Part shown: positions 1 through 64,000 of the stretch, in pieces | Position numbering within the stretch: the first letter of the stretch is position 1 | Layout: each line of letters opens with the position of its first letter | From: a virus | Virus record (IMG/VR): IMGVR_UViG_3300046779_002131 | Span: 1-64,000 of that record | Strand: one strand, 5' to 3' | Length of the DNA: 64,000 nt | Translations under genes and position numbers: made by a program | The notes under the pieces: model-generated | Database searches by the model: none | The model's input: only the letters and a program-made list of their open reading frames with translations | Told to the model about the DNA's origin: nothing

Positions 1-3
1 GCT

Positions 4-32
4 ATTATTACACACAAATTTTATTGTGTCAA
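4..32 (-). promoter_or_regulatory. putative sigma70-type promoter firing leftwards out of the window
   Basis: Minus strand TTGACA-N17-AATAAT. Confidence 0.5.
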
Positions 33-40
33 CTATTTTT

Positions 41-116
41 TGGTGGAGAAGAACGGGTTCGAACCGATGACCTTCTGCTTGCAAAGCAGTTGCTCTCCCA
101 ACTGAGCTACATCCCC
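41..116 (-). tRNA. tRNA-Ala(UGC)
   Basis: 76 nt cloverleaf GGGGATGTAGCTCAGTTGGGAGAGC...TTTGCAA...GGTTCGAACC...CCACCA; G3:U70 Ala identity pair; encoded CCA. Confidence 0.95.
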
Positions 117-146
117 TGTGTCTGGTGTTACTAATTTATTATAAAT

Positions 147-230
147 TGGTGGGCAGGGAGAGACTCGAACTCTCACACCTTTCGGCATCGGCTTCTAAGA
201 CCGACATGGCTACCATTACATCACCTGCCC
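147..230 (-). tRNA. tRNA-Leu(UAG)
   Basis: 84 nt; acceptor GGGCAGG/CCTGCCC, anticodon loop CTTAGAA, long variable arm, T-loop GTTCGAG, encoded CCA. Confidence 0.93.
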
Positions 231-667
231 AATTTTTCTTTCCATTTATCTTTTATTGCTTTTGCAATTTTTGCTTTATGTTCTTCTGACTTGGCTTTGC
301 CTGTATTAGCCTTTCCACCGGCGCTTTTATTACCTTTACCTTGCATTCGGCGAGCTTCATCAATTCCGTATTTTTTTACAGTTTTGTCCCAGACAGTTGT
401 GCCATAATATTTTTCTCTGTCAACAGCATTTTCACTAGGAGTCCCCCAGTACAAATGATTAGGATTGCTACATTGTCCATTATTACAGGCATGACAAACA
501 TGTATTTTTTTACCTGAAGGTATTGTGGTTTCAAGTATATGAGCTAACAATCCTTTGAGATACATGCTTTGACCGCCTCTTTCAATGCACGGTTCATCGA
601 GTTTTAAGTGGGATTGTCTGTTTACTTGTGGTAGTAAAATATATTCATAAATGTTCTTCATGTACAT
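221..667 (-). CDS. HNH homing endonuclease with C-terminal NUMOD3-like basic DNA-binding motif
   Basis: HVCHACNNGQCSNPNHLYWGTPSEN HNH motif; KSEEHKAKIAK tail. Start moved to ATG at 667, just after CATAAATA, because the longer ORF runs through structured non-coding sequence. Confidence 0.8.
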   Translation of the reverse strand: MYMKNIYEYILLPQVNRQSHLKLDEPCIERGGQSMYLKGLLAHILETTIPSGKKIHVCHACNNGQCSNPNHLYWGTPSENAVDREKYYGTTVWDKTVKKYGIDEARRMQGKGNKSAGGKANTGKAKSEEHKAKIAKAIKDKWKEKLGR

Positions 668-788
668 ATTTATGGTAGACACGCTGTTTTGTTTACCATT
701 TCGCCATATTGAAACACACTCGTACCCACCAGAGAATCTTATTCTTACCCAGCAGAGAATGTGCTTTAATATGGTCCCAATATCAAGC

Positions 789-817
789 ATTATAAACAAA
801 TACCCAATATTGGTCAA
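789..817 (-). promoter_or_regulatory. sigma70-type promoter upstream of HNH/tRNA genes
   Basis: TTGACC-N17-TATAAT. Confidence 0.7.
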
Positions 818-823
818 CCATAT

Positions 824-941
824 GTTGGGGTCGACACCCCAACCAGGAGTCTTACCGTCTGCGTTGCCTCCACAGACTTCATGTATCCTGTCCGCCCGTT
901 CGCAGCATGTTTAGAGTGCGCTGCCAGGTCCTCGTTACCTG
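824..941 (-). ncRNA. candidate structured non-coding RNA (unknown class)
   Basis: Helices CAGGT/ACCTG, GCAGCG/TGCTGC, CAGGA/TCCTG enclosing GTCTGT/GCAGAC, and GTTGGGG/CCCCAAC; G-U pairs favour the minus strand; GC-rich relative to flanks. Confidence 0.5.
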
Positions 942-954
942 CACACTGTGCATT

Positions 955-1089
955 TTACACTCTTTTCAAGAGTTTAAATTGCCTCATTTGTTCGATTTGA
1001 TGTTGCGCTCGTTTTAACTTTTCCTCAATTAACTTTTGTAACTGCTCTGGAGTCAAAACAAACGTTTCATCGCTAGTTTTGGCTTTCAA
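955..1089 (-). CDS. small hypothetical protein, 44 aa (MKAKTSDETFVLTPEQLQKLIEEKLKRAQHQIEQMRQFKLLKRV)
   Basis: TTG start preceded by SD-like AGAGGT; helical/coiled-coil-like composition; below the ORF-track size cutoff. Confidence 0.55.
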   Translation of the reverse strand: MKAKTSDETFVLTPEQLQKLIEEKLKRAQHQIEQMRQFKLLKRV

Positions 1090-1101
1090 TTTTTTACCTC
1101 T

Positions 1102-1140
1102 AAAAACGAAACACCCTGGAGTTTCTAGTTCCAGGGTGCC
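1102..1140 (-). terminator. intrinsic terminator (possible attenuator)
   Basis: Stem GCACCCTGGA/TCCAGGGTGT with 9-nt loop, followed by TTCGTTTTT. Confidence 0.75.
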
Positions 1141-1166
1141 TTGAATATATATCTACGTGCTAGACG

Positions 1167-1289
1167 TTATTCTTGACACCCCCGACAATCCTCGCGACTA
1201 TTAATTGTCTGGGCTGATTGCCAAAAGAGTGGCATCCCCTGATAATTAGGCTTGGTCGCTGCACAAATTGTGGAATGTATGTGTTTCAT
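1167..1289 (-). CDS. putative 40-aa leader peptide MKHIHSTICAATKPNYQGMPLFWQSAQTINSREDCRGCQE
   Basis: Open frame ATG(1289) to TAA(1167) downstream of a CATAAATA motif; last codons overlap the 5' arm of an antiterminator helix. Confidence 0.5.
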   Translation of the reverse strand: MKHIHSTICAATKPNYQGMPLFWQSAQTINSREDCRGCQE

Positions 1290-1365
1290 AGTTTGTCAAT
1301 TATAAGTTTATTTATGATTGCGGTCAAGTGATTTTTAAAAATTTTGGTGAAATTAGTCAAAAAGT

Positions 1366-1968
1366 TTACATCACCGGACCGTTACCATTTTTAAAGCCCA
1401 CCGATCCACCTTCTGCTGCTATACGTTTGATTACATCTTCAAACAAGATAGGAGCAAAGTCTGTCTGCTCTACACATACGCAATGATAACGAGTATCAAT
1501 CTCGTCACTGTATAATGTAGCACCTGTTTGGGCATCAACTCCACGAGCCTTCTTTACACGGCTGGCGTGCAAGTGTCCGTGTATGTTAGTACCAAATCTG
1601 CCTAAACTTGCTTCATGTACAGGAATATGACTTAGTATCATTCCATTCATGACATGATATGCACGTAGTTCGCGGAAGTACTGGTTATATTCTGTATCAC
1701 GGAAGATGTCGTGGTTACCACGTATAAGCACCTTGTCACCGTTTAAACGAGCCAACGTGTTCATTGCACGACGGTTAATAACTACATCACCTAGGTGGTA
1801 AACTTTATCGTTAGGACGAACTCGTTCGTTCCAAGCTTTGATCATGAACTCATCCATCTCCTCGGGATCGTCCCATGGGCGTAATTTAGTAACACCATCT
1901 TCACGCATGAAGCGGCAAACGCCGGCATGTCCAAAATGCGTGTCGCTTACTAGAAATACTGCTGGCAT
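1366..1968 (-). CDS. calcineurin-like metallophosphoesterase
   Basis: SDTHFGH, HLGDV, RGNHD and HGHLH motifs; SD AAGGAG. Confidence 0.9.
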   Translation of the reverse strand: MPAVFLVSDTHFGHAGVCRFMREDGVTKLRPWDDPEEMDEFMIKAWNERVRPNDKVYHLGDVVINRRAMNTLARLNGDKVLIRGNHDIFRDTEYNQYFRELRAYHVMNGMILSHIPVHEASLGRFGTNIHGHLHASRVKKARGVDAQTGATLYSDEIDTRYHCVCVEQTDFAPILFEDVIKRIAAEGGSVGFKNGNGPVM

Positions 1969-1996
1969 AGTCGCTCCTTTCCTTGGTTAATTGAGA

Positions 1997-2155
1997 TTAT
2001 TTTGCAGTCATAATTTTAGGGTCGGCTTGATTTTTGACTTTTTCAACCACACCACCTGCAGCAAGAAACGCTGCCACCGCTTGTTCTGTTGTTAATTCTG
2101 ATTGCTGAAATTGCGCTTTGACATTGCTTTGTTTGGTAAATTTTGGTTTAAACAT
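1997..2155 (-). CDS. small hypothetical protein, 52 aa (MFKPKFTKQ...FLAAGGVVEKVK...)
   Basis: Open frame with SD AAAGGA, directly downstream of a sigma70 promoter. Confidence 0.6.
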   Translation of the reverse strand: MFKPKFTKQSNVKAQFQQSELTTEQAVAAFLAAGGVVEKVKNQADPKIMTAK

Positions 2156-2183
2156 AATATCCTTTTGTTATTTACTATATAGC

Positions 2184-2212
2184 ATTATACTAAAATGCCA
2201 CTTTTTGGTCAA
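2184..2212 (-). promoter_or_regulatory. sigma70-type early promoter
   Basis: TTGACC-N17-TATAAT. Confidence 0.75.
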
Positions 2213-2238
2213 CCAGTGTTGAGTCGCTAAAATAACAA

Positions 2239-2442
2239 CTAAATTCTCCGCTTTTTCCAATCATAGCCCGGGCCAGTTTCTGTTACACCAAAGTCTCCCA
2301 CCATGTCAGCCTGTTCGCTGCACATTGTTACATACTTTGCATTATTTCTTCTCAACCACTGACAATAATTGAGAGCTTCAGTCATGTCCTCAAATTCCTT
2401 ACCGTAATTGCTGCCACTCATTGTCCAATATACTTTAAACAT
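2239..2442 (-). CDS. hypothetical protein
   Basis: ORF downstream of promoter; fits gene packing. Confidence 0.65.
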   Translation of the reverse strand: MFKVYWTMSGSNYGKEFEDMTEALNYCQWLRRNNAKYVTMCSEQADMVGDFGVTETGPGYDWKKRRI

Positions 2443-2468
2443 GGTTCATTTTTCTTTATTAAAATACA

Positions 2469-2497
2469 ATTATAGCAATTTTACAATTAATGGTCAA
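2469..2497 (-). promoter_or_regulatory. sigma70-type early promoter
   Basis: TTGACC-N17-TATAAT with TG extended -10. Confidence 0.75.
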
Positions 2498-2853
2498 CGA
2501 GCAAGACTTTGTATGTATTTTGCTAAGTCTCCGTAAAGACCAGCCATCATTGCGTCGCGACTGCCAAAGAAACTGATGGTCTTTTTGGGATTGAGGTAAT
2601 ACGGTGTTTGTACACCACGGTCCAATCGCAGCAGCATCATTTTGGTAAATGGTTGATTGGATGGCACGTTGTAGGTGTAGTGTTCAAGTTCGGCTAACCG
2701 AGCAAACACAAAGAAACCTTGATCGGTTAATCTAAGTCCACCATTGCGTCGAAGATTTTGCCACCAAATTTTCAGTGCATCATCAATTTCAATTTGATGT
2801 TCCGGGGGAATTACTGCCAGTACTCGTTGGGTAAATTCAACTTTGAGATTCAT
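2494..2853 (-). CDS. hypothetical protein
   Basis: ORF overlapping the end of the upstream gene. Confidence 0.7.
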   Translation of the reverse strand: MNLKVEFTQRVLAVIPPEHQIEIDDALKIWWQNLRRNGGLRLTDQGFFVFARLAELEHYTYNVPSNQPFTKMMLLRLDRGVQTPYYLNPKKTISFFGSRDAMMAGLYGDLAKYIQSLAR

Positions 2854-3151
2854 TGGGGAATATCCTTTCCCCGGCAGTGAGCAGCACTACGCTGAACTTG
2901 TCAGTCTTGAACTGATTGTTGAGTTTGCGAGCCAAATTAATGGCATGTCCCGGATTACTAAAACTTACCTTTTTATACTTAGGTCCCGGAAACTGCTGCA
3001 ACATATTTGAGGTTTTGAGATTAATCGGAGCATTGTCAAAAAACACTGCCCATATTCCTTCAGAGGCCAACACCTGCTCAGTCTTGTAAGTGGTCTTGTT
3101 GGTAAGTTCAACTAATACTTTAGGTTTGGGTCTAGACAACGGATTCTCCAA
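2837..3151 (-). CDS. hypothetical phage protein
   Basis: ORF after TAAATA motif; true start may be TTG near 3139 (SRPKP). Confidence 0.7.
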   Translation of the reverse strand: MENPLSRPKPKVLVELTNKTTYKTEQVLASEGIWAVFFDNAPINLKTSNMLQQFPGPKYKKVSFSNPGHAINLARKLNNQFKTDKFSVVLLTAGERIFPNESQS

Positions 3152-3189
3152 TAATATAACACTATTATTTAGTCCGTTATATTAGCGGT

Positions 3190-3390
3190 TTAAAACGATC
3201 CACCTGTAACTTCAATTTGTACAACTTCTTCTTTGGAACTTTGTTCATGTAATGCATGAAGTTGCAACAGTAACTTGGTAATGTCAGCATGCAAGTCCTT
3301 GGCATCCTGCATGGGCATAGTAAACTCTCGGGTACCACGCATTTCCAGAGCCTTGAGACGATCTACAAATCGATTGATATGCAAACTCAT
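3190..3390 (-). CDS. hypothetical protein (MSLHINRF...)
   Basis: ATGA overlap with the upstream stop defines the start. Confidence 0.65.
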   Translation of the reverse strand: MSLHINRFVDRLKALEMRGTREFTMPMQDAKDLHADITKLLLQLHALHEQSSKEEVVQIEVTGGSF

Positions 3391-3821
3391 TTGACTTCTT
3401 CTTGAGTGTGAAAAGGTCCGGTGTAAGGATAACGCTGTAAAGTGATAAGTTTTGGATTTTGAACCACTTGCCACTGTTTGTTTAACTGCACATTGTACCA
3501 TCCCGCGGCATACCAAGATTTGGATTTACGAGTTTTTGTAAACAGTGGTAGTTGCCTACGAACTTCGTAAATTCCATTGTAGGCTCGACAACCAGTTTGA
3601 AATCCATATACTTCGTCTTGGGCAGGCTTTGCTGTTTTCACAGCCGGCTCAAAATCCACACCCACACGCTGTTTTATCATGCGCATGGATTTGAAATTTT
3701 GAACTTGATTTTTTATTTGAACTTGAAATCCACCATTGGTGGCCTGGATGTTTCCAACCTTTTCATCGTTTTGTCGAAGTATCCAATATTGATTAGGTAC
3801 TACGGCTTTGGCTATTATCAT
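3387..3821 (-). CDS. hypothetical protein (MIIAKAVV...)
   Basis: SD AAGGAG before ATG at 3821. Confidence 0.7.
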   Translation of the reverse strand: MIIAKAVVPNQYWILRQNDEKVGNIQATNGGFQVQIKNQVQNFKSMRMIKQRVGVDFEPAVKTAKPAQDEVYGFQTGCRAYNGIYEVRRQLPLFTKTRKSKSWYAAGWYNVQLNKQWQVVQNPKLITLQRYPYTGPFHTQEEVK

Positions 3822-4815
3822 TGAGTGCTCCTTGATATGTTGCGTTGAGCCATTGAGCATATTGCTCAGCTGACTCAGAAACTTTTTGCAAGTCATAACG
3901 ACCGCAGAATTTCATAAATCTTACACCAACTTGACCAATGTCCTTGTGTGACACTTGCTCGGCAATGGCCTGATCAACTTTGGATTTGATATCTGCTGGT
4001 TGTGCTCGTAAGTCCACAAGAGTGACATTTCTGTTGTAGTCATCAAGCACACGATGTTCAACGCCGTTGTGGTCAGTCCATTTTTGCAGCATCAAATTGT
4101 TCCAGTTATAGCCTTTGGTTCCTCGATCCTGGTATGCTTCTTGTAAGCCAGTTTTGTTTTTTGTGCCTTTGGTTCTAACCCCTGGATAAGCTGAAAATAT
4201 GTTGTCGCTGGTATCTCCACGCATACATTTTTCAAACAGTAACCACGCTGGGTCTGGTGTTGTCTTGGGCTCTTTGGTTTTCTTGTCAAGAACCTCTTTG
4301 CCTTTGTCGTCAAACACACCTTGGATTGTGAGAAGCTCGCTAGTGATGCCATTGTACTGATGTACGTTGGGAGCTAGAAGCTGCACAAAATCAGTATCTG
4401 AACTAACAATATAATGAGTATCTTGGGGATGCAAGTCGATCCAGCGAGCAATGACGTCGTCAGCTTCGGCTTCTGGATGTCTTATTACCGAGCAGTTTGT
4501 TTGCTCACTAAGGTATTTAGTAAAGAAATCATAGGTTTCCCAAAACATCCGATCTTCTTCTTGCTCTTTTTCTGTGAGAGCAGCTCGAGCTTCGGCTCGA
4601 TTTGCTTTGTAGGGCTTGTAAAAGTCCTTGCGCCAACTACGTCCTTCCAGCGCAAAAATTACGTGATCTGCTTGGAATTTCTTTGCAACTTTGTTAATTG
4701 CTGAAAATGTAATATGTAGAGCATACCCAACTTTTTCCTCGGCGGTACTGGCTCGATGAGTTACGTGGCGAGCACGGAAAAACATATTAGCAGTGTCAAT
4801 AAGAATATAGCGCAT
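3793..4815 (-). CDS. rnh: T4 RNase H-like 5'-3' exonuclease/flap endonuclease
   Basis: LIDTAN, WRKDFYKPYKANR, EADDVI, SSDTDF and GDTSDNI acidic motifs of the FEN/5'-3' exonuclease family. Confidence 0.88.
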   Translation of the reverse strand: MRYILIDTANMFFRARHVTHRASTAEEKVGYALHITFSAINKVAKKFQADHVIFALEGRSWRKDFYKPYKANRAEARAALTEKEQEEDRMFWETYDFFTKYLSEQTNCSVIRHPEAEADDVIARWIDLHPQDTHYIVSSDTDFVQLLAPNVHQYNGITSELLTIQGVFDDKGKEVLDKKTKEPKTTPDPAWLLFEKCMRGDTSDNIFSAYPGVRTKGTKNKTGLQEAYQDRGTKGYNWNNLMLQKWTDHNGVEHRVLDDYNRNVTLVDLRAQPADIKSKVDQAIAEQVSHKDIGQVGVRFMKFCGRYDLQKVSESAEQYAQWLNATYQGALNDNSQSRST

Positions 4816-4816
4816 A

Positions 4817-5524
4817 TTATGGTACCAGATTGTTAGTGTGAGCGTATTCTAGCATAAATTGCGCCCAAAAGCGATGGGCATCTTCACCAAAATGCCAACT
4901 GTTGGGATTTACTGTTTTGAACCCATGTGAGCGCAGAAGTGCATCATAAGTTTGGTTAGAATCATAGGGGTTAATAAAATTGCAACCCCAATCCCGACGA
5001 TCTAGCACAGACTCAAAATGGTTGTTGCCATTGAAAAATAGATGCGGTATTTCGCGCTGTTTTAGATCTTGGTGTAATTGCCAAATTTCACGATGCCAGT
5101 GTTCGGTTCGAGCAACCCAATCAATCCCGGCGACAAATGCTTTGTATTGTTCCTGTAATTCTTCGGGTACAGAGTCAGTCCCCGATGCTCCAACTTGGTA
5201 CCATTGATCGTTGAAATTCCATTCTTCACGTTCCCAGGTACTCCATTGTATCACTACCAACACACGATCTCGAGAATCATAACATTGATCCATCCAGAAT
5301 CGTGTTGTACGCATGATTCTATCATTACTGGCACCTGATTGAGCATCACAATCTAATATAGCATTGAGATAGTTGGCCAATTCACAGCCAAAACTTGCAC
5401 GTTCGTTGTCGGGGTGAGGACGCTTACCTAGACCATAAAAGAAAGGATCATCTTCGGCCCACCCATAAGGCACTGCTGCTTCGGCTGCGGCAGCATGACT
5501 ATCACCGTTTACATAGATTAGCAT
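4817..5524 (-). CDS. SGNH/GDSL-like hydrolase-fold protein
   Basis: N-terminal YVNGDSH, GASNDRI, and a C-terminal His (WHFGEDAH). Confidence 0.55.
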   Translation of the reverse strand: MLIYVNGDSHAAAAEAAVPYGWAEDDPFFYGLGKRPHPDNERASFGCELANYLNAILDCDAQSGASNDRIMRTTRFWMDQCYDSRDRVLVVIQWSTWEREEWNFNDQWYQVGASGTDSVPEELQEQYKAFVAGIDWVARTEHWHREIWQLHQDLKQREIPHLFFNGNNHFESVLDRRDWGCNFINPYDSNQTYDALLRSHGFKTVNPNSWHFGEDAHRFWAQFMLEYAHTNNLVP

Positions 5525-5721
5525 TAGTCTTCAACCTCACTGTGACCTACTAGGTCACAGAGAATTTGTTTGACAAATTCTGGTCCCATGCCTTCGCTGC
5601 TGCATTTAAGTTTACCATCAATTTCGTAGAAAGAAATTTGACCGAATCCAATATTTTTACGAGTCCAATATATGGTAAAGCCATTTGCAATGTCAACTGA
5701 ATCTTCAAGATCTTTAAACAT
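5524..5721 (-). CDS. hypothetical protein
   Basis: ORF tightly packed between neighbours. Confidence 0.6.
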   Translation of the reverse strand: MFKDLEDSVDIANGFTIYWTRKNIGFGQISFYEIDGKLKCSSEGMGPEFVKQILCDLVGHSEVED

Positions 5722-5722
5722 A

Positions 5723-6370
5723 TTATTTTAGTAATTTGTATTTTTCGATGTGAGCAATAAGCAAATTTGCCCAAAGTTTATGTGCATCTGCACCAAGGTG
5801 AAGATCATCTTCTCTAAAGGGTTTACATCCTTGAGACGTAGCATAGTGCCAATAACTCCAATCACTGTCGTAAGGGTGGAAAAAACAGTTGTTCCAGTCA
5901 CGATGTCCACTCTTGTCTACAAAGAAATCATAGAAGCAGTTGAAAAACAAATGTGGTATTTGACGGTCTTGTAATTTTTTATGAAACTGCCAGATGTTTT
6001 CGTGCCAGGTCCGACCCAGTGTTGGAATATCATTGGCATCAAGGCCATTGACCCAAGTCTTGTAACGTTGGTCTAGATCTGCATCACCAAAAGTGTCAGC
6101 ACTGCTATTGGCCTGAAAAAAATCACCACGATAGGGCCACTCTTCTCGTTCCCAACTAGTCCAGCCAATCAGTACGAAATACTTTGCTTGTGAAGTACGA
6201 ATCCAATCTTGAGTAATTCGAATAGCACGTTGATTGCTGCCACCGGGAAGGCTTTGGTTTACTAATTGTAAATCAAAATGTTTTGCAATTAAATTAGCAA
6301 AACTCATAGAGTCAGATGGCAAAGACACACCGGCACTGTGACTGTCGCCGTTAACGTAGATATATGTCAT
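5723..6370 (-). CDS. SGNH/GDSL-like hydrolase-fold protein, paralog of 4817..5524
   Basis: YVNGDSH, GGSNQR, WEREEW and DLHLGADAH; start at MTYIY. Confidence 0.55.
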   Translation of the reverse strand: MTYIYVNGDSHSAGVSLPSDSMSFANLIAKHFDLQLVNQSLPGGSNQRAIRITQDWIRTSQAKYFVLIGWTSWEREEWPYRGDFFQANSSADTFGDADLDQRYKTWVNGLDANDIPTLGRTWHENIWQFHKKLQDRQIPHLFFNCFYDFFVDKSGHRDWNNCFFHPYDSDWSYWHYATSQGCKPFREDDLHLGADAHKLWANLLIAHIEKYKLLK

Positions 6371-6566
6371 TTGAAATTTCAGCTTGTGGGAATGCCAATC
6401 TATACCAGGTGGCAATTTTATCGTTTCTTATGACAATAGAAAGTTTGTTCTGACCGTTCGTAAACACAAAGTCCCAGTCCGATCCTCGATCGTTAAGATT
6501 GGCACGTAACCACCGAACATGATCAACTGCTTCTCGATACGTTTTAAATTTGATGTCAGCTCTCAT
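6351..6566 (-). CDS. hypothetical protein
   Basis: ORF fits gene packing. Confidence 0.6.
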   Translation of the reverse strand: MRADIKFKTYREAVDHVRWLRANLNDRGSDWDFVFTNGQNKLSIVIRNDKIATWYRLAFPQAEISNDIYLR

Positions 6567-6864
6567 TGATTATATGTGAATATTTCAACAAAAACATTGT
6601 ACGCATTGGTTCGCTAAAGAAATCAAGCATGATATAGGTTCTGCTGTAGCCACCTCGATCCAGGTCAATTGTTGTCAGCAGTGTAGAATCCTTGTCAGAA
6701 TCGCTGCTGTATTCAATCCATTGTCGATGTTCTCTCACAGTAAATCCCAATACGTCTTTCATCTTGCTTCTGATCAGCATCACACTTGGTGTGTGTTGAT
6801 ACTCTTTGGCCAATATAGTTTTGAGTTCGTGCCACTGCGACCTAGAAAGACATATTGGTTTCAT
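6556..6864 (-). CDS. hypothetical protein (MKPICLSR...)
   Basis: Start 2 nt after the upstream stop; ends MFLLKYS like other small paralogs. Confidence 0.6.
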   Translation of the reverse strand: MKPICLSRSQWHELKTILAKEYQHTPSVMLIRSKMKDVLGFTVREHRQWIEYSSDSDKDSTLLTTIDLDRGGYSRTYIMLDFFSEPMRTMFLLKYSHIINES

Positions 6865-6866
6865 GA

Positions 6867-7280
6867 TTAGCTGACCTCTTGTAACCCGCCACCGATGTTT
6901 TTGCTGCGAACATAGCGTTGCGGATTCATTGCTTGTTCTTGCTCGTATGTTTCCATGACAACATGCCTGCAGACATTTTGAAACCAACGATCTACAATTT
7001 CAGCATCGGTATCTTCGCGTTTTATCATATATCCTGCACGTATCAAATTTGATACAAAACGTTCATTCCAATCTAATTCAAAAACACCTTCATGAATGTT
7101 GTCAGGATCAACCTCTAGGCTGACAATAGCCACATATGGTTCACCGCGTTCGGTAGCAAGATCTTTGGCTGTTTTTTGTTTTTGAGAGGGTGAAGCCTTG
7201 GGTTTGATTTCTGCCACAGGCTGTGGTGTAGATTTTTCTGGTTGTTTTTTAAACCACTTGTCAAATAATTTCATCAACAA
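6867..7280 (-). CDS. hypothetical phage protein
   Basis: ORF fits packing; ATERGEPYV...FELDWN. Confidence 0.7.
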   Translation of the reverse strand: MLMKLFDKWFKKQPEKSTPQPVAEIKPKASPSQKQKTAKDLATERGEPYVAIVSLEVDPDNIHEGVFELDWNERFVSNLIRAGYMIKREDTDAEIVDRWFQNVCRHVVMETYEQEQAMNPQRYVRSKNIGGGLQEVS

Positions 7281-7561
7281 TATCCTCGCAATTTCATTAA
7301 AGTAAACTCTTTGGTATCAAACCAACGGTCTTCATAGGCAAAATCAGTATCCCCATTACGATAAATTCTTCGACTGCGAACTGCAATCTTAAACCAAATT
7401 GATCGTTTTGTATTGAAGCAGCGTCTTGGCCAAATGCTTCTACATAGTTGTATTTTAGCATGTTCTAAGAATGTTGGATTATTGGCTTCGTTGCCTAGCG
7501 GTAACCATAAAATGGGAGGCTCAATATTAGTTTCATAGATCATTGGTTTTACCCCATTCAA
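7274..7561 (-). CDS. hypothetical protein
   Basis: ORF; start uncertain (possibly MIYETN). Confidence 0.55.
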   Translation of the reverse strand: MNGVKPMIYETNIEPPILWLPLGNEANNPTFLEHAKIQLCRSIWPRRCFNTKRSIWFKIAVRSRRIYRNGDTDFAYEDRWFDTKEFTLMKLRGYC

Positions 7562-7715
7562 CTTTGAGCCATAGCCTTTCGTGAAGATAGTGCAATACTG
7601 TCAATACAATGTTGATGGCTATAGCCGACGATAAACCAGTCCATAATGCAGTAATTATTGTGGCAATGATTCGCCAACCCACTGCTCTTGCCAATGTTCT
7701 TTTTCTTAGTTCCAT
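7533..7715 (-). CDS. small membrane protein, DUF2061-like
   Basis: RTLARAVGWRIIAT...YLHERLW with two hydrophobic segments. Confidence 0.65.
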   Translation of the reverse strand: MELRKRTLARAVGWRIIATIITALWTGLSSAIAINIVLTVLHYLHERLWLKVEWGKTNDL

Positions 7716-8584
7716 TAAGTACCCCAGGCATTGCGCCAAATGTCTACCTGTAATCGAGGGCTATATCTATAACCATGTTTCATGGCCAGCTCAGCTACCT
7801 GTTGCACATTGAAATTATACATGTCTGGGACACCACCTATTGGCATCAGGTATACCGGACCGCCAAAGCCTGACTTGCGATACTGGTACACAGCTTCTTT
7901 GGCATCTTCAACATCTTGTGAAGTGGCCACAACAAACTTAAGATAGGTCATACCTACCATTTCATAACTCTTGACAATTTCGGGACGTATAGCATCCTCC
8001 CACCGCTCACCAGAACATGGTAGTTTAGGACTCACACTAAAGGTCAGTCGATCGTAATCACGTCCATGACGTGTAAAATCTTCAAACAAATATTCTCTAA
8101 ATTCTTCCGACAAGAACTGTGTACCGTTGGTTTCAAAAGTAAGATTACGCAGTCCATTTACACGGCAACGATCTATTAAATCCGGATATGCACGTTGCCA
8201 ACCCAGCAAGGGCTCGCCCCCGGTTATAACCAAGTGTACATCATCACTGACGGGATCAGTTGACCATTTGTTATGTGGAATTAGGCCATGCATATGATCT
8301 ACAATACCTCGGACTTCCATCAACGGCGACAGATGTTTGAACTCAGGATGCCATGATGCGTAGCTGTCGCATCCAGTTGAAACTAGTGGTAATTCTTCAT
8401 ACTTCTTATAATCAGCAATATGTTCGGCAATTGCATCAGGTTCTGTTGTGCGTTCTCCGCGTGGAAGACCAAAGCCAGCACAGGTAAAGTTACAACCGAA
8501 AGTGCGCAAGAAAACACTGGGCACACCGGCCCAGCGTCCTTCACCTTGTAAGCTGTAAAATATTTCAGCTATTTTAATTTTCAT
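7715..8584 (-). CDS. queE: 7-carboxy-7-deazaguanine synthase (radical SAM)
   Basis: EIFYSLQGEG..GVPSVFLRTFGCNFTC, GCDS, ITGGEP, ETNG, SVSPK and YSPRLQ motifs. Confidence 0.9.
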   Translation of the reverse strand: MKIKIAEIFYSLQGEGRWAGVPSVFLRTFGCNFTCAGFGLPRGERTTEPDAIAEHIADYKKYEELPLVSTGCDSYASWHPEFKHLSPLMEVRGIVDHMHGLIPHNKWSTDPVSDDVHLVITGGEPLLGWQRAYPDLIDRCRVNGLRNLTFETNGTQFLSEEFREYLFEDFTRHGRDYDRLTFSVSPKLPCSGERWEDAIRPEIVKSYEMVGMTYLKFVVATSQDVEDAKEAVYQYRKSGFGGPVYLMPIGGVPDMYNFNVQQVAELAMKHGYRYSPRLQVDIWRNAWGT

Positions 8585-8585
8585 A

Positions 8586-8954
8586 TTAACTCTCAACAAA
8601 AGGTTTTAAATCAGGCGCTACCCATCCAAGAGGTTTTAGAACTTTACCATCTTCACGCTTACGCACCTTGCCTGTTTCTCGATCAATCTTGGCAAAGTTT
8701 GTGCTCATAACTTCTTTCCAAGCACCTTCGGCATCTGCGCCCATGCTATGGATAGCACCAATAGTAACAACAAGTATGTCAATCAGTGCATCAAGTGTTT
8801 CTACTTTATCATGGTTATTAATTGCAACACTAAGTTCATCTGCTTCTTCTTCGATTAATTTAAGATACATATTGAACTGTGTTTGATTAAATTCCTCTAC
8901 AGTCTGATCACAGGCCCGCATAAATTTTTCTTGGTCTCTAAACGGATTTGTCAT
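8586..8954 (-). CDS. MazG-like/all-alpha NTP pyrophosphohydrolase
   Basis: LIEEEADEL...DALIDILVV...SxNFAK...REDGKVLKP. Confidence 0.8.
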   Translation of the reverse strand: MTNPFRDQEKFMRACDQTVEEFNQTQFNMYLKLIEEEADELSVAINNHDKVETLDALIDILVVTIGAIHSMGADAEGAWKEVMSTNFAKIDRETGKVRKREDGKVLKPLGWVAPDLKPFVES

Positions 8955-9448
8955 TTAAGCCACCACTCTTCCCAGGGAAATACGACCCAGCTAGGATCGT
9001 TTAGTTTATTAATAGTGCGTCCAACATAGTTAACATCAACTTCTGAATTGCTTGACTCATTGTCAAACAAACAGGCCACACGAACATTGTTGCCCCAGAC
9101 ACTGTTCCAACGTTCGTCACGGGGATGACATCCACTGGGCCAATCTTGTTTAATCCAATTTAATGTATTACCAGTGTCGTTGATGTCGTCAACAATCAAA
9201 ATGCTTTTGCCGTTGAATGCATCTTCGGCTGCCCAGAGATTGCTTTCAGGATCACTGCCATCACGTAGACTTACATGCAAGGCATGCATGGGGATTGAGA
9301 GATATTGACTAATAAGATTAGCTGGTGTTAATCCACCCCGAGTGATGCCAAGAATGTATTCAGGACGCCAAGCATCACTTTGAATTTGTCTTAGAATCTC
9401 TTGTGTATAATTTTCAACGTCACGCCATGTCATGTAGATATGTTTCAT
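8951..9448 (-). CDS. type I phosphoribosyltransferase (purine PRT-like)
   Basis: GITRGGL; PRPP-binding ILIVDDINDTGNT; WVVFPWE. Confidence 0.85.
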   Translation of the reverse strand: MKHIYMTWRDVENYTQEILRQIQSDAWRPEYILGITRGGLTPANLISQYLSIPMHALHVSLRDGSDPESNLWAAEDAFNGKSILIVDDINDTGNTLNWIKQDWPSGCHPRDERWNSVWGNNVRVACLFDNESSNSEVDVNYVGRTINKLNDPSWVVFPWEEWWLK

Positions 9449-10226
9449 GTTTCCTCGCTTTGACCAATAAGTGCCATCCCAGATATTCTTTTACTGCATC
9501 ACGCATGGTTTCGGGCATGGCAGCGAACCAAGGTTCCAATTCAAACTTTCCTTGCTTGTACTCGGGTACATTATACATGAAACAGTGATCTTGTCGAATT
9601 CTTTCAACTCGAAACCACGGATCTAGCAACTGTGTAACTTCTTCTTTGGTAAAAGCTTCGGCATATGGGCATTCGGCTTGTGCTTCAAATTGATCCAGAC
9701 CTTTTTGAATCATAGCATATTTCCAAGAATTTTTGGCATAGACCATGAATCTGAATTCGCCATGATCGGTAAGCAACTCACTGATGCGTTTGATATGCGA
9801 TTCTATGTTTGGAAAGTGGTGCAACACACCATAGCTGTAAACTAGATCAAATTTGCCCAACCTTTCAAGTTCTTCCGGTACAGCTTCTAATAAATTCATT
9901 TCATAGAACTTACCATGCAGATCTAGAACTTTGAATCTCTGTAAAGATAATGCAATGCTGTCTTTGCTGATGTCTATGCCTACATATTCGGCTCCATGAC
10001 GAGCAAATTGTTCGGCATCGGTGCCAATACCACAACCAATTTCTAACACACGTCGACCACGCCAACGATGAAAGCCAGCAAAGTCTAGGATATGTGGCTC
10101 GGCACGATAACGCTTGGTTGTAACTTCATCAAAGTATTCCACTGTGCCTAGAGGCTGTTGACTATGATTGACATTGCAGGGTTGGCGATTCCAGTAGTCT
10201 TGTATTTTCCATTCTAGATCATCCAT
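9420..10226 (-). CDS. class I SAM-dependent methyltransferase
   Basis: VLEIGCGIG, GIDIS and FDLVYSYGVLHH. Confidence 0.88.
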   Translation of the reverse strand: MDDLEWKIQDYWNRQPCNVNHSQQPLGTVEYFDEVTTKRYRAEPHILDFAGFHRWRGRRVLEIGCGIGTDAEQFARHGAEYVGIDISKDSIALSLQRFKVLDLHGKFYEMNLLEAVPEELERLGKFDLVYSYGVLHHFPNIESHIKRISELLTDHGEFRFMVYAKNSWKYAMIQKGLDQFEAQAECPYAEAFTKEEVTQLLDPWFRVERIRQDHCFMYNVPEYKQGKFELEPWFAAMPETMRDAVKEYLGWHLLVKARKHETYLHDMA

Positions 10227-11052
10227 AATACTTCCTTGACGTTGTCATTTGCTTATTGGGGTCATTGGCCTCCATTTTGACCCAGGGATCCTGTTTGCCA
10301 AGTTTGACATTGACCCAGAAGCTCATATCAATTCCTTTGTTTGCCAAATACAATGCCAGTTTTTCAGTGTCATTGATACGTTTGGCATGCCACTTGTCAC
10401 TGTGAAAATCTTCGGGATTGTTGGGTTGATTTTCCAACATCGGGCGATTGCGAAAAGTCTCATCACCGTTGTTTCCGGTTAAGTCGTAACGATCATGTTC
10501 GACCCATACTGGAATACGTTCAAGAACATCCAACATGTAACTGACTTGACTGATCCATGCATCACTAATTTGATGTGGGCTAAGATAGCCAAACACGTCC
10601 AACCATTCACGTGGTACAATGGGAAAGATACTGTAAGGGTGTTCGCGATGTGTGTGAACAGCAAGACATCGGAATTGTCCTTGATACTTCATGATTTCTT
10701 GATCCCAGTTTTGACTTTCCATCACAGCATCGTCGTTCCAAAACATTAACCAAGCTGAATCACTTTGTCGAGCTAGTTCACTTACATACTCGTTGAGTCT
10801 AATATACCCCATGGGCTCAAACATCAATGCAGTGTATTGAACCTTGCGATCATCAAGTATGGGCTTGAGCGATGTGCGCCAGTGCTCTAAGCCCACGGTG
10901 TCATCTTGATCAAATCCCAATAAAATTTGAATACGGCTGATGTCTCTAACACGGTTAACTAGACTAAGGACACTGCGAGTCAAGGCCATGGTACGGCCTC
11001 GTGTGGGTAGCAATACTGCTACATCAAATTGATGATTGTGTGTGGTCTCCAT
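10219..11052 (-). CDS. GT-A (GT2-like) glycosyltransferase
   Basis: VLLPTRGR, DQDD and WNDD (DxD-like). Confidence 0.7.
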   Translation of the reverse strand: METTHNHQFDVAVLLPTRGRTMALTRSVLSLVNRVRDISRIQILLGFDQDDTVGLEHWRTSLKPILDDRKVQYTALMFEPMGYIRLNEYVSELARQSDSAWLMFWNDDAVMESQNWDQEIMKYQGQFRCLAVHTHREHPYSIFPIVPREWLDVFGYLSPHQISDAWISQVSYMLDVLERIPVWVEHDRYDLTGNNGDETFRNRPMLENQPNNPEDFHSDKWHAKRINDTEKLALYLANKGIDMSFWVNVKLGKQDPWVKMEANDPNKQMTTSRKYYG

Positions 11053-11308
11053 TATTTTCTATTCCAAAATGTTGTTTAATTTTATCTGCATAGGTGCTGG
11101 CAGGTTCACGATGCAGTACAGCATCTTCTACAATACCTATACATTCTTTGACAATTGATTCAGCAAAGCGACTAGCAACAGCATTCCATAAATCATGATG
11201 GTAAATGCTAAAGTTAGCTCTGGCTGCTAGGTGATCAAACAGTGTGGGGTTTTCTGGCAATAATATATTATAATATACTTCGTCAAACTCTGGAAAGTCA
11301 CTGTCCAT
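11024..11308 (-). CDS. hypothetical protein, MNERI-family C-terminus
   Basis: FAESIVKEC...IKQHFGIE. Confidence 0.55.
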   Translation of the reverse strand: MDSDFPEFDEVYYNILLPENPTLFDHLAARANFSIYHHDLWNAVASRFAESIVKECIGIVEDAVLHREPASTYADKIKQHFGIENNGDHTQSSI

Positions 11309-11573
11309 GTAAATCTTTCTCCATAAATTCATACCGACATCTTGGGCAGACATATTTTGTAAATACTGAGATACCACCACGATATTCCACATGTACGTCG
11401 GTGTTGGTTACTGCGCCACAGTTTATACATGGCACACGTTCTTGTTGCATTTCTAAAACTCTTGCCACGGTATCAGGGTGCGGATCGGCGATCACAGACT
11501 GTTGCTTTTCTTCTTCAACTTTTTCGGCGTCCCGCATCGCTATATACATATCATACGCACTCAAGGATTTCAT
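11298..11573 (-). CDS. zinc-ribbon hypothetical protein
   Basis: CINC and CPRC pairs. Confidence 0.6.
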   Translation of the reverse strand: MKSLSAYDMYIAMRDAEKVEEEKQQSVIADPHPDTVARVLEMQQERVPCINCGAVTNTDVHVEYRGGISVFTKYVCPRCRYEFMEKDLHGQ

Positions 11574-11758
11574 TCAATACCAAAATGTTGTCTTATATGT
11601 TTTCTACCATCTTCGTGTGGGCAGGCCCTAATACAGGCCTGTACAATTGATTTGGCAAAAATTTGATTGTACTCAGCAACCCACTCGTCAACACCAAGTA
11701 TGCCCTTTGGTACGAGATTCTTGGCTTGATCAGCAAGGTCTTGAATTTGTTTGTTCAT
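11570..11758 (-). CDS. MNERI-family small protein
   Basis: MNKQIQDLA...FAKSIVQAC...IRQHFGIE. Confidence 0.65.
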   Translation of the reverse strand: MNKQIQDLADQAKNLVPKGILGVDEWVAEYNQIFAKSIVQACIRACPHEDGRKHIRQHFGIE

Positions 11759-11913
11759 TCTTTCACCATCTCCATTTTCACATCGGTTATGTTATAGTCA
11801 GCCGGAATAATTCCATTGTCTACTGCTTGTTCGAGCAACTTAAATCTGTCCTCTGTGTTAGCCACTCCCACATAAGTGTCACCCACTGTTATTTTCCATA
11901 CATACCCGTTCAT
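11755..11913 (-). CDS. small hypothetical protein, 52 aa (MNGYVWKITV...)
   Basis: ATGA overlaps at both ends. Confidence 0.55.
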   Translation of the reverse strand: MNGYVWKITVGDTYVGVANTEDRFKLLEQAVDNGIIPADYNITDVKMEMVKE

Positions 11914-12125
11914 TCTTCAACTCCTAAAAATGTTCGATGCAATGCTTCAAGATAATCGTCTGTGCCCTGGTGCAGATTACCGTTGTCAATACGATCGTAA
12001 ATGCTTGCACACTCTCTCACAATTAACTGGGCAAATCTCTCAATAAATTGTGTTTGACTATCCCATGAATCGTCGGAATCTTCTCTTGCCGCCTGAAGCC
12101 AAAGGTCTTGAATTCGTTCGTTCAT
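11910..12125 (-). CDS. MNERI-family small protein
   Basis: MNERIQDL...FAQLIVREC...FLGVEE. Confidence 0.65.
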   Translation of the reverse strand: MNERIQDLWLQAAREDSDDSWDSQTQFIERFAQLIVRECASIYDRIDNGNLHQGTDDYLEALHRTFLGVEE

Positions 12126-12403
12126 TCTTTAACTCCGAAATGATCTCGAATCTTGTCAATACAATCATCGGCACCGGCAAGATCAACTTGGTCGCATAAA
12201 AATAAACATTGCTTTACAGTTTCCTTAATGCCATCTGATTGTCCGGCGATATAACCTGCACTGAAATGTCGAGCTTCAATATCTTTTTCTAGCAGCTGAG
12301 CGAACCGTTCAATACTATTTCTGTAGATATGGCCGTTATAAGCTGAATCATTGGGTAACTCTATTCCAGCTTGTTTGGCAAGTTCTCGAATTCGTTCGTT
12401 CAT
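12122..12403 (-). CDS. MNERI-family small protein
   Basis: MNERIRELA...FAQLL...IRDHFGVKE. Confidence 0.65.
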   Translation of the reverse strand: MNERIRELAKQAGIELPNDSAYNGHIYRNSIERFAQLLEKDIEARHFSAGYIAGQSDGIKETVKQCLFLCDQVDLAGADDCIDKIRDHFGVKE

Positions 12404-12915
12404 GCAAATAAGTCCTCGTTCCATTCACGATGTCCTTCGCGGAACGCCATGTTTGATTGTGTTTCTCTTACTTCTACACGATAGCACCATAGACGTTCTG
12501 CTTCACCTGGTCCCCACATTTCAGGAATATAAACTCCGTTAACATACTTGTAAAGCATGTCAGCAAGACCTTCGCAACCAAGTCTAGGTAGTACAACAAT
12601 CTTGGCCATGTTCTTTTCTTGTAACAGTTTGAATGTCTCCAACTCTGGATCATCTTGTGCTACAATTAACGTGTGGTCAAATTGGTCTTCTAAGATCTTC
12701 TTGAGCTCTTTGAGACCGCCGTAGTCGGCAGCCCAGTTACGCACATCCAAATCGTCTGTGCCAAAGTAAAACTTCATGCTAAATGAATAGCCATGGATTA
12801 AATTACAGTGACTGTCAGCACGCCATTGTCTATACGCACATGGAAACGCATCGTGGTATTCTTTTGTACTGGTGTATTTGTAAACTCTTGTTGGGTATGT
12901 TTCTGTTAGATACAT
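12400..12915 (-). CDS. queD: 6-carboxy-5,6,7,8-tetrahydropterin synthase
   Basis: CNLIHGYS (CxxxHGH-like), FDH, GCEGLA and VRET motifs. Confidence 0.85.
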   Translation of the reverse strand: MYLTETYPTRVYKYTSTKEYHDAFPCAYRQWRADSHCNLIHGYSFSMKFYFGTDDLDVRNWAADYGGLKELKKILEDQFDHTLIVAQDDPELETFKLLQEKNMAKIVVLPRLGCEGLADMLYKYVNGVYIPEMWGPGEAERLWCYRVEVRETQSNMAFREGHREWNEDLFA

Positions 12916-12993
12916 CTATTTCTCCTATGTTAAAGTATAGCATAGGCTTGCAGAATTTGTAAAGCGGGATGAATGCCGGAAAGGCCGCTGTTG
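12916..12993 (-). promoter_or_regulatory. structured 5' UTR of queD with SD-sequestering hairpin
   Basis: AGCGG/CCGCT stem, then CCTATG/CATAGG hairpin overlapping the SD AGGAGA. Confidence 0.45.
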
Positions 12994-13794
12994 TCAGGCG
13001 TAGTCTGACAGTATAGTAATACCTAATTTATCTAGTACACCGCTGCTGGCGCAGTGTAATTGGTTACGCGGAAAAGTAATAACATCGCCAGGATTCCATT
13101 CCACATATTCTTCAAACACCAAACCGTGTAGATCTTCGGCTGGAATGTGACGGCAATACTTTTGTCTTAGATCTTCAGAAAAAGGTTGATTGTTGGAGTT
13201 TTTCACTACCGAATAATCACTTATATAAATGTTTCTAGGTTGATATCCGTGTTGCTGATCCCTAGTCACAACCAAATCTTCTAATGTGTCAAGTATGTCA
13301 GCATCAAAATTAGTTTCTTGTCCTGATTCAAGTTGTTGTTTGAGTACGCGAATATCTTCAACATACTCAGTATCACCGTGCCGATTTACTAGCTTATATT
13401 TAAATCTATTAAACGGCTCTTTGGTAAACTTAGCACACTGGCCAGACCAGTAATTATCAAAGAACACAGTACCACAGGGTCCGCTGGTAGTTAGTGGAAT
13501 AAGCGTTACTTGGTAAGCAGGTTGTTTATCAAGACCATAGCCAGTATCAGTATGCACACCCCATTGATGAGTCACAGTACGACAAAATTCTGTGTATTCC
13601 ACATGCCAAGGTTTTTCATGCACCTGATCCAAAATATTGGCCAAAATTTCCTGTGGCCAATCACCACCGTCCCAGACTGGACTTTTTGTGACCACGTCAG
13701 GCCTGGGATCTAGATATCGATCTTCGACTCGAAAGTATTCAACTAATTGTTGAACCGTTGATTGCGGAATTAACCCCTTATGCACTGTTACCAT
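12994..13794 (-). CDS. putative 2OG-Fe(II) dioxygenase-like protein
   Basis: VHTD (HxD) and distal FPRNQLHC His. Confidence 0.5.
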   Translation of the reverse strand: MVTVHKGLIPQSTVQQLVEYFRVEDRYLDPRPDVVTKSPVWDGGDWPQEILANILDQVHEKPWHVEYTEFCRTVTHQWGVHTDTGYGLDKQPAYQVTLIPLTTSGPCGTVFFDNYWSGQCAKFTKEPFNRFKYKLVNRHGDTEYVEDIRVLKQQLESGQETNFDADILDTLEDLVVTRDQQHGYQPRNIYISDYSVVKNSNNQPFSEDLRQKYCRHIPAEDLHGLVFEEYVEWNPGDVITFPRNQLHCASSGVLDKLGITILSDYA

Positions 13795-13795
13795 T

Positions 13796-14185
13796 CTAAT
13801 ACCTTTTTGTCATCACTGCCCACCCCAGACGAGATCTAGGGGTATTTTTTCTATACTGTATCCATATATATCCATTTTCATCAATGCCCTGGATAAACCT
13901 GTGATAGTCGTCTCTATAGCATCGATTCTTTTTTTGTGCTAACCACGACCAAGGATGTTCAGGCTCGCGTTCGTGTTTGGCCTTCAAAGGATTTTTTAAT
14001 ATGTCAACAAGTGCGTAGTTTCGAATCTCTGATTCAGTGATGGGGATAAATTCTGCTGAATCATACAGCAAAGGCACAGCCGGAGCCATTTGGTGATCAA
14101 AATCGTATTCTCGTACTATGATTTCTCGGCGTAGTAATTTAGTCACACCAGTCATCGCTTTCCATGTAAGCAGCGGCCTGACCAC
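13796..14185 (-). CDS. hypothetical protein
   Basis: ORF; start uncertain. Confidence 0.55.
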   Translation of the reverse strand: MVRPLLTWKAMTGVTKLLRREIIVREYDFDHQMAPAVPLLYDSAEFIPITESEIRNYALVDILKNPLKAKHEREPEHPWSWLAQKKNRCYRDDYHRFIQGIDENGYIWIQYRKNTPRSRLGWAVMTKRY

Positions 14186-14366
14186 GTGCAGATTCTAGGC
14201 TTTCGGCGATGATGGTTAGAGTAGCAACACCGTTCTTGATATGAATATCAAACGGAACACGGCCCATGGGCAACCAACCATCGTCAACACGCACACGAAC
14301 ACTGTAGCTACGCATTTTCTGAGCCTGTGCAATGAGTTCTTGTGTATATTCGGCTGCGGTCTTCAT
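14139..14366 (-). CDS. hypothetical protein
   Basis: ORF abutting the upstream stop. Confidence 0.6.
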   Translation of the reverse strand: MKTAAEYTQELIAQAQKMRSYSVRVRVDDGWLPMGRVPFDIHIKNGVATLTIIAESLESARGQAAAYMESDDWCD

Positions 14367-14582
14367 TTAACTGTCTCGTTCCATCTCGGCAGCTTCGCGA
14401 ACCAACTCAACTAGTTCGTCAACTGTTTTAACCATAATTTTAGCATTGGCCCATTCATTGGATTGATCCCTGCCACCAATTTCTACCATGAATCCATTGT
14501 CATACATGTTGACAGTGAAGCTTTCATTGACTTTGGCTAGCTTGTCACTGATTTGATTAACACTTGTTTTGGTTAAGACCAT
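14367..14582 (-). CDS. hypothetical protein (MVLTKTSV...)
   Basis: SD AAGGA before ATG at 14582. Confidence 0.65.
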   Translation of the reverse strand: MVLTKTSVNQISDKLAKVNESFTVNMYDNGFMVEIGGRDQSNEWANAKIMVKTVDELVELVREAAEMERDS

Positions 14583-14602
14583 AAAAATTTTCCTTATAAA
14601 AG

Positions 14603-14902
14603 TTAACACATTGACCCACCAAGTCCGGTAGGACAATCTGCTGTAGTACAAACATAGCCCATGGGTCTTGCAAATTCTATACCGCATTGTGGGCATTTAT
14701 TTGTTGGTGGAGTATACGGTGAAGAATACTTTGGAGGCTCATACACTTCGGGAACATCAGCCCAATCCGTCCATTGATAGTTGGCAGTTTCAATGATCTT
14801 CATATTTGACCACATACCAGCACGTACAGTAGTATCAATCTTTTGACGATACTGTAGTGTTCTCGGTTTAGTGTTTGAAGAATACCAACGCAATTCAATC
14901 AT
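14603..14902 (-). CDS. hypothetical protein with C-terminal Cys cluster
   Basis: CPQC...C..C. Confidence 0.6.
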   Translation of the reverse strand: MIELRWYSSNTKPRTLQYRQKIDTTVRAGMWSNMKIIETANYQWTDWADVPEVYEPPKYSSPYTPPTNKCPQCGIEFARPMGYVCTTADCPTGLGGSMC

Positions 14903-15434
14903 TGCTATTCTCTTCTTTGGTTGGAGTATCAGGGAAAGGCCATACTGCCTTGGGTTTTTCTTTATTACCTATGCCTTCTTGAAAAACATCTTGAAGTTCA
15001 TCGGTAATCTCTGCCTGCTCCCATTCTTTATTATTTTCATTTGGTACTATTTCCAATGGACCATGGAACCAACATTCAGTCTCATAAGCATCCCATCCAT
15101 CTTCTTCCCAACCGCCGTACCCATCTTCTTCCCACAGCTCAAGAAGTCTATCACGCTCTTCTTCTTCCATGTCGTCGGGCCATATGAAATCTTCATACCA
15201 TCCATCAGATAGATTATCTAGTTCCCAATTATACTCAGTGTTATACATATCAACACCGTCGGCACCGGGTCCGTCGGTTTGGTCTAAAACAGGAGGATCG
15301 TCACCGTCGGTTTCGATTAAAACTGTACCCCAACGAAAACCAGTAACACGGCGAATGACCCAATCATCCTTTTGCCATAGTTCGTGTTCGTATACGGATT
15401 TTTTATCTTGGGTTGATACTTTCCACCATGTCAT
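14895..15434 (-). CDS. acidic hypothetical protein
   Basis: ORF, Asp/Glu/Trp rich; shares a W-G-x-G/acidic pattern with 23080..23559. Confidence 0.7.
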   Translation of the reverse strand: MTWWKVSTQDKKSVYEHELWQKDDWVIRRVTGFRWGTVLIETDGDDPPVLDQTDGPGADGVDMYNTEYNWELDNLSDGWYEDFIWPDDMEEEERDRLLELWEEDGYGGWEEDGWDAYETECWFHGPLEIVPNENNKEWEQAEITDELQDVFQEGIGNKEKPKAVWPFPDTPTKEENSND

Positions 15435-15607
15435 ACTACCTCCTCGGCAATGCCTAAAATTTCAGCTAAGATTAATAAGCCGCCAGCATGCCATAGTAAA
15501 CCATAGCATAAAAATGCACCGGCAAAAATACGCATTCCACTTTTTACAAAACTGATATACTTGTGTTTGACCGGATCAGGGTACCGGTATTCTGTTTCAT
15601 CACTCAT
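15431..15607 (-). CDS. small membrane protein
   Basis: Hydrophobic C-terminal half ending AEILGIAEE. Confidence 0.6.
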   Translation of the reverse strand: MSDETEYRYPDPVKHKYISFVKSGMRIFAGAFLCYGLLWHAGGLLILAEILGIAEEVV

Positions 15608-15608
15608 G

Positions 15609-15884
15609 TTATTTTCCAAACAATCCTTTCTTCTTTGGTGGTGGGGTGGGTGGTTTCTTGGGCGGTGGCTCTTCTTTCTTTGGTGGAGCCGGCTCAAGCA
15701 TTTTTTTAAACAGTAAAATTACTCTATCCTTTTCGCGTTCGGAAATGATCCTAACAGCCGCTAACTTACCTTCATAACTTTTAGCATCATCTAAAAATCC
15801 CTCGGGTACTGCTAGTTTTTTTTTCTTGGGTTTTAATGCATTTAATTTCTTTTTAAACTCTTCTGGGTTGTCTTCTACGGACAT
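15609..15884 (-). CDS. Lys/Pro-rich hypothetical protein
   Basis: ORF with SD-like AGGGA. Confidence 0.6.
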   Translation of the reverse strand: MSVEDNPEEFKKKLNALKPKKKKLAVPEGFLDDAKSYEGKLAAVRIISEREKDRVILLFKKMLEPAPPKKEEPPPKKPPTPPPKKKGLFGK

Positions 15885-15929
15885 GATTTTGTATCCCTAT
15901 ATTATGTAGGAGAACCTACATAGTATATA

Positions 15930-16115
15930 TCAACCCCACTTTAATAAAAATGCTGTAGCATCTGATTTCAAAGAAAATCTAAAAACTCCTTCGGTATCAT
16001 AGGCCCAGGTGCCCTGACAATTGGCACGACACCAATCCATACAAGGTGACCATCCTTGGTACACTTTAGTTTTGGGCGCAGCGACACTGACTGTTATTGT
16101 CATTAGCCGCCCCAC
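15930..16115 (-). CDS. small hypothetical protein (FLLKW family)
   Basis: WC...ATAFLLKWG. Confidence 0.55.
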   Translation of the reverse strand: MGRLMTITVSVAAPKTKVYQGWSPCMDWCRANCQGTWAYDTEGVFRFSLKSDATAFLLKWG

Positions 16116-16300
16116 TTCAATGCAAAAAGCGTGGCATCATCGCGACGTTTGAAAACAAAATATAAACCGTTGTTTCGCCAATTGCCACTTTTAAAGTTAT
16201 CATAACAAAAACATTCCAATCTTTGTCGTTGACTCCAAGCATCGGGTTCGGGCAACATGCGAAATTGATGAGGCCAATAACGTTTATTGTATGTCTGCAC
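16103..16300 (-). CDS. small hypothetical protein (FLLKW family)
   Basis: FC...ATLFALKWG. Confidence 0.55.
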   Translation of the reverse strand: MQTYNKRYWPHQFRMLPEPDAWSQRQRLECFCYDNFKSGNWRNNGLYFVFKRRDDATLFALKWGG

Positions 16301-16526
16301 GATCCCACCTTAACAAAAACATTGTTAGTTCACTACGGTTCCGAAACCAAAATTGATCAAACGCCATTCTGCGACCACATGCGTTGGCGTCACACCACTG
16401 TTGTACAGGCAATATGTGTTCATCGCGTAGTCCAGTGGGAGTAATAGCACCATGGGAATATTCTAATGTAACTAGCAATTTCAATGGGCGAAACTCAATC
16501 CAAAGGAGTTTGATATTTGGTTCCAT
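16284..16526 (-). CDS. small hypothetical protein (FLLKW family)
   Basis: WC...LTMFLLRWD; downstream of a TTGACA-N17-AATAAT promoter (16532..16560). Confidence 0.55.
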   Translation of the reverse strand: MEPNIKLLWIEFRPLKLLVTLEYSHGAITPTGLRDEHILPVQQWCDANACGRRMAFDQFWFRNRSELTMFLLRWDRADIQ

Positions 16527-16556
16527 GATGTATTATTGCACGAAATAAATTCTGTG

Positions 16557-17681
16557 TCAAATCTCTTGGTACAATACCATATGATTTTGGTTGCGTGATT
16601 GATCCAAAATGTCGTTGTAGATTTGGCATTGTGACCAAAGTTCGGAATCAAATTGGTTAAACAATACCGAATTTAGTAAATGTTCAATAGTATCTTGTTG
16701 TATTGAATCTAAATTCAAAGCCAAACATTGTTGTAGATATGTTAAAACTCGACGTCTTAGATCATCAGGCCAATTGTCTGCAGCCAAATAGTAAGGTCTA
16801 CGACATTGAAAGAATTGGTGACGGATTCCGTCACTGCCCATTTGCCCCTGCTGCTGAGAAAGCAGTTGTAAATTTCGCACATATCTCAGCAACGGTTGCA
16901 ATTGAAAAACATTGAGATTAGATATCACAGTGTTGATATCCATGCTTTGAGCATGACAAGCCAACCAATTTAAATTTGAATGGACCTGTGCCCAATCAGT
17001 ACCGTCGCGTATGATTTCAGCAGCGTATCCCACAGCATCTACACTCACAGTCCAATGTATTTGTTTGCAGTGCTTGGTTAGTTCATACCAAAAAGGATCT
17101 GTAAAACTTCCATTGGTAGTGATCAGTACCGAAAGATCAGGTAAGTTGGCATCAAGCACATGTTCTAGGATTGATCTAACTTCGGGAATGACAGTGGGTT
17201 CGCCTCCGGTGAACATCAACCTGCGCAGTTGCGACAAGTGGTTGATTATCCAATCCTTGTTTTTGACATCGGCGCTGGCGACCTTAATATCAATTACCCG
17301 TCCAAACCGACTCAATTCGGGTATCTGTTTATATTCTTGCGCAATGCCGTGACTGAATTCAGGAACACAACTACGGCATCTAAAGTTACAGATATTACTA
17401 CTGCGGTAATCAACAAAGTCTATTTCAGTGTCGTCAAAGCGTTGATTATTGTAATCACGTAGGCTGTTGGTGCGTAAACTTTCTCCCTGTGATTGTTCTT
17501 GATCAATGCAGGTTTGGCATTCCGGGGGAACTTGACCAGACAAAAAAGATTGCTGAATACGTTGCAGAGTTGGATTATTGGCCCACTGATCTAATGTTGT
17601 TACTTGTCGCGGAAATTGACAACAGGGTGCAAGACCGCTGTTGTCAACATATACATGGCGAAAAGGCAGTGGACAATACAA
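16557..17681 (-). CDS. radical SAM protein with N-terminal SPASM/twitch-like Cys cluster
   Basis: CNFRCRSC, FTGGEP and TTNG; N-terminal CPLPF..PCC..CQTC. Confidence 0.85.
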   Translation of the reverse strand: MYCPLPFRHVYVDNSGLAPCCQFPRQVTTLDQWANNPTLQRIQQSFLSGQVPPECQTCIDQEQSQGESLRTNSLRDYNNQRFDDTEIDFVDYRSSNICNFRCRSCVPEFSHGIAQEYKQIPELSRFGRVIDIKVASADVKNKDWIINHLSQLRRLMFTGGEPTVIPEVRSILEHVLDANLPDLSVLITTNGSFTDPFWYELTKHCKQIHWTVSVDAVGYAAEIIRDGTDWAQVHSNLNWLACHAQSMDINTVISNLNVFQLQPLLRYVRNLQLLSQQQGQMGSDGIRHQFFQCRRPYYLAADNWPDDLRRRVLTYLQQCLALNLDSIQQDTIEHLLNSVLFNQFDSELWSQCQIYNDILDQSRNQNHMVLYQEI

Positions 17682-18416
17682 TCAACTATGCCCCTTCATG
17701 CTTAGACAAAGATCATAAAACTCTTGTCTTAGAGCCGGATCATCTTTGAATGCACCTAGCATGATTGCAGTAGTCATATCTGACTCATGTTCACGTACAC
17801 CACGCATGGTCATGCAGTGATGTTCGGCTTTGACTACAACAGCAATATTTTCTGTTTTGGCATATTGTTTTAGAGCTTCGGCAATCTGCGTAGTCATTTC
17901 TTCTTGGATCTGTGGACGTTCGGCAATGTGATGCACAATGCGATTAAACTTACTGAGTCCAATTACTTCTTTATCAGGCACAATACCAACCCAGCATCGA
18001 CCAACAATGTTTTGAAAGTGGTGAGCACAGGTAGACCTTATACTAATAGGACCTGTTGTGTACAGGCTCTGATAGCCCATGTTGGGAAAGGCTGTGACCT
18101 TGGGCACTGATCGATAGCGGCCTGAAAACGTTTCGCGAATAAACATTTTGGCAACTCTGTTCGCTGTGTCTTGTGTGTTGTGATCGCGCATGGTATCAAT
18201 CACAAGACTCTGTAGAACTTCTTCTAGCTTGAGTGCTACTTCTGCTTGAAGTTCGTCTAGTTCACCTTCGGCGATATAATCTGCAATGTTGTCATTGCTG
18301 TGATATCTATGTTTGGCCAGTTCAAGCCTTGCTCTAATTCTTTGACTTGCAGGTTGAACTAGTTGTTCTGCAAATGATTCTGTATCGTTGTTTTCGTAAA
18401 GTTTATTGTATACCAT
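17682..18416 (-). CDS. folE: GTP cyclohydrolase I
   Basis: STCAHH, IGLSKFNR, RPQIQEEMT and HHCMTMRGV. Confidence 0.95.
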   Translation of the reverse strand: MVYNKLYENNDTESFAEQLVQPASQRIRARLELAKHRYHSNDNIADYIAEGELDELQAEVALKLEEVLQSLVIDTMRDHNTQDTANRVAKMFIRETFSGRYRSVPKVTAFPNMGYQSLYTTGPISIRSTCAHHFQNIVGRCWVGIVPDKEVIGLSKFNRIVHHIAERPQIQEEMTTQIAEALKQYAKTENIAVVVKAEHHCMTMRGVREHESDMTTAIMLGAFKDDPALRQEFYDLCLSMKGHS

Positions 18417-18454
18417 TTTTTCTCCGAGTTATAGACGTGGATGTCTATGTTTAA

Positions 18455-18483
18455 ATTATAAAGATATTTCTAGGTATTGTCAA
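18455..18483 (-). promoter_or_regulatory. consensus sigma70 promoter for folE
   Basis: TTGACA-N17-TATAAT. Confidence 0.8.
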
Positions 18484-18970
18484 CACCAGTGATTTGCAAT
18501 GTATAACGATTGACATGACCGTTGTTGACAGCTAAATGTGGAGTATCATATGTCCATGATACCCAATCTCCGGCTCTCCAATTTACAAAAGGATTACCGT
18601 CTACTTCTAAATAATGCCCGGGCTTCCAATCATCTAAAAACACAATGATTCTAACAATTTGATCGGGATCATCAATGTTGTTTCTTGATCTGTAGGTTGA
18701 ATACCGGTCACTATGCAATGGTAATATCATACCTGGCTGCAGTCTTGTGATTTGATATACCTTGTTATCAAGTTGTGCAAAATGCTGACCAAACTCTAGG
18801 AAATCGTCAAGCCCACCATAGACATCTGTTGCTATCATTTTATAGCGACGGTCGTCTTCGGGATCAACAAAGTTAAATCCGTTGTAGACGTTGGTGTGAT
18901 TTTGGTAAGAAAGTGATTCATAGTCCTGAGCTGACCATGTACATTCAATATGTCCTTGATTTATAGACAT
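18470..18970 (-). CDS. 2OG-Fe(II) dioxygenase/cupin-like protein
   Basis: LPLHSD (HxD), PHLAVN, RYTLQIT. Confidence 0.6.
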   Translation of the reverse strand: MSINQGHIECTWSAQDYESLSYQNHTNVYNGFNFVDPEDDRRYKMIATDVYGGLDDFLEFGQHFAQLDNKVYQITRLQPGMILPLHSDRYSTYRSRNNIDDPDQIVRIIVFLDDWKPGHYLEVDGNPFVNWRAGDWVSWTYDTPHLAVNNGHVNRYTLQITGVDNT

Positions 18971-19881
18971 AGTTTATTACGCCAAAAATCCACGGTCATC
19001 TTTAAACCATCTTCAAGTTTTACCTCTGGCTTCCAACCCAACACTTCGGTGATCAAGGTGTTGTCGCTGTTTAGCCAATAAATCTCGCCAGGGCGTAGAG
19101 GTTTGGTATCCCAGACTACATGCCCTTTCCACCCCACAATGTCAGCGATCATATCAACATAGTCTCGAATTTTAATTGGTTGATTGGGACCAATTGTAAA
19201 GATTCTACCGTGATTGACACGATGGGGATTGTTAATTACTGCTAACCAAGCGTCTAGCAAATCCGTGACATAGATAAAATTACGATAAGGTTCAGCATAA
19301 CCTAATCTAATTTCATTGGGATTCTTTAACATCTGAGTGATAATTTGTTCAGTCACAAAGAAATCGTTGTCCCTGCGACCATAAGCGTTGGTTTGTCTTA
19401 TGGCTGTGAATGGCAACATAAGAGACCTATGTGCGTACTCTAGATATTTTTCCACAGCATACTTGGCCACTGCATAGGGTGCATTGGGATTAGGCTGTGT
19501 GGATTCGTTAAATGCTTGCTTGACCACAGGCGTACCAAGATCAACAATATTGTCGCTGATAGGTTGCCAACCATAGACTTCCATAGTTGATGCAAATACA
19601 AAGTTTTGTAAGTTTTGGAGTTTTACAGCCGACTCAATTAAATTAACTGAACCTACATAGTTAATTTGACTAAATGTAATCTGTTCAGTAAAACTTTTTT
19701 CAACTTCAGTCCTAGCAGCTAGGTGTACAATAATTTCCGGATCAAAGGACAGCACTTCATCTTCAACTTGTTGAAAGTCCAATAGATCAGATGTCATTGA
19801 ATGTACTTCATGTTGCAGTTGCAACAAAGGTACCAAGTGAGATCCAATAAAACCCGATGCTCCAGTTACAAATATTTTCAT
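18961..19881 (-). CDS. NAD-dependent NDP-sugar epimerase/dehydratase
   Basis: TGASGFIG, HLAA and YAVAK (YxxxK). Confidence 0.9.
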   Translation of the reverse strand: MKIFVTGASGFIGSHLVPLLQLQHEVHSMTSDLLDFQQVEDEVLSFDPEIIVHLAARTEVEKSFTEQITFSQINYVGSVNLIESAVKLQNLQNFVFASTMEVYGWQPISDNIVDLGTPVVKQAFNESTQPNPNAPYAVAKYAVEKYLEYAHRSLMLPFTAIRQTNAYGRRDNDFFVTEQIITQMLKNPNEIRLGYAEPYRNFIYVTDLLDAWLAVINNPHRVNHGRIFTIGPNQPIKIRDYVDMIADIVGWKGHVVWDTKPLRPGEIYWLNSDNTLITEVLGWKPEVKLEDGLKMTVDFWRNKLCL

Positions 19882-21092
19882 TCGATTTTATTCACAGGAT
19901 ATTTTGCTTCATTGACATGGTCACGATATCTATTGTCACCACGATACCACTTGCTTGATGTAGGAACATGGTGAGAGATAATATCACAAATGCGATCCAC
20001 AGTGCCGTTGTTCCAATCCGAGATCAGACCCTGATTGTGATGAGGTTTTTGCAATAAGTTTTCTAACTTACAAAATGCATCATCTATTGACCAAGGCACA
20101 TAAAGTCGGTCGGGATCATTGGCAAAAGTTTCTGGAAAACTGCGATAAGCAGGATATAAAACATTACAACCAAGAGTATCTGCTTCTGATACAGTATTAC
20201 TGACCCAATCTTGTAGAGCGCAATTAAACAAAACGCGGCTATTGTTAAGTAAATCGTAGTAATCGTTCTTCTTGAGATTTTCATGAATAGTCAATAGACC
20301 TTGCGATGCAAATTCTCGAGCTCGTTCAACATATTGCAGATTGTTTGATCGCAATGGACCACCTTGCAGTATGGCAAATTCCACCTGACCACGATGTTGC
20401 CCCTGACGATGATACATTTCAATCAAGTCCATGAAAAAGTTGGGTTGCTTCTCTTGGTCGAACCTAGCAGCAAATACCACACGATATGGACGTTGATCAA
20501 ATGGTTTGACATTGCCGACACCACCAATGCGTTCTAGCACTTCGTCTTTGCCAAATGCTAGACCAGAAATATTATAGATAGGAGCACACCATCCAGCAAT
20601 ACGCATATGAGCAACCATTTCCTCATTTGTGGCGAGAATCCCGGTGACGAACTCATTGACCATGTGCTCATACTTCGCCATCCATTTCTCCATACCCCAT
20701 ACATGAACAAAGTCATCAGGATCAATGGACTGAGCAAGACACCTAACAAAAACACGGGGACGCTGATGAACAGGGACTTGATCAAATATGTAAGGTAAGC
20801 ATTCGATACCGGGTTGAAACATGTCTTCAAAGTAGATGACATCTTGTTCATTGAGTTCTCCGTTTTTGTGCATTTGCACAAGATTCATTAATTGGCTCAT
20901 GCCAAAGTAACTGCGACCATGTGCATCAAGAACCTGCCCTACTGAAATAGCCTGTGAGTTGTCAATGGTAGTACCAGGCACATAGACAACATCATATCCT
21001 CGACGTTCAAACACACGACGATTCCATTCAGTCAACTGCAATGTATAGCGGGATTCATAACTTTCTAATCCCATGTAGTAGAGTTTTCTCAT
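19878..21092 (-). CDS. GT-B (GT4-like) glycosyltransferase
   Basis: VVFAARFDQEKQP; C-terminal sugar-nucleotide motif DWVSNTVSEA (D/E-x7-E); YPAYRSFPE. Confidence 0.7.
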   Translation of the reverse strand: MRKLYYMGLESYESRYTLQLTEWNRRVFERRGYDVVYVPGTTIDNSQAISVGQVLDAHGRSYFGMSQLMNLVQMHKNGELNEQDVIYFEDMFQPGIECLPYIFDQVPVHQRPRVFVRCLAQSIDPDDFVHVWGMEKWMAKYEHMVNEFVTGILATNEEMVAHMRIAGWCAPIYNISGLAFGKDEVLERIGGVGNVKPFDQRPYRVVFAARFDQEKQPNFFMDLIEMYHRQGQHRGQVEFAILQGGPLRSNNLQYVERAREFASQGLLTIHENLKKNDYYDLLNNSRVLFNCALQDWVSNTVSEADTLGCNVLYPAYRSFPETFANDPDRLYVPWSIDDAFCKLENLLQKPHHNQGLISDWNNGTVDRICDIISHHVPTSSKWYRGDNRYRDHVNEAKYPVNKIE

Positions 21093-21475
21093 TAATCTCC
21101 TTTGCGGCGGAATCCTTCAATTGCGCCTTTGAAATTATACGGATACAGATCCTTGGCAGATGTTGGTGGCCATTGTTTTGGATCGGATGAAGTTTGATTC
21201 TGTGCCAGTCCGTATTTTAAATTACTAATTTGGCTTTCTATATCTGATAATTTGCGATTTACCACATGCACATCTTCATACATTCTACGCAAAGGACCGT
21301 GACTTGCTCGTCTTTGTCCTTCGTGGTCACCAGTATCAGTTAAGATAACCATCATCATTAATTGGCGTAGTGCGTTTTTGACTCTAGGATCATTACTGAC
21401 CATCGCTTCATCAAACATTTCAATAAAGCGTTCTAAGTCATAATCTGCAGCGTCTTTTTCACGCATGGCGCTCAT
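21092..21475 (-). CDS. hypothetical protein
   Basis: ORF fits packing. Confidence 0.65.
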   Translation of the reverse strand: MSAMREKDAADYDLERFIEMFDEAMVSNDPRVKNALRQLMMMVILTDTGDHEGQRRASHGPLRRMYEDVHVVNRKLSDIESQISNLKYGLAQNQTSSDPKQWPPTSAKDLYPYNFKGAIEGFRRKGD

Positions 21476-21696
21476 TATATTGACCTTCCGAATCTACGCC
21501 CATCTTCGACCCACATATCTTTGACAGTTTTACCCTGTTGATATTTGTTAAACTGTTGGAACGCATAGCTCTTCCAGTTGTAAAGATCGCTTTCGTTAAA
21601 GCGATATCCGTGATCTCGACAGAACTCTAGAAAGTTTTCCAAGTCGTCAAGGATTTGTGAAGTTTTGGCATTGGGCTGAATATGTGGCTTAGCCAT
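21475..21696 (-). CDS. hypothetical protein
   Basis: SD AGGAG. Confidence 0.7.
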   Translation of the reverse strand: MAKPHIQPNAKTSQILDDLENFLEFCRDHGYRFNESDLYNWKSYAFQQFNKYQQGKTVKDMWVEDGRRFGRSI

Positions 21697-21718
21697 TTTA
21701 ATCTCCTAGTTATTGAGT

Positions 21719-22645
21719 TTAATTGTTAGGGTCGTGAGCAATACCACGCCACTGTTTTATTTTTACTTCTTCTGTTTCTGGAGTATCTTCACTCCAAGTG
21801 CTAATCCATCTTGTACCAGTCCAACGTAATGTAGTGGTATCTGTAAATGGCCATTTTTTCTTGTTGTTACCTTGTATTTCATAAATGCCTTCTCTTACTG
21901 GATTCATTGTTTTAGGAAACCACTCGGTCATTTCATACACACAATCATCACTGTCTCGATATCGTTCCCACCGACCGTCCTGCATTGATCCGGCTACGTA
22001 AAAAGCAAATTCTGAACTCTTGCCAGTTGTGTCTCCTCCGCAGTTGTCAATGTCAATGCCATCATAACTTGCACCAAAAATAATTTCGTTACCATCAACT
22101 TCTTCAACAAGCAATGTTAGTTTAGAGATATCAAAAGGAGCGGTAAGTTCAATTTCACCTTCAAAGAAAGTGCCTTTTTCCCCAGAACTACCAATGAATA
22201 CCACAGTGCCGAGAGATTGTTCATCAATATAAGATTCGTCACCAAACTCCCATTCCGGACTATCATCATACCCAGTGCAGTCGTCAAGACTTTTTTGCCA
22301 AACACTTACGTCGTTCTCATCATCAATATTTAGAGTTCCATGATTACGGTCAACACCATTTGTATGTGCTATGTTGTCACATTCGTACCAGCTACCAGGA
22401 GGGAATGGCCACATCTCTTCAGGGATATTGTGTTCTTCAGCGTAGTCGCTATCCCAGGCAAAGTCACTTACTGATAGTCTACGATAACGGAAGTAATCGT
22501 AGATTTTACGATCCACTGTGCCCATAACATGTTCGCCGCCATACCCCCAAATACTAATCTTATAAGTTCGCGGTGTAAATTTCAAAGTCGCAATGAGTTT
22601 TTCTTGATCAGCTATAAGCTCTGCAGACTTTTTAACTCGGGGCAT
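21719..22645 (-). CDS. acidic hypothetical protein
   Basis: 308-aa ORF with SD AAGGAG. Confidence 0.75.
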   Translation of the reverse strand: MPRVKKSAELIADQEKLIATLKFTPRTYKISIWGYGGEHVMGTVDRKIYDYFRYRRLSVSDFAWDSDYAEEHNIPEEMWPFPPGSWYECDNIAHTNGVDRNHGTLNIDDENDVSVWQKSLDDCTGYDDSPEWEFGDESYIDEQSLGTVVFIGSSGEKGTFFEGEIELTAPFDISKLTLLVEEVDGNEIIFGASYDGIDIDNCGGDTTGKSSEFAFYVAGSMQDGRWERYRDSDDCVYEMTEWFPKTMNPVREGIYEIQGNNKKKWPFTDTTTLRWTGTRWISTWSEDTPETEEVKIKQWRGIAHDPNN

Positions 22646-22654
22646 AAGAGCTCC

Positions 22655-23083
22655 TTAGATTTTTATTGATTGATAAGGTTGATGTGTGTTGTACGTAATA
22701 GTACAGCCATTTTCGCCATCTTCACTTACGCCAATTATAACATTACGTCCAGGAAATTTACTAGAGATTTGGACATATAAGTCATCTGCGATCATTTCAC
22801 AGCTCTTGTAGTTTAAAACGAGTATCGAATTATTATACAACCCTTCGAGCCAGCGTTTGAACTGGATGAATTCGATGTCCCTGTCATTGTGGAACACATC
22901 GATTGACACCCGGAAGTGGAAAATATGACGATGCTCATTAGCAAGAAAACTAACATCTGCAAGTTTTGGATCCTCCGCTGCTGCCGGATATTTATGAATA
23001 CCTTCTTTGCGGAAAGTAACCCAAATTTGTCGTTGAGCTCGTTCCATGATTCTTTCTGTTGTAGCACGTTCGTCTTGATTCAC
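22655..23083 (-). CDS. dpdL: QueD-like T-fold protein, DpdL-like (candidate 7-carboxy-7-deazaguanine decarboxylase)
   Basis: EGIH, FLANEHRHIF (LxxxHRHxF), SCEMIA and EDGENG; lacks the CxxxHGH of QueD; a true queD exists elsewhere in the window. Confidence 0.65.
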   Translation of the reverse strand: MNQDERATTERIMERAQRQIWVTFRKEGIHKYPAAAEDPKLADVSFLANEHRHIFHFRVSIDVFHNDRDIEFIQFKRWLEGLYNNSILVLNYKSCEMIADDLYVQISSKFPGRNVIIGVSEDGENGCTITYNTHQPYQSIKI

Positions 23084-23559
23084 AGTTGTTCCTTTTTTGT
23101 CAAAAGTTGTTTTTTACCGGCACGTACAAAAGTTCTATGAGCAGTAGATTTTGTAGGCTTGTTGATGAGATTGATTCTAAATGGTGCATTGATATAAAAT
23201 TTTGATGCAGTGAGGTACCAGTCATCATCGTTTTCTATGATACGATTTATTGCGCCTTTGGCATAGTCCTTTTGTATTCTATGACGCTCTTTCTCGTTCC
23301 AGGAATCACCACTAAAGGAATAGTTAATTGCCACAGTATCTTCAAACTCAGACCCCAAAGACATATCACACTCAATAAACATGTCTTGCATACTGATTTT
23401 TTCTTTGGTGTCAACATAGCCTTGACCCCATTGAAACCATTCTTCAATGGTAACAACTTGTTCTTGAACACCACGAATTTTTTTAAGAGTATAAGATACC
23501 TTGACGCTCCGAGGTTCGGTGGGCGTGATTAGATATACTTTATCTTCAAAATCTTCCAT
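23080..23559 (-). CDS. hypothetical protein
   Basis: ORF fits packing. Confidence 0.6.
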   Translation of the reverse strand: MEDFEDKVYLITPTEPRSVKVSYTLKKIRGVQEQVVTIEEWFQWGQGYVDTKEKISMQDMFIECDMSLGSEFEDTVAINYSFSGDSWNEKERHRIQKDYAKGAINRIIENDDDWYLTASKFYINAPFRINLINKPTKSTAHRTFVRAGKKQLLTKKEQL

Positions 23560-23867
23560 TATAGTTGTCGCAAACTTTCAATACTGATAATTTTACCTAA
23601 TTCTGTAGTAAAGTCTTGATCTGATGTGATTATATAGGTCTTGTTGTCGCTGCGATCAAGTTTTTTGTCGTAGTGCTTGAATGTAACTAGAGAACCACCA
23701 ATAACCTTTTTTACACTGATGCGTAACCCATCACTGAGATCATGAGGATCATCTTCTATTAATCGAGCTTCTGATGTAATCACAGAACCAACGTCCAACA
23801 TGTGTTTGTTGTCCCAAGCCCATTTACTTTTATGTAAAAACCATTTGTCAAACCATTTCATTACCAT
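23559..23867 (-). CDS. hypothetical protein
   Basis: ORF fits packing. Confidence 0.65.
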   Translation of the reverse strand: MVMKWFDKWFLHKSKWAWDNKHMLDVGSVITSEARLIEDDPHDLSDGLRISVKKVIGGSLVTFKHYDKKLDRSDNKTYIITSDQDFTTELGKIISIESLRQL

Positions 23868-24367
23868 ACCTCGTCATCGTTGTAAGCGTCCCAACCTGTG
23901 AATGCATGTTGAGATTTTAAATCGTGGATTCTGTGGCACCACACGCCAAAATTTGTTGCATCAAAGTCCTTGTCATCCAACTTCAATACAGCATTGTAAC
24001 CAAGTTGATCAATATAAGGCAACTTAGCAGAAATCATAGGAATGAATCTACGATATTCAGTGAGTCCTGATTCCAACAAGCCTTCTACTTCGGAAATATC
24101 AAGATCCAAAGTGACCCAGAAGTCTCGTTTCAAAAAGTATTTGGCCATACCTTCGAAGTATCCCCAGGTTTCGGCTCCGGCACTGCGAGGGAAACTATGA
24201 TTGGCACCTAGGTAAACATGCCGTGATCCCGAACGTTCGGCAGTTCGTTCTATGTCATTGACATTTTGCACACCTATTACAAATACTGTGCGCTCTCGAT
24301 ATTGTGCTGTGCGTTCTACTTCAATGCCAGTGAAGATAGTGGCCTTTTCATGTCCTTGTCTATTCAT
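23861..24367 (-). CDS. hypothetical protein in the deazaguanine gene region
   Basis: FTGIEVE...HVYLGANHSF...KLDDKDFDATNFGVW. Confidence 0.7.
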   Translation of the reverse strand: MNRQGHEKATIFTGIEVERTAQYRERTVFVIGVQNVNDIERTAERSGSRHVYLGANHSFPRSAGAETWGYFEGMAKYFLKRDFWVTLDLDISEVEGLLESGLTEYRRFIPMISAKLPYIDQLGYNAVLKLDDKDFDATNFGVWCHRIHDLKSQHAFTGWDAYNDDEVW

Positions 24368-25617
24368 AGATTATTTAGATTTCCCTCGCTGAGGTCGGTA
24401 ATTTTATCCCAGTCCTCTTGAATGATGTTGTAGAATTCAGGAAACGTTTTGGCAAAATTTTGATGCCGATACAGATCCTGCCGTTTGGTCCATATAATAA
24501 ACTGACGCCATGCTAATGGATTGTGTGATTGTACTTGTAAAAAACCTCGAACTTCAGGAGATTGAATATGTTCCAACATTTGTAATTTTACATGATCTGG
24601 TGCTGCGTGTACAGCCAAATAGGTAGGATGCGCCACCATATTGATATAATGTGCTCCTACAGTAGTTTGAGCCCAGTCAATTATCTCATCAATATAGTAT
24701 GCATTGAGTAAGGTACAGCATGGTGATACCACATGCGTAACTTCGGCAGATATTTGATTTTTTAAATCAAGCAATGCCTGGACATTCTGTTCGACTTCGA
24801 GCCAATTACCCGGATATCTAAGATAGTGAAATTTGTCACCAGTATGGTCAATGCTCAAGCTGAACTCAATTCGCCGAAACTTATCCCAGACTCTTTGATG
24901 ACGGGGATTGATGGCCTGTGTACAATTGGTGCTGTAAAAAATTGTAACGTTTTTGCTGCGTCCGGTTGATACCAAATGCTCAAGAAAATCTAAATGTGTG
25001 AGATTCAGCAATGGTTCGCCACCATAAAACTCTAGTTTAGTAATGTTAGCGTCAATTTCATCAAATTTTGAATAATCAGTGTGCCGGGGTGCTAGGCGTG
25101 CAACAAATCTGTTGCCAGGGTCACCAAAAATATTAATGGTACCGTACTTTTCAGTATAATGTAATCCTTCTCGATGATAACTGTTAGAATCGTAACCACC
25201 GCAGGTTCTACAAGCAAGATTGCATACATTACTGACTTTGGTGCTTATCAGTTGTGGACCTTGTTGCCATTGGCCTGTGAGTATAAGATCGCTATAGGCT
25301 TCTGGATACCACTCTAGCATACGCTGCCTAAGACTGGATTTACCAGCTACTTCTTCGTTGGTACATTTAACACAAGGTTCGGGAATTTGATTGCTGGCAA
25401 ATTGTTTGCGCATTTGATTGTATTCGTCACTGCGCCAACGCTCCAATGGAGTTCGATCTTCCATCAACCATTCAGTAACACCGTAAGCACAAGGACTTGT
25501 TTTACCATAGGTAGTTTGCATAGTACTGATAAACGGAGCCACACAAAAGTTCTTGGGCCTTTGTTTTGGTATTATTTTTTGTATGTTATCTAGATTATTG
25601 CTTACGGAGTGATTCAA
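24364..25617 (-). CDS. radical SAM protein with N-terminal SPASM/twitch-like region
   Basis: CNLACRTC, FYGGEPLL and STN. Confidence 0.85.
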   Translation of the reverse strand: MNHSVSNNLDNIQKIIPKQRPKNFCVAPFISTMQTTYGKTSPCAYGVTEWLMEDRTPLERWRSDEYNQMRKQFASNQIPEPCVKCTNEEVAGKSSLRQRMLEWYPEAYSDLILTGQWQQGPQLISTKVSNVCNLACRTCGGYDSNSYHREGLHYTEKYGTINIFGDPGNRFVARLAPRHTDYSKFDEIDANITKLEFYGGEPLLNLTHLDFLEHLVSTGRSKNVTIFYSTNCTQAINPRHQRVWDKFRRIEFSLSIDHTGDKFHYLRYPGNWLEVEQNVQALLDLKNQISAEVTHVVSPCCTLLNAYYIDEIIDWAQTTVGAHYINMVAHPTYLAVHAAPDHVKLQMLEHIQSPEVRGFLQVQSHNPLAWRQFIIWTKRQDLYRHQNFAKTFPEFYNIIQEDWDKITDLSEGNLNNL

Positions 25618-25753
25618 TTTGATCTCGGATGCGTAGTTTTAATTTCTTAGCCTCGCGTATGACATCATGGTCGCTGTGTGGGTGCTTTTCTAATTTTCCT
25701 AATTGCTTTTCTAAATTGTGATGCTCTTGTTCCAGCTCCCCCAGCGTCATCAT
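25595..25753 (-). CDS. YdcH/DUF465-like small coiled-coil protein
   Basis: LEQEHHNLE...KKLKLRIRDQI. Confidence 0.6.
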   Translation of the reverse strand: MMTLGELEQEHHNLEKQLGKLEKHPHSDHDVIREAKKLKLRIRDQIESLRKQ

Positions 25754-25754
25754 C

Positions 25755-27296
25755 TCAATCGGATATTCCTCTTTCAAGATCATCAAGTTTATCTTCATCT
25801 AATTCCTCTTCCTCGGTGTCTGTGTTTTCAAATGTAAAATATTTGTTAAACATTGTGTTGGCATTGTTGGCACGTCGACCGGTATATCCCCGAGTACCGA
25901 TAATCTGCTCCCATAATCTTTCATGTCGGTCAATCAAATCTAAACTTTGATCACGATCGCGCAATGCAAATATTTGATCCACAATGTCTCGCACTGCGAT
26001 ACGATCAAACCGTTCATTGATCAACATTGATGGCACCACGCCTGAATCGTAGGCTCGGTTGGCACGTTGTACTGCTTCAATGTGCATCCAAACATTATGC
26101 CCCATTAGCAATGCATAGGAGAAACTGTCCCATGATGTTTTGCCCTCTTTACCAATTTTATTGAGCATACCTGGAGCGTACACACAAACGTCAGAAATTT
26201 TCATTCTTGCAGTGATAGGCGAATCTTCAAACTTCTTGTGAATGCCATCTTGTGTAACTGCATCACGAAAACTGCGTGAATCTGTAGCATACTTTTTGTT
26301 GTCTGCTGTGGGCTCCATGAAGTAGTTGAAGCGTCCACGATCTTCAATACCAATTGAGTGATACAACTGTCCATTGGCAGTGGCCAAGAACGGTGATGCA
26401 CAATCAAAACTAACGGTAAAATTGGGGTTGTGATACCGACGTACTGCTCGCATAATGTCCGTGAGTAACAATGCCCATTCCAGGCGTGACGTGCCCAAGA
26501 AGTGCATCCAATCGTGAATACCAGGTTCAAGTAAACCGTCGTGTATGATATTGACAATTCTACGCAACACAAGATGAGCATCACACATGTTCTGTCCACC
26601 CATGCCCCAACCGTTGAAATGACGTCCGGGATATTTTTTTGGATCGCAATACTGCTTCATTAAGTCATACCAACGATCGGCTTCGGTGTGATTGGCACCT
26701 TGTAAAACATTCAAGAACTTAGTACCACCATTGTCAACACCACGACGATGCTGAATGAAGTATTCATTGTTGTAGTGTGTGGCTTTTACTGCATCGTCGT
26801 AGTCTCTAATACCAGTTTTTTCAGTGGCTCCGGGTACGTTAGCAGTCCATGTGGGAATATCTAGGGTCATGCCATAGTCGGCCATGCCATCTAACCATTT
26901 CAATGCAGCATCACGTTTCTTTTGTGCTCGTGGGCAGTTGGGATCTTTCCAGTCACCTTCCCACACACCCTTGGCAATTTGGAATCCACCTGAGTCACAC
27001 AGCAATGTAGTATGTTGACCCCGGTTACGCATCATATCTTCTCTGGGATCTGCTTTGGTGAGATCTAAGTTAGCATGACCTGCTGAATACAGTGCCCAGC
27101 GATAGGGAAACAATCCTGCTTGATCATTGAAGATGTTTAGCATTTCCATGTCAGGAAGGCCAGCTGGCATACGTTGGGCATCAACATAGGGTTCAAAACG
27201 TTGACGACCAATGTATGTACTGTAAAAGCTTGATACCGCAGGTAAGAACACAGCGTAATCTTTTTGTGCGGCAGTTAGATCATGTTGTTCTGTCAT
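25755..27296 (-). CDS. TGT-fold guanine transglycosylase, DpdA-like (probably DNA-acting)
   Basis: DSGGFQ, MTLDIP, VLQG, WGMGG, HFLG and SFDCASP TGT motifs; no obvious CxCxxC zinc site of bacterial tRNA TGT. Confidence 0.75.
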   Translation of the reverse strand: MTEQHDLTAAQKDYAVFLPAVSSFYSTYIGRQRFEPYVDAQRMPAGLPDMEMLNIFNDQAGLFPYRWALYSAGHANLDLTKADPREDMMRNRGQHTTLLCDSGGFQIAKGVWEGDWKDPNCPRAQKKRDAALKWLDGMADYGMTLDIPTWTANVPGATEKTGIRDYDDAVKATHYNNEYFIQHRRGVDNGGTKFLNVLQGANHTEADRWYDLMKQYCDPKKYPGRHFNGWGMGGQNMCDAHLVLRRIVNIIHDGLLEPGIHDWMHFLGTSRLEWALLLTDIMRAVRRYHNPNFTVSFDCASPFLATANGQLYHSIGIEDRGRFNYFMEPTADNKKYATDSRSFRDAVTQDGIHKKFEDSPITARMKISDVCVYAPGMLNKIGKEGKTSWDSFSYALLMGHNVWMHIEAVQRANRAYDSGVVPSMLINERFDRIAVRDIVDQIFALRDRDQSLDLIDRHERLWEQIIGTRGYTGRRANNANTMFNKYFTFENTDTEEEELDEDKLDDLERGISD

Positions 27297-28084
27297 TCAA
27301 TTCCTAGATCTTTTCTTATTTTTGTTGCAGATATTGATGTTATGTTATCATCGAATGTTTCTTGTTCTATGGTGTAACCAACATCGCGACCGTATGTTAT
27401 ATTAACAATATTAGGCACAACTTGCAACTCGTACTGACCTTGATATAGCGGATCAAGATCTCTACGGATAAACTTTTTGACCTTGTCAATCTCGAACGGA
27501 TTAGTGCCTTGCCAGCCCTGGCAATCTCTAATCATTATACAAACCTGACCAGTTTTGGCAATGGCACGTTCAAACAAGGCACGATGCCCTTCATGCCAGG
27601 GTTGCCACCGACCTAACATTTGTACTGTGGGCTTTTGCCAATCAAATCTAGGTCTGCGACGATTGTCTAGGATATGATCAGCAACGAAATCTGCCCACTT
27701 CTCACCATTTTGTTCTGTGATTCTAAAATCATAAACTGTAGGTTCGTCAAACATAGCATTGGTGTCAGCATAACGACCTTCGCGAATAGTATCTACCCAG
27801 ATAGTCCAATCTGCTTTATAGTTGTTACGCATTTCTGGCAAGGGTGCAACAAAGTCTGCAATTGCATAATCGTTGGTAGTTTTATCAGCAAGTTCTCGCA
27901 TACGACGACTTTGACGTATGCGACCTTCATAACTAAAATCCCAGTCATTATACTCTTTGCGAACTTCGTCGGCATTGAACCAGACAACTGTGCGTCCTTC
28001 TTGCCAAAGTCGCTCGCGCAGTCGTTCAGCTAGATATGTTTTGCCTGCGCCCGGCAAGCCCATGATTAGTATTCTAGCTGGCAT
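27293..28084 (-). CDS. APS kinase (CysC)-like domain fused to a cytidylyltransferase-like (HxGH) domain
   Basis: MGLPGAGKT P-loop, NADEVR, DFSYEGRIRQ; C-terminal GRWQPWHEGH and ISATKIR. Confidence 0.75.
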   Translation of the reverse strand: MPARILIMGLPGAGKTYLAERLRERLWQEGRTVVWFNADEVRKEYNDWDFSYEGRIRQSRRMRELADKTTNDYAIADFVAPLPEMRNNYKADWTIWVDTIREGRYADTNAMFDEPTVYDFRITEQNGEKWADFVADHILDNRRRPRFDWQKPTVQMLGRWQPWHEGHRALFERAIAKTGQVCIMIRDCQGWQGTNPFEIDKVKKFIRRDLDPLYQGQYELQVVPNIVNITYGRDVGYTIEQETFDDNITSISATKIRKDLGIE

Positions 28085-28433
28085 CGTTATGCACTTCCTG
28101 ACGAACAAGTTCAAGCATGATCTCAAACTTTTCATGTAGGTCTTTGAGACCAGGATGTTTGTCCATGAGCCGTTGTAGATTTCTTTCTTCAGACCTTTTT
28201 TCTTTGGCCCAATCCAATAACTCTACAGCTTCTGATGATAGACCTACATTGGCATGATTTTGACAAATCTGATGCCAATGCGAACCGTCGTAGACTTCTA
28301 GATACTGACCCGCGGTGTTAAATCGCACATCGCCTACACCCAGGGCACCGTGCTGATGATTAAGGTAAGTAGGCGGCGGATTACCTCCGCTGACCATTAT
28401 ATAATTAGTTCCTGATGTTAATGATTTGATCAT
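28074..28433 (-). CDS. hypothetical protein
   Basis: ORF; LEVYDGSHW motif. Confidence 0.65.
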   Translation of the reverse strand: MIKSLTSGTNYIMVSGGNPPPTYLNHQHGALGVGDVRFNTAGQYLEVYDGSHWHQICQNHANVGLSSEAVELLDWAKEKRSEERNLQRLMDKHPGLKDLHEKFEIMLELVRQEVHNDAS

Positions 28434-29152
28434 TTTGTAATAGCTGGTAAGAAGTATGTGTACACTGCTAGGCCCGAATCCACGGTGATTTTGACCATGC
28501 CGCCGTCGCTGAGATAGATTTTTTTATCACCCACAAGATTCATAATTGAAATAAAGATACCTACAGGATAACTCCAGGCACGTTTTAACTGTCCTGACAC
28601 ACCGCTGTGAAATACAAAGTTACCGGCATGTGTTGAATGATCACCAAAGAAAAACTTTAGGTCGCTGCCATCAGTTTTCATTTGAAAAAACTCTTCTTCG
28701 GCATTGGCCTGCGCCTGCCACTTCAGTCGTTGAATGCCGGCTACTGTGGGCTCAAATTCAATTTGCCACTGTGGAGAATTGAACTTCCAGGGTTTGACCT
28801 TGGCAGTAACAACTGCTTCACTCATGAAACGATAGCTGTTTTTAAAATCACCAGTGGCGTTTTCAAAATTAAGACTGTCGGGTTCGCCAGTGTCTTTCTT
28901 GGTCACAGACATCTTGGCATTCTCTTGATACTCTTGTAAGTTCAATAGAATTTTGAGTTTGTTTAGATTAGGCATGCCCACAGTACCAATAAAATCTGGG
29001 TGTGGTGTGGCAAACTCGCCTTGTATAACTACACGATTGTTATCTGATGCACCAAAAATTTCAGTTTGTTTGTCAGTGCCAATAACTTTAATTGTGTCGA
29101 TACAGCCTAAGTCAAATGTATGACTGACCATATCTAAAAGATTGTCTCTCAT
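28430..29152 (-). CDS. DNA sliding clamp (T4 gp45-like)
   Basis: About 240 aa, close to the DNA polymerase, with clamp-like C-terminal beta pattern (ITVDSGLAVYTYFLP). Confidence 0.6.
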   Translation of the reverse strand: MRDNLLDMVSHTFDLGCIDTIKVIGTDKQTEIFGASDNNRVVIQGEFATPHPDFIGTVGMPNLNKLKILLNLQEYQENAKMSVTKKDTGEPDSLNFENATGDFKNSYRFMSEAVVTAKVKPWKFNSPQWQIEFEPTVAGIQRLKWQAQANAEEEFFQMKTDGSDLKFFFGDHSTHAGNFVFHSGVSGQLKRAWSYPVGIFISIMNLVGDKKIYLSDGGMVKITVDSGLAVYTYFLPAITK

Positions 29153-29203
29153 AGGATCTCCAGTAATAGGTTTATTGTAGCAGGAATATTTAGATTTTTG
29201 CAA

Positions 29204-30148
29204 CTACTTTGGCATAATTTTTGCCAGGCTTTGACCACCCCGCAATGTAGTCAGTTCACCAGGTTTTGCTAGTTCGTACCAGCAAAGTTGATCTCGCGCA
29301 TCATAGGTATATCGATGCTCAAAGCCCAGCATCGTGGCAAGATTTAGAACCATCTCACCTGGAGTGTAACAGGCGTAGTTGTTCTCGCAAAGTGCAACAG
29401 GATGAGCATTGTCACAATTGTTGATTGTGAATATAAAGATGCCACCGGGTCTAAGTTTGTTTAAAATTTCTGTGAAGTAATGTCGCATGGCCTCCAAAGG
29501 CCTGAAGTTAAAATAGTTGTATGCAAAAATTAATCCAAATTGTCCGTTGGGTAGAAATGGCATCAAAGGTTCAGTTTCGCTTTCTTTGATGACATAAGGC
29601 CTAATATGCCTACGATATTTTTCATTGAATCGATCAAGTGTGGGTTCTAACAATTCATAGAATTGATCAACAATGTACAGTGGACTTCCGGCAACTAAAT
29701 TGTTGACAAATTCTTCATTGCCGGGTCTGATACACAACACTGGATAACGCCAATCAGCCCAGGTTTTAACTCTAGCCCACAAAGCTTCGCGATCTTCGTC
29801 GGTACCAGGTATTAATCGTCGTTCTAAAATATACTGAGCAGTCTCATGCTGCATCTCGTTAGTATACCACCGATAGCTGCGTTCAAAGTATGGTGGTTGC
29901 ATTTGCTCAATAAGAACACTGACCTCATTGGCCACTGTGTCTAAATGATTTTCAAGCGCAGCCAGACTACTATGAACATTATTGATAGTATGCTGTATAT
30001 CAATTTCAAACTTATTACGAATGTTGACTTCTTTGCGAACCGAACGTATTAAAAAATCAAGATGATTGTCCACAGACAGTCGATATTGATTGCTTGCACG
30101 AAGCTCATCAATTTGATTTTTATAACGTACTATGTCGCTTAGTTTCAT
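29204..30148 (-). CDS. coiled-coil plus degenerate methyltransferase-like domain
   Basis: FGLIFAYNYF...LRPGGIFIFT resembles class I MTase motifs. Confidence 0.5.
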   Translation of the reverse strand: MKLSDIVRYKNQIDELRASNQYRLSVDNHLDFLIRSVRKEVNIRNKFEIDIQHTINNVHSSLAALENHLDTVANEVSVLIEQMQPPYFERSYRWYTNEMQHETAQYILERRLIPGTDEDREALWARVKTWADWRYPVLCIRPGNEEFVNNLVAGSPLYIVDQFYELLEPTLDRFNEKYRRHIRPYVIKESETEPLMPFLPNGQFGLIFAYNYFNFRPLEAMRHYFTEILNKLRPGGIFIFTINNCDNAHPVALCENNYACYTPGEMVLNLATMLGFEHRYTYDARDQLCWYELAKPGELTTLRGGQSLAKIMPK

Positions 30149-32811
30149 TCAAATGTAAAAAAGTTTTGCAATGTGCTTTCGATATTTGTAGCTGATTCAA
30201 GATCCCAGTCCAGTACACCTAGTAGATTATCAACCTTAGCATCTACTACTGTAGCTTCCATCTCCGAATCATCAAACGGCAAATCTTTGAACCATTGCGG
30301 CAAATGCAATTCGTCAGTGGGATATCCAACACTGGTCAGCCCTAGAGGATTGTTGCGCAATTTACAAACAATAGTTTTCATCCCGTCGACAATGGCCATG
30401 CTGTAGTTGTCGCTGTTCATGCGTTTGAGATTGTTCCAATTCATGGCCGCACGTACATGACCTGGCATGTTGGCTTTGCCCTTGCGTTCTTCTTCTTTGG
30501 TAAACTTGGTTAGATTGTTTACACGTTTGGGAGTGCCTTTTTCCCAAGCCGGACGTTCTTTGAATTCGTATTTAAATTGTTTGATCTTTTCTACTATGTG
30601 ATCTCGTTCAGCACCAGTGAGTACGTCGTTGAGAACATCACTGAGAAATTCTTGTATGACTTTGGGCGTGTCTGATCTTTTGAGATCAAGTCCCATGGCC
30701 TTGACTTTGCCTGGTTTTCCTTTGACATCAATACGTTTGTTTTCCTTGTCAAAGTATAAAACTGCATAGCGTTTCTTGGTGATAAACAAGCCCTTGCTTG
30801 CAACAATTTCTCGACCGCCGCGTATCACTGAGCCCATCTCTCTAGGAACATGAAATGCCTGTTCCATGAAACCTGGGAATGAATCGTTTACTTGGTCAGC
30901 AATAGAGTTATACAGCGCAATGCAGGTCTCTTTACTCCATTCCATGCGACCTTCAGCGACCTCTTTATGTAATACAGGCCAGGCCGAGAAGTAGCACGAG
31001 TCCGTATCACCATAAATGATGGAGTCTCCCACATGATCATAATTTCCTGTTAGACATTCATTTACATACGCATCCATATGTTTGGCAATGGAGCGTCCAG
31101 TAAGCGTGGTTGATTGACCAATACGTTTATCAAAGAACCTACAGCCAGGATTAAGAATAGCACCATACAAACTGTTAAGATTAATCTTTTTAACCAACTG
31201 GCGTTTGTCCCAGTATTCAAATTGCACATTATCTACACCTTCAAATTCTCGGGCCTTGGCCTGCATTTCTTTACGCTCAGCATACCAACGTTTGAGCAAT
31301 CCTGGAACCACACCTTCTCGTTCGTAAGTAAAAATAGTGCCATTGGCTGATAACATCCAGGGCTGCCGACTGTCAAATATCAAACGCCAAACTTCAGCGG
31401 CACTATGTACCGACTCTTCGCCGTTTTCCCAGTCAATGATAACTTCAGTGCCTCGTTGTTGTTCCATCACCGCAGTGTACTCTAATGTAGCAAACAATCC
31501 TTCCCATGCCGCAGCAAAACTCATACCCGAATTCATACGTTCGTGTATGAGTCTATCAGTCATGTGCGGTCTAAGTTGTCCGATGATGGTTTCCGGTGCC
31601 ATGTTAAGAGCGCGGATCGCTGAGGGATAGAGCGAGTTGATGTCAATTGAACCGATCCATTCGTGAAGCCCTTTTTTGGGATAAGCAACATAGGCACCTG
31701 CGGCTTGTGTATCTTCATCTGTGAGTCTCTCTCTACGGTTAGGTACTACCAAGCCACGTTCATGCGCTTCGTTGATAATGGCCTGTTCAGTCACTGCCAC
31801 AGCACCCATTGTGGTTTGCAGCAAAACTGTGTTTTCGTGAGCCAGTGTATTGGCTAGATCCAGGAACTTGAGTTTTTTGTCCAGGGAAGCCAACCCGTTG
31901 ACGTCTTGACGGTTATACTCGATAAACTTTTTAAAATCTTGATTATAGAGTTGATCTAGTGTGCCTTCGTATTTGGTTTTACCTTCGAGTTCTTCGTATT
32001 CAAGAATTGAATCAAGACTATAGCTGTGACGTTCTTCGTATGTGTATTTGCGATACAGTTGCATATAGTCCATATGCACACGACCTATGAGATCATAAGT
32101 TTGTGCTTCGGCACCAAAACGTTCAAAGGTTCTCTGTTTGGGAAACTGTCCCCAAAGACAAAATCTACGTGTGTCATCTTTGCTAAGAGCACGTACCACA
32201 CGATTTACGGTATAAGGAATATCATAGCCTTCGGAGTTCCAACCCGACAATACGTCCACATCATCAATCAAATCCAAGAACATTTCCAACATTTCGGATT
32301 CGGATTCAAACAAGAAAGTATTGGGGAAATCTGCAACAAGTTCCTGGGCAGTCTGCATGCTGAGACTGCGCGGCGGCACTGCTAGTGTTACCAATTGATC
32401 CAGCCAATTCAAATACACCGAAATAGCAGTAATAGGATTAAACGGATCTTCGGGCCGACTATAACCTTTTTCGGGATCAAAGTCTACTTCAATATCGAAA
32501 AATGCTGCGTGTAGTTTTGGGGCATCTTGTCCTTTGAAATTTTCTTCTAGGCAGCGAAATACCGGATTGATATCTGACTCATAAAATCGCTTGCCGTTGC
32601 GTATCCGTAGTTCTTTGCGGAATTCCTTGTTACTGCGTGATGAAAATCGGGCAACCGGTGTACCATAGATACTTTGGAATTTGCCTCGGGGGTCATCATA
32701 GTAGAACACATAGTTTGCTGGAAACTCCTGATAGTGTCGTTTACCACCTCTACGTTCTACAATGTGAATTCGATCGTGATCACGATCAAACAATGCATCA
32801 ACATAACTCAT
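30145..32811 (-). CDS. family B DNA polymerase (T4 gp43-like)
   Basis: Exonuclease FFDIEVD, GWNSEGYD and YNRQD; polymerase SIDINSLYPS, KINLNSLYG, YGDTDS and KKRY; no intron or intein. Confidence 0.97.
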   Translation of the reverse strand: MSYVDALFDRDHDRIHIVERRGGKRHYQEFPANYVFYYDDPRGKFQSIYGTPVARFSSRSNKEFRKELRIRNGKRFYESDINPVFRCLEENFKGQDAPKLHAAFFDIEVDFDPEKGYSRPEDPFNPITAISVYLNWLDQLVTLAVPPRSLSMQTAQELVADFPNTFLFESESEMLEMFLDLIDDVDVLSGWNSEGYDIPYTVNRVVRALSKDDTRRFCLWGQFPKQRTFERFGAEAQTYDLIGRVHMDYMQLYRKYTYEERHSYSLDSILEYEELEGKTKYEGTLDQLYNQDFKKFIEYNRQDVNGLASLDKKLKFLDLANTLAHENTVLLQTTMGAVAVTEQAIINEAHERGLVVPNRRERLTDEDTQAAGAYVAYPKKGLHEWIGSIDINSLYPSAIRALNMAPETIIGQLRPHMTDRLIHERMNSGMSFAAAWEGLFATLEYTAVMEQQRGTEVIIDWENGEESVHSAAEVWRLIFDSRQPWMLSANGTIFTYEREGVVPGLLKRWYAERKEMQAKAREFEGVDNVQFEYWDKRQLVKKINLNSLYGAILNPGCRFFDKRIGQSTTLTGRSIAKHMDAYVNECLTGNYDHVGDSIIYGDTDSCYFSAWPVLHKEVAEGRMEWSKETCIALYNSIADQVNDSFPGFMEQAFHVPREMGSVIRGGREIVASKGLFITKKRYAVLYFDKENKRIDVKGKPGKVKAMGLDLKRSDTPKVIQEFLSDVLNDVLTGAERDHIVEKIKQFKYEFKERPAWEKGTPKRVNNLTKFTKEEERKGKANMPGHVRAAMNWNNLKRMNSDNYSMAIVDGMKTIVCKLRNNPLGLTSVGYPTDELHLPQWFKDLPFDDSEMEATVVDAKVDNLLGVLDWDLESATNIESTLQNFFTFE

Positions 32812-32817
32812 ATATTA

Positions 32818-33102
32818 TTATAGCATCCTTATAAGTCCAACTGTATCAATTGTGGTCAAGAGCAGATAGTTGGCCAACATCCCAAAACTCCTACGTGTCC
32901 AAGCAGCCCAAGTATACAAAGCACAGCCGGTTATCCAAATAGGATAGAGTATGAGAAGAGGTGGCGTAGGCACAGTAAGAGCCATAGTGACACTGCAACC
33001 AACAGAAATAATCCAAGCCAATAGCTCAACACAAAAGCGACCGGGACTGGAACGATAGTCAGACCTAATCCAAGAAAAAACTTCATAGACTATGTCGTTC
33101 AA
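32818..33102 (-). CDS. small membrane protein
   Basis: Three hydrophobic segments. Confidence 0.65.
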   Translation of the reverse strand: MNDIVYEVFSWIRSDYRSSPGRFCVELLAWIISVGCSVTMALTVPTPPLLILYPIWITGCALYTWAAWTRRSFGMLANYLLLTTIDTVGLIRML

Positions 33103-33359
33103 AGAGTTTTGCCTACGGTTGTGAGAATGGTTTCAAGTAATTCGTGATCTTGCTGTGCCTTGCCAAACTCAGCCTTGTGTGCTATTTTGATTGCTTTCTT
33201 TAACACAGCTGGTTTGATTTCAAGTTCTTCGGCCACGGCTTTGACAGTGTCATTGAGTCCGCCGGTAAGTGTTTCAACTTCCATCATAACCTGCATGCCT
33301 TCGTTGATGAGTTGAGTGAGTTTGGCTTTTTGTTCGCTGCTGAAATTACGATCGTTCAT
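33099..33359 (-). CDS. small dsDNA-binding protein (T4 DsbA/GapR-like)
   Basis: LNDTVKAVAEELEIKPAVLKKAIKIAHK pattern; SD AGGAGG. Confidence 0.55.
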   Translation of the reverse strand: MNDRNFSSEQKAKLTQLINEGMQVMMEVETLTGGLNDTVKAVAEELEIKPAVLKKAIKIAHKAEFGKAQQDHELLETILTTVGKTL

Positions 33360-33377
33360 GTTTCCTCCTAGTACTTG

Positions 33378-33406
33378 ATTGTAAACAAAATTTTGTAAAA
33401 AGTCAA
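33378..33406 (-). promoter_or_regulatory. sigma70-type promoter for the polymerase operon
   Basis: TTGACT-N17-TACAAT. Confidence 0.65.
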
Positions 33407-34431
33407 ACTTTCTTGTTCATTAAATTAACCAGATTGGTAGAGAATGTTGACTTAGGAAATCGGTTGCGAGTTCGCCGCAGCATGTCTAAGACGTCATTGT
33501 AATGAGCTTTGTGACGATTCAAAGGATTGTTTTGTTGCCACCACTCCGAACTCCAATGCCCCCAATCTTCGAGTTTTTGATAATCAACACGTTTTGCAAA
33601 GCGGTCAGCATATTCAGCTACCTGTTCAATTTCATGCCAGTTTGCTTCTTGTACTACAAAACAGAAATGTTGAATTATGGATTGATATCTACTGATACCT
33701 TTCTGCAAATCTTGCCAGTTACCTCCGCGTACCTGTGCATAAGTCAACTCAGTGGCAGCATCAATGCTTATTGTAAAACTTATTTTGTCTTGAATACAGT
33801 CTATTAGGTCTTGATGATGCCAAAGTAATGTCCCATTTGACGGAGACGTCACCTTTATATTTGAATAGGGATAGTGTTGTAGTCTACGCAAGAATTCCAA
33901 CCCACTATGGCTGGCCAATATTTCACCACTGTTAATTGGAAAAAGTCTAAACTGTTGTTCTGGATGAGACATTGCATAATCAAAGATTTCATTGAAAATA
34001 GCTTTTTGCTTTTGTATTTTTTGATTGTTTTTTTCTTGTATGATATGTTCGCGACAACTAGGACATTTTAAATTGCAACTTCGATCTAGATCAATTTTTA
34101 TGTTTGTAGGAAACTCATCGGCTTTGGGAATGATATCAGGGCGCGGCGGAAGATATTGTAAATTAGGGCATGCCCAATTGCAATAGGTAAACTCTCCTGC
34201 AGCCACAGAATCTCTAACAAGTTGAGCTTGAGCATTGTGCCAAATTTCTTTGATTGAACTCTGATAGATATTGCCTATGGCGTATGGCATGTGAAACTGA
34301 CAACCGCAGAGCATCACATCACCGTCTTCGTCAATTTCAATCATCTGATAAGGATTGTAACAGAACTTACCAGCATAGTTTGGTTTGACAGTGGGACGGT
34401 ATTTGTAGTGTACCAATACTTCAGGTTTCAT
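33403..34431 (-). CDS. radical SAM protein with N-terminal SPASM domain
   Basis: CNLKCPSC; N-terminal CYNP..DGDVMLC..IGNIYQSSIKEIW. Confidence 0.85.
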   Translation of the reverse strand: MKPEVLVHYKYRPTVKPNYAGKFCYNPYQMIEIDEDGDVMLCGCQFHMPYAIGNIYQSSIKEIWHNAQAQLVRDSVAAGEFTYCNWACPNLQYLPPRPDIIPKADEFPTNIKIDLDRSCNLKCPSCREHIIQEKNNQKIQKQKAIFNEIFDYAMSHPEQQFRLFPINSGEILASHSGLEFLRRLQHYPYSNIKVTSPSNGTLLWHHQDLIDCIQDKISFTISIDAATELTYAQVRGGNWQDLQKGISRYQSIIQHFCFVVQEANWHEIEQVAEYADRFAKRVDYQKLEDWGHWSSEWWQQNNPLNRHKAHYNDVLDMLRRTRNRFPKSTFSTNLVNLMNKKV

Positions 34432-34441
34432 TTATGATATT

Positions 34442-34633
34442 TTAATATTGATATCGTCTGACGTGATGAAAAATAAATGGATTTGCTTTTCTAGTACCTG
34501 GGTCGCCGCCAACATTTAAACGAAGATCAGGATTGATATTTTTTGTAACACTGTTAATAACTGTTGCTATGTATCCATCGGTGGTGCGTATCAAACATAG
34601 TCCTTGATTATTAGTGACCATGTAGATGGGCAT
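34442..34633 (-). CDS. hypothetical protein (MPIYMVTN...)
   Basis: Shorter ATG start avoids overlap with the structured element. Confidence 0.5.
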   Translation of the reverse strand: MPIYMVTNNQGLCLIRTTDGYIATVINSVTKNINPDLRLNVGGDPGTRKANPFIFHHVRRYQY

Positions 34634-34682
34634 TCCACAATCATCTTCTGATACATAAAGCATTATTATTGTTATTATTATA

Positions 34683-34766
34683 ATGCTCACTTAACATTGT
34701 AGGGTAGCGAATCCGCAATGTAGGGCAGCAGCCGCCCACGCAACCTAGACGGTCCTAAGGTTGTGT
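34683..34766 (+). ncRNA. candidate structured element with three hairpins and a possible pseudoknot
   Basis: ACATTGT.GGGT/ATCC.GCAATGT; GGGC/GCCC with AGCAGCC loop; ACGCAACCT/AGGTTGTGT; G-U pairs favour the plus strand. Confidence 0.45.
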
Positions 34767-35518
34767 TACCAGTTTCGTGCAGTTTCTAGATAATCTATGA
34801 GATTTCTAAACTTAGTTTGATTGTCTGCACTGAGAACAGTTGTATAATCAGAATACGTATAGGGGCTTTTGGTTTTGATCTCAGTCCATATCGCTGTGAA
34901 ATCATCGTGGTACTCTGTGCTATTTTGAATCAGTGGTGTATAGGGAACAGTTGAATTAAACCATGTTTGTAGATCGCTATCTAATACCGGAACTGTGAGT
35001 CCACGGTCTGCAGCCACAGCTTCTAACAGTGGCAAAAAGCTTGATATCATAGGAAAGTCTTGATATCTAATCACTGAATTTACTAGAGGGTCTGTGTCCT
35101 CTTTCATAAAGTTCATTAATTGCTGGAACATGTTCTGATAGAAATCAATGTTTGATTGACGTGCAAATTCAAACGCAGTTTTTTGCATGTGCCAAAAAGT
35201 AAACATTCGTTCGGCTCGTTCTCTATAAGTGCCTTGTAAACTGATAATACGTCCGGCATCATAACACTGTTGCACAATATCTGTTGGTAGAACCGAAAGC
35301 AACACAGCTTGCACTATACTGGGCCCAGTGGCCAGTTGGCGTAGACTTGATAAATCTTCAGTGGATAGTTCAAATCTATCGACTAATCTAAGGTCATACT
35401 GTGCATCATAGAAATCATCATCAGCACTGGTATAACCAAAATCTTCCCACCAAATTTTATGCACTAGCCGCAATGGTATTTTGGAAGTGTAAAAATCAGG
35501 GCAATGTACTATAATCAT
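34766..35518 (-). CDS. hypothetical protein
   Basis: SD AGGAG, preceded by TAAATA. Confidence 0.7.
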   Translation of the reverse strand: MIIVHCPDFYTSKIPLRLVHKIWWEDFGYTSADDDFYDAQYDLRLVDRFELSTEDLSSLRQLATGPSIVQAVLLSVLPTDIVQQCYDAGRIISLQGTYRERAERMFTFWHMQKTAFEFARQSNIDFYQNMFQQLMNFMKEDTDPLVNSVIRYQDFPMISSFLPLLEAVAADRGLTVPVLDSDLQTWFNSTVPYTPLIQNSTEYHDDFTAIWTEIKTKSPYTYSDYTTVLSADNQTKFRNLIDYLETARNW

Positions 35519-35546
35519 TTAATACTCCTATCTTACGGTATTTACC

Positions 35547-35708
35547 TTAGTTTGGTGCAGCTGATTTTTGTTGCTGCTGTACAAATTCTGTTAGTTTGTG
35601 TCGAGCTTCGAGAAAATTAGAGGCTTCTATGGTCACTGTCTCTCTGACGTCTTCACCGGCGTCGTTTTTGCCCACCACAACTTCAAATGTATAAGAATTC
35701 ACAATCAC
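35547..35708 (-). CDS. small hypothetical protein, 53 aa
   Basis: GTGA overlap with the upstream stop. Confidence 0.5.
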   Translation of the reverse strand: MIVNSYTFEVVVGKNDAGEDVRETVTIEASNFLEARHKLTEFVQQQQKSAAPN

Positions 35709-38347
35709 AGACTTTCATCTTCTAAACGATCAATCAGCTGTTGAACTATGATGCGGTAAGCCTGTGGAGTGGGTGCTTTGGGCCATGAATGACTGCGCTC
35801 TTGATTAAGATTAAAAACTCTCACAGTATTGGTCGTTGGATCAAATCTAACTTTAAACCCACCATGAACCCAGTCGCCTTTTGTTCCCGGAAGCTCCACA
35901 GCTTCTTTTACGCCGCGATATAGTACTCGTCCGGTCTTGGGATCACGTTCGTAGTGATGATATTCTGCAGTGACTAGACTTTCGTTGGTATTCTTTTTGA
36001 CCTGATGTTCGGGATTGTCAGTGTTCCACTGCTCAATTTCTTGATTGATTTTTTTGACACGTTCGCGCCAATAACGTTCACGTTCGTCTACATCATAACC
36101 AGCACGTTTTAAGTTTTGTTTCAAACGGTCAGCAGCTGATGGTGTGGGTCGACGACGCACTTCTGACACATCGCGTTGTCGGAACCCAAACGCTCGATCT
36201 ACATATTCTAGCACTTGGTCTGCGCTGTCAATAGTAAGTGGGTCAGTGCCACTGTACATTACATCAAAGTTGCCGGCGTAACGGCCCAGTGCCCAACCAA
36301 ACCAGGCCGGATCACTGGGATCATATTCTAATGTAAGTGCATTGTTACCGCGGCTATATTCAGCAAAGTTCTGCGAACCTTCAAAGCTAAATCCAAAACT
36401 ATCTAAGGTTCTGCGCATGTAATTTACAAGCTGCGTCCAATCCATGCCGCGATCACTACCGTCACCGGGTGCAAACTCATTGAGTCCAATACCTAGTCCT
36501 GAGCCCTGTACCATCTTTCCGTACTTGGCCCACCAATCACCTTTGCTCATCTTATAACGACTTTGGAATGCCATCTCGGGCAAATGTTTGTAGTCTTGAT
36601 ATTGAATAGCAATTTCTTTGACACGACCTTCCATGACACTTTCTTCGCAGTTCCAGCGACGACGTGCTTTGCATATTGCTTTGTCCGGAGTCTTGGAACA
36701 GTCAATGTGATGCATTTTCTTTTGTCCTGCTGATCTAGAACAATAACTTGATCTGCGTTTGGATGCTTTGCTACCACGCTTTAGTTTGCTGGGCTTGGTT
36801 GTCACAGCAGTCTGTAGTTTTGAGCCAGGATTTTCACGACGATAAGCATTCACAGCCTTTTGACTCATGCCATCAGTCTTGTCCTTTTTATTGGCTTTTT
36901 GCCAATCTTCTTCAACACTTTCTGCAGGTACACAATTGTTGACTCGGACTCCGCCCTTGACCTTTGTTTTAGGGTTTCCAATCTTTTTGCCTGACCAGCA
37001 TTTAGGATCTAGGCGTGTTTTTTCTTCTGCCACACCTTCATTTTTAGCTGTCTTGGCAGCGTCCTTCCAGTCTTGGGCCGACGGGGCTAGTGGATGTCCT
37101 TTTGGTCTACTAGTGCCTGCCTTCTTGCGCTTGTTGACATTGTAGTAAAGACCTTTTTTGGCTTCTTCAGACACATTCTTATTGCCCTGTGCAATCAATT
37201 TTCTCAATTGATCCATTTCTTGTCTAATGGCGTTGTGTTTTTTCCATACACTGTGATCGTCGCTGTATTCGTAGCTAGTGTCAAATATTTTTTCTAAGTA
37301 AGCTAAACGTTCTTTGGCTTGTGCAATATCATCTGCGCCTTCCGCCACACCTTTTTCTTTATTCTGTTCTTTCTGATTAGGATTCAACTTCTTACGAATA
37401 GCATCTGCGACAGGATTACGACTACGGCTATATCTTAGATTTTCTTCACGCTCTTTGCTGTCATCTTGGTAGCCTTCCGCCACACCTTGCGACATGATCC
37501 AACCTTGGCCAGCACGAGTATCAAACTCGCCGACCTTTTCACCATCCCAGCTTTGTGCTACAATTAATGTTTGATTCTTTTGCATGTGCTTATCTGCACC
37601 TAATGCATCAACCTGATCTAACCATTGATTGTAGTCGTTTAACTTTTGAACGTTGTTGTGAGATTCTGTAAATCTATCATCAGTATCGTAGTCAAAACGC
37701 GGGATCATTCTACCGGCTTTTGCATCGGACGCCACACCGCTAAATGATGTCTTTTGTGGAGCACCAACTCCACCGCCAGCATAACCACCGGCGCCAATTT
37801 TTTCACCAGGTTGGCGACCACGATCACCTGTGCCAGAGGGAACATATCCTTGAGCATACCCTTGTCGAGTCACACGAGTCACGCCCTTGCGACTACGGTC
37901 AATGTTCATTTTGCCGTGTGGACCTGAATATTCTGAACTGTTTTCGGCCATGCCTGCTGCTGCGGCATCTTGTTGAGTCATGCGTTGAGTTTCTTGCTCA
38001 CGTTCTACATCACTCTCAAGATCGTTTGGGTTAGTATCTACTTCATTGAAATTTTTTTTTACTTCGCCTAGCGCACGTTGACGATCAATCATGCCACGTA
38101 GTTTGGCCATGTGTGCATCAAACCACACTGGATCAACTAAGTGACGCAGGAACTCATCCATCTTACCGGCTTTTTGAAACGCACGGAACTGTCCACCTAG
38201 GTATCTTGCTTCGGGGTAGGTAAGAGTAATGGGTTCATTGCCCACAATCAATTCTACATCTTGACTATTTTTAATGGCATTCAACAAGCGTCTAAGATTG
38301 TCTTGACCTTGGTGTCCTGTGGTTTCGTATAAGTTGGTGAATAGCAT
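35705..38347 (-). CDS. modular 880-aa protein, probable virion-internal polyprotein
   Basis: Short unrelated modules separated by GVAE/GMAE/VSE/VEE/LNE motifs; several basic Cys-containing modules. Confidence 0.75.
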   Translation of the reverse strand: MLFTNLYETTGHQGQDNLRRLLNAIKNSQDVELIVGNEPITLTYPEARYLGGQFRAFQKAGKMDEFLRHLVDPVWFDAHMAKLRGMIDRQRALGEVKKNFNEVDTNPNDLESDVEREQETQRMTQQDAAAAGMAENSSEYSGPHGKMNIDRSRKGVTRVTRQGYAQGYVPSGTGDRGRQPGEKIGAGGYAGGGVGAPQKTSFSGVASDAKAGRMIPRFDYDTDDRFTESHNNVQKLNDYNQWLDQVDALGADKHMQKNQTLIVAQSWDGEKVGEFDTRAGQGWIMSQGVAEGYQDDSKEREENLRYSRSRNPVADAIRKKLNPNQKEQNKEKGVAEGADDIAQAKERLAYLEKIFDTSYEYSDDHSVWKKHNAIRQEMDQLRKLIAQGNKNVSEEAKKGLYYNVNKRKKAGTSRPKGHPLAPSAQDWKDAAKTAKNEGVAEEKTRLDPKCWSGKKIGNPKTKVKGGVRVNNCVPAESVEEDWQKANKKDKTDGMSQKAVNAYRRENPGSKLQTAVTTKPSKLKRGSKASKRRSSYCSRSAGQKKMHHIDCSKTPDKAICKARRRWNCEESVMEGRVKEIAIQYQDYKHLPEMAFQSRYKMSKGDWWAKYGKMVQGSGLGIGLNEFAPGDGSDRGMDWTQLVNYMRRTLDSFGFSFEGSQNFAEYSRGNNALTLEYDPSDPAWFGWALGRYAGNFDVMYSGTDPLTIDSADQVLEYVDRAFGFRQRDVSEVRRRPTPSAADRLKQNLKRAGYDVDERERYWRERVKKINQEIEQWNTDNPEHQVKKNTNESLVTAEYHHYERDPKTGRVLYRGVKEAVELPGTKGDWVHGGFKVRFDPTTNTVRVFNLNQERSHSWPKAPTPQAYRIIVQQLIDRLEDESL
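37337..37488. repeat. 17-bp exact direct repeat AAGGTGTGGCGGAAGGC (minus strand) at 37337-37353 and 37472-37488; near copy at 37024-37038
   Basis: Read directly; encodes xGVAEG, copies 135 bp apart. Confidence 0.9.
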
Positions 38348-38348
38348 A

Positions 38349-39011
38349 TTATCGTTCTTCTATATAATCAGGCACCATTACGTCAGGCGCTGGCTGTTGG
38401 CGTTGTGCTTGTTGTGCGTTTTGGCGACGTGCTACAAAGATATCACAGGCCAACTGTGCTTCATCAAGATCTTGGAACACCGATGTCAAGGGTTTGGCAT
38501 TGACAGTGATACGGAATCCATCGTCCTCGTTGCCGTGAATTTTAATTTCGTGTCCGTCGGGTGTACGAATAGTTTTCACTGGCAGTAATCGTTCAACTGG
38601 ATCTTTTTGTATATTTTGTTTGGCTTTGTTGATAAGCTCTTGATCTCGTTGTCCCAGTCTATCCTCAATGCTTTTTAAGTAGTCATTGAGTCCGCGACGC
38701 ACTGTGCTAATTACATCTTCGTCTTGACGTGTAAGATCACAGTCCTTGGCATCGCAAACACATTCTGACTCTAATCGATCACATGCATCACAATGGGCAT
38801 CTTTGCTTTCACCGCCAACAAAATGTCCTTTGGCCGGATGTTGGGGATAGTCAGGATTGTCTAGCACTGAAATTTTTTTGCTCTTGAACAACGCAGGCAT
38901 CTGCTGCACACTTTTCTGTTGTTGATTTAAGCCATGACGAGGCAATGCCGCAGGTGTCACTGAGCCTTCAAGCAACGACAACTTTGTCAAGATATCGCGG
39001 ATATCGCTCAT
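38349..39011 (-). CDS. hypothetical protein, probable head-internal protein
   Basis: MSDIRDILTKLSLLE N-terminus; IKIHGNEDDGFRI. Confidence 0.7.
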   Translation of the reverse strand: MSDIRDILTKLSLLEGSVTPAALPRHGLNQQQKSVQQMPALFKSKKISVLDNPDYPQHPAKGHFVGGESKDAHCDACDRLESECVCDAKDCDLTRQDEDVISTVRRGLNDYLKSIEDRLGQRDQELINKAKQNIQKDPVERLLPVKTIRTPDGHEIKIHGNEDDGFRITVNAKPLTSVFQDLDEAQLACDIFVARRQNAQQAQRQQPAPDVMVPDYIEER

Positions 39012-39451
39012 GCTCGATCGCCTTTAAGGAAACTGCGTAACATCCAACCATGTTTGCCATGTGCATCAATTCTTTCGGCAATAAAGTTAGCAATGCCCTG
39101 TTGGTTTTCATTTTCAGCAGCAGCAAAACAATTGTTAAGCAATTGCAGCATTTGATTGTTGTCGTTTAATAATTCTTCAATCATTAATCGACTACGTGGA
39201 ACTTTGGTTTGACCAGTGAGTTGGCTAAGTTCAACAAAACGTTCAAAACTTCCAGGAGCATACTCGCCCAAGGTACGAATATATTCAGCGGTTTTATCAA
39301 TTGTGTTATCATAGACTTCTTCGTATATTTCTCCAAAGAATTCATGTAATTGAGCAAAATCTGGGCCTTCAACATTCCAGTGGAAGTACTGTGCCTTTAT
39401 TACATAGGCATAAGCTGTGGCTAATAGGGTTTTTAAAGCTTCACTTAACAC
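39008..39451 (-). CDS. dps: Dps family ferritin-like DNA protection protein
   Basis: HWNVEGPDFAQLHEFF..IYE...DKTAEYIR...HGKHGWML. Confidence 0.9.
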   Translation of the reverse strand: MLSEALKTLLATAYAYVIKAQYFHWNVEGPDFAQLHEFFGEIYEEVYDNTIDKTAEYIRTLGEYAPGSFERFVELSQLTGQTKVPRSRLMIEELLNDNNQMLQLLNNCFAAAENENQQGIANFIAERIDAHGKHGWMLRSFLKGDRA

Positions 39452-39638
39452 TCTTTTTCCTTTTCTTGGGCCGGGGTGTATTGGGCGTGGCCGCGTTTGT
39501 ATATTTACCAGTCAAAAGATTTCCACCCATTCTTGACACAGTGCCTAGGTGACTCAACCCCCCAGCAACTGACGCAATTCCACCTGCAGATGAAGCACCT
39601 GCTGTGGCATTTTCTTTAATAAATTCACTGGCTCTCAT
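39441..39638 (-). CDS. small Gly/Ala-rich protein with CTS-like N-terminus
   Basis: MRASEFIKE; basic C-terminal tail. Confidence 0.65.
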   Translation of the reverse strand: MRASEFIKENATAGASSAGGIASVAGGLSHLGTVSRMGGNLLTGKYTNAATPNTPRPKKRKKSVK

Positions 39639-39930
39639 TTTGTGTACTTCCTATTTTTAATAATCCGCCGGATTTCATACGCCCTGGGCCGTGAATTACA
39701 CGCATGTTAGTGACGTTTAAATGAGCCAAACAAGGCTGAACCAGTTCAAATCTAATTGTGTATTTTCCCGGAACCGCTGAAATTTGAAACAATTCTTCTA
39801 GATAATTTTCAGTCCAAATCCATGTGCGCTCAGCAAACAATTCATCGTTGACAAAGGTTCTGTAAGTGGGTGGTAAACCCTCCCATACACAGTCTACATC
39901 GCAGACAACTTGTACAAATTCCTGGCGCAT
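39625..39930 (-). CDS. hypothetical protein
   Basis: ATG 4 nt after TAAATA. Confidence 0.65.
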   Translation of the reverse strand: MRQEFVQVVCDVDCVWEGLPPTYRTFVNDELFAERTWIWTENYLEELFQISAVPGKYTIRFELVQPCLAHLNVTNMRVIHGPGRMKSGGLLKIGSTQNESQ

Positions 39931-39937
39931 GCTATAT

Positions 39938-41788
39938 TTAGCTGGCGCATTCTAAGGATTCCGGTTGGCTAATTTTGGCAGTGATTCTGGCTTTGCCAAA
40001 ACCTTCTTTTCTACGCAAGATAACATAGGCTAGAAATTGATCTTGATCAGACCAAGCACTGGGATTGGTAAACTGATATTGCTGAAAGTGGTGTTGCAGT
40101 GGGACTTCAGAGTCCAATATTACATCAATTAAATTATTGGGCTGATTGATTGTTTTGATCTGCGGATCTTGGTGGCAAAATATAAAAGCACGTTGAATTT
40201 CAACAACCTGTTCTACAAAGGGATCTTTGCAAATTGATCTGAACCAGCCGGCCAAACGTTGATGATTAGATTCAACGTCTAGATATAGAGCACGAACTGT
40301 GTTCCAAATTGCATAATATCCAGCACTTTGTCCTGAATGAAAGAACTTTTCTACATCAACCCGTATTGTCTGCATCTGTTGATTGAAATACTCGTCTGAG
40401 GGCAACCAAGCTTCTAGACTTTCGTATATCTGTTGAAAGCTCCAGCCCTGAGATCTAAGATATCTAGCATACATTTCGCACCAACCGTGATGATGAAATG
40501 TCACAATCATCCAACTAAAAATTGTAGCGTTGACAAAGTCCTCGGTACTCAGTGTTGAAGTTCCGGTAATAATACTTTGACGTTCGTTGATACCAGATAG
40601 TTCGCACTGCCAATAGTCATTGATTTCTGTGACCGTGATTCCGTATTTTTCCTGATCATCAACCAACGCACTGTTACGCAACAATTCCACTGGGAATACA
40701 AATACACATCCATGCTGACCCATTTCCAACAGTTCAAAATGACCTTGGCGCCAGGAGTCCAGAGTTTCCTCGGGTAGTCCAAGAATTAATTCTGTGTAAA
40801 AAGGTATCTGACGTCGGTTACAGTCTTGAAACAGTGTGCTGAGATCATTGATACGCATGTTCTTGCGTTTGATTGCAGTCAGTGTGGCATCATTCATACT
40901 CTGCACACTCAATGTTAGGCCGCGATTCAATCCTTCAGCTGTGAGCTCTTGAGCAATATCAAGTATGGTTTGATTGGAATTTTTGTACCAATTGGTTTGT
41001 AGTTGCTGAGGAAATCCATACTGTCGCTTTGTTTCAACTAGCTTTTGTACAATAGCACGATCTCGATCAGGAAACACACCAAAGTTAGCATCAGTTAGCA
41101 TCACAAATTCAATGCCATTTTTTCCAGCCCACTCAATTTCAGCAAACACCTTCTCCAGGGGAAATGATTTAATTTTTGAATATGTCAATCCTCCCCAGTC
41201 ACAAAAAGTACAAGCAAACGGGCATCCACGATTGGTTTCAAATGTCATGGCATATTGATGCCTGCGATCCTTGACCAAATCATCAAATAGTCCGGTTAAG
41301 TATGGGCTTGGAACATCGAGGTCAAACAATCTTTGAGCTACATAATCTCTTTTTGGCCTGCCGTCGAGTATGTCCAGCAACACTTCCTGAAACGCATGTT
41401 CGCCCTCGTAGCGTATGGTTATATCAATCCATGAATTTTCTGCACGCCAGGCGCGGTGATCGTCTTCGCCGTTGGGAATACTTGGTCCACCAAATATTAT
41501 TGTACATTCGGGATATCTTTGTTTGATGACTCGACTTAGATGCAGGTTGTACTGTTCATTCCAGACATAGTTACTGAATGCACAGATTGAAGGACAGTCA
41601 AGACTGTTGACTACTTGATCAACTGGATCTCTCAAGATTCCAAAACCAGCTAGGTTAAAATTATCTTTGACTCTGGGATTGGTAACGGCATAACTCCAAA
41701 TGGCACCTACTGCATATGGTAACCAAACTGTAGTCACTGAGCCTATACCAGAAATGAAATTTGGAGCATAAAGGTATACATTGCGCAT
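39938..41788 (-). CDS. cobalamin-binding radical SAM enzyme (class B methyltransferase-like)
   Basis: N-terminal B12-binding domain (FSNYVWN, IFGGP); ETNRGCPFACTFC; DANFG; LILGLPEET. Confidence 0.85.
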   Translation of the reverse strand: MRNVYLYAPNFISGIGSVTTVWLPYAVGAIWSYAVTNPRVKDNFNLAGFGILRDPVDQVVNSLDCPSICAFSNYVWNEQYNLHLSRVIKQRYPECTIIFGGPSIPNGEDDHRAWRAENSWIDITIRYEGEHAFQEVLLDILDGRPKRDYVAQRLFDLDVPSPYLTGLFDDLVKDRRHQYAMTFETNRGCPFACTFCDWGGLTYSKIKSFPLEKVFAEIEWAGKNGIEFVMLTDANFGVFPDRDRAIVQKLVETKRQYGFPQQLQTNWYKNSNQTILDIAQELTAEGLNRGLTLSVQSMNDATLTAIKRKNMRINDLSTLFQDCNRRQIPFYTELILGLPEETLDSWRQGHFELLEMGQHGCVFVFPVELLRNSALVDDQEKYGITVTEINDYWQCELSGINERQSIITGTSTLSTEDFVNATIFSWMIVTFHHHGWCEMYARYLRSQGWSFQQIYESLEAWLPSDEYFNQQMQTIRVDVEKFFHSGQSAGYYAIWNTVRALYLDVESNHQRLAGWFRSICKDPFVEQVVEIQRAFIFCHQDPQIKTINQPNNLIDVILDSEVPLQHHFQQYQFTNPSAWSDQDQFLAYVILRRKEGFGKARITAKISQPESLECAS

Positions 41789-41823
41789 GGCAATATTTAC
41801 TCCTAATTAACAGCGTATTTAAT

Positions 41824-42384
41824 TTAGTAAGGGCGGCCTTCGGCTTCGCTGCGACAGCCTTCGTGCCAGCTGTTGGAATTTCCCGGTGGGCATAAATTGG
41901 GATCCTTGATACCACGAGACTGTGCCCATTTGTCACCGGCCTGATGACCCGAACAATCCTGTGTGCAAGGATACTCGCGCCAAGTCAAGCCATTTTCATC
42001 TAGTTCTTCTTCCATTGGTAGAGCTGCGCTGGGTGCAGGTTTTTTTACAGCACCACCGGCCACGGGTCTGCTACCCCCGGTTGAAATACTAAAAGGACCA
42101 ATCGTGGTTTTTTTAGGCATTTCTCGACCAGTCCAACTTCCATCAGGTTTAATATTGGTTACTTGCACATTAGATGGAACCGAAGCTGCTGCTGCTCGTT
42201 GTGTTTGAATCTCTTGACCAATTGCAGCTTGTTTGTTGCTTAGATCATTAATAGCTTGTGAAATATCAGATGCTGCAATCTTGGCGCCTTGTTGTGTGGT
42301 CATTGCTCCGGCGTCTACAGCATCTTTCCAAGGCATTTCGGCTTCTTGGTAAGATTTTTTCTTAACAAATTCTCGTGCTCTCAT
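41824..42384 (-). CDS. hypothetical protein with CTS-like N-terminus and Cys-rich C-terminal module
   Basis: MRAREFVKK; LDE|NGLTWREYPCTQDCSGHQAG. Confidence 0.7.
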   Translation of the reverse strand: MRAREFVKKKSYQEAEMPWKDAVDAGAMTTQQGAKIAASDISQAINDLSNKQAAIGQEIQTQRAAAASVPSNVQVTNIKPDGSWTGREMPKKTTIGPFSISTGGSRPVAGGAVKKPAPSAALPMEEELDENGLTWREYPCTQDCSGHQAGDKWAQSRGIKDPNLCPPGNSNSWHEGCRSEAEGRPY

Positions 42385-43025
42385 GTTGTTTTATATACCG
42401 TTGAAAATACATTCTTGTAGTCTTTAAAATTCTCATGGCGATCTTGTAATCCACGCATATTGGGATTAATTTGTTTTGTTACAGCACGAGTATCATTAAA
42501 GTTTTGTACGTTGGGACGTACCCGTTGTTTCCAATACCATATGGCAATTTTTGCTGCTATGTCTGGCCTTGACGCCAGTTCTGGCTGACGTTCTAAAGGC
42601 ACGCCCAGTGCTTCTCCAGCACGACGATAGTTGTCTCGGCCTGTGATTTGTATAAAGCCACGCCCTTTGTAACGTTCGCCATCTCCGGGCTGTGTGTTGC
42701 CTAGTACTCTGGCCTTTTGTGGATCTACTCTAGGATCATATCGCAGAAAGTAATTACGATCGCCCATTTCTTGCATGTGTAAAAAACCTGCGGATTCGTG
42801 ATAGCATTGTGCTAGGAACTGTGCCAGTTCTGTGCCTCTAATACCAGCGGATCTAGCAGCACGATGTAATGCTTCTTCTGCCCCGGTATTGGAACTAAGC
42901 AGTGGAGGCCCAACTTTTTCGCCGGCCTGTGCTGCAGGAACACCTGCAGCGGCCATAGCGCCTGCTCCTAGTGCACCTAGGAATCCTCGACGATCTATTT
43001 CAGATATAAACTCATAGGATCTCAT
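42381..43025 (-). CDS. glycoside hydrolase family 19 (chitinase-like peptidoglycan hydrolase)
   Basis: AQFLAQCYHESAGF, LGNTQPGDGERYKGRGFIQITGRDNY and VTKQIN; N-terminal RRGFL twin-arginine-like signal. Confidence 0.9.
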   Translation of the reverse strand: MRSYEFISEIDRRGFLGALGAGAMAAAGVPAAQAGEKVGPPLLSSNTGAEEALHRAARSAGIRGTELAQFLAQCYHESAGFLHMQEMGDRNYFLRYDPRVDPQKARVLGNTQPGDGERYKGRGFIQITGRDNYRRAGEALGVPLERQPELASRPDIAAKIAIWYWKQRVRPNVQNFNDTRAVTKQINPNMRGLQDRHENFKDYKNVFSTVYKTT

Positions 43026-43438
43026 TTAATTCCTTCGGTGATAGGACCACCTTCTACCCAAGCATCACAAGTGCGCTTGGCAGCACATTTAAACTTCAAA
43101 AATTTACAATAGCCTAATGTGCCGGCATCTACAGTGTCGTGAGAGTCTGATCCTGGCTCTGAGCCAATTCCCAGTGCAATGCAGTCCTGAATTTTTTCCG
43201 ACATATCAAATGCAGCACAGTTGCCACAACGATTATGTTTTACTGACTCTATATCGTTGGTATTCCATTTGTCCGCTAGTTCTGCCCAGTATTCATAGTT
43301 TGGTTCGTTAGGATTGAGAGGACCATAGTGGTACTCGTCAATGGCCTTCTGGCGATTTTTAAGGTTTAGATCAATGTTTTGCGTAGCAGGTGGGCAATTA
43401 CGGCTTACTGCTTCTAATATGTTTATAAGATTTCTCAT
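43022..43438 (-). CDS. Cys-rich hypothetical protein (possible metal binding)
   Basis: CGNCAAF...GYC...C...CDAW; MRNLINILE N-terminus. Confidence 0.7.
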   Translation of the reverse strand: MRNLINILEAVSRNCPPATQNIDLNLKNRQKAIDEYHYGPLNPNEPNYEYWAELADKWNTNDIESVKHNRCGNCAAFDMSEKIQDCIALGIGSEPGSDSHDTVDAGTLGYCKFLKFKCAAKRTCDAWVEGGPITEGIK

Positions 43439-46400
43439 TTTTTCTTACCAGATTTCATGTTAGCGCACCAGTGTGCCATTCTTTGTCGCTCACCAGAACT
43501 ATTGCTGGCTATCTTTCTTAATTTACTTATGGACTGTTGGCAATTTACACCCACACGCTTGGCTAGGCCCTTGCGTCCTGGTTTCTTGCCGTCGGCAAAG
43601 TTTTCTTCAAGGTCTGCCTGCTCAACTTCGGCTACAATACTGGCGACTTCTAAAAATGCCGATTCGCTGAGTAAGGTCAATCTATCCATGTCATAGTAAC
43701 TACGATTATTGCTGTTATAGATTACAACATCAAGTCCTTGATCACGATAACTCTGCGCTAATACAGATACTTGTCCCAGTGTTCCAACAACTTGTTCCAT
43801 TACATTGTTGGGATTATCGCGGCCAATAATAGAGAAAGTGCCACGAAGTTGCCGACGAGAATTTACTATCTTTGACTCATCAATTTGTCCTAGAGTTCGT
43901 GGATCGTAGTGTGCTATGCTTTCCTCATCAAAAATTACAGTATTATAACCCTGCCGTTCATAATTCATTGCCACAGCAGCAGCATCTTCAAGTGTACCTG
44001 TGACTATTTCTAAAGTTGTGTCGGCATCGTCTCTGTCAATAATTTCGTATGTTCTACGTTGTGATTGTTGTGCGGCCGGTGAATAACCTGCCTGACTGCG
44101 TGATGCATCTGATTGGCTTGATAGTTCTGCTTGCGGTTGTGCATTATAAACTAATACTAATTGATCGTTAAACACATTAACTGGCTCACCTAATGCATCG
44201 GCCCAACGTTGTGCGGCTTCTCCTGCCATATCGTCATTGGAGTATGTGTCTGAAGCTATTTCGTCGTTAGATACAACACCAATTAAGGTATATTCTTGCT
44301 CTGCACGTGGTGTTGTTGCATTTGTTTCAGCAGCAGGTGTTCCAGTAATGAAGTAAGCACGATTAGTATTCAAATCAAAAATACGAATTTCTTCGCGTGG
44401 AACATCTCGGACAGGTATCAAACTATTTGCCCGCTGCTCGGCCTCCACCCAAGGCATAGGTCTACCAGGAAATAATATTTCACCATTGCGATTATCTACA
44501 ATCTGGAATATACTTGTATGGGGTGCTCTAAAAGGTCCACCACCGGTGCTTGGCTGCTGGGGTTCGGTGGGAGTTTCTGAAATAAATTCACCGGTATGGG
44601 TATATTCCTCGCCAGTACTATCATCCTGCAGGGTATACATCGACGCATCTGCGTCGTCTGTCTCACCGTTTTCTTCAAGCCACTCTGCAAGTTCTTCAAC
44701 GGCTTGCGCCAGAGTGCGATTGTCTATTTCACCAACAACTAATTCTCCATCTTGCAAGATTGAGAAGTCGGTTGTGTATTCATCTGAGTGAGAGAACTGC
44801 GGACGTCTTACTTCATCTACTCCGCCTGCATCGTTTAAACGCCAATATTGATGTCCACCGTCGTCATCATGAATTAAAATGTTTCTTCCATAAGATTGAT
44901 TGCTGATCTCTCTGGCACGAATTACTGCAGAGCTCAGAGTTGACTCACCCATGTCTTCTATTTCATCACCGCTAACTCCTGAAATAATATTAAAGTTACC
45001 TCTTACATCAGGAATATTAGAACTAGAAGTTGATTGAGTATTTGATGCATTCAACAATTGGCCATTACTATCGTACGATAGTCCAGAACTTTCATTGTAG
45101 AACACAAATTCATTGTGCGGAATACTTCTTGTATCTGCATCACGTAAAACATGAGCTCTTGCGTAGTCAAATGATCGTGTACCATTTGTGCGATAGACCA
45201 TACGATCCTGTCCATCTTCACGTCGGTAAACTATCCATTCACCATTGGCAGCACCTTGTACGGCGGTTGGTTGTGACGCTGATTGTTGTCCTCTACCTGC
45301 CCGACGAGCACGGTCTATATATGCTTGGTCAATATAATCATCTTCTTGTCCAATTCTAGAGAGAACCTGTCCAGAACTGGCATTAATGATTCTCAATCTA
45401 CTTGCGAACTCGGGGTTACCAGGGTAAATTGTAGTGGATCTGTCATATAATGTATCAGCGGCCACACGAGGTATCATTGGGTCTGTTATCACCGCAACAA
45501 CTGCACCGGTAGAATCCGCAGGTTGGTTAGTATCAACAATTATCCAAGGGCCGCTGTTACCAGCCGATGATTGCTGTCCACGTTGAGCCATAGTTTCCGC
45601 AGTAACCGGTGTCCCGTCAATGTAGTAAACGCCCCCATTGTCTAAGTCGGTGATGCGTATGACATCTTCGGGAATGTTTTGGTTGAAAGACAGATCACGA
45701 GCTAACATAGCTGTAGATTCCCAACTTCTAACTCTGACCGGTACTAATTGGTTACCATTTCTACCATCAACTATAACATAGCGAGAATTATCTGGTGGTC
45801 TGCCGGTAGATACCTGGGCAGGCCAATTAATTGGTACAACAGTATTTGAATCAAATTGTAAACGTAATGGAAGTCTTTGGCGCCATTGACGTTGAACATC
45901 AGGTGTGGCCTGGTTTAACATATCCGTTACAATTCTAGCAGCGTCTTCAGCAAAGTCAGCACTTATCATTAGTGTTGTGCTGCCACCGTTAACATCAATT
46001 AAGTTCATTGCCCGTCGTTCAGGCGCAGAGGATCTTTCTGGTTGTAGTTCAGCAGCACGTTGCTGTGCCTGTTGCTGGGCAGCCTGTCGTGCGCTGATCA
46101 ATTGGTCCTGCGCTTTTTTAACAATTTCACGTACTAAAGATTTAAAAATTGGATCGTCTTTGTTTAGTTGTTGTTTTGAACTTCTAATACCCACTGCAAT
46201 TTTTGTGCCGCTAAGGTATACGCCAAAGGAATCATTTAAATTATACTGCTGGTTCATGGTAGTTAAACCACGGACTGTTGTTGGAAAAACTGTGTAGCTA
46301 ACAAATCTAGAAGGGTCCGCTGCCTCAATTTTTTCTCTAGTTTCAGGGCGCCAGGTGCGGGCTGCAACCATTCGGTCTTTGGCCTCTTGACTGTTTCTTT

Positions 46401-48186
46401 GAACATTGGTTATGTCAATATCGTCTGTGGCGTATTGTTTACGAACTGCCATAGTAAGATCCACGAAACTGTATTCTTTATCTTCTAACAAATATAGATC
46501 TTGGGTGTAGACAGCGACACCCGATTCTCTTATTTTTTTAATCAGTTGTCGTGGATCATCAGCTTTTTCAGTCTTTTTAGGTTGTATAAAACGTGAGACT
46601 TTGTTAAGATATTCATCGCGATAGGCATCGGGGTCAGACGCAATGACCATGGAACGCACAAATCGTCCAACTACATTTTCTACATCCTCTGCTCGGTTCA
46701 AGTAATCGCCGCCGGCGTGCCTAAAACTTACGTACTTTGAATTTTCCGAGCTAACACTGGCCATGTGATTGCTACTGATATCTCGAACAATTTCTTTGAG
46801 TTTTTTCATAGGATCCGGAGTGTTTTCCCAATCGCGACCACTACCTCGGTTCTCTAATGATTTAATTACACTGTTGGCATAACTGTTGTTTTCTCGGCCA
46901 AACTGTTTTAGCACATGTTCATCGCCCACAAACGTTGCTAATTTAAGTACATCTAGACTTCGGGGAATACTGACATTGATATGTAAGCCGGTTTTGTTGT
47001 TGGCACTGGTATAAAAACCATTTTCTCTAGCAACTTGATAAAAGTTTTTTAGAACTCGAATAGCCTCAGGAGCAGGCAGTGGCGGGCCAACTATTTCGCA
47101 CGAACCATCATCGCCATTTGGTCTTAGGCTACCATCAGGTTCAATGTACCAGTCGGTTAGGTTTTTAGTGCCACCGTGGTAACTGTTAAAAATATGTACT
47201 GGACGATTGAATACTGGAAAAATTACATTTTTAACAAAGTCTGCGGTACGACGATACATGTTACTACTACTTCTATATCTATCTGGATCGTAATCTGGGT
47301 TATAGCCGCCAAGCACATTATTAACAGCCTTGGCTTTACCAGTGATAACCTTCCAAGGACCAGACATGAGACGGGCCATTTGCACAGAGCCGTATTTGAT
47401 TTTTACCCATTGAGCAAATTGGTCTCGACTATCAGCTGTGTCAAACATGTAAGCATGCCCTATTCGATCACGAACAGCGTCTAGTAATGCGTCCCAGAAA
47501 ATTCTTTCTGCATTCATGTGCGCTACTTCTGAGTTTTGGTGCTCAAATCCATGTTCGCGCCGAGCCTCATAGTAACGATCGCTGTAATGACGATACTTTT
47601 CTGAAATAACTGATGTAATTCTGCTATTCGCATCCGAAGGATTGCTTATAGTAAAGTTAGTAAAAGATTCGGCATTATCAAAATCAATATCGTTAGATTT
47701 TAGGTATTCTTTGACTTCTGCGGCTCGTTGTTCTTTAGTCTTTATCCACTCAGTCAGTTCTCCATCGTAATTACGCTGTACTAATCTTGTGTAGGCTTTG
47801 GCAATGGATTCATCAAACAAACTAGAATATGTTGCAAACACTGTATCTTTGCAGTATGAATCTAGAATTTTTTTAGTAGCAGGTTCAATACCAGGCACAG
47901 GTTCTTCTGATGCTATGAGTTGATCAAATGACGTTCTTACGTGTGTGACTCTTTCAAGTTTTTGCAACCAACCTTTGACAGTCATCGTGCCCCAGTTTAC
48001 TACAGGTTCTTGTTCGGCAACTTCTCGACCGCGATTTTCCCAGGCAACCACTCGCTCTTTAGGAACGCAAACTTCAAATTCAAAGCCCACTAGAACGCCT
48101 AGGTCGCCACCTTCCTTGACCGCCTGGCGGAAAACCGTGGGACTCATTCTTGCTTCGTACAGCGGATCAATTTCGTTAAATTTCAT
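43435..48186 (-). CDS. 1583-aa COOH-NH2 ligase (amidoligase_2-like) with about 10 C-terminal divergent repeats
   Basis: GFEFEV, WYIEPDGSL, CEIVGPPL, TGLHINVS and VSFRHAGG. Confidence 0.75.
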   Translation of the reverse strand: MKFNEIDPLYEARMSPTVFRQAVKEGGDLGVLVGFEFEVCVPKERVVAWENRGREVAEQEPVVNWGTMTVKGWLQKLERVTHVRTSFDQLIASEEPVPGIEPATKKILDSYCKDTVFATYSSLFDESIAKAYTRLVQRNYDGELTEWIKTKEQRAAEVKEYLKSNDIDFDNAESFTNFTISNPSDANSRITSVISEKYRHYSDRYYEARREHGFEHQNSEVAHMNAERIFWDALLDAVRDRIGHAYMFDTADSRDQFAQWVKIKYGSVQMARLMSGPWKVITGKAKAVNNVLGGYNPDYDPDRYRSSSNMYRRTADFVKNVIFPVFNRPVHIFNSYHGGTKNLTDWYIEPDGSLRPNGDDGSCEIVGPPLPAPEAIRVLKNFYQVARENGFYTSANNKTGLHINVSIPRSLDVLKLATFVGDEHVLKQFGRENNSYANSVIKSLENRGSGRDWENTPDPMKKLKEIVRDISSNHMASVSSENSKYVSFRHAGGDYLNRAEDVENVVGRFVRSMVIASDPDAYRDEYLNKVSRFIQPKKTEKADDPRQLIKKIRESGVAVYTQDLYLLEDKEYSFVDLTMAVRKQYATDDIDITNVQRNSQEAKDRMVAARTWRPETREKIEAADPSRFVSYTVFPTTVRGLTTMNQQYNLNDSFGVYLSGTKIAVGIRSSKQQLNKDDPIFKSLVREIVKKAQDQLISARQAAQQQAQQRAAELQPERSSAPERRAMNLIDVNGGSTTLMISADFAEDAARIVTDMLNQATPDVQRQWRQRLPLRLQFDSNTVVPINWPAQVSTGRPPDNSRYVIVDGRNGNQLVPVRVRSWESTAMLARDLSFNQNIPEDVIRITDLDNGGVYYIDGTPVTAETMAQRGQQSSAGNSGPWIIVDTNQPADSTGAVVAVITDPMIPRVAADTLYDRSTTIYPGNPEFASRLRIINASSGQVLSRIGQEDDYIDQAYIDRARRAGRGQQSASQPTAVQGAANGEWIVYRREDGQDRMVYRTNGTRSFDYARAHVLRDADTRSIPHNEFVFYNESSGLSYDSNGQLLNASNTQSTSSSNIPDVRGNFNIISGVSGDEIEDMGESTLSSAVIRAREISNQSYGRNILIHDDDGGHQYWRLNDAGGVDEVRRPQFSHSDEYTTDFSILQDGELVVGEIDNRTLAQAVEELAEWLEENGETDDADASMYTLQDDSTGEEYTHTGEFISETPTEPQQPSTGGGPFRAPHTSIFQIVDNRNGEILFPGRPMPWVEAEQRANSLIPVRDVPREEIRIFDLNTNRAYFITGTPAAETNATTPRAEQEYTLIGVVSNDEIASDTYSNDDMAGEAAQRWADALGEPVNVFNDQLVLVYNAQPQAELSSQSDASRSQAGYSPAAQQSQRRTYEIIDRDDADTTLEIVTGTLEDAAAVAMNYERQGYNTVIFDEESIAHYDPRTLGQIDESKIVNSRRQLRGTFSIIGRDNPNNVMEQVVGTLGQVSVLAQSYRDQGLDVVIYNSNNRSYYDMDRLTLLSESAFLEVASIVAEVEQADLEENFADGKKPGRKGLAKRVGVNCQQSISKLRKIASNSSGERQRMAHWCANMKSGKKK

Positions 48187-50723
48187 TTTCGTTTTTTTGG
48201 TTGTGCTCGTAGTCTTTTCATTATAGGCGCTGCAATGGCTTTAATGTAATTTATCGTCGCAGGATGACCGGGTGGCAAGCGCGAATCTGTAAAAGTATAA
48301 AACTTGTAGCTATTCTGCGCAGTTCTTCCTACATCGTTGGTGCTAGGAACAAGAAACTCAGGTGGCCGAATAAATGTAGTTCTTGTAAAGTTGGCCAAGG
48401 GCCATGCTTGAATTCTTTCGCGATTGCCTGGAGCACGAATTCTATCTAGCATGGTTTGTCTTGCTGCTTCACTATTGGCTTCAACAGACACCTGCTGCAT
48501 TTCTCTGGTTTTACCTGGCCTAATAGGACCAACACCAGCAGTGTCCTGGACAATAACAGGAATACCATTCATACGAATATCGTTAATAACAGCCATCAAT
48601 CTCCGTTGATCAGCTTTGAGACTGCTGCCTCCAGGTAGTTGAGGTTGTTCGGGAAATAGTTTAGTTAACTTTGTCAAGTATTCGTTTCTATATGCCGTGG
48701 GATCTGCGGCAATGACCATGGCCTGAATAAATCTACCCACAGTGTTGGTGACACCTTGGGGGTCTTTGAGATAAGCTCCTCCGGCATGTCTAAAGCTAAC
48801 ATATTTTCCGTTATAGTTGATACTAGCAGTGTGATTTCCTGAAATATTCTTTGCTATGTCAACAAGTTTTGCTAGGTCTCGAGGTTTAGCAGCCACTTTG
48901 CCGCTGCCTTGAGTTCGTATATCTCGCATAACACTTCGAGCGTAACCTGATTGTTGTCGACCATAATGTTTTAACACATATTGATCGCCCAGCAGCACAG
49001 CTAATTTCAACACATCTATGTTCTTGGGTATACTGACATTGATATGCAAGCCGGTGCTAGAATTTGTATATAATTTTAGATTTTCGGCAATACTAAAAAA
49101 CTTATTCAACACCGTCATGGCTTCGGCGGCAGGATATGGTGGACTCACAATCTCGGCTGTGGCGTCATCGGGCGCACTGGCATCTAGGCTTCCATCAGGT
49201 TCTACGTACCAATCGGTTAAATTTTTCACTCGCTGATGATAGTCATCGAATACAACTACATTTTTTTGATATGTGGCTTCAAGTTGTGCCTTTAAGATTT
49301 TGGCAGCTTTCCGATATTCTGGATCCCAATCTTCATCTTCGTCATCGCCCCGTTCGTAGTAATCAAGCTCAAGATAATCATAAGCAGCTTGAGGATTGTC
49401 AAAGGTAAAATAGTCTAAGAAATTGTTCTCAACGTCGTACGACGTTACACCCAATGCCCAGGCCAGAACTTCAACTAACCGATTTGGTTGTTGACCTAAC
49501 TTGCGTAAGTATAGTCCTTGATTTGCTGTATAACCACGAGATGCATAGAACACTTTTTGTCCAAACTCTCTTGCAAACTTGTACTGTTTGCCCAGCCTTG
49601 ACATACGACGGTAACTTGCATTTTGTTCAAGTTCGTCCTTGACTGTACGCACATGCTGAGTGCGCAATCTTTGCGGTATTGCGTCAAACGCAGCAATGAG
49701 GTCAGTCAGTTGCGCCTCCATCATTGCTTGGCGCATGGTTTTTACATTGGGCCAATTGATATTGGAATTTTTAAACTTAAACACATCAAGAAATTTGCCA
49801 AATTCCTGATCTTCAATATCAAAACGGTCTATGTTCGGGTCGTGGTCATGTATCAGTTCTATAACTCGAGCCCTGGTAAGTTCTGGCTGTGGTTGTGGTG
49901 TATTTGCGATGGGTTGGTTCTGAATGGTTTCTTCGGGAATACACACTTCAAATTCGTATCCCACTAACACACCCTCAGTTTGCCCTTGAGCCACTGCTTG
50001 TCGAAATGCCGTGGGATTCATGGCAACTTCATCAACTTCAGTGCCCGGGACCGAAGTACCATACACAATAGAGTTGGGGTTAATGTTTAAATTTTGAGCC
50101 AATTGTTTGATCACTAGATCAACTTTGTTAGCCGGAACTTGTGATTTTATTAAGCGTCGAATAGGATCACCCTGACGATTTTTACCACTGACATAGACAT
50201 CTACAGGTTCGTCACCAAAGATAATACGTCCTTCCTGGACAGTAGTTGCTAGATCAAACAGCGGACCGCGCACATATCCCTGCGTTCCTTGTGCATTCAG
50301 TCCTTGTTGTAGATGCTTAATTATTTCCGGGGTAAGGTCGCGATTACGTAGTCCACCACGTGGAAACAAATGTACTTCTATGGGATTGTTGCCTTCGGCT
50401 GCAGCCGCAGCATACATTCTATGGCGACCATCATGTCCAATTACCGAGGCAGGCTCGGAGAAATCTCCTGAGAACCAGGCTTCGGGAATACGTAAATCAA
50501 GAAACGGAGCGCCGATACCAGGATCGTCAAGGTGTTGACCAATGTACTTAATAGTCGCACGATCGTCAACGGTTTTGCGACCAATAGGTAGTGCTAGTTT
50601 TAAAAATGTCAGGGGTTTCATCAGCACACGCAGGCCAACATAGTCGACATTTTGATTGTTGGGCGTTGCACCAAGGCCGGCTTGATTGTTGATTCGTAAT
50701 TCGTTTAAGTCCCAGGCTCGCAT
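48183..50723 (-). CDS. 846-aa ParB/Srx-like N-terminal domain plus COOH-NH2 ligase (amidoligase_2-like)
   Basis: IGHDGRHR; GYEFEV, WYVEPDGSL, AEIVSPP, TNSSTGLHINVS and VSFRHAGG. Confidence 0.75.
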   Translation of the reverse strand: MRAWDLNELRINNQAGLGATPNNQNVDYVGLRVLMKPLTFLKLALPIGRKTVDDRATIKYIGQHLDDPGIGAPFLDLRIPEAWFSGDFSEPASVIGHDGRHRMYAAAAAEGNNPIEVHLFPRGGLRNRDLTPEIIKHLQQGLNAQGTQGYVRGPLFDLATTVQEGRIIFGDEPVDVYVSGKNRQGDPIRRLIKSQVPANKVDLVIKQLAQNLNINPNSIVYGTSVPGTEVDEVAMNPTAFRQAVAQGQTEGVLVGYEFEVCIPEETIQNQPIANTPQPQPELTRARVIELIHDHDPNIDRFDIEDQEFGKFLDVFKFKNSNINWPNVKTMRQAMMEAQLTDLIAAFDAIPQRLRTQHVRTVKDELEQNASYRRMSRLGKQYKFAREFGQKVFYASRGYTANQGLYLRKLGQQPNRLVEVLAWALGVTSYDVENNFLDYFTFDNPQAAYDYLELDYYERGDDEDEDWDPEYRKAAKILKAQLEATYQKNVVVFDDYHQRVKNLTDWYVEPDGSLDASAPDDATAEIVSPPYPAAEAMTVLNKFFSIAENLKLYTNSSTGLHINVSIPKNIDVLKLAVLLGDQYVLKHYGRQQSGYARSVMRDIRTQGSGKVAAKPRDLAKLVDIAKNISGNHTASINYNGKYVSFRHAGGAYLKDPQGVTNTVGRFIQAMVIAADPTAYRNEYLTKLTKLFPEQPQLPGGSSLKADQRRLMAVINDIRMNGIPVIVQDTAGVGPIRPGKTREMQQVSVEANSEAARQTMLDRIRAPGNRERIQAWPLANFTRTTFIRPPEFLVPSTNDVGRTAQNSYKFYTFTDSRLPPGHPATINYIKAIAAPIMKRLRAQPKKRK

Positions 50724-50724
50724 A

Positions 50725-51201
50725 TTAGTCTAGATCTTCAGGTGCTTCGTCAGGGCCAATTGCATCCAAGGCACGTTTTAGTTGTGTCAAAGGCAAATTA
50801 GCATTGTCATACCCACGCACAATGCGTTGTAGATAACTCTGTGTGGGCACACGACCTTGTAGTCGTTCTCGTGTTTCCGGAGTCATGGTGTAGACAAAGG
50901 CTTCGTAGCGTTGTGCATTACACACCACAGGTACTGCTTTGCGATCATACAAGTAAGGATAGCCTTCGGTTTGATCTAGTTGTGATAAAAACTCTCGAGA
51001 CACTGACCATAACACGCCGTCCACTGCACCGCGCTCGGGAAATACATTGGCATAACCACAGAATTCAAAATTAAAATTAGGTAGCTTTGCGCCGCCAATG
51101 AATTCAGCTGCGTCCATAATTTCAGGATCCGTGAGCATGCCGTAGGCAAAATAATAAATTGGTAATGCGCCGGCTTCGGTTAGTATGTCATGGATTTTCA
51201 T
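50725..51201 (-). CDS. gamma-glutamylcyclotransferase (AIG2/GGCT-like)
   Basis: YYFAYGML, VDGVLW, LDQTEGYPYLY, AFVY and YLQRIVRGY. Confidence 0.85.
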   Translation of the reverse strand: MKIHDILTEAGALPIYYFAYGMLTDPEIMDAAEFIGGAKLPNFNFEFCGYANVFPERGAVDGVLWSVSREFLSQLDQTEGYPYLYDRKAVPVVCNAQRYEAFVYTMTPETRERLQGRVPTQSYLQRIVRGYDNANLPLTQLKRALDAIGPDEAPEDLD

Positions 51202-51240
51202 TTTTAGATTCTCTTGTTTATATATCCAATATTATTTTGG

Positions 51241-54200
51241 CTATCTTGCTGGTACCACCATAAACTCGCCACTGCCTAGTAAACCATTTTGTCTCAACCA
51301 GTTAGCAGCATACTGATTAGCTTCGCCTTGGTTGCTGCGATGTACAAAACTATACACTTCTCTATCGTTTTGATCCAACACTAACCAACGTGTGTTACCT
51401 GGCGGCAAGCTTTCTGTTCCTTGAGCTTGATTTCTCCAGCCCGGCTGCGGTATTTCTTCAGCTTCAATAGATTCAACATTGTTGCCATTGCGTATTAGTA
51501 TTGAATGAACTCGTTCCATAGCAGCATTGGCATTTCTTGCAGTAATGTTAACGCTATTCAACGTAGTATGTGTGCCATCGTTTACAGTATAAGTTACTCT
51601 AAACTGTGGATTATTTTCTTCACCGGGCTCTGTGGGCACAGTGTGCCTTGGACGCATTAGAGGTCGCAGATAGTATGGATCGTCAAATCCGGTATCTAAA
51701 GCCCATCTTCTCCCATATACTTCTGCATCTCTTATGGCATTGCCTACACCTGAGAATTGATGTACTACTTCGTCAGTAGTACGCGACACAATTTCCCAGG
51801 TACCCGAGAACTCTTGATCAGCCGATGCTGCACGTTGTCTTGCTAGTTCTGCAGTTGATCCAGGAATACCACGACCTTCGATTCTACGTACATTATATCT
51901 ACTTCGATCGTCACGATCGCGCCCGGATAACCAATCATTGAATTTACGTCTTGCTTCTTCATCAGTGTTGGCAATAAATCTAAATACCGGTATCTGGTTG
52001 TCTAAATTTATGATTTCATAGTTAGCATCGGTACTCTGTTCACCACCTACTGCACCACCTGGCCGCATTACAACGCCATACGGCGATTCAATACTGTCAA
52101 TGGTATATTCATCAATTTGATCTTGACTATATCCTCGACTACGTAGTGTACGCCACAATGCCGCAGCAGCTTGTGAAAAATCGTTGCCTACATCAGGTGT
52201 TTGGAAACGCACGTTGTAGATACTGGGATATCTAGCATCTTTTAATCTGGCTATGTATTCAACACTGCCTCCAGGCACAGGCATTTCGGGTCTTTGCTGT
52301 GCTACACCCTGAATTTTTCGTGCGAGATCTGCTTTGCGAGTTTTAATATCTTTAGGTACACCGTCAACTTCACGATAGTCAATATATAACCAATCCTTTT
52401 GGTCAAAGTTGTTAATGATATAGTTAGGCATGTCATAGATGTTGGCATCAACCTGTCCAAGCACTTCGTCGGGGCGACGCTCATCAAATATTTCCCAGGT
52501 ACGCACTGAGGTGTCTTGAGGATCTGTGGTATGTAGAACTTTAGAAGCCCACTCGTTTTTTAATTGTTCGCCGGTTATACCACCAGCACTGTAGGAAGCA
52601 AACATTTTCATCATGGCACTGTCGCCTTCGGGTGCCAATAGTTTGTAAAGTTTTTTACCATACTCTTGACGTTCGGCACTGGGATCGCCGGCAATTTGCA
52701 TAGCACGAGCTAGACGTAAAAATGTTGTGTTTAATTCTTCGTTAGATTTGTCTAGGTAGTCTCCGCCGGGTCCACGGAACTCTATGTAACTTGGCTTGCC
52801 CTTGTCGTCGCGATGTACATGCGCTGACTGATATTTGTTTCTACCACCTTCTCCATGTAAGAAATTTCTAGTGGCAAGTTCTATTAGATTCTTGCGCATT
52901 AGTTCAAACGCATCGGGTATCTTTTTCAAGCCGGCTTTTTTAGCACTGGCAACATAGTCTGCAAGTTTTGTCATTGAGCTTGAACAAAAGTGTATGGCTG
53001 TACGTCCAAATTGTTCTAGTACGTGCTGGTCACCCATGAATAACAATAATTTAACATAGTCAACGTCGGCTCCGCGATGAGGTATTGATATGTTCATGTG
53101 CAGACCTGTGCTGCTGTTGGTATAGCCTCCAATGTCTCGAGCCCATTCCATAACTTTGTCCATGTCCGACAAGGTCTTGCTCAAGGTCTGTTCGGGACTG
53201 ACAACTTCAAATCCAGCATCAATGTCATCATCAGGGTGAATACTGGAATCGCCTTCAATAATCCAAAGTCCGGGCTCACGTCGGATACTGTGATATCCAG
53301 TGCTCATTTTAACACGCATGTTGACGGCAGCAGCAAGACTAGTTCTAATTTCGTCGGGGTTGCGACTGCCGGCGTTGCCACCCGTTTCGGTCATGTAAGG
53401 CCAACTGAGGTCAAAAGAGTTTCCAATATCACTCATGTAGCCATATTCACTACGTAAAAAGTCTCGTTCGGAATTGTTGTCCATGAATTCGGCACGGTAC
53501 TCATCATAGAATTCTTCCCAAGGTGAGCTAGATTTTTTTTCGTACTGATCCTGTATTTCATCCTCAAATGCAATTCTTGCCTCAGTCTCAGCACGTTGGT
53601 ATTCGGCATACAAGGGATGGTCTACATTTTCTAATCTGCCGGCTTCAAGAGCATCACTGGCTTCGGCGCCCTCAATATCTGCGTTGTAGAGTTCATCACC
53701 TATTAGATCTTCACGACGATTAGGCCATTCATTTTCCCACATCCAGGTTGAAAATTCGTTAAAAAGATTGTCGTCAATTTTATTGTCGATCCACTCATAG
53801 TATTCACTAGTTAAATCACTTCTCAAACGTTCTTGTTGACTTCGCGTTAGGCCATAGCCCCACTCATCATCGCTGAAGAAATCAACTACATCGTCAATAT
53901 CGCCAGGGCGCTGATCAGCATCGTAGTCAGGCTCTAGTTCACTTTCACCTTCTTCGTCATAGGTGTCTCGAAAACATAATTCGGCTTCAAATCCAGCATG
54001 TATGTCTTGGGCTTCAGGACTACGTGCCCATGCTTCAAGAGCTCGGGGAGTCATGGCAACTTCAAACAGCTCCTCACTTTCACGCAACAACGGCGGTGTA
54101 CCATCTCTGGCAATCTTCCATCCCAGCTTCTTGGCGTTCTTTTGCATGGAGTCAGGACGTATATCCACAGTGAGAGCCATTGAAAAACGTGGATCGTCTT

Positions 54201-56109
54201 TTTCGGCTTCACTGGGAATGTAACCTGATGATTCATCAAGATCTTGTGTGGGCATACCAAGTCGTTTGAGAGACTTGATATACTTGTGCTCTAAATCTTC
54301 ATCACCAAAACTTATTACTGTAGATGGTGGTCCTTTGCCAAAAGAACTTTTATCAAAATCGTCAAGGTCAGATATTCCTTGCCCGAGTTTATACCAATCA
54401 TAAACGTCTGATACTGCAACTTTTACTGTGCCTTTGGGAAACTGTGGTGGCGACTCAGGTCCCGGAGGATCATTACCATCGTCATACTCCCATTCTTCTT
54501 CTTGTTCTTCAAGATTTTTTTCACGGAAATATTCTGGATATTGTTCGGCAAACTGTCGCATTATGATACCAGCTTCGGCGTTCGCCTGATTTTCTTCTTG
54601 AGATCCAGTTTTACCTGAATGCATGTCTAATTCACCGCGTTGATCCTGCGCAGCATGTGTAAGTTCATGTGCCAGAGTCCTTAATACATCAACAATGTGA
54701 CGATTGGCTGTGACCAATATCAAAGACTTTGTTTCAGGATCATAACGACCAAAACTGTTGTTCTTTGCGCTCCATTCGGCATTTTTGACAAGACGAATTT
54801 GAGGTAGACGTTGTAGCCCAAGATGTTGTGCTGCTGCCTTGGCAAACTTGCGAACTACGGTTTTGACATCAGCTGATTCATCTTCGCTGGTAAACATTGT
54901 TGTGGAAGGTGATACTCCGTCCCAGGTATGTCCTACATCTTCGCTGGTAAACATTGTTGTGGAAGCGGATACTCCGTCCCAGGTATGTCCAGCATCTTCT
55001 TTGGTTTTTTCTCGGGGATATCCACGACGAATGTCTATACTGTAGGTGCCTTCGAGTCCTTGACGGTCCAAGGTGTCAGATACAAATTTTTCTGCATCAC
55101 GACTTGATTGAAAACGATCGCCAAGATCAAACTTGCGTGTCTCACCGTTGATAGTAACATAGGCAACAGTGATGGGTTTGGCTTCGGTCTTTGGTGGTTC
55201 GGCTGCGGCCGGTGTTGTGGCCACTGCTCCGGCAAGAGCAGCAGCACGAGATGCTTTGTATAGATTGTCAGCAAAGCCTTCTTCAACTTGCTCGCCACCT
55301 TCGGTCCCAGCAGGATGATCTTGCCCAGCATAGGCAAACCCCGGAAACCAATAACCTCCGCTGTATCCATAACTGCGTCGAGTTTTTTTCTTGGATTGTT
55401 TTTTCTCGTCAAGACTCAGTTCACGAGCATGTGCATCGCTGCGAGCATTGGCCAGTCGTTCAATATAACCTTGGCTACGCAGCATTTTGAATGCAAGATT
55501 TTCTGCACTGAATTCGCCATGCTCGTCAAGTCCAGCCTGACGCATGACTCGAATTTTTTTCATTAATTCTTCAGCACCTTGTCCACTCTTAATTGAATTT
55601 TCAATACGCTGCTTGAGATCCTCGTATTTGTTACGCACAACAGCATCGTTGATGTCGGCACGTTTGCGACGTGGAACTTGTATCCATTTATTGCGTTTTA
55701 GTGAATATTCGCCTTGTGAAACAACATCTTCGTCAGCGGGCTGTACATACAATTCAACATCAGCATCACGCACAGTGATATTGTGCAGATCATTGTATTG
55801 ATATTTTTTTGCATTGAATAATTCACGAAACACTGGATCATAGAGTTCGGGAATATCTACAATTAAATGTAGATCAATATCAGAATGTGGAGTATAAGTG
55901 TAGCTGGCGTTGCTACCACTGACTGTGATATCTTTTACCTGTAAATCAGGTACGCCAAGAAATTCTTGAAAATCCGCGGCAATTTTCAGTAGAGCTTCGC
56001 GAACTTCGGGTTTGATTCTTTCACGCCCGTCCCACAGTCGGGGATTGAGCCGACTGTGGAAACGAATCGCATCCTTTAGATCGTAGCTGTCCAGTTCATT
56101 TATGTTCAT
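51241..56109 (-). CDS. 1622-aa polyvalent protein: Pol-beta-type nucleotidyltransferase, zincin metallopeptidase, COOH-NH2 ligase and C-terminal repeats
   Basis: SGSNASY..SDIDLH...VELYVQ; LAHELTHAAQ...E; AGFEAEL, IEGDSSI, FEVVSP, TNSSTGLHMNIS and IEFRGPGG. Confidence 0.75.
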   Translation of the reverse strand: MNINELDSYDLKDAIRFHSRLNPRLWDGRERIKPEVREALLKIAADFQEFLGVPDLQVKDITVSGSNASYTYTPHSDIDLHLIVDIPELYDPVFRELFNAKKYQYNDLHNITVRDADVELYVQPADEDVVSQGEYSLKRNKWIQVPRRKRADINDAVVRNKYEDLKQRIENSIKSGQGAEELMKKIRVMRQAGLDEHGEFSAENLAFKMLRSQGYIERLANARSDAHARELSLDEKKQSKKKTRRSYGYSGGYWFPGFAYAGQDHPAGTEGGEQVEEGFADNLYKASRAAALAGAVATTPAAAEPPKTEAKPITVAYVTINGETRKFDLGDRFQSSRDAEKFVSDTLDRQGLEGTYSIDIRRGYPREKTKEDAGHTWDGVSASTTMFTSEDVGHTWDGVSPSTTMFTSEDESADVKTVVRKFAKAAAQHLGLQRLPQIRLVKNAEWSAKNNSFGRYDPETKSLILVTANRHIVDVLRTLAHELTHAAQDQRGELDMHSGKTGSQEENQANAEAGIIMRQFAEQYPEYFREKNLEEQEEEWEYDDGNDPPGPESPPQFPKGTVKVAVSDVYDWYKLGQGISDLDDFDKSSFGKGPPSTVISFGDEDLEHKYIKSLKRLGMPTQDLDESSGYIPSEAEKDDPRFSMALTVDIRPDSMQKNAKKLGWKIARDGTPPLLRESEELFEVAMTPRALEAWARSPEAQDIHAGFEAELCFRDTYDEEGESELEPDYDADQRPGDIDDVVDFFSDDEWGYGLTRSQQERLRSDLTSEYYEWIDNKIDDNLFNEFSTWMWENEWPNRREDLIGDELYNADIEGAEASDALEAGRLENVDHPLYAEYQRAETEARIAFEDEIQDQYEKKSSSPWEEFYDEYRAEFMDNNSERDFLRSEYGYMSDIGNSFDLSWPYMTETGGNAGSRNPDEIRTSLAAAVNMRVKMSTGYHSIRREPGLWIIEGDSSIHPDDDIDAGFEVVSPEQTLSKTLSDMDKVMEWARDIGGYTNSSTGLHMNISIPHRGADVDYVKLLLFMGDQHVLEQFGRTAIHFCSSSMTKLADYVASAKKAGLKKIPDAFELMRKNLIELATRNFLHGEGGRNKYQSAHVHRDDKGKPSYIEFRGPGGDYLDKSNEELNTTFLRLARAMQIAGDPSAERQEYGKKLYKLLAPEGDSAMMKMFASYSAGGITGEQLKNEWASKVLHTTDPQDTSVRTWEIFDERRPDEVLGQVDANIYDMPNYIINNFDQKDWLYIDYREVDGVPKDIKTRKADLARKIQGVAQQRPEMPVPGGSVEYIARLKDARYPSIYNVRFQTPDVGNDFSQAAAALWRTLRSRGYSQDQIDEYTIDSIESPYGVVMRPGGAVGGEQSTDANYEIINLDNQIPVFRFIANTDEEARRKFNDWLSGRDRDDRSRYNVRRIEGRGIPGSTAELARQRAASADQEFSGTWEIVSRTTDEVVHQFSGVGNAIRDAEVYGRRWALDTGFDDPYYLRPLMRPRHTVPTEPGEENNPQFRVTYTVNDGTHTTLNSVNITARNANAAMERVHSILIRNGNNVESIEAEEIPQPGWRNQAQGTESLPPGNTRWLVLDQNDREVYSFVHRSNQGEANQYAANWLRQNGLLGSGEFMVVPAR
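54879..54999. repeat. 57-bp tandem repeat (about 2.1 copies), 19-aa unit EDxGHTWDGVSxSTTMFTS
   Basis: Read directly. Confidence 0.9.
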
Positions 56110-56127
56110 ATGAACTGTATTTATTGC

Positions 56128-57063
56128 TTACGCGGCTAGCGGTGCAGTCTCGAGTGCTAGGATAGAACTGTCTATAACTTTGGTTTGAGGACGTTCTGCA
56201 GGTGCTTCTGCAGGTGCGGCACTGGGTGTTGGCAGTGGCTGTTGATCAACCGGCGCTGCCACACCATTTTGTTGTGCTAGAGCATGTAGTTCTCGGTAAA
56301 GATTATCTTGTACAGAATAATCAAATGTATAAGTTCCCACATGACGCAGTAATACACGTTTGTCTACAAAAACTTTACCACCAATGTCACGCCAGTTTTC
56401 ACAGAATGTCCAGTCTTCGCTGTAGTAACGATTTTCGCGTACCGCAGTATCAAAGTAAGTTTTCATGTGTTGATCTAGTTCTGATGGCAAACCAATGTCG
56501 TTGGCAAAAGTTTTCACAGCAGGGTGAGCATTGAGTTTTTCAAACACATGACGCTTGACCAAGAAGAATCCAGTGCCGGTTTTGGTTACTTCCAGCAAAC
56601 CGTTGGGGTCATTGTCGGGTGCTCCGGGTATACCGTTTACACACCATTTAACTGGAATGGTTTTCATGGGGTACAGACCGCCAATCACATCAACGTCGTG
56701 ATTGAGCATGGCCAACAAGTGCCAAGGTTCCCAACCAATGTCAGCATCAATAAACATCAAGTGTGTTGAATCGGGGTTGGCGAGAAACTTTGCCACAAGA
56801 GTATTTCTAGCACGACTAATCAAACTTTCATTGGTCATTGTTTCCACAGTCCAATCAATGCCCAATTGGCGGCATGTATTTGACCATTTGATAAAGCTCA
56901 TAAATGTTTGTTCTGTGAGCATACCACCATAGCAAGGCATGCAAATATGTACTCGTGTGGTGCGTAGATATTCAACATTGACTTGAATTTGAGTAGTGCC
57001 TGGCGGCAACGGTTGTTCTTGCGGCAATGATTCCTGCACCGCTGGTTGTTGTTGTTCTTCCAT
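56128..57063 (-). CDS. GT-A fold glycosyltransferase-like protein
   Basis: ESLISRARN, LMFIDADI (DxD), GTGFFL and SEDWTFC. Confidence 0.7.
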   Translation of the reverse strand: MEEQQQPAVQESLPQEQPLPPGTTQIQVNVEYLRTTRVHICMPCYGGMLTEQTFMSFIKWSNTCRQLGIDWTVETMTNESLISRARNTLVAKFLANPDSTHLMFIDADIGWEPWHLLAMLNHDVDVIGGLYPMKTIPVKWCVNGIPGAPDNDPNGLLEVTKTGTGFFLVKRHVFEKLNAHPAVKTFANDIGLPSELDQHMKTYFDTAVRENRYYSEDWTFCENWRDIGGKVFVDKRVLLRHVGTYTFDYSVQDNLYRELHALAQQNGVAAPVDQQPLPTPSAAPAEAPAERPQTKVIDSSILALETAPLAA

Positions 57064-57120
57064 GTGTCCTCTCGGTTAAAAAGTATGTAGATATTTAACA
57101 GGTAATGCCAAGGTCTAAAA

Positions 57121-57690
57121 TTATTTTAGGCCGATTATCATTGATCTGTGATATTGAGTTTGGGGATCTTCTAGCTTGATACGACCTTGATAGAGTATTT
57201 GACCGAACGGAAATCTTTTGATAATGTCTTCGGGGCCGTAAAAGTTTCTATTGGGATCTTGATCACGACCTTGCAGCACTACCAATTGACCTTGGGGTAT
57301 ATTCTGGAACCACTGTTTGCCAGGCATGTCAGTGAGACTGGTGTTGATTACAACACTGTCAGAGTCAAGTTGGCGATAATCAAGATCATTTGCATCACGC
57401 AACATGTATTCTACATTATCAAACCCTGCGCTGTCTATGAATTGTTGTCCGGTTTTCAAGAATTCTTTGTTGGTTTCTACATTGATGATTTTTTCAACCC
57501 TGGGAAATCCATAATGATCAATCATAAAGGCCAAGTTGCCATACCATGACCCAAGAACATAAGCAGTTGAAATGTTGGGGTTTATTTTGGCCAGTTCTTT
57601 CATCAACCATATTTTGCTAAACACTAGATCCGGAGTCCAACTACCTTCAAAACTGTAGCCGCTGCTTTCGGTTAGGTCACGTATGTTCAT
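57121..57690 (-). CDS. class I methyltransferase-like protein
   Basis: VLGSWYGN glycine loop, VINTS; MNIRDLTE N-terminus. Confidence 0.55.
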   Translation of the reverse strand: MNIRDLTESSGYSFEGSWTPDLVFSKIWLMKELAKINPNISTAYVLGSWYGNLAFMIDHYGFPRVEKIINVETNKEFLKTGQQFIDSAGFDNVEYMLRDANDLDYRQLDSDSVVINTSLTDMPGKQWFQNIPQGQLVVLQGRDQDPNRNFYGPEDIIKRFPFGQILYQGRIKLEDPQTQYHRSMIIGLK

Positions 57691-58733
57691 TTCTTTTTAC
57701 GACCTTGGCAGTGTGCTCGTTGACTAAAGCCCCGGGGATTGGAGCAGTTGATTGAGCGTTTGTATTTTTCACTCCATTTTTCTTCGATGTAATCAGGAGA
57801 CTCAATAAAACCCCATCTTGGTTTATCGGCTTCGTCTTGCGGATCATAGTACCACACTGTGTTGTCATTTAAATCAGTCACTAACCAAACAACTAATCTA
57901 GTTCTAGGATCTGCTGACCATATAAATTCCACTTCGTCTGTGGCATCATCAATGCTGCTAAATTTACCAACCAGGTGTCGCTGTACTCCATCACCGGTCC
58001 ACAGGCGATATTGTTCAAAACCTTCGGGAGCGAACTCCATTATTGTTTTGTCATCAATAGCACGTTCAAGTCTAAGTATGCGTTCAACCAGTGCAACACC
58101 GCGTTGGCTGGGCTGTCGTCGCTGCTCATAAACAAACTCTGTGACTTCTTTCACAGTGTCAAGGCGTGCGTCAAATATCGAACGTATTTTACTGTCAACA
58201 TCACCATATAGATCTAGTATGATTTGATCACGCAGCGCATTGTTGCCTTTGATGTAGCGTTCGCGGATCTGCGTAGCTGAGTTGGCATCGGCACCGGCCA
58301 CACGAAACGTAACTGTAGGAACCACTGTGACATACGCATGGTCACCGAAAGGTTTCATTTCTTTGGGATTTTTTGGCATGGGCTGCATGTAACTTGCGGA
58401 GCCATCTTTTTTAGGTGCAAAACTGATGCGTTCGGCATCCTTGGCACCCAGTGCAAATATCAAACGATCCGATTCGGGATTGTAGTCTTTGGTAACTTCA
58501 GCAGCTTGATAGGGATTTTTGACTTTGACAATACGACTACCTGGTACTCCCAGCTTGATCATCATGTCTTGCTTGTCACCAAATGTAAATGGTGATGTTA
58601 TTGGAGCCTGTTTGTCTGATGTAGCAACATAGACATTGTCTGCGCCCCACTGCTGAGCCAACTGTTTATAGACACCAAAGTGTCCGCGATGAAAGGGGTG
58701 AAAACGCCCGGGATAAACTACAATAGTTGCCAT
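57687..58733 (-). CDS. cytidylyltransferase-like (HxGH) nucleotidyltransferase with appended C-terminal modules
   Basis: YPGRFHPFHRGH, SATQIR; then ME|FAPE... and EE|KWSEKYKRSINC... Confidence 0.75.
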   Translation of the reverse strand: MATIVVYPGRFHPFHRGHFGVYKQLAQQWGADNVYVATSDKQAPITSPFTFGDKQDMMIKLGVPGSRIVKVKNPYQAAEVTKDYNPESDRLIFALGAKDAERISFAPKKDGSASYMQPMPKNPKEMKPFGDHAYVTVVPTVTFRVAGADANSATQIRERYIKGNNALRDQIILDLYGDVDSKIRSIFDARLDTVKEVTEFVYEQRRQPSQRGVALVERILRLERAIDDKTIMEFAPEGFEQYRLWTGDGVQRHLVGKFSSIDDATDEVEFIWSADPRTRLVVWLVTDLNDNTVWYYDPQDEADKPRWGFIESPDYIEEKWSEKYKRSINCSNPRGFSQRAHCQGRKKK

Positions 58734-58748
58734 GATCCTATATTTAGC

Positions 58749-59189
58749 TTATAGGTTTTCAAGCATCCAAAGATAGATAGGAGTTGTAAAACGAAAACTA
58801 GCGCAGCCGTTACAGCCCATGATATTGTGAAATTCGTCATCTATGGGTTCACTGCTGCCGTTGAAGTTGTGTTGATAAACTGTTTTTTGATTGAACACAG
58901 TGTCCACAGCCACGGATTCAAAGGCTTTGTTTTTAACAGCAACAGTCACATCACTGACAATATTGCCTTGGTTATCTACAATGGTATGCTCGGGCAATTT
59001 TCCTTCTAGCACAAATTCCATCAAGTGCTCTTGCACAGTGTCGCTGTCACTGAATGTGTACTGAAATTTATAATCATGTGGAACTGGAGTTAGAGTAAGA
59101 ATGTCTGCAGAATCCAATCTAATACGCAGAGTCAAGGGCACAGCAGGGTTGGAGCTGGAAATATCACAGCTAAAACAAACATCGCTCAT
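58749..59189 (-). CDS. hypothetical protein
   Basis: ORF ending FTTPIYLWMLENL. Confidence 0.7.
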   Translation of the reverse strand: MSDVCFSCDISSSNPAVPLTLRIRLDSADILTLTPVPHDYKFQYTFSDSDTVQEHLMEFVLEGKLPEHTIVDNQGNIVSDVTVAVKNKAFESVAVDTVFNQKTVYQHNFNGSSEPIDDEFHNIMGCNGCASFRFTTPIYLWMLENL

Positions 59190-59566
59190 TAATAATGTGC
59201 AGTGACAGCTTTGATTTCACCGGATGTAAAGTTCTGTACCGCGGCGCGAATCCAAGCGTAGTTTCCTATGATTACCAGCGGGTGATAATCAGTGTAGACT
59301 TCGGTATCAGTAATGTCACCATAGGCAATGATGTTGGTCCAAGTTGAGTCAAATGTGGGAATTTGATCGTGTGTGCCCTGTATGGTGATCAGGCCACGGA
59401 ACCCTTCAACATTGACATACACAGTTGAATATGACGAAGTACGATAGTAATTTGCAGCTTTGGCTGGATCTCCTTGCCAGTCAAGACTGGAACCGTCGTA
59501 GTTACCCGACGGTTGATTATAAATCGTAAGAGGAATCAGCGTTTCAATTGTAACTGCTTGAGCCAT
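59189..59566 (-). CDS. hypothetical beta-rich protein (possibly virion)
   Basis: ORF; GNYAWIRA. Confidence 0.7.
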   Translation of the reverse strand: MAQAVTIETLIPLTIYNQPSGNYDGSSLDWQGDPAKAANYYRTSSYSTVYVNVEGFRGLITIQGTHDQIPTFDSTWTNIIAYGDITDTEVYTDYHPLVIIGNYAWIRAAVQNFTSGEIKAVTAHY

Positions 59567-59733
59567 TAATCTACTCGTTCAACTTCGACAATAATACCCG
59601 ATCCAGCAAGTTCGGTTATAACATCCTGTATGGATTCTGCCAGCACAGGGGTTACAATAGATTCCGGCTGGCTGCTTTCACGTACTAATTTGCTGAATTT
59701 TATAATTATAACTTCTTCTTGAATCTTAGCCAT
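59566..59733 (-). CDS. small hypothetical protein, 55 aa (MAKIQEEVIIIKFSKLVR...)
   Basis: ATG 7 nt after TAAATA; TAATG overlap with the next gene. Confidence 0.65.
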   Translation of the reverse strand: MAKIQEEVIIIKFSKLVRESSQPESIVTPVLAESIQDVITELAGSGIIVEVERVD

Positions 59734-59739
59734 AGTAAA

Positions 59740-60426
59740 CTATTTATCGACAACAATGATAGTTTTTGTATTTTTAATCATATTGGGCACTACAATGTTC
59801 AGCATAGAAACCATTCTTAGATCATTGTGCTCAAAGAAATAACCGCTGGCAGTGTCGCGCCAGACATTTTTAGACCAGACATGCAGTCCTGGACTGAGCC
59901 TGACGTCCTGTTGATTTTTAAGCCAATTTCTAAGGTACAAAGCACTGTCTGCGCTCAATATTTTTTGTTTGAGATAAGTTCTAAATTGAAATCCTGTGGG
60001 TCTAACCAGTGCCACGGTATCGGGCGGATAGGCCAGTTCAATTTTTGTAAAATTACTGTTGTGAAAACTATCAGTAATACCACTGATCCAGTGATAATCA
60101 CTGCTGTAAATACAGACCTGACCAAGTGTAATTATTACTTTGAAATCTCTGCCTTGGTCAGCAATGCGATCACAGAAGATTTTCAGTAGATGATAAACTG
60201 GTGTTCGTCTTTCTTCGTGTATTTTTGCTTCTAGCCCGGAACGTGTTCTTTGCAGTATTCGCTCGCGCCATTCAAAATGATCATGTGCTCGAGCGCGGTC
60301 TTTTTCATAGTCGCCTTTGAAATCACGTATAGCCCCAGCAAGTTCTACCCTCACTGTCAGGCTATACTGATATTGATCAAAGTAGAATTTATCTCGTTTG
60401 AGAACTTTAAGCGTCGGATTGATCAA
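59740..60426 (-). CDS. hypothetical protein
   Basis: ORF fits packing. Confidence 0.65.
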   Translation of the reverse strand: MINPTLKVLKRDKFYFDQYQYSLTVRVELAGAIRDFKGDYEKDRARAHDHFEWRERILQRTRSGLEAKIHEERRTPVYHLLKIFCDRIADQGRDFKVIITLGQVCIYSSDYHWISGITDSFHNSNFTKIELAYPPDTVALVRPTGFQFRTYLKQKILSADSALYLRNWLKNQQDVRLSPGLHVWSKNVWRDTASGYFFEHNDLRMVSMLNIVVPNMIKNTKTIIVVDK

Positions 60427-62671
60427 TTACAATTACCCCTTCGCTGTTGATGCCCGGCAACAATGCACTGGCAGTTGCAAACACAATGCTGCTGTCGACA
60501 CAATCAACACTGACTGTGCAATTGCTGAGCTGTTCAAACAAGATACGCTTGCTGAGTGGTACACGAATCAATTCGTCAATTTTGCGACACAGGGGACGTG
60601 CGCCCATTTTTGAGTCATAGCCTTGCTCGGCTAGATAGTCCACAGCTGACTCAGTGAGATTGATTTGAATAGATTTTTCAGCAAGGCTCTGACGCAGTTC
60701 GTCTATGAACTTTATCACAATCTTTTTCACAGCAAGATGATCAAGTTTATTGAATTTACAGATTTGATCAATACGATTGCGCAGTTCGGGACGGAAAAAA
60801 TCTCGCATAGCACGATCTTCTTCACCAGTTCTTTCCATTGATCCAAAACCAATGTTGTTGTTTTCGTTGTCTCGGGCACCTAGGTTTGATGTCATTATCA
60901 CAATGGTGTTTTTGCAATCCACTGTTTTGCCATTGCTGGAGGTAATACGTCCTTCATCCAACAGTTGCAGCATGATGTTGACAACATCAGGATGTGCTTT
61001 TTCAATTTCATCAAACAACAATATTGCAAAAGGATTCTTGCTAATGTCAGAAATGAGTTTGCCACCGCCTACGTTGCCATCTTCAAAGCCCACATAGCCC
61101 GGGGGTGCACCAATCAAGCTAGACACAGTGTGTTTTTCTTGATACTCACTCATGTCATATTTCAACAGTTTCATATCTAAATTCTTGCCCAACAGTCGGG
61201 CCAGTTCGGTTTTACCTGTACCAGTGGGTCCAACAAACAAGAACGACGCCATGGGGCGCCCGGCTTTGGCAATGCCAGCAAAGTTGATATACACACGTTC
61301 CAACACAGTGTCCACCACTGAATCCTGTCCGTACAGCACAGACTTGATATTGGATTCAAGACTAACAATGTTGGCACTGCGTTCGTTGCGCAGGCGATCC
61401 ACAGGCACTCCGGTCATTTTGGCCACTTGTGCTTGAATCAGTGTACGGTCAATTATCACAGTACCAATGTCTTTCACACGTTCTCTAGCACAGGCAGCAT
61501 CTAGAATGTCTATGGTTTTGTCAGGATTCTTTCGATCGTGTATGTAACGATTGGCCATCTCTACCGCTGCGGTAATTGCTTCGGTTGTGATTTCTACGTT
61601 GTGGAATGTTTCCAGTCTTGGGCTCAATCCAATAAGAATCTTTTCTGTGGTCTCAATATCAGGTTCGTCAACAGCCACACGATAAAATCTACGCATCAGC
61701 GCACGATCTTTTTCAAAGCTTTCGTAGTATTCTTCCCAGGTAGTTGATGCCACTACCTTCAGCGCACCTTTGGTAATTGCAGGCTTGATCATATTGGCCA
61801 TGTCCAGGGTGTTGTTGCCGGAATTGCCAGCGCCTTTCATGGTGTGAGCTTCGTCAATAAACAGCACACAGTTCTTTTTTGATTCCAGCGCGGTTATAAC
61901 CATTTTGAACTTTTCTTCAAACTCACCGCGATACTTAGAGCCAGCCAGTAGTGATCCCACTTCTAGGCTCCAGACTTCGTGATCTTTCAAAAATTCCGGT
62001 ACTCGGCCTGCGTGGATTTCCTGGGCCAGACCTTCTACAATAGCAGTTTTGCCCACACCAGGATCACCTACCATCAACACATTGGCTTTGAACTTACGAG
62101 CCAGCACAGCAATCATTTCAGACACTTCGGTGTCCCGGCCAATCAAGGGTTCTAGCTGTGCTTTGGCTGCACGTTCGGTTAGATTGGTACAGTACTCTTT
62201 GAGAATTTCGTCGGCTTGCTCGGTGCTGAGTTTGATGTCGCCTTGCACATAGTGTTTTTTCCAAAATGTCACAAACTCTACTTTGGTCACACCGTGTTTG
62301 AGCAAAAAGTATTGTGCATGACTGTTGGCTTCGGTCATCATGCTCAAATAAATGTCCAGTGTGGTCACTTGTGAAGAGCCTGTGAACATGGCCTGTGTGA
62401 GCGCACGATTGAACAAGCGTTCCAGGGCATTGGTTTTTCGGGGATGATCTTTGGGATCTCGTGTTTGGTTACTCTGCGCAGATATATAGGCTTCTACATC
62501 TGACTCTAACATTGTGACATTGGTGCCAAACTTTTCCAAGACTTTACGAAATGGTTGATGCCTAATCAAAGCCAGCAACACATGCTCTATGGTAATGTAA
62601 GCATGTTGCCGTTCGCGAGCAATACGCACAGCAGCATCAACAATGAATTCAATTTCGGGATTATTTCGCAT
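60407..62671 (-). CDS. clpA: ClpA-like Hsp100 AAA+ ATPase
   Basis: Clp N-domain, GDPGVGKT, LFIDEAH, GPTGTGKT, LIGAPPGYVG, FDEIEKAHPD, IGF ClpP-docking loop and GARPL; no ClpB middle domain. Confidence 0.9.
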   Translation of the reverse strand: MRNNPEIEFIVDAAVRIARERQHAYITIEHVLLALIRHQPFRKVLEKFGTNVTMLESDVEAYISAQSNQTRDPKDHPRKTNALERLFNRALTQAMFTGSSQVTTLDIYLSMMTEANSHAQYFLLKHGVTKVEFVTFWKKHYVQGDIKLSTEQADEILKEYCTNLTERAAKAQLEPLIGRDTEVSEMIAVLARKFKANVLMVGDPGVGKTAIVEGLAQEIHAGRVPEFLKDHEVWSLEVGSLLAGSKYRGEFEEKFKMVITALESKKNCVLFIDEAHTMKGAGNSGNNTLDMANMIKPAITKGALKVVASTTWEEYYESFEKDRALMRRFYRVAVDEPDIETTEKILIGLSPRLETFHNVEITTEAITAAVEMANRYIHDRKNPDKTIDILDAACARERVKDIGTVIIDRTLIQAQVAKMTGVPVDRLRNERSANIVSLESNIKSVLYGQDSVVDTVLERVYINFAGIAKAGRPMASFLFVGPTGTGKTELARLLGKNLDMKLLKYDMSEYQEKHTVSSLIGAPPGYVGFEDGNVGGGKLISDISKNPFAILLFDEIEKAHPDVVNIMLQLLDEGRITSSNGKTVDCKNTIVIMTSNLGARDNENNNIGFGSMERTGEEDRAMRDFFRPELRNRIDQICKFNKLDHLAVKKIVIKFIDELRQSLAEKSIQINLTESAVDYLAEQGYDSKMGARPLCRKIDELIRVPLSKRILFEQLSNCTVSVDCVDSSIVFATASALLPGINSEGVIVIDQSDA

Positions 62672-62739
62672 AATGGTCTGGGTTGTTGTTAAAGGTATTT
62701 AATTATAACACGGGTCTGAAATCAATACAATGATTTTGA

Positions 62740-63516
62740 TTATCGTGGTTCCCGAGCTATCATTTCCAGCAGTTCTGGGGATATGTCCCGGGGAATTCTA
62801 GCCTGTACACGCACAATCATATCACCCACTGGACCGGTACGTGCTGGTAACCCTTTGCCGCGAACTCTCAGCATGGCGTTGGGCTGGGTATTGGCGGGAA
62901 TGGTCACTTGCAGACGTTCTCCGGTTATGGCTGTGACTTCAATACTGCCGCCCTGTATCAAGGTCCAAATTGATATCAATTCATCGCGCAACAGTGTGGT
63001 GCCTTGACGCTGCCAATTGTCATCGGGCTGTATTCTAAATGTTATCACAAGATCTCCGCCGCCGGGCGCAAGATTTGGATACTGTACTGAATCACCATCT
63101 TCAATGCCCGGAGGAATCTGGATTTCTATTGTGCTGGCAGCTGATCCAGTGTTCACTGCTACCTGACGTCGACCGCCTGTGGCCACATCATGCAGAGTAA
63201 TCCAGAGATTCATACGCACCTGGCTACGTCTAGCACCTTGATTGAACCTAGCGCCAAACATTGTGAAGATTTCATCAAAATTAAAATGTCCACCAGGCCC
63301 AAAGTTAAATTCATGAACCTGTGGTTGCGGTTGATCGTATTGACGGCGCCGAGCAGCATCACCCAAGGTATCATATGCCTCTTGTATGGTTTGAAATGCA
63401 GCAGTATTGCCGCCTCGATCAGGGTGATGCTGAGCAGCTAGCTTGCGATAGGCCTGTTTGATTTCGTCAGCCGAAGCAGTGCGCTCTACGCCCAATGTTT
63501 TATAGTAATCTTTCAT
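62740..63516 (-). CDS. DnaJ/CbpA-type co-chaperone (class B J-protein)
   Basis: MKDYY..LGV, HHPD, G/F region and DnaJ C-terminal domain; no zinc finger. Confidence 0.9.
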   Translation of the reverse strand: MKDYYKTLGVERTASADEIKQAYRKLAAQHHPDRGGNTAAFQTIQEAYDTLGDAARRRQYDQPQPQVHEFNFGPGGHFNFDEIFTMFGARFNQGARRSQVRMNLWITLHDVATGGRRQVAVNTGSAASTIEIQIPPGIEDGDSVQYPNLAPGGGDLVITFRIQPDDNWQRQGTTLLRDELISIWTLIQGGSIEVTAITGERLQVTIPANTQPNAMLRVRGKGLPARTGPVGDMIVRVQARIPRDISPELLEMIAREPR

Positions 63517-63518
63517 TG

Positions 63519-63552
63519 AAAAGCCCAGTAATAACATTAATTATACTGGGCT
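63519..63552 (-). terminator. intrinsic terminator-like hairpin overlapping the dnaJ promoter
   Basis: AGCCCAGTA/TACTGGGCT followed by a short U run. Confidence 0.5.
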
Positions 63553-63568
63553 CTGGGCAGGGTGTCAA
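63540..63568 (-). promoter_or_regulatory. consensus sigma70 promoter for dnaJ-clpA
   Basis: TTGACA-N17-TATAAT. Confidence 0.8.
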
Positions 63569-63745
63569 TTACTTTTTATCGGGTATTTGAGTACCTTCGA
63601 GTTTTTTGTGAACTTTGACCTTTTTACAAACTTCTTTTTCTTTTTTGGTCTTTGCGTCCATTTGCTTTACACAGACTTTTTTTTCTTCCGCTGCCCATGC
63701 AGGCAGAGTTGCAAATGCAATTAATGCTGCTAATAGATATTTCAT
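63569..63745 (-). CDS. small secreted basic protein, 58 aa
   Basis: SD AAGGAG; signal peptide MKYLLAALIAFATLPAWA; two Cys. Confidence 0.7.
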   Translation of the reverse strand: MKYLLAALIAFATLPAWAAEEKKVCVKQMDAKTKKEKEVCKKVKVHKKLEGTQIPDKK

Positions 63746-63755
63746 TGTTGTCTCC

Positions 63756-63974
63756 TTATTGAAATTGATGCCAATACCATGTCCAGGTAATCATAAACAC
63801 AGCAAATCCACAGAGTTTGGCAATGCCCACTGGATCTTTGCGCCAATCAAACGGTTCGCGATGAATTGGTGTGGAATGTAGTTGATCAGGAAAGTGTAGA
63901 GCATACCATTCGTCAGCAGATATCTGCACCGGTTTATTTTCAGTCACTGGGACAGGCTGCACCTTGTCCATCAT
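63756..63974 (-). CDS. small membrane protein
   Basis: C-terminal hydrophobic helix. Confidence 0.5.
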   Translation of the reverse strand: MMDKVQPVPVTENKPVQISADEWYALHFPDQLHSTPIHREPFDWRKDPVGIAKLCGFAVFMITWTWYWHQFQ

Positions 63975-64000
63975 AGAGCGGGACTCATGATAAATTTGAT

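Follow-up and report, generated by a model that had tools for sequence, protein, structure and literature searches.

The window, by which we mean the whole 64,000-nt stretch of DNA analysed here, comprises the first 64 kb of an IMG/VR virus contig that is 97.5 kb long and has a CheckV completeness of 28%. Because related contigs reach 350–380 kb, the source is taken to be a freshwater jumbo phage, and its nearest cultured relatives, as judged by the flap exonuclease, are Pseudomonas phage PA5oct and its kin (53% amino-acid identity). Near the start of the window, downstream of a metallophosphatase gene, lies a module with the minus-strand order promoter, ORF1, antiterminator hairpin, terminator, ORF2, structured ncRNA and tRNAs (Table 1).

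Table 1. Coordinates of the module and of its neighbouring genes in the window
Feature	Position	Strand	Remarks
Metallophosphatase gene	1968-1366	minus	
σ70-type promoter TTGACC-17-TATAAT	1327-1299	minus	11/12 consensus matches
ORF1, candidate leader peptide	1289-1167	minus	40 codons plus UAA stop (1169-1167)
Antiterminator 5′ strand CGGGGGUGUCAAGAAUA	1184-1168	minus	last five ORF1 codons plus two stop-codon bases
Antiterminator apical stem-loop GUCUA-GCACG-UAGAU	1165-1151	minus	
Antiterminator 3′ strand UAUUCAAGGCACCCUGG	1147-1131	minus	pairs with CGGGGGUGUCAAGAAUA
Intrinsic terminator	1140-1102	minus	11-bp stem, 9-nt loop, U-tract tail
Terminator 5′ arm	1140-1130	minus	
Terminator loop	1129-1121	minus	
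Terminator 3′ arm	1120-1110	minus	
Terminator tail UCGUUUUU	1109-1102	minus	
ORF2	1089-955	minus	44 aa, TTG start; GAGG Shine–Dalgarno (1100-1097) directly after terminator tail
Conserved structured ncRNA	947-700	minus	GC-rich; 5′ domain 947 to ~885
Second σ70-like promoter TTGACC-17-TATAAT	817-789	minus	consensus match only; within variable ncRNA insertion
HNH endonuclease gene	664-221	minus	
tRNA-Leu(UAG)	147-230	minus	start of tRNA array
tRNA-Ala(UGC)	41-116	minus	array interrupted by contig end

ORF1 encodes the 40-residue product MKHIHSTICAATKPNYQGMPLFWQSAQTINSREDCRGCQE, which uses 19 amino-acid types (only Val is absent) and 31 distinct sense codons, ATA and CGG included, as the original prediction had described. 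The same prediction regarded this near-complete set of amino acids as a special feature of the leader, a claim that does not hold, in that 6% of random 40-codon pieces from the phage's long genes have at least 19 types. Its accompanying caveat, that codon diversity is not far from random expectation, was justified as far as the diversity of amino acids is concerned.

The −10 hexamer of the ORF1 promoter ends 9 nt before the ATG, implying a leaderless or nearly leaderless mRNA, and no Shine–Dalgarno sequence precedes ORF1 in the window. The predicted transcription start leaves about 3 nt before the AUG; with no Shine–Dalgarno sequence in that interval, translation of ORF1 may be inefficient. 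At the other end of ORF1, the intrinsic terminator is present where it had been placed, with a folding energy of −17.6 kcal/mol. A simple terminator scanner missed it because the 9-nt loop exceeds the limit of 8 nt set in the scanner. In addition, the second σ70-like promoter, already noticed in the original prediction, is indeed found as a consensus match, and is not seen at the same place in the relatives inspected. This promoter-like site could allow independent expression of the tRNAs of the window, a point that counts against reading the element as an attenuator.

A module family at the head of tRNA arrays

Searches of cultured phages by megablast and blastn gave no DNA match to the element. 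The 80 closest loci, fetched via the neighbouring phosphatase, share only the phosphatase gene with the window, and the region is mosaic. A single one of these 80 loci, L062, carries the module, at another place. Its layout comprises a promoter abutting the ATG, an ORF of 36 codons, a terminator preceded by a sequence complementary to its arm, and an RNA that resembles the GC-rich stretch of the window. A pattern derived from the L062 RNA, CACUnnAAACAUG..AACGGGCGG, matches at least 119 IMG/VR contigs. Among the matches listed, a hairpin followed by a U-tract lies upstream of the ncRNA in 105 of 121 loci, and all but one of those 105 contain an ORF of 28–61 codons that ends 14–31 nt before the terminator arm. 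Removal of duplicates leaves 84–88 distinct modules among the matches listed, carried by IMG/VR contigs of related jumbo phages.

A covariance model, R1, built from 55 relatives with the window excluded, matches positions 1102–1195 of the window with 35.5 bits (E = 3.7e-6), and this is the sole significant match in the 97.5-kb contig. By this model the copy in the window is a member of the family. It is a divergent member, which explains why nhmmer with this copy alone gave only three relatives. Model R1 has no match in Pseudomonas phage PA5oct. An exact terminator pattern retrieved two unrelated GC-rich phages, which were discarded. Rfam yielded no match for the element or the ncRNA in positions 1–3000 of the window at E ≤ 1, and neither a T-box nor any other Rfam family matches the element; when the Rfam leader families were applied to a relative, the best was Thr_leader, with 24.1 bits versus a gathering score of 55.

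The comparison of homologues indicates that the reading frame of ORF1 is maintained, while its peptide is only loosely constrained. Specifically, the frame is open and begins with ATG in 88 of 88 distinct homologues, versus 3 of 88 for the +1 frame and 0 of 88 for the +2 frame. The pN/pS ratio of ORF1 is 0.72, compared with 0.35 for the adjacent ORF2 in the same analysis, and substitutions are spread nearly evenly over the three codon positions of ORF1 (1295/1119/1417) but are biased to the third position in ORF2 (1315/907/2077). An open frame around a loosely constrained peptide is the pattern expected of a leader peptide. The expectation of a divergent peptide in a conserved frame is thus borne out for the frame and for the weakness of the constraint, but the peptide does not diverge freely. 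The ORF1 peptides align as one family with a near-universal Trp and an (N/Y)-D-R or I-R-G motif, to which the peptide of the window conforms, and the conserved Arg is encoded by CGC or CGT in 65 of 71 cases, with AGA/AGG common elsewhere in ORF1. Furthermore, the body of ORF1 folds below mononucleotide shuffles, with a median z of −2.2. The bias in Arg codons and the structured body suggest that conservation acts partly at the RNA level and that the RNA may have another role; this, together with the possibly inefficient translation of ORF1, counts against attenuation. Neither ORF1 nor ORF2 has a family match in Pfam or PHROGs.

The codons of ORF1 are poorly adapted, with a codon adaptation index of 0.633 in the window and a median of 0.650, compared with 0.770 for random gene segments (5th percentile 0.691). 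Runs of regulatory codons are absent from ORF1 among the aligned homologues. A proposed correspondence between the leader codons and the downstream tRNA array was rejected: the fraction of leader codons that the array can read is 0.62, equal to the 0.62 background of ordinary genes, and is higher in the leader in 19 of 41 loci. With neither codon runs nor a match to the array, no specific signal is evident, which counts against attenuation. On the comparative evidence ORF1 appears to behave as a leader peptide, and we infer that it is translated; if it is a sensor, it would be a general one, in which poor codons and the structure of the RNA within the ORF might act as brakes.

Promoters that abut the start codon recur in the family. 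At least 17 of 88 modules, the window included, have a promoter with 9 or more of 12 consensus matches directly before the ATG, and the distance from the end of the −10 hexamer to the ATG is 6–10 nt, mostly 7 nt. Another subfamily carries TAAATA, then 7 nt, then ATG, and the remaining modules have A-rich leaders with weak GGAA-type sites. From these spacings, many copies of the module are predicted to be leaderless or nearly leaderless, and a leaderless start would couple the loading of the ribosome to the emergence of the 5′ end of the RNA.

Downstream of the terminator, ORF2 occurs in roughly half of the homologous modules, where it shows the conserved motif L(T/S)xEQxxKLIxxKxERA. The 5′ domain of the ncRNA contains the invariant loops AACGAGG, CACUnnAAACAUG and AACGGGCGG. 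Its helices P2 and P3 are 96–98% paired, with 235 two-sided changes versus 71 expected, and the slid controls collapse. The 3′ limit of the ncRNA is uncertain; by homology it extends to the helix 774–761/717–704. A likeness to the P2–P4 region of RNase P RNA was considered and dropped, as none of the RNase P models in Rfam matches and the presumed P4 strand has a local pairing partner. In keeping with the original prediction, which placed the element in front of a tRNA region, a same-strand tRNA array follows the ncRNA in 82 of 82 loci for which 1.5 kb or more of sequence is available downstream, and it has as many as 22 tRNAs within 3 kb and as many as 34 within 12 kb. At 24 loci or more, 35–60 nt separate the end of the terminator arm from the ncRNA motif, and this motif is itself positioned about 45 nt inside the ncRNA. 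The ncRNA of these loci thus starts within a few nucleotides of the U-tract and leaves no room for a promoter, so that these ncRNAs and arrays are reachable only by read-through. It follows that in at least 24 loci the terminator must be passable.

Competing hairpins at the end of ORF1

In the window, the end of ORF1 and its stop codon pair with a segment that includes the 5′ arm of the terminator, in agreement with the original prediction. The pairing between CGGGGGUGUCAAGAAUA and UAUUCAAGGCACCCUGG appears whether the local region or the nascent transcript is folded; specifically, when the 97 nt around the stop codon are folded, GGGGGUGUC..GAAUA pairs with UAUUC..GGCACCCU. Nine nucleotides (1140–1132) are common to the terminator 5′ arm and the antiterminator, and the two helices therefore compete, as had been proposed. 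The antiterminator hairpin is the more stable of the two (−22.6 versus −17.6 kcal/mol). The full-length minimum-energy fold of the RNA from the window contains the terminator but not the antiterminator, which counts against the interpretation of the element as an attenuator.

The same arrangement of upstream ORF, antiterminator and terminator, likened beforehand to the trp, his and pheM attenuators, is conserved in the homologues. For each of 84 distinct homologues we folded the transcript as far as the last base of the terminator 5′ arm, and in 82 of the 84 nascent-transcript folds this arm pairs with the end of ORF1. The duplex between the arm and the upstream 75 nt has a mean energy of −15.0 kcal/mol, compared with −7.2 kcal/mol for shuffles (median z −3.65, 84 homologues), and in 74 of 84 homologues at most one of 50 shuffles equals the energy of the arm duplex. 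For 61 control terminators from the same contigs, the corresponding duplex has −6.8 kcal/mol and a z of −0.14. Among the homologues, 5–13 nucleotides of the arm (median 8) are common to the antiterminator, and in 81 of 84 the antiterminator exceeds the terminator in stability, with medians of −25.1 and −16.1 kcal/mol.

The two strands of the helix change together. There are 76 distinct helix variants among the 84 homologues, for example GGGUCC/GGACCC, GGGGUUUCAUA/UAUGAAACCCC, CGGCUUCC/GGAAGCCG and GAGGAUUGAAUAA/UUAUUCAAUCCUC, with GGGGGUGUC/GGCACCCU in the window. In a model-based alignment of 72 copies, 79.3% of cells are paired, versus 72.2% in shuffles, and two-sided changes occur in 83 cells, versus 29 expected. 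The covariation score of this alignment, which was fitted to the structure, is 0.355 versus 0.215; none of 500 shuffles reaches it and slid controls score lower. Runs of G and C blur the register in the 72-copy alignment, such that 77.9% of cells remain paired after the partner is slid by +1. When the main subfamily is aligned with MAFFT alone, 73.4% of cells are paired, versus 72.4% in shuffles, a +1 slide is equally good, and the pair count is indecisive because of this one-base ambiguity of register. RNAalifold on a MAFFT alignment of all subfamilies gave no structure because the strands are misaligned.

The position of the stop codon relative to these hairpins is also maintained. It lies within the antiterminator hairpin in 84 of 84 homologues, so that the comparative check proposed for related phages finds the stop codon retained there along with compensating changes in the helix. 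The first paired base of the hairpin is 7–38 nt (median 23) before the ORF1 stop, the antiterminator 3′ strand begins 11–27 nt (median 19) past it, and the U-tract ends 57–73 nt past it. Taken as sequence evidence, the pairing statistics indicate that the antiterminator is real and specific to the module. We identified no anti-antiterminator of the 1:2 type, that is, no helix overlapping the antiterminator 5′ strand, and no pause site.

A proposed ribosome-operated switch and its alternatives

We propose that the element is probably a ribosome-operated transcription attenuator that heads a phage tRNA operon. In the proposed mechanism, host RNA polymerase would initiate at the promoter abutting ORF1 and transcribe ORF1, whose last 5–8 codons and stop codon would serve as the 5′ strand of an antiterminator of about 55 nt, while the 3′ strand of this hairpin would double as the 5′ arm of the terminator. 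As long as no ribosome has closed in on the polymerase, the transcript would fold the antiterminator, and polymerase would continue into ORF2, as the first product of read-through, and then into the ncRNA and the tRNA genes. The antiterminator precedes the terminator in transcription and surpasses it in stability, so that an untranslated transcript should read through.

In contrast to an untranslated transcript, one with a lead ribosome at the end of ORF1 as the 3′ arm of the terminator emerges would keep the antiterminator 5′ strand unpaired. About 15 nt to either side of a stop codon are covered by a ribosome that has this codon in its A site. At the ORF1 stop, such a ribosome would thus keep the 5′ strand and the apical loop from pairing and leave the terminator arm free; its footprint would stop just short of the arm, the terminator would form and transcription would end. 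A separate anti-antiterminator would be unneeded because the ribosome would take that part. Slow or failing translation, over initiation and about 40 codons of elongation, would thereby yield more ncRNA and tRNA.

An unlikely alternative is that the element is an independent gene for a small RNA or small protein. The gene would specify a stable, dual-function transcript of about 190 nt; ORF1, as a fast-evolving protein, the RNA, or both would act in trans, the pairing of the arm would be the mature fold, and the downstream genes would be expressed by leakage or from promoters of their own. The parts of a dual-function small RNA are present: a promoter of its own that directly abuts ORF1, a structured RNA, a small ORF and a strong terminator after it. 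The whole transcript folds below shuffles (z −3.46 in the window, −6.7 in L062), in keeping with the structured ORF1 body, and the recurring Trp and (N/Y)DR motif of the peptide, together with the promoter found between the terminator and the ncRNA in some loci (L084, L093 and L109, for example), likewise favours such a gene. The trans-acting attenuator RNA and leader peptide rnTrpL/peTrpL of Sinorhizobium meliloti provide a precedent (PMC7298713). However, a competing hairpin that in nearly all homologues is stabler than the gene's own terminator would weaken termination and is hard to explain without regulation, and ordinary terminators in these phages have no such hairpin. In addition, the loci with the ncRNA right after the U-tract need read-through, and the pN/pS ratio and poor codon usage of ORF1 argue against a conserved protein function. 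A small-RNA or small-protein gene is also compatible with attenuation and does not exclude it.

We regard as improbable a switch that is real but set by a factor other than the ribosome, such as temperature, an RNA-binding protein of the phage (ORF2 is one possibility) or of the host, or an RNA, whether a tRNA or some other, that binds the structured ORF1 region in the manner of a T-box, with ORF1 translated for another reason. The conserved RNA structure of the ORF1 body and a nucleotide motif, (G)AUCGC, which coding does not explain, point toward such a factor, and feedback would be possible in the roughly half of loci where ORF2 immediately follows the terminator. Against this stand the absence of ORF2 from about half of the modules, the lack of a T-box or other Rfam match, and the combination of an open frame with ATG in every homologue, a stop codon always inside the hairpin and a narrow range of distances to the arm, features that a ribosome-operated switch would require and a factor-operated one would not. 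It is very improbable that a small gene and its terminator, both ordinary, make up the element and that the complementarity is a by-product of G-rich codons near the stop: the outer helix (GGGUCC/GGACCC) varies little in the main subfamily and the MAFFT pair count hardly departs from its shuffles, but matched helix variants occur across subfamilies and the energy excess over shuffles and control terminators is large.

If the element is a ribosome-operated attenuator, as we favour, it may further be a general gauge of translation capacity, a proposal that we advance tentatively and consider possible rather than probable. The whole tRNA array and the ncRNA would then be switched on only when host translation falters, possibly through anticodon-nuclease defences, depletion of tRNAs after host shut-off, or starvation. 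The ribosome would act as the anti-antiterminator, a leaderless start would set the timing, and the module would constitute a self-adjusting counter-defence circuit.

Relation to known attenuators and inducible tRNA arrays

In enterobacterial attenuators, the terminator is favoured once a ribosome reaches the leader stop, and read-through is favoured when the ribosome lags behind. Like trpL, hisL, thrL, leuL, pheL, ilvL and the pheM leader of pheST, the phage module has a short leader ORF, an intrinsic terminator and an overlapping alternative hairpin. It differs from them in several respects. Specifically, it has no runs of regulatory codons, its leader has 35–60 codons and often begins right at the promoter without a Shine–Dalgarno sequence, and the genes that would be regulated are those of an ncRNA and tRNAs rather than of biosynthetic enzymes. 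Furthermore, only two competing helices are found in the phage module, and with no 1:2-type anti-antiterminator an untranslated phage transcript is predicted to read through and not to super-attenuate.

General impairment of translation, the inducer proposed here, has a parallel in Bacillus subtilis vmlR, whose upstream ORF lies in an anti-antiterminator hairpin, so that stalling there frees the antiterminator (PMC9226507). The phage module resembles vmlR and other ABCF resistance genes (PMC9226507) both in this respect and in having an upstream ORF within alternative structures before a terminator. Unlike in vmlR, the 3′ end of the phage ORF is itself a strand of the antiterminator, and the hosts, regulated genes and sequences are unrelated.

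The trn operon of Anabaena sp. PCC 7120 is a long, supernumerary and horizontally mobile tRNA array that is induced by translational stress (PMC8421152). HNH homing endonuclease genes adjoin such arrays, as the HNH gene of the window does. In contrast to the phage module, the trn operon resides on a bacterial megaplasmid and is controlled by a DNA-binding repressor, TrcR, which acts on direct repeats in the promoter (PMC10272220), and neither an attenuator nor a leader or terminator is mentioned where the operon is described (PMC8421152). In the rnTrpL/peTrpL system, the attenuator-terminated RNA is functional and the leader peptide acts in trans (PMC7298713), which offers a precedent for a second role of the structured 190-nt ORF1 RNA; the two have no sequence relationship.

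Full-text literature searches found no paper that joins a leader-peptide attenuator to tRNA genes, and the Anabaena trn operon was the only inducible tRNA array found in print. There is a long-standing debate over why phages carry tRNA genes, and to our knowledge almost nothing is known about the regulation of phage tRNA arrays. Phage tRNAs can replace host tRNAs that are cut by defence nucleases (PMC10264068, PMC11464382, PMC11555353). The module draws attention to a widespread structured ncRNA as one of the co-regulated components in the translation toolkit of phages, and the model could be tested on the natural variation of the family, which has 84 distinct copies, a two-helix logic, a loosely constrained peptide and many starts predicted to be leaderless. 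A leader-peptide switch before the array, if true, would mean that phages gauge translation directly and supply tRNAs on demand, and would extend trp-type attenuation to RNA genes and to viruses.

A structured ncRNA separating the probable attenuator from the tRNA array

Comparison of the window with related contigs reveals a conserved structured ncRNA, which is present in at least 119 IMG/VR contigs, where it follows the attenuator and precedes the tRNA array. It matches no Rfam family. The ncRNA is roughly 200–260 nt long, exceeding the 118 nt of the original prediction. Helices P2 and P3 show strong covariation, and the loops AACGAGG, CACUnnAAACAUG and AACGGGCGG are invariant. Helix P1 (AGUGUG/CGCACU), a possible pseudoknot, is invariant in sequence and for that reason counts as no more than a candidate. 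In the 3′ half, a long helix (GUAUUAAAGCA.../...UGCUUUAAUAC) encloses a variable insert.

In five related loci (L124, L150, L152, L159 and L186), the first gene 3′ of the ncRNA is a tRNA with a long variable arm and the anticodon GUA (Tyr). The 5′ end of this tRNA is called later by ARAGORN than the alignment implies, and the boundary between the ncRNA 3′ end and the tRNA 5′ end is therefore approximate.

Features in and around the module in the window
Feature	Position	Strand	Remarks
HNH homing-endonuclease gene	221-664	(-)	between ncRNA and first tRNAs
Promoter-like site, consensus	789-817	(-)	within variable insert of ncRNA
Structured ncRNA, conserved	947 to about 700	(-)	relatives, e.g. L062:1600-1800
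ORF2, 44 aa	955-1089	(-)	strong Shine-Dalgarno directly 3′ of terminator
Spacer motif ATAAATAAAC	1305-1321	(-)	also in homologous promoters of L103, L119, L145, L186 and others
52-aa ORF	1997-2155	(-)	good Shine-Dalgarno

Protein-coding genes in and near the module

ORF2 belongs to a family that is found in about half of the modules, the homologous copies in related contigs, and carries the conserved motif L(T/S)xEQxxKLIxxKxERA, with a pN/pS of 0.35. Searches of Pfam and PHROG returned no family match for ORF2 except a sub-threshold match to BssS. ORF2 might share its regulation with the tRNAs; alternatively, it might act on the switch. The 52-aa ORF gives a sub-threshold Pfam match to the SutA RNA-polymerase-binding domain (PF20661; 21 bits, cut-off 29.3), and its product is possibly a small protein that modulates the RNA polymerase of the host. 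HNH genes are reported to adjoin tRNA arrays in the cyanobacterial L-arrays as well (PMC8421152).

Promoter spacer and placement of the cassette

Promoters abutting the leader peptide ORF (ORF1) have in common the motif ATAAATAAAC, located between the −35 and −10 hexamers. This similarity suggests that the motif is an additional element for recognition, or that the promoter-leader cassettes have a common origin.

The placement of the attenuator-ncRNA-tRNA cassette relative to the conserved metallophosphatase gene differs among phages. Specifically, the cassette lies downstream of this gene in the window (1094-1330) and 2.4 kb upstream of it in L062 (1380-1600), while in 78 other loci it is absent within 4 kb of the gene. 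This varying position marks the cassette, or its surroundings, as mosaic.

Follow-up and report, generated by a model that had tools for sequence, protein, structure and literature searches.

A 64,000-nt stretch of DNA from an uncultured jumbo phage (hereafter the window) encodes a 404-aa GT-B glycosyltransferase (GT) amid genes of 7-deazaguanine synthesis. Judging from its modelled fold and its gene context, this protein is probably a working NDP-sugar glycosyltransferase that forms an integral part of a DpdL-type operon for 7-deazaguanine modification of DNA, one without queC, and the reading that we favor is that it adds a phage-tailored sugar to a deazaguanine-derived acceptor which ends in DNA. 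To our knowledge, the glycosylation of phage DNA is known on pyrimidines (derivatives of hmC and hmU), and no sugar is present on the known 7-deazaguanine bases of DNA. A 7-deazaguanine of DNA that bears a sugar, which a first, sequence-only reading of the window had put forward as undescribed, is the subject of no paper found in a literature search; if true, it would add a new class to the known hypermodifications of DNA.

Eight open reading frames, all on the (-) strand, occupy positions 17682-23083. They are the ones announced by the sequence-only reading (a DpdL-like gene, three hypothetical genes, a GT-B, an epimerase, an oxygenase-like gene and folE), and all eight were confirmed. Together with the related genes of the window, they are as follows.

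25755..27296, (-): DpdA-like protein of 513 aa, with a TGT fold, of the PA5oct EST35_0316 type (motifs, AF2/Foldseek)
24364-25617: radical-SAM protein with a twitch domain (NF033640)
23861..24367, (-): conserved 168-aa protein to which no function is assigned and which accompanies the module (no family match; 69/80 close loci)
22655..23083, (-): DpdL-like T-fold protein, a QueD paralog of 142 aa (LANEHRHIF; phrog_17812, E 1e-37)
21719..22645, (-): 308-aa protein, a lineage-specific insert (14/80 close loci; no informative match)
21475..21696, (-): conserved 73-aa protein of the dpdL-GT interval (78/80 close loci; 1-nt overlap with the next gene)
21092..21475, (-): 127-aa protein, a lineage-specific insert (5/80 close loci)
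19878..21092, (-): putative GT-B glycosyltransferase of 404 aa, GT4-like, of a phage-specific family (AF2 fold, donor-site residues)
18961..19881, (-): extended-SDR NDP-sugar epimerase/dehydratase of 306 aa (PF01370, E 1e-41)
18470..18970, (-): cupin-like protein of 166 aa, optional, possibly an oxygenase of the Asp/Arg-hydroxylase type (HxD...H)
17682..18416, (-): FolE, GTP cyclohydrolase I (PF01227, E 1.5e-48)
16557-17681: radical-SAM protein with a twitch domain (NF033640)
12400..12915, (-): QueD/PTPS family protein (PF01242, E 3e-15)
8951..9448, (-): purine phosphoribosyltransferase (PF00156, E 3e-15)
8586..8954, (-): MazG/PRA-PH-like NTP pyrophosphohydrolase (PF01503, E 4e-12)
7715..8599, (-): QueE, 7-carboxy-7-deazaguanine synthase (46% identity to BUCT-ZZ01 QueE)

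In the run of genes that starts with the radical-SAM gene at 24364-25617 and ends with the 166-aa gene, neighbors overlap by 1-10 nt or are separated by gaps of 9-22 nt, and this tight spacing resembles that of a single operon. The arrangement is not a product of chance, since it is seen again in 80 close viral contigs and in 80 at mid-distance; a megablast search of the region against phage records gave no match. No queC was found in the window or in two complete relatives, and the 308-aa, 73-aa and 127-aa proteins have no family match.

The AF2 model of the GT (pLDDT 93.8) shows two Rossmann-like domains and an interdomain cleft, which is the GT-B fold. It matches retaining GT4 enzymes with Z scores of 25-27 over ~320-340 residues; the best match is MshA (Z 27.2, 341 residues aligned, rmsd 3.8), and BshA reaches Z 26-27. 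The sequence-only reading had likened the protein to the DNA glucosyltransferases of T4: the GT-B fold is real, but its fold neighbors are GT4 enzymes, the T4 alpha- and beta-GT being absent from the 50 best structural matches, which is an absence only and not evidence of difference. As judged by sequence, the GT is a distinct family within the GT4-like fold; Pfam recognizes Glyco_trans_1 only weakly (E 0.007, 17 bits against a cut-off of 25-27, hence below the gathering threshold), and a few relatives attain the cut-off (e.g., P0161, with 27.7 bits for PF00534). The donor-binding residues of GT4-like enzymes (the Arg/Lys pair and the first Glu of EX7E) are present in the GT; among 46 diverse members, R210, E214 and K215 never vary and E303 hardly does, and the R210-K215 stretch aligns to GRLDHNKNP, the GT4 donor-binding motif of WlaC.

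At 50% identity, 1.84 billion proteins yield only 801 clusters of this family, which in viral and metagenome data is apparently isolated and phage-borne. A search for fused forms longer than 708 aa found none. The gene module itself is abundant in metagenomes: at 90% identity it amounts to more than 8000 clusters, and complete genomes of jumbo phages, 347-436 kb long, are among its carriers. The members of the GT family are acidic; the charge of the acceptor domain was considered as a sign of a small-molecule acceptor and dropped, T4 alpha-GT, which is acidic as well (pI 6.1), serving as the control.

The GT gene is tied to dpdL across phages. All 15 INPHARED records in which tblastn detects the GT also have dpdL within ~2 kb, and the family profile adds Phosso and BCSR5 as carriers, with dpdL adjoining in both. 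Among the relatives, dpdL is present in 75/80 close loci and is the gene immediately upstream of the GT in 74 of the 80 mid-distance loci, hence in 74/74 informative ones, the other six ending at most 0.5 kb from the GT.

An alternative, which we consider unlikely, is that the GT is merely co-regulated with the operon and acts on something else, for instance another base of DNA, a protein of the virion or of the host, or a glycan of the host envelope. The acceptors of GT4 enzymes are indeed very diverse, and jumbo phages carry many auxiliary sugar genes. However, the GT adjoins dpdL in no fewer than eight separate lineages of phages whose gene orders and hosts otherwise differ, and among 50,697 phage records no member of the family was seen away from genes for deazaguanine. 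The exception is the most distant GT subgroup: no dpdL is seen on its short contigs (L096 has only queD, 6 kb away), which counts against the deazaguanine reading and fits another target. When single distant members were used as queries, P0272 and P0137 gave no match in viral contigs, nor did P0131 in genome contigs. Homologs independent of deazaguanine genes, which the sequence-only reading had named as grounds for abandoning the link, were thus not encountered outside this subgroup.

The signature of DpdL is LxxxHRHxF (PMC10516641). The LANEHRHIF motif of the protein encoded at 22655-23083 fits it, in place of CxxxHGH; PTPS and QueD have a catalytic Cys that is missing in DpdL. The protein is 35% identical to CGPG_00067 of phiST and clusters with it and with ACP17 ASD50405; homologs occur in 29 phage records, phiST DpdL among them. 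The QueD/PTPS protein is 53% identical to ACP17 QueD and has the motif CNLIHGY, not CxxxHGH, and QueE has sub-threshold matches to the NCBIfam QueE models. The radical-SAM genes at 16557-17681 and 24364-25617 were considered as QueE and rejected, their products being twitch-domain proteins.

In the DpdA-like protein, the motifs DSGGFQ, HFLGTS and SFDCASP are invariant. The best 50 Foldseek matches of its AF2 model (pLDDT 77) are all tRNA-guanine transglycosylases (E 2e-7), and only this fold search resolved the family: similarity to Pfam PF01702 is below detection, and the family profile has no match among PDB sequences or in Pfam. The protein groups with PA5oct EST35_0316, is not of the phiST DpdA3 type and gives an hhalign probability of only 43% against the BUDD/ACP17 type. 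It is encoded in 68/80 close loci, and QueE and the TGT-fold transglycosylase are conserved together with the GT.

The slot between the GT and folE is hypervariable and filled by sugar-tailoring genes. Here it holds the SDR, whose gene overlaps the GT stop by 4 nt and whose product has the motifs GASGFIG, STMEVYG and YAVAK, with weak NCBIfam matches to LegB, RmlB and GalE models; in relatives, it holds aminotransferase-like, dehydratase, C-methyltransferase and acyltransferase genes. The sequence-only reading had proposed that the GT transfers a phage-made sugar to the deaza base, possibly after hydroxylation. The GT-B fold, the deazaguanine link and the sugar-tailoring genes embedded next to the GT agree with this proposal, but the hydroxylation step finds no support. 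The label "oxygenase-like" of the 166-aa protein derives from its HxD...H pattern and from the Atlas neighbor clusters, in which 19-21% of the members carry PF05118 (Asp/Arg hydroxylase); the protein itself has no Pfam match. Its gene occurs in only 14-22 of the 80 close relatives, and no copy turned up in the loci of other GT-bearing lineages. An obligatory hydroxylase was rejected because no profile links the 166-aa protein to the 2OG-FeII_Oxy_3 proteins of the relatives.

The DpdL system of phiST resembles that of the window: neither has queC beside its FolE/QueD/QueE set, and both have a DpdL with the LxxxHRHxF motif, a nearby MazG-like gene and a transglycosylase of the TGT superfamily. 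They differ in that the window encodes a GT, an SDR and the 513-aa TGT-fold protein, whereas phiST has neither a GT nor sugar genes and uses a short DpdA3 (259 aa). This holds more widely, since dpdL phages without the GT (phiST) carry a phiST-type DpdA3 instead: nine genomes have the GT and no DpdA3, six have DpdA3 and no GT, and none of the 15 has both. The two states interleave in the DpdL tree, with at least three changes on supported branches; this exclusivity amounts to only three supported independent contrasts (sign test, p 0.25).

The DNA of phiST contains dDG, while ACP17 dpdL and dpdA alone produced no dDG in E. coli (PMC10516641). In ACP17, the GT gene is located between these two genes. 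The failure could mean that the sugar is transient: the GT and DpdL would share a glycosylated intermediate, e.g., an activated or solubilised carboxy-deazaguanine, the sugar would be taken off again or not arrive in DNA at all, and the final base would be plain dDG or another non-glycosylated deazaguanine. We consider this quite unlikely. The very tight adjacency of dpdL and the GT speaks for it, and the ACP17 experiment fits a GT that is required for making the substrate of DpdA, whatever the final product; but phiST makes dDG without any GT, and a hypervariable sugar-tailoring cassette makes little sense for a sugar which is discarded. In a variant, the GT would be a non-catalytic partner of DpdA, and the conserved donor-site residues argue against such a purely structural role. 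A sugar-bearing final base, which we prefer, would also explain the failure of ACP17 dpdL and dpdA to reconstitute dDG.

The folds, motifs, synteny and co-occurrence seen in these phages are the basis of the following pathway. FolE, QueD and QueE would convert GTP into 7-carboxy-7-deazaguanine, which DpdL would then process, the published proposal being a decarboxylation to 7-deazaguanine. The GT would put a sugar, supplied or tailored here by the SDR, on the deazaguanine-derived acceptor, and the TGT-fold DpdA-like enzyme would put the modified base in place of guanine in the genome. Virion DNA would finally contain a sugar-bearing 7-deazaguanine, with a sugar that varies among related phages. 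We infer the acceptor, the order of the steps and the product. It counts against this scheme that 7-deazaguanine has no hydroxyl group to single out an attachment atom, and that DpdL is only proposed to be a CDG decarboxylase, the activity being unproven in the source paper (PMC10516641).

Within this scheme, glycosylation of the free base before its insertion seems slightly the more probable order, and glycosylation after insertion, on DNA, is nearly as plausible. The slight lean to the free base comes from the precedent of huimycin and from the change of DpdA type. HuiG (KALB_4073), which is encoded in a folE/queD/queE/queC cluster, uses a free 7-deazapurine as its acceptor and attaches GlcNAc to the exocyclic 2-amino group (PMC7439116). 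Attachment of this kind leaves N9 free for transglycosylation. In clusters of the huimycin family, the GTs contain PF13439, which is the N-terminal domain of GT4 enzymes (bioRxiv 10.64898/2026.04.15.718813); the likeness of HuiG to the phage GT is one of shared Pfam clan, known from the paper. As in the window, the huimycin and dapiramicin clusters have a GT beside folE/queD/queE homologs and place a sugar on a 7-deazaguanine-type base (PMC7439116; bioRxiv 10.64898/2026.04.15.718813), and those of the dapiramicin type also encode RmlB/RmlD-like SDRs for a deoxysugar. They differ in that the product is a free, O6-methylated secondary metabolite made from preQ0, with QueC present and with neither a transglycosylase nor DNA involved.

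A more specific version is tentative: the GT would glycosylate free 7-deazaguanine, possibly on the exocyclic 2-amino group, a dedicated transglycosylase other than DpdA3 would insert the ready-made sugar-bearing purine, and the cassette would vary the sugar. If true, it would give the first example of a glycosylated purine from any DNA, and also the first of a DNA glycosylation that precedes the entry of the base into the polymer.

T4 offers the counterpart: its b-gt gene adjoins gene 42, so that adjacency to base-synthesis genes also fits a GT that acts on DNA. T4 alpha- and beta-GT are likewise phage GT-B enzymes that decorate an already modified base of DNA; their acceptor, unlike the one proposed for the GT of the window, is a pyrimidine's hydroxymethyl group, and they have no sugar-tailoring genes alongside. 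Nucleic acids in which a 7-deazaguanine derivative bears a sugar do exist, namely eukaryotic tRNA with mannosyl- and galactosyl-queuosine. There, the nucleic acid is RNA and the acceptor is the cyclopentenediol of queuosine, which the queC-less phage set cannot make.

The UDP-glucose:tetrahydrobiopterin glucosyltransferases of cyanobacteria (BGluT; PDB 5ZES, 9V0L) are, like the phage GT, GT4 enzymes of the GT-B fold, and act on a small 2-amino-4-oxo heterocycle derived from GTP via FolE and a T-fold enzyme. By analogy, FolE and a PTPS-family protein could make a tetrahydropterin, the SDR reduce it and the GT4 enzyme glycosylate its side chain, giving a metabolite and not a DNA base. All four enzyme families are present, the GT model matches BGluT with Z 23-25, on the same plateau as the best match at 27, and BUCT-ZZ01, which has the closest GT homolog among cultured phages, infects Synechococcus elongatus PCC 7942, the source of the solved Synechococcus BGluT structures according to their entry titles. 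A pteridine glycoside is nevertheless highly improbable: the GT family profile gives no sequence match to BGluT, which has no link to QueE or a TGT-like enzyme, whereas QueE and a transglycosylase specific to deazaguanine and nucleic-acid insertion accompany the GT; DpdL lacks the Cys of PTPS, the SDR is of the extended sugar-nucleotide type and not a classical sepiapterin reductase, and the hosts are mostly proteobacteria.

A sugar-bearing deazaguanine in DNA, our preferred product, can be tested directly by mass spectrometry, as already cultured phages have the module (PA5oct, ACP17, BUCT-ZZ01, BUDD, X1, BCSR5 and Phosso). PA5oct, one of the carriers of the GT, contains a structurally uncharacterized modified G (PMC12191111), and the pathway, if true, could identify this base, which is sensed by END nucleases. 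It would also provide enzymes for the site-independent glycosylation of purines in DNA.

Homologs of the two radical-SAM genes (~31-32% identity) occur in only 17-19/80 close loci. The 168-aa protein is 30% identical to ACP17 ASD50402, whose gene is located between folE and dpdA. The purine phosphoribosyltransferase, with weak NCBIfam matches to xanthine and HGPRT models, has homologs in the BUCT-ZZ01 and PA5oct modules and occurs in seven of 17 GT-bearing loci and in none of six GT-less ones.

The eight ORFs that the sequence-only reading had listed from the dpdL-like gene to folE are all present in the window, and all genes of interest are carried by the minus strand. From the radical-SAM gene at 24364 to the gene of the 166-aa protein, adjacent genes overlap by 1-10 nt or are 9-22 nt apart.

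22655-23083 (-): DpdL-like protein, 142 aa; LANEHRHIF fits LxxxHRHxF
between dpdL and the GT gene (-): three proteins of 308, 73 and 127 aa, with no family matches
19878-21092 (-): GT-B glycosyltransferase (GT), 404 aa
18961-19881 (-): extended-SDR epimerase/dehydratase (SDR; PF01370, E 1e-41)
18470-18970 (-): 166-aa protein
17682-18416 (-): FolE

Cui et al. used LxxxHRHxF to define DpdL, a paralog of QueD with a proposed role as CDG decarboxylase (PMC10516641). The viral fragment from which the window is taken is 97.5 kb long (IMG/VR) and 28% complete by CheckV; the window covers its first 64 kb. Complete relatives with terminal repeats measure 347-353 kb; the source is therefore a jumbo phage. 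Its family-B DNA polymerase (30145-32811) shares about 50% identity with the polymerase of Sinorhizobium phage Phosso.

The GT travels with dpdL. A tblastn search of 50,697 phage records finds the GT in 15 of them (Synechococcus phage BUCT-ZZ01, the PA5oct group, ACP17, and Xanthomonas phages BUDD and X1), each with dpdL within about 2 kb. The GT family profile adds Phosso and BCSR5, where dpdL adjoins the GT as well. The gene orders vary between lineages: dpdA-GT-dpdL-queE in ACP17, GT-dpdA-dpdL-queE in BUDD, dpdA-GT-dpdL in PA5oct, dpdA-dpdL-GT in BUCT-ZZ01 and dpdL-GT-x-folE in Phosso. Similarly, dpdL is found in 75 of 80 close relatives, and it is the gene immediately upstream of the GT in 74 of 80 mid-distance relatives; the other six are truncated within 0.5 kb of the GT on that side. 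The sole exception is the most distant GT subgroup (about 30% identical), on whose short contigs no dpdL was seen; one member, L096, carries a true QueD at a distance of 6 kb from the GT. The sequence-only reading had proposed that the GT may add a sugar to the deaza base, possibly after a hydroxylation. This proposal is supported in part: the adjacency to dpdL ties the predicted sugar transfer to the deazaguanine genes, but an obligatory hydroxylation is not supported, the gene of the 166-aa protein being optional. A radical SAM/SPASM gene lies downstream of the GT in distant relatives, immediately in L096 and one ORF further in L095. The module of BUCT-ZZ01 holds two GTs, the second being an unrelated 447-aa protein (9010-10353 of that locus; Glyco_trans_1_4, E 3e-5) encoded between folE and the DpdA-like gene.

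The GT matches Pfam weakly (E 0.007), and its AF2 model (pLDDT 93.8) has the GT-B fold. The structural Z-score is 27.2 with MshA, 26-27 with BshA, PglH/WlaC and sucrose-phosphate synthase, and 23-25 with SenB, LmbT and tetrahydrobiopterin glucosyltransferase, all of which are retaining GT4 enzymes. Across the family, R210, E214 and K215 do not vary and E303 hardly does, and the R210-K215 stretch aligns with the donor-binding motif of WlaC. Judging from these conserved residues and this alignment, the GT appears to be competent for catalysis. Only 801 clusters at 50% identity among 1.84 billion proteins belong to this isolated family, which is also abundant: over 8000 clusters at 90% identity are 77-87% identical to the window protein. 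Like the GT, which adjoins the deazaguanine genes, T4 b-gt adjoins its base-synthesis gene. The acidity of the acceptor domain was considered as a marker of acceptor type, but T4 alpha-GT is likewise acidic, so that this property does not discriminate.

The remaining genes of the deazaguanine pathway are also in the window, outside 17682-23083:

7715-8599 (-): QueE, 46% identical to BUCT-ZZ01 QueE
8586-8954 (-): MazG/PRA-PH-like pyrophosphohydrolase
8951-9448 (-): purine phosphoribosyltransferase
12400-12915 (-): QueD
25755-27296 (-): DpdA-like enzyme, 513 aa, with invariant DSGGFQ, HFLGTS and SFDCASP motifs

The best 50 Foldseek matches of the AF2 model of the 513-aa protein are all tRNA-guanine transglycosylases, and this protein is the DpdA-like enzyme of the pathway. 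QueC was not found in the 97.5-kb record, two complete relatives, PA5oct or ACP17. The pathway therefore ends at CDG or 7-deazaguanine, as in Cellulophaga phage phiST, whose DNA contains the nucleosides dDG and dCDG and which has no GT (PMC10516641).

The QueD motif reads CNLIHGY, compared to the published signature CxxxHGH, so that Tyr stands in for the second zinc-binding His; despite this change, the protein is 53% identical to ACP17 QueD. The phosphoribosyltransferase and MazG/PRA-PH-like genes (8586-9448, -) abut queE. The former has counterparts in 7 of 17 loci with the GT and in 0 of 6 loci without it, and may serve in the salvage of guanine released by transglycosylation or in deazapurine nucleotide synthesis. 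Besides QueE there are three radical-SAM genes (16557-17681, 24364-25617 and 33403-34431, all -); two encode twitch-domain proteins flanking the module (NF033640, E 1e-70 and 1e-75), and the third a SPASM protein. The gene adjoining that of the DpdA-like enzyme (27293-28135, -) encodes a protein of 280 aa that begins with an APS-kinase/P-loop kinase domain and also contains a weak cytidylyltransferase-like stretch. Just 3 of 80 close loci have a homolog of this protein, which may activate sugars or nucleotides.

Fourteen DpdL lineages, eight with the GT and six without, were compared for the short transglycosylase DpdA3 of the phiST type. It is present in 0/8 GT-bearing lineages and in 6/6 GT-less ones (phiST, MA9V-3, RHph_I1_18, Bakedbeans, D479 and Ahp1). 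Whole-genome profile searches with positive controls confirmed this exclusivity in 9 GT-bearing and 6 GT-less genomes. In place of DpdA3, GT-bearing phages carry larger TGT-fold proteins of several types: that of the window and PA5oct, that of BUDD, ACP17 and BUCT with DSGGLQ, the BCSR5 type and the L122 type. GT-bearing and GT-less lineages are intermixed in the DpdL tree, where at least 3 changes of state fall on supported branches; there are only three independent contrasts, and the sign test therefore reaches just p 0.25. The exclusivity is a weak hint that the GT changes the substrate that DpdA must handle, which would place the action of the GT before base insertion. Two of the GT-less phages, Vibrio phage Bakedbeans (L089 7260-8411) and Chryseobacterium phage MA9V-3 (L092 7431-8312), encode larger proteins (383 and 293 aa) with DpdL at the C-terminus; the N-terminal extensions have no Pfam match.

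None of the literature searched describes a glycosylated deazaguanine in DNA. HuiG, encoded in a folE/queD/queE/queC cluster, attaches GlcNAc to the 2-amino group of a free 7-deazapurine (PMC7439116); it is a chemical precedent for a sugar on a deazapurine, but outside DNA. The N-terminal domain of GT4 enzymes is present in GTs of the huimycin family, and clusters of the dapiramicin type additionally encode RmlB/RmlD (bioRxiv 10.64898/2026.04.15.718813). By analogy, a HuiG-type product leaves N9 free, so that a transglycosylase could in principle insert it. Production of ACP17 dpdL and dpdA in E. coli gave no dDG, and the authors suspected a missing enzyme (PMC10516641); the ACP17 GT gene sits between these two genes. 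PA5oct DNA, which contains a modified G, resists cleavage at restriction sites that include G, and END nucleases sense it (PMC12191111).

The genes between the GT and folE change from locus to locus, the gap measuring 646-6353 bp across 69 close loci. The usual cassette (57 loci) encodes a GalE-like SDR and a short DegT-like protein, and the form found in the window (12-14 loci) a different SDR and the 166-aa protein, for which there is a lead to an Asp/Arg-hydroxylase-like cupin. Elsewhere, a true 4,6-dehydratase, a sugar C-methyltransferase, a B12-radical SAM protein, 2OG oxygenases, an acyltransferase, an MFS transporter and an AMP-binding enzyme are added. In the BUCT-like architecture, which is unrelated, the GT is likewise followed by an SDR. 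The GT is about 78% identical in close relatives, and the adjoining SDR and FolE are only 31% and 41% identical to those of the window. Set against the 68-78% identity of the flanking GT, DpdL and QueD to close relatives, this divergence suggests that 17682-19881 (FolE and SDR) was replaced as a cassette by recombination. Sugar tailoring that varies next to a transferase that stays constant is consistent with diversifying selection acting on a decoration. In a complete 352-kb relative (L020 18214-20899), folE and a hexapeptide acyltransferase gene are followed by genes for an MFS transporter, uncommon in phage genomes, and an AMP-binding (adenylate-forming) enzyme.

Follow-up and report, generated by a model that had tools for sequence, protein, structure and literature searches.

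Gene content of the locus

The 64,000-nt stretch of DNA analysed here (the window) belongs to record IMGVR_UViG_3300046779_002131, which is 97.5 kb long and 28% complete, and its source is an uncultured T4-related jumbo phage of ~350 kb. Four co-directional genes encoding proteins of 1622, 158, 846 and 1583 amino acids (P0001 to P0004) were identified in the ORF listing, closely packed or overlapping and all on the minus strand, exactly where a first-pass annotation had placed them (Table 1). The sequence matches of the ligases (blastp, Pfam) and of the gamma-glutamyl cyclotransferase (GGCT) were far beyond chance. The cluster is surrounded by polymerase, ClpA-like and nucleotide-modification genes, that is by replication and metabolism functions and not by a structural module, and no head genes were found in the 97.5-kb record at its 28% completeness. 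A GH19 lysozyme-like gene with a Tat signal lies two genes downstream of the cluster.

Table 1. Features of the cluster, with positions numbered from the first nucleotide of the window
Feature	Position	Strand	Basis
P0001 (1622 aa), of polyvalent type, with NTase, metallopeptidase, amidoligase of clade A and repeats	51241..56109	(-)	ORF, domain searches
Pol-beta-type nucleotidyltransferase (NTase)-like domain, P0001 aa 9-233	55411..56085	(-)	phrog_36119, E 7.7e-43
Zincin-like metallopeptidase (HELTH motif), P0001 aa 403-530	54520..54903	(-)	HExxH in translation
gp21-type cleavage-like site LFE, P0001 aa 681-683, abutting the ligase domain	54061..54069	(-)	Alignment
Amidoligase domain, clade A, P0001 aa 684-1165	52615..54060	(-)	blastp E 1e-26 and 1e-27 to P0003 and P0004
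~6 copies of a ~55-aa beta-beta-alpha-beta-beta module, P0001 aa 1201-1622	51244..52509	(-)	Alignment
P0002, 158-aa GGACT/AIG2-type gamma-glutamyl cyclotransferase, leader MKIHDILTE|AG	50725..51201	(-)	PF06094, phrog_2520
P0003 (846 aa), with leader, ParB/Srx-like domain, amidoligase of clade B and C-terminal domain	48183..50723	(-)	ORF, domain searches
Leader MRAWDLNE and ParB_N-like domain (GHDGRHR), P0003 aa 1-225 (lead only)	50049..50723	(-)	Atlas feature score 0.92 to ParB_N clusters
Amidoligase domain, clade B, P0003 aa 233-700, after VDE|	48624..50027	(-)	PF12224, 29.6 bits; GS-superfamily fold
C-terminal alpha/beta domain of ligase unit, P0003 aa 701-846	48186..48623	(-)	Conserved counterpart in P0004, aa 546-632
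P0004 (1583 aa), with leader, amidoligase of clade B, C-terminal domain, 10 repeats and basic tail	43435..48186	(-)	ORF, searches
Capsid-targeting-like leader MKFNEIDPLYE, P0004 aa 1-11, L-Y-E end	48154..48186	(-)	Translation, family alignment
Amidoligase domain, clade B, P0004 aa 12-545	46552..48153	(-)	41% identity to P0003, E 6e-69; PF12224, 23 bits
~10 copies of the ~55-aa repeat module, P0004 aa 722-1504	43675..46023	(-)	Alignment, model
Basic tail module (NFADGKKPGRKGLAKR...), P0004 aa 1529-1583, after L-E-E|	43438..43602	(-)	Module identity

P0001 is 90% identical to P0006, and its architecture is shared with at least 12 representative clusters at 40-47% identity. Its NTase-like region scored slightly below cut-off against PF01909 (NTP_transf_2, E 7.9e-4), a domain that 7 of 28 large relatives contain, and the region bearing the HELTH motif matched PF20573 (DUF6782, E 5e-6) and Peptidase_M78 (E 7e-3), both below their cut-offs. 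The ~55-aa repeat was modelled on P0004 residues 1376-1432, a folded unit with a pLDDT of 96.3, and the copies in P0001 are rows of an alignment. For residues 1-225 of P0003 there was no Pfam match; the DGRHR motif within them aligns with the ParB_N stretch of P0163, and at locus L008 a ParB_N-like domain of this type is a separate leader-tagged gene upstream of the ligase. The C-terminal domain of P0003 was confident in the AF2 model, with weak structural matches (Z ~5). The basic tail of P0004 is 57-88% identical to the same module in other giant proteins, which carry NUDIX, deaminase, polyA-polymerase/HD, GNAT, GGCT+ParB or amidoligase domains, and at L027 the module stands between leader and GGCT.

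Such proteins resemble the polyvalent proteins of phages and conjugative elements, for example P1 DdrB/DarB and N4 vRNAP, which are predicted to enter with the DNA (Iyer et al. 2017, PMC5512222) and which are likewise giant phage proteins with Pol-beta NTase, zincin metallopeptidase, ParB-like and other enzyme domains. Several unrelated catalytic domains were found together in P0001 (NTase-like, HExxH peptidase and ligase), among them two of the types that, with ParB, are hallmarks of this class (metallopeptidase and Pol-beta NTase); the Pfam scores of these two lie just under cut-off, while P0003 combines the ParB-like lead with a ligase. The terms 'glutamine synthetase', 'cyclotransferase' and 'amidoligase' were not found by term search of PMC5512222, and loading here would proceed through a T4-type capsid-targeting sequence (CTS) and head protease, not by autoproteolysis.

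The amidoligase domain

The three large proteins were found to have one paralogous domain in common (blastp between the three, E 1e-26 to 6e-69), extending over approximately the residues given in Table 1. All of the motifs previously listed for them (GxExE, DxS, E(I/V)V(S/G)P, TGLHxNxS and FR) were confirmed by a three-way alignment, in which G[FY]E[FA]E, E[PG]D[GS]S, E[IV]V[SG]P, TGLH[IM]N[VI]S and FR occur in every protein. Against a cut-off of 22 bits for PF12224 (Amidoligase_2), P0003 scored above threshold, and P0004 reached 19.5 bits by hmmscan and passed in a six-frame search. There was no direct Pfam ligase match for P0001, which was assigned via its paralogy and via PF12224 matches in 25 of the 28 large relatives (best E 1.6e-20). 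By these profile matches the ligase clade belongs to Pfam Amidoligase_2, a family of GS (glutamine synthetase)-like COOH-NH2 ligases reportedly described by Iyer, Abhiman, Burroughs and Aravind in 2009. Residues of metal/ATP-site type (GxExE, ExDxS, ExVxP, GLHxNxS, FR and R) were invariant in 60 homologues and in all three paralogues, those of P0001 being E708, E710, E952, D954, S956, E968, H1004, R1112 and R1132; their correspondence to the GS site is by motif likeness and not by residue-level superposition.

The GS-fold assignment made earlier was also upheld by structure prediction. The AF2 model of P0003 residues 226-846 had a pLDDT of 84.4, and VIA-align matched it to human GS with a Z of 11.9 (185 aa, rmsd 3.4), followed by GCL (8.0), YbdK (7.9), Dop (7.9) and PafA (7.8); the best 16 matches were all GS, GCL, YbdK, Dop or PafA (Z from 11.9 to 6.6). 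Foldseek matches were weak, with GS at E 0.07. Judged from alignment and model together, the large proteins almost certainly have the ligase fold with an intact site. They share with PafA/Dop and YbdK/GshA a GS-type fold and a predicted ATP-dependent carboxylate-amine ligase site; the likeness to PafA and Dop is at fold level only, with neither found at E up to 10 in profile searches of PDB sequences and with structural scores below that of GS.

Two old ligase clades were resolved in the tree, A in P0001 (domain start of the type EVxM[ST]PxAL) and B in P0003 and P0004, and the ligases are further diversified into several paralogues with hypervariable helical inserts. The family comprises ~2,500 clusters at 50% identity, with only viral sequence among those found, and literature searches returned no assayed member of the clade. 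P0003 and P0004 match no PHROG family and therefore fall outside the annotated phage amidoligase family. Relative to Amidoligase_2 members and to the podovirus cassette considered below, the ligases here form a separate clade, carry an extra C-terminal domain and, behind the first strand, a helical insert of 200-250 aa, and are set in a giant polyvalent frame with a CTS-like leader and a conserved [LIV]-x-E site.

Leader, putative cut site and probable virion delivery

The leaders of P0002, P0003 and P0004 (Table 1) are similar to the T4 CTS, MKTYQEFIAE (PMC8442874), while P0001 starts with MNINELDSYD, which is not the canonical leader. Across the ligase family the N-termini follow M[RK]xx[ED][FL]...[LIV]xE|[VA]xMNP, and a leader was present on 10 of the record's 115 ORFs and, in the neighbourhoods of related ligases, on 164 of 921. 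Each ligase domain had been proposed to start immediately after a putative processing site with a shared new N-terminus, and the alignment placed LFE|VAMTP (P0001), VDE|VAMNP (P0003) and LYE|ARMSP (P0004) immediately before it. The pattern proved to be family-wide: in the domain-start motif [LIV]-x-E|[VA]-x-M-x-P, Glu occupies P1 at 92 of 93 N-terminal starts and at 60 of 64 internal ones. Synonymous codons vary at the leader and cut site, so selection acts on the peptide. In the AF2 model the P1 Glu lies in a low-confidence tail ahead of the first helix; the conserved [LIV]-x-E could also be a mere part of the domain's N-terminal cap.

No gp21-type prohead protease was found in the 97.5-kb, 28%-complete record, and Peptidase_S77 (T4 gp21) was present in all four larger related genomes. 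In Atu_ph07, where the gp21-type protease is gp204, the protein gp196 (500 aa, 57.93 kDa) matched the ligase family profile at E 6.7e-51 and adjoins T4-like portal and gp21 genes. It is among the published virion proteins of Atu_ph07, where 14 unique peptides cover 30.2% of it (PMC6102473 Table S5). The leader was strongly associated with virion proteins in that phage, which account for 25 of 30 leader ORFs compared to 115 of 821 others (odds ratio 31, P = 2.6e-16). Some contamination is possible, since the virions were PEG-purified and the virion table includes a topoisomerase subunit (PMC6102473).

Most of the cluster proteins carry a T4-type head-loading tag, and the ligases and GGCT are therefore probably injected with the DNA. 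The earlier claim of virion delivery has good but indirect support from the leader, its predictive value and gp196, and was weakened by P0001 and by the position of the genes outside a structural module; overall, packaging and processing of the cluster proteins are considered likely. In a rival reading the proteins are not packaged, the leader serving in translation, localisation or as a degron and the ligases being ordinary early or middle enzymes in the infected cell. The genes do adjoin replication and metabolism genes, P0001 lacks the leader, and a search of the 64,000-nt window for the T4 late promoter motif found none, but the closeness of the leader to the T4 CTS and the Atu_ph07 data make this reading very unlikely. 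T4 internal-protein genes likewise lie outside structural modules.

T4 IPI-III and Alt, which are targeted to the capsid, processed by gp21 and injected, are comparable in having a ~10-residue N-terminal leader near MKTYQEFIAE with an [IL]-x-E end and a gp21-type protease, found here in the related genomes. In function the closest parallel is Alt, an injected enzyme with host proteins as its substrates. The predicted chemistry here is amide ligation and gamma-glutamyl cleavage, in place of ADP-ribosylation or nuclease inhibition; in addition, the cluster proteins are multidomain and of much greater size, and many more genes bear the tag.

The cyclotransferase and the possible roles of the cluster

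The small gene had been described as a GGCT with a CTS-like leader, in agreement with our searches: P0002 matched PF06094 (GGACT) at E 1.5e-13 with 51.8 bits (cut-off 22.8) and phrog_2520 at E 2.6e-18. Its catalytic motifs YxxYGM and LDxxEGY (Y17, Y20, G21, M22 and L75-D76-x-x-E79-G80-Y81) were invariant in 13 sequences. GGCTs of the 'YGMLTD' type all have the leader, while paralogues of the 'YGMNTN' type, from genomes of the same kind, lack it and are never close to a ligase.

Co-occurrence of amidoligase and GGCT, and with it a writer/eraser system, had also been put forward. Of 39 dereplicated locus groups, 7 have GGCT next to a ligase and 5 have the two fused, with fusions in both orders, and GGCT was the commonest leader-tagged ligase neighbour (14 of 49 loci). 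The link is, however, facultative, holding at about one third of loci counted from either direction, and at ~25 of ~37 loci with a leader-type GGCT no ligase lies within 10 kb. Other GGCT fusions involve GH19 (L088, L094), ParB_N (P0163) and a basic tail (L027), so fusion in a cargo system need not mean one pathway and the ligase-GGCT fusions may reflect cassette shuffling among cargo genes. A true ligase-GGCT pairing is accordingly left as doubtful, and for comparative genomics the case is a caution that gene fusion in cargo polyproteins is no proof of a shared pathway.

These counts and fusions also suit a reading in which ligases and GGCT are independent cargo enzymes, both packaged and injected and acting on different host molecules, with adjacency arising from cargo-gene islands and shuffling; the GGCT could, for example, degrade host glutathione or gamma-glutamyl-amines, with some other target for the ligases. 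In Atu_ph07 a ligase is packaged and GGCT is absent, and polyvalent proteins join functionally separate domains (PMC5512222). We regard this reading as rather unlikely: the chemistries are complementary, making versus breaking gamma-glutamyl amides, two amidoligases and a GGCT recur in unrelated podoviruses and in Clostridium prophages (PMC5498523, PMC11318856), and the neighbour frequency and two-way fusions given above count against it.

The best explanation overall, with a probability of about one half, is that these are capsid-cargo amidoligases and a GGCT of a T4-related jumbo phage. The leader (M-[RK]-x-x-[ED]-[FIL]...[ILV]-x-E) would take P0002, P0003 and P0004 into the prohead core. 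A gp21-type head protease would cleave after [LIV]-x-E, stripping the leader and releasing the ligase units so that each begins with the conserved [VA]-x-M-x-P, and the processed ligase and GGCT pieces would exit with the DNA. Once inside a new host, the ligases would use ATP to join a carboxylate, which would most likely be the glutamate gamma-carboxyl as in characterised members of the GS-type fold, to an amine acceptor. The co-packaged GGACT-type enzyme would act on gamma-glutamyl-amine bonds, either removing ligase-written links or working on host gamma-glutamyl compounds. Gamma-glutamyl chemistry of the ligases is plausible at somewhat less than even odds, and it is unlikely that the full scheme applies, in which injected ligases tag host protein lysines or polyamines in the first minutes by ATP-driven gamma-glutamylation and the GGACT-type enzyme removes the tag as 5-oxoproline.

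In butirosin biosynthesis (BtrJ/BtrG), a gamma-glutamyl group is put on an amine by a ligase and later taken off, as 5-oxoproline, by an enzyme of GGCT fold; with GGACT this is the clearest characterised write-then-erase precedent, although BtrJ is an ATP-grasp enzyme of a biosynthetic cluster, with a small molecule bound to a carrier as its substrate, and is not phage cargo. If the capsid-cargo explanation is true, a very large ligase family would be standard head cargo of T4-related jumbo phages, delivered with the DNA, and amide ligation, possibly reversible gamma-glutamylation, would join ADP-ribosylation, RNA polymerisation and nuclease inhibition among phage-delivered chemistries. A virion-delivered writer/eraser pair, if real, would serve a modification of proteins or polyamines that is not known from conflicts between phages and their hosts. 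The system is tractable, as Atu_ph07 is cultured, with gp196 already in its virion proteome, and the ligase units and GGCT are small enough for expression and assay.

Cleavage by T4 gp21 leaves peptides with a C-terminal Glu, and PafA, a structural neighbour here along with Dop, joins the gamma-carboxyl of a C-terminal Glu to lysine. The enzymes might act on the phage's own components, linking Glu-ended scaffold peptides to head proteins in the prohead or amidating a carboxylated base (7-carboxy-7-deazaguanine), but only a very slight chance is given to this. The GS score is clearly above that of PafA, no Pup-like small ORF ending in G[GA][QE] was found in the 97.5-kb record, and a DNA-modification enzyme would need no capsid-targeting leader. 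In contrast to pupylation, the eraser here would be of GGCT fold and not a Dop-like paralogue. To our knowledge, the GGCT fold cannot cleave a gamma-glutamyl group whose alpha-amine sits in a peptide bond. Two further suggestions of the first-pass annotation gained no support: nothing was found in favour of Glu-ended head-protease peptides as ligase donors, and only 6 of 49 related loci have a ClpA homologue, proposed as the tag reader, close to a ligase.

A phiEco32/LUZ24/PSA-HP1-type podovirus cassette also contains two amidoligases and a GGCT, for which peptidoglycan or cell-surface peptide modification is proposed (PMC5498523). The domain family and fold are the same, two different amidoligases again accompany a GGCT in a phage, and in both cases function is predicted by computation only; GGCT is found at only ~1/3 of loci here. 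The present cluster may be a reduced cassette of this kind, remodelling cell-wall peptides, for example as a superinfection block or lysis aid. Relatives in which ligase or GGCT is fused to GH19, SLT, LysM or SPOR domains point in this direction, as does the Tat-signal GH19 gene downstream, but the reading is considered distinctly improbable. GATase_4 and ATP-grasp_4 were not found above cut-off with the two profiles in the record and four related genomes (G000-G004, two of the relatives ~97% complete), nor among neighbours, P0003 and P0004 lie outside any PHROG family, the ligases have no export signal, and the peptidoglycan role of the podovirus cassette is itself only a proposal. At L094, a Tat signal is located between GGCT and GH19.

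Gene cluster and genomic setting

Four consecutive genes, encoding three large amidoligase proteins (P0001, P0003 and P0004) and a small gamma-glutamylcyclotransferase (GGCT, P0002), were found in the ORF listing with exactly the coordinates and lengths reported in the first-pass annotation. The junctions between them are overlapping or very short, and nearly all genes of the window lie on the minus strand. The window covers the first 64 kb of its source, an IMG/VR virus record of 97.5 kb in total, which was rated 28% complete by CheckV and thus represents part of a jumbo phage genome of approximately 350 kb. No megablast match to the 12.7-kb region was found among 50,697 phage records, while tblastn with P0003 gave matches in only two cultured phages, RsoM2USA and Agrobacterium phage Atu_ph07.

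Features of the cluster and its surroundings
Feature	Coordinates	Strand	Description
P0001	51241-56109	-	1622 aa
Linker of P0001, NTase-like to peptidase domain	54871-54990	-	GHTWDGVS[AP]STTMFTSED, two tandem 19-aa copies
P0002	50725-51201	-	158 aa
P0003	48183-50723	-	846 aa
P0004	43435-48186	-	1583 aa
Repeat module	43675-46023 (P0004) and 51244-52509 (P0001)	-	approximately 16 copies, 55-residue beta-beta-alpha-beta-beta
Basic tail module (NFADGKKPGRKGLAKR...)	43438-43602	-	55 aa, end of P0004
GH19 lysozyme-like gene	42381-43025	-	leader MRSYEFISE
Radical-SAM protein	39938-41788	-	616 aa
phrog_3636 'DNA binding protein'	39008-39451	-	147 aa
Radical-SAM protein	33403-34431	-	342 aa
86-aa gene	33099-33359	-	86 aa

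The genes of the two radical-SAM proteins and the cargo genes form part of one co-directional block. Among 49 related loci, 27 have a homologue of the 86-aa gene, and 20 one of the phrog_3636 gene, no more than 10 kb from an amidoligase; a GGCT near an amidoligase is rarer (14). The T4 late promoter box TATAAATA does not occur in the whole 64-kb window (2.8 occurrences expected by chance), even though T4-type head genes are present in the lineage; the late promoters of this phage must be of another kind.

The amidoligase domain

One domain is common to P0001, P0003 and P0004 (pairwise blastp E 1e-26 to 6e-69), and a three-way alignment contained all of the ligase motifs first reported as well as the junctions LFE|VAMTP, VDE|VAMNP and LYE|ARMSP. 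Pfam family PF12224 (Amidoligase_2) takes in P0003 and, marginally, P0004, with P0001 being too divergent for a direct match; it was matched by 25 of 28 large relatives (best E 1.6e-20). A full HMMER scan with the ligase gave 2,557 representative clusters at E <1e-3, 1,176 of them at <1e-30. P0003 and P0004 belong to no PHROGs family, and nothing usable was found in Pfam for the C-terminal domain of the ligase unit or for the repeat regions.

The structure of P0003 aa 226-846 was predicted from an alignment with 59 homologues found in the HMMER scan, each 600-720 aa long (pLDDT 84.4), and compared with 48,161 PDB representatives using VIA-align. The best 16 matches all belong to one superfamily, led by human glutamine synthetase (GS; Z 11.9, 185 residues, rmsd 3.4), with other GS types and gamma-glutamylmethylamide synthetase at Z 9.4-10.5, plant GCL at 8.0, YbdK and Dop at 7.9, PafA at 7.8 and GshA at 6.1-6.9. 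Foldseek against the PDB returned no more than weak GS rows (E 0.07). The residues expected at such a site, namely a pair of Glu in the first strand, ExDxS, ExVxP, GLHxNxS, FR and one more Arg, are invariant across 60 sequences and retained in all three proteins. Because the model matches the GS superfamily, in a comparison that included PafA and GshA, and these residues are kept, the proposed GS-type ligase fold stands. Against PDB sequences, ligase profile A1 gave no match, and the JmjC demethylase matches of profile A2 (E 0.05-0.4) were dismissed as spurious.

Three features distinguish the present clade from the classical Amidoligase family: the first strand is followed by a helical insertion of 200-250 residues, more variable than any other part; an alpha/beta domain is conserved at the C-terminus; and the N-terminus bears a leader/[LIV]-x-E signal. 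A tree of the ligase core separated two old clades, A with P0001 and B with P0003 and P0004, and at least two ligase genes per locus were present in 18 of 39 dereplicated locus groups. The clade was absent from a pattern scan, limited to its patterns, of 185,579 prokaryote genomes.

Amidoligases are known from other phages. Podoviruses of the phiEco32, LUZ24 and PSA-HP1 types carry a conserved cassette of two amidoligases, a GGCT, a class-II amidotransferase and an ATP-grasp enzyme, for which cell-wall peptide modification has been proposed without experiment (PMC5498523), and amidoligase pairs with a GGCT occur in Clostridium prophages (PMC11318856). Unlike the podovirus cassette, the cluster described here is missing the amidotransferase and ATP-grasp partners, and the P0003 and P0004 ligases are without a PHROG family. 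No paper on capsid-targeted amidoligases was found in the literature.

Leader, putative cut site and virion proteins

P0001, P0003 and P0004 are most likely polyvalent proteins that are packaged in the head, released by the head protease and injected, carrying predicted working GS-fold amide ligases; the GGACT-type enzyme P0002 is most likely packaged with them. Overall, the observations of the first-pass annotation were confirmed, and its interpretation as a virion-delivered writer/eraser system was partly supported.

Stand-alone members of the family begin with M-[RK]-x-x-[ED]-[FL], followed by 3-15 residues, [LIV]-x-E and then [VA]-x-M-N-P, which is the beginning of the first helix of the ligase domain. 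In the full non-redundant set of domain starts, Glu occupies P1 at 92/93 N-terminal and 60/64 internal starts, and P3 is Leu, Val or Ile at 91/93 and 58/64; the P1 Glu sits in the low-confidence tail of the ligase model. The T4 capsid-targeting sequence, which is removed by the head protease, is MKTYQEFIAE (PMC8442874; PMC9026906), and the consensus here, M-R-A-x-E-F-[ILV]-x-E, is shorter by one residue. Synonymous codon variation was seen at the conserved leader positions (AGA/AAA/CGA..., GAA/GAG, TTT/TTC), which therefore indicates that the peptide, rather than the RNA, is under selection. The leader is present on 10 of the 115 ORFs of the record, including P0002, P0003 and P0004, and on 164/921 ORFs around related ligases; its chance frequency is estimated at well under 1% of ORFs. 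Peptidase_S77, the family of the T4 head protease gp21, is encoded in all four larger related genomes, two of which are 97-98% complete (338-354 kb).

The ligase homologue of Atu_ph07 (AUZ94978.1, gp196; 500 aa, 57.93 kDa) matched the family profile from its leader through to its core (E 6.7e-51), has the N-terminus MRWQDISSKKLTE|LKMN and is encoded next to the T4-like portal and gp21 genes. It is listed among the virion proteins of this phage (57.94 kDa, 14 unique peptides, 30.2% coverage; Attai et al. 2018, Table S5; PMC6102473). The 140 entries of that table, obtained from PEG-purified virions and including a topoisomerase subunit, were assigned by mass and position to ORFs of the whole genome (one small ORF received two matches), and with the same leader pattern as above, 25 of 30 leader ORFs were virion proteins, the count for the remaining ORFs being 115 of 821 (odds ratio 31, Fisher P =2.6e-16). 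The PEG purification, the topoisomerase subunit and the double match are caveats, but this association is the strongest available support for virion delivery, which is favoured by the presence of gp196 in virions and the enrichment of the leader there, while the lack of a leader on P0001 counts against it. Proteomics of RsoM2USA was restricted to the ten strongest bands and is thus uninformative.

A second cargo family with the same tag was observed in Atu_ph07 (MF403008.1, approximately 41.8-50.6 kb, gp54-gp63), where the placed genes begin M[RK]W[EHQ]QL[TNI]E and all are listed virion proteins; gp63 begins MRLFQLLE, and gp60 was left out as it was matched differently in two assignments.

Two further parts of the first-pass proposal fared less well. 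Glutamate-ended peptides as donors found no support, with no Pup-like small ORF in the record, and ClpA as a reader of the tags was set aside, since a ClpA homologue lies near a ligase in 6/49 loci and nothing else links the two.

The cyclotransferase and the polyvalent frame

By its sequence P0002 is a GGACT/AIG2-type enzyme, in which the YxxYGM and LDxxEGY motifs are invariant. A GGCT lies within 10 kb of a ligase in 13 of the 39 dereplicated locus groups, is the next gene in seven and is fused to the ligase in five (C-terminal in four, N-terminal in one), all of the fusions involving clade-B ligases; the GGCT is therefore not unlinked in relatives. GGCTs of the 'YGMLTD' type always carry a leader (MK[IM]x[DE][IV]IxE|AG), and those of the 'YGMNTN' type are without one and lie elsewhere in genomes of the same kind, never near a ligase. 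The reverse count weakens the pairing: among approximately 37 leader-type GGCT loci, a ligase is fused in only three, adjacent in six and within 10 kb in three, and no GGCT is encoded by Atu_ph07, which does package a ligase. Other fusion partners of the GGCT are GH19 lysozyme-like domains, ParB_N and the basic tail module. As cargo genes cluster and shuffle as cassettes, adjacency and fusion are weaker evidence of a common pathway here. The pairing has chemical appeal, and other phages show it as well, but it is not proven here.

P0001 also contains an NTase-like domain of the Pol-beta type (phrog_36119, E 7.7e-43) together with a metallopeptidase carrying the HExxH motif, and P0003 a candidate ParB/Srx-like domain, which is a lead only; in one related locus (L008) the latter is a separate leader-tagged gene directly upstream of a ligase. 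The frame of the three proteins shares its domain repertoire with the polyvalent proteins of Iyer et al. 2017, whose hallmarks include MPTase, Pol-beta NTase and ParB (PMC5512222); a term search of that paper found no 'glutamine synthetase', 'cyclotransferase' or 'amidoligase'.

Repeat arrays account for more than half of P0004 and for the final quarter of P0001. The module was modelled with high confidence (AF2 pLDDT 96.3), belongs to no Pfam family and had no significant match in PDB or BFVD; the best rows were T4 Dmd and AcrIF9 (TM 0.46-0.51, E above 1), weak look-alikes that are both small phage inhibitors. No usable match to P0004 aa 1220-1510 was obtained in an Atlas search. The basic tail module recurs with 57-88% identity in giant proteins with NUDIX, deaminase, polyA-polymerase/HD, GNAT, SLT/LysM, GGCT+ParB or amidoligase domains. 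It is always preceded by an [L]-x-E site, and in L027, another related locus, it also lies between leader and GGCT.

In the GH19 lysozyme-like gene, a twin-arginine-like signal (SRRGFLGALGAGAMAAAG) comes immediately after the leader. Among relatives, a GGCT-GH19 fusion was observed at L088:10001-11155, and one such fusion, a 647-aa protein (L094:9986-11926), has a Tat signal between both parts, in the order leader, GGCT, DUF6934, Pfam TAT_signal and GH19. A Tat signal exposed only upon removal of the leader would route an injected lysozyme to the periplasm.
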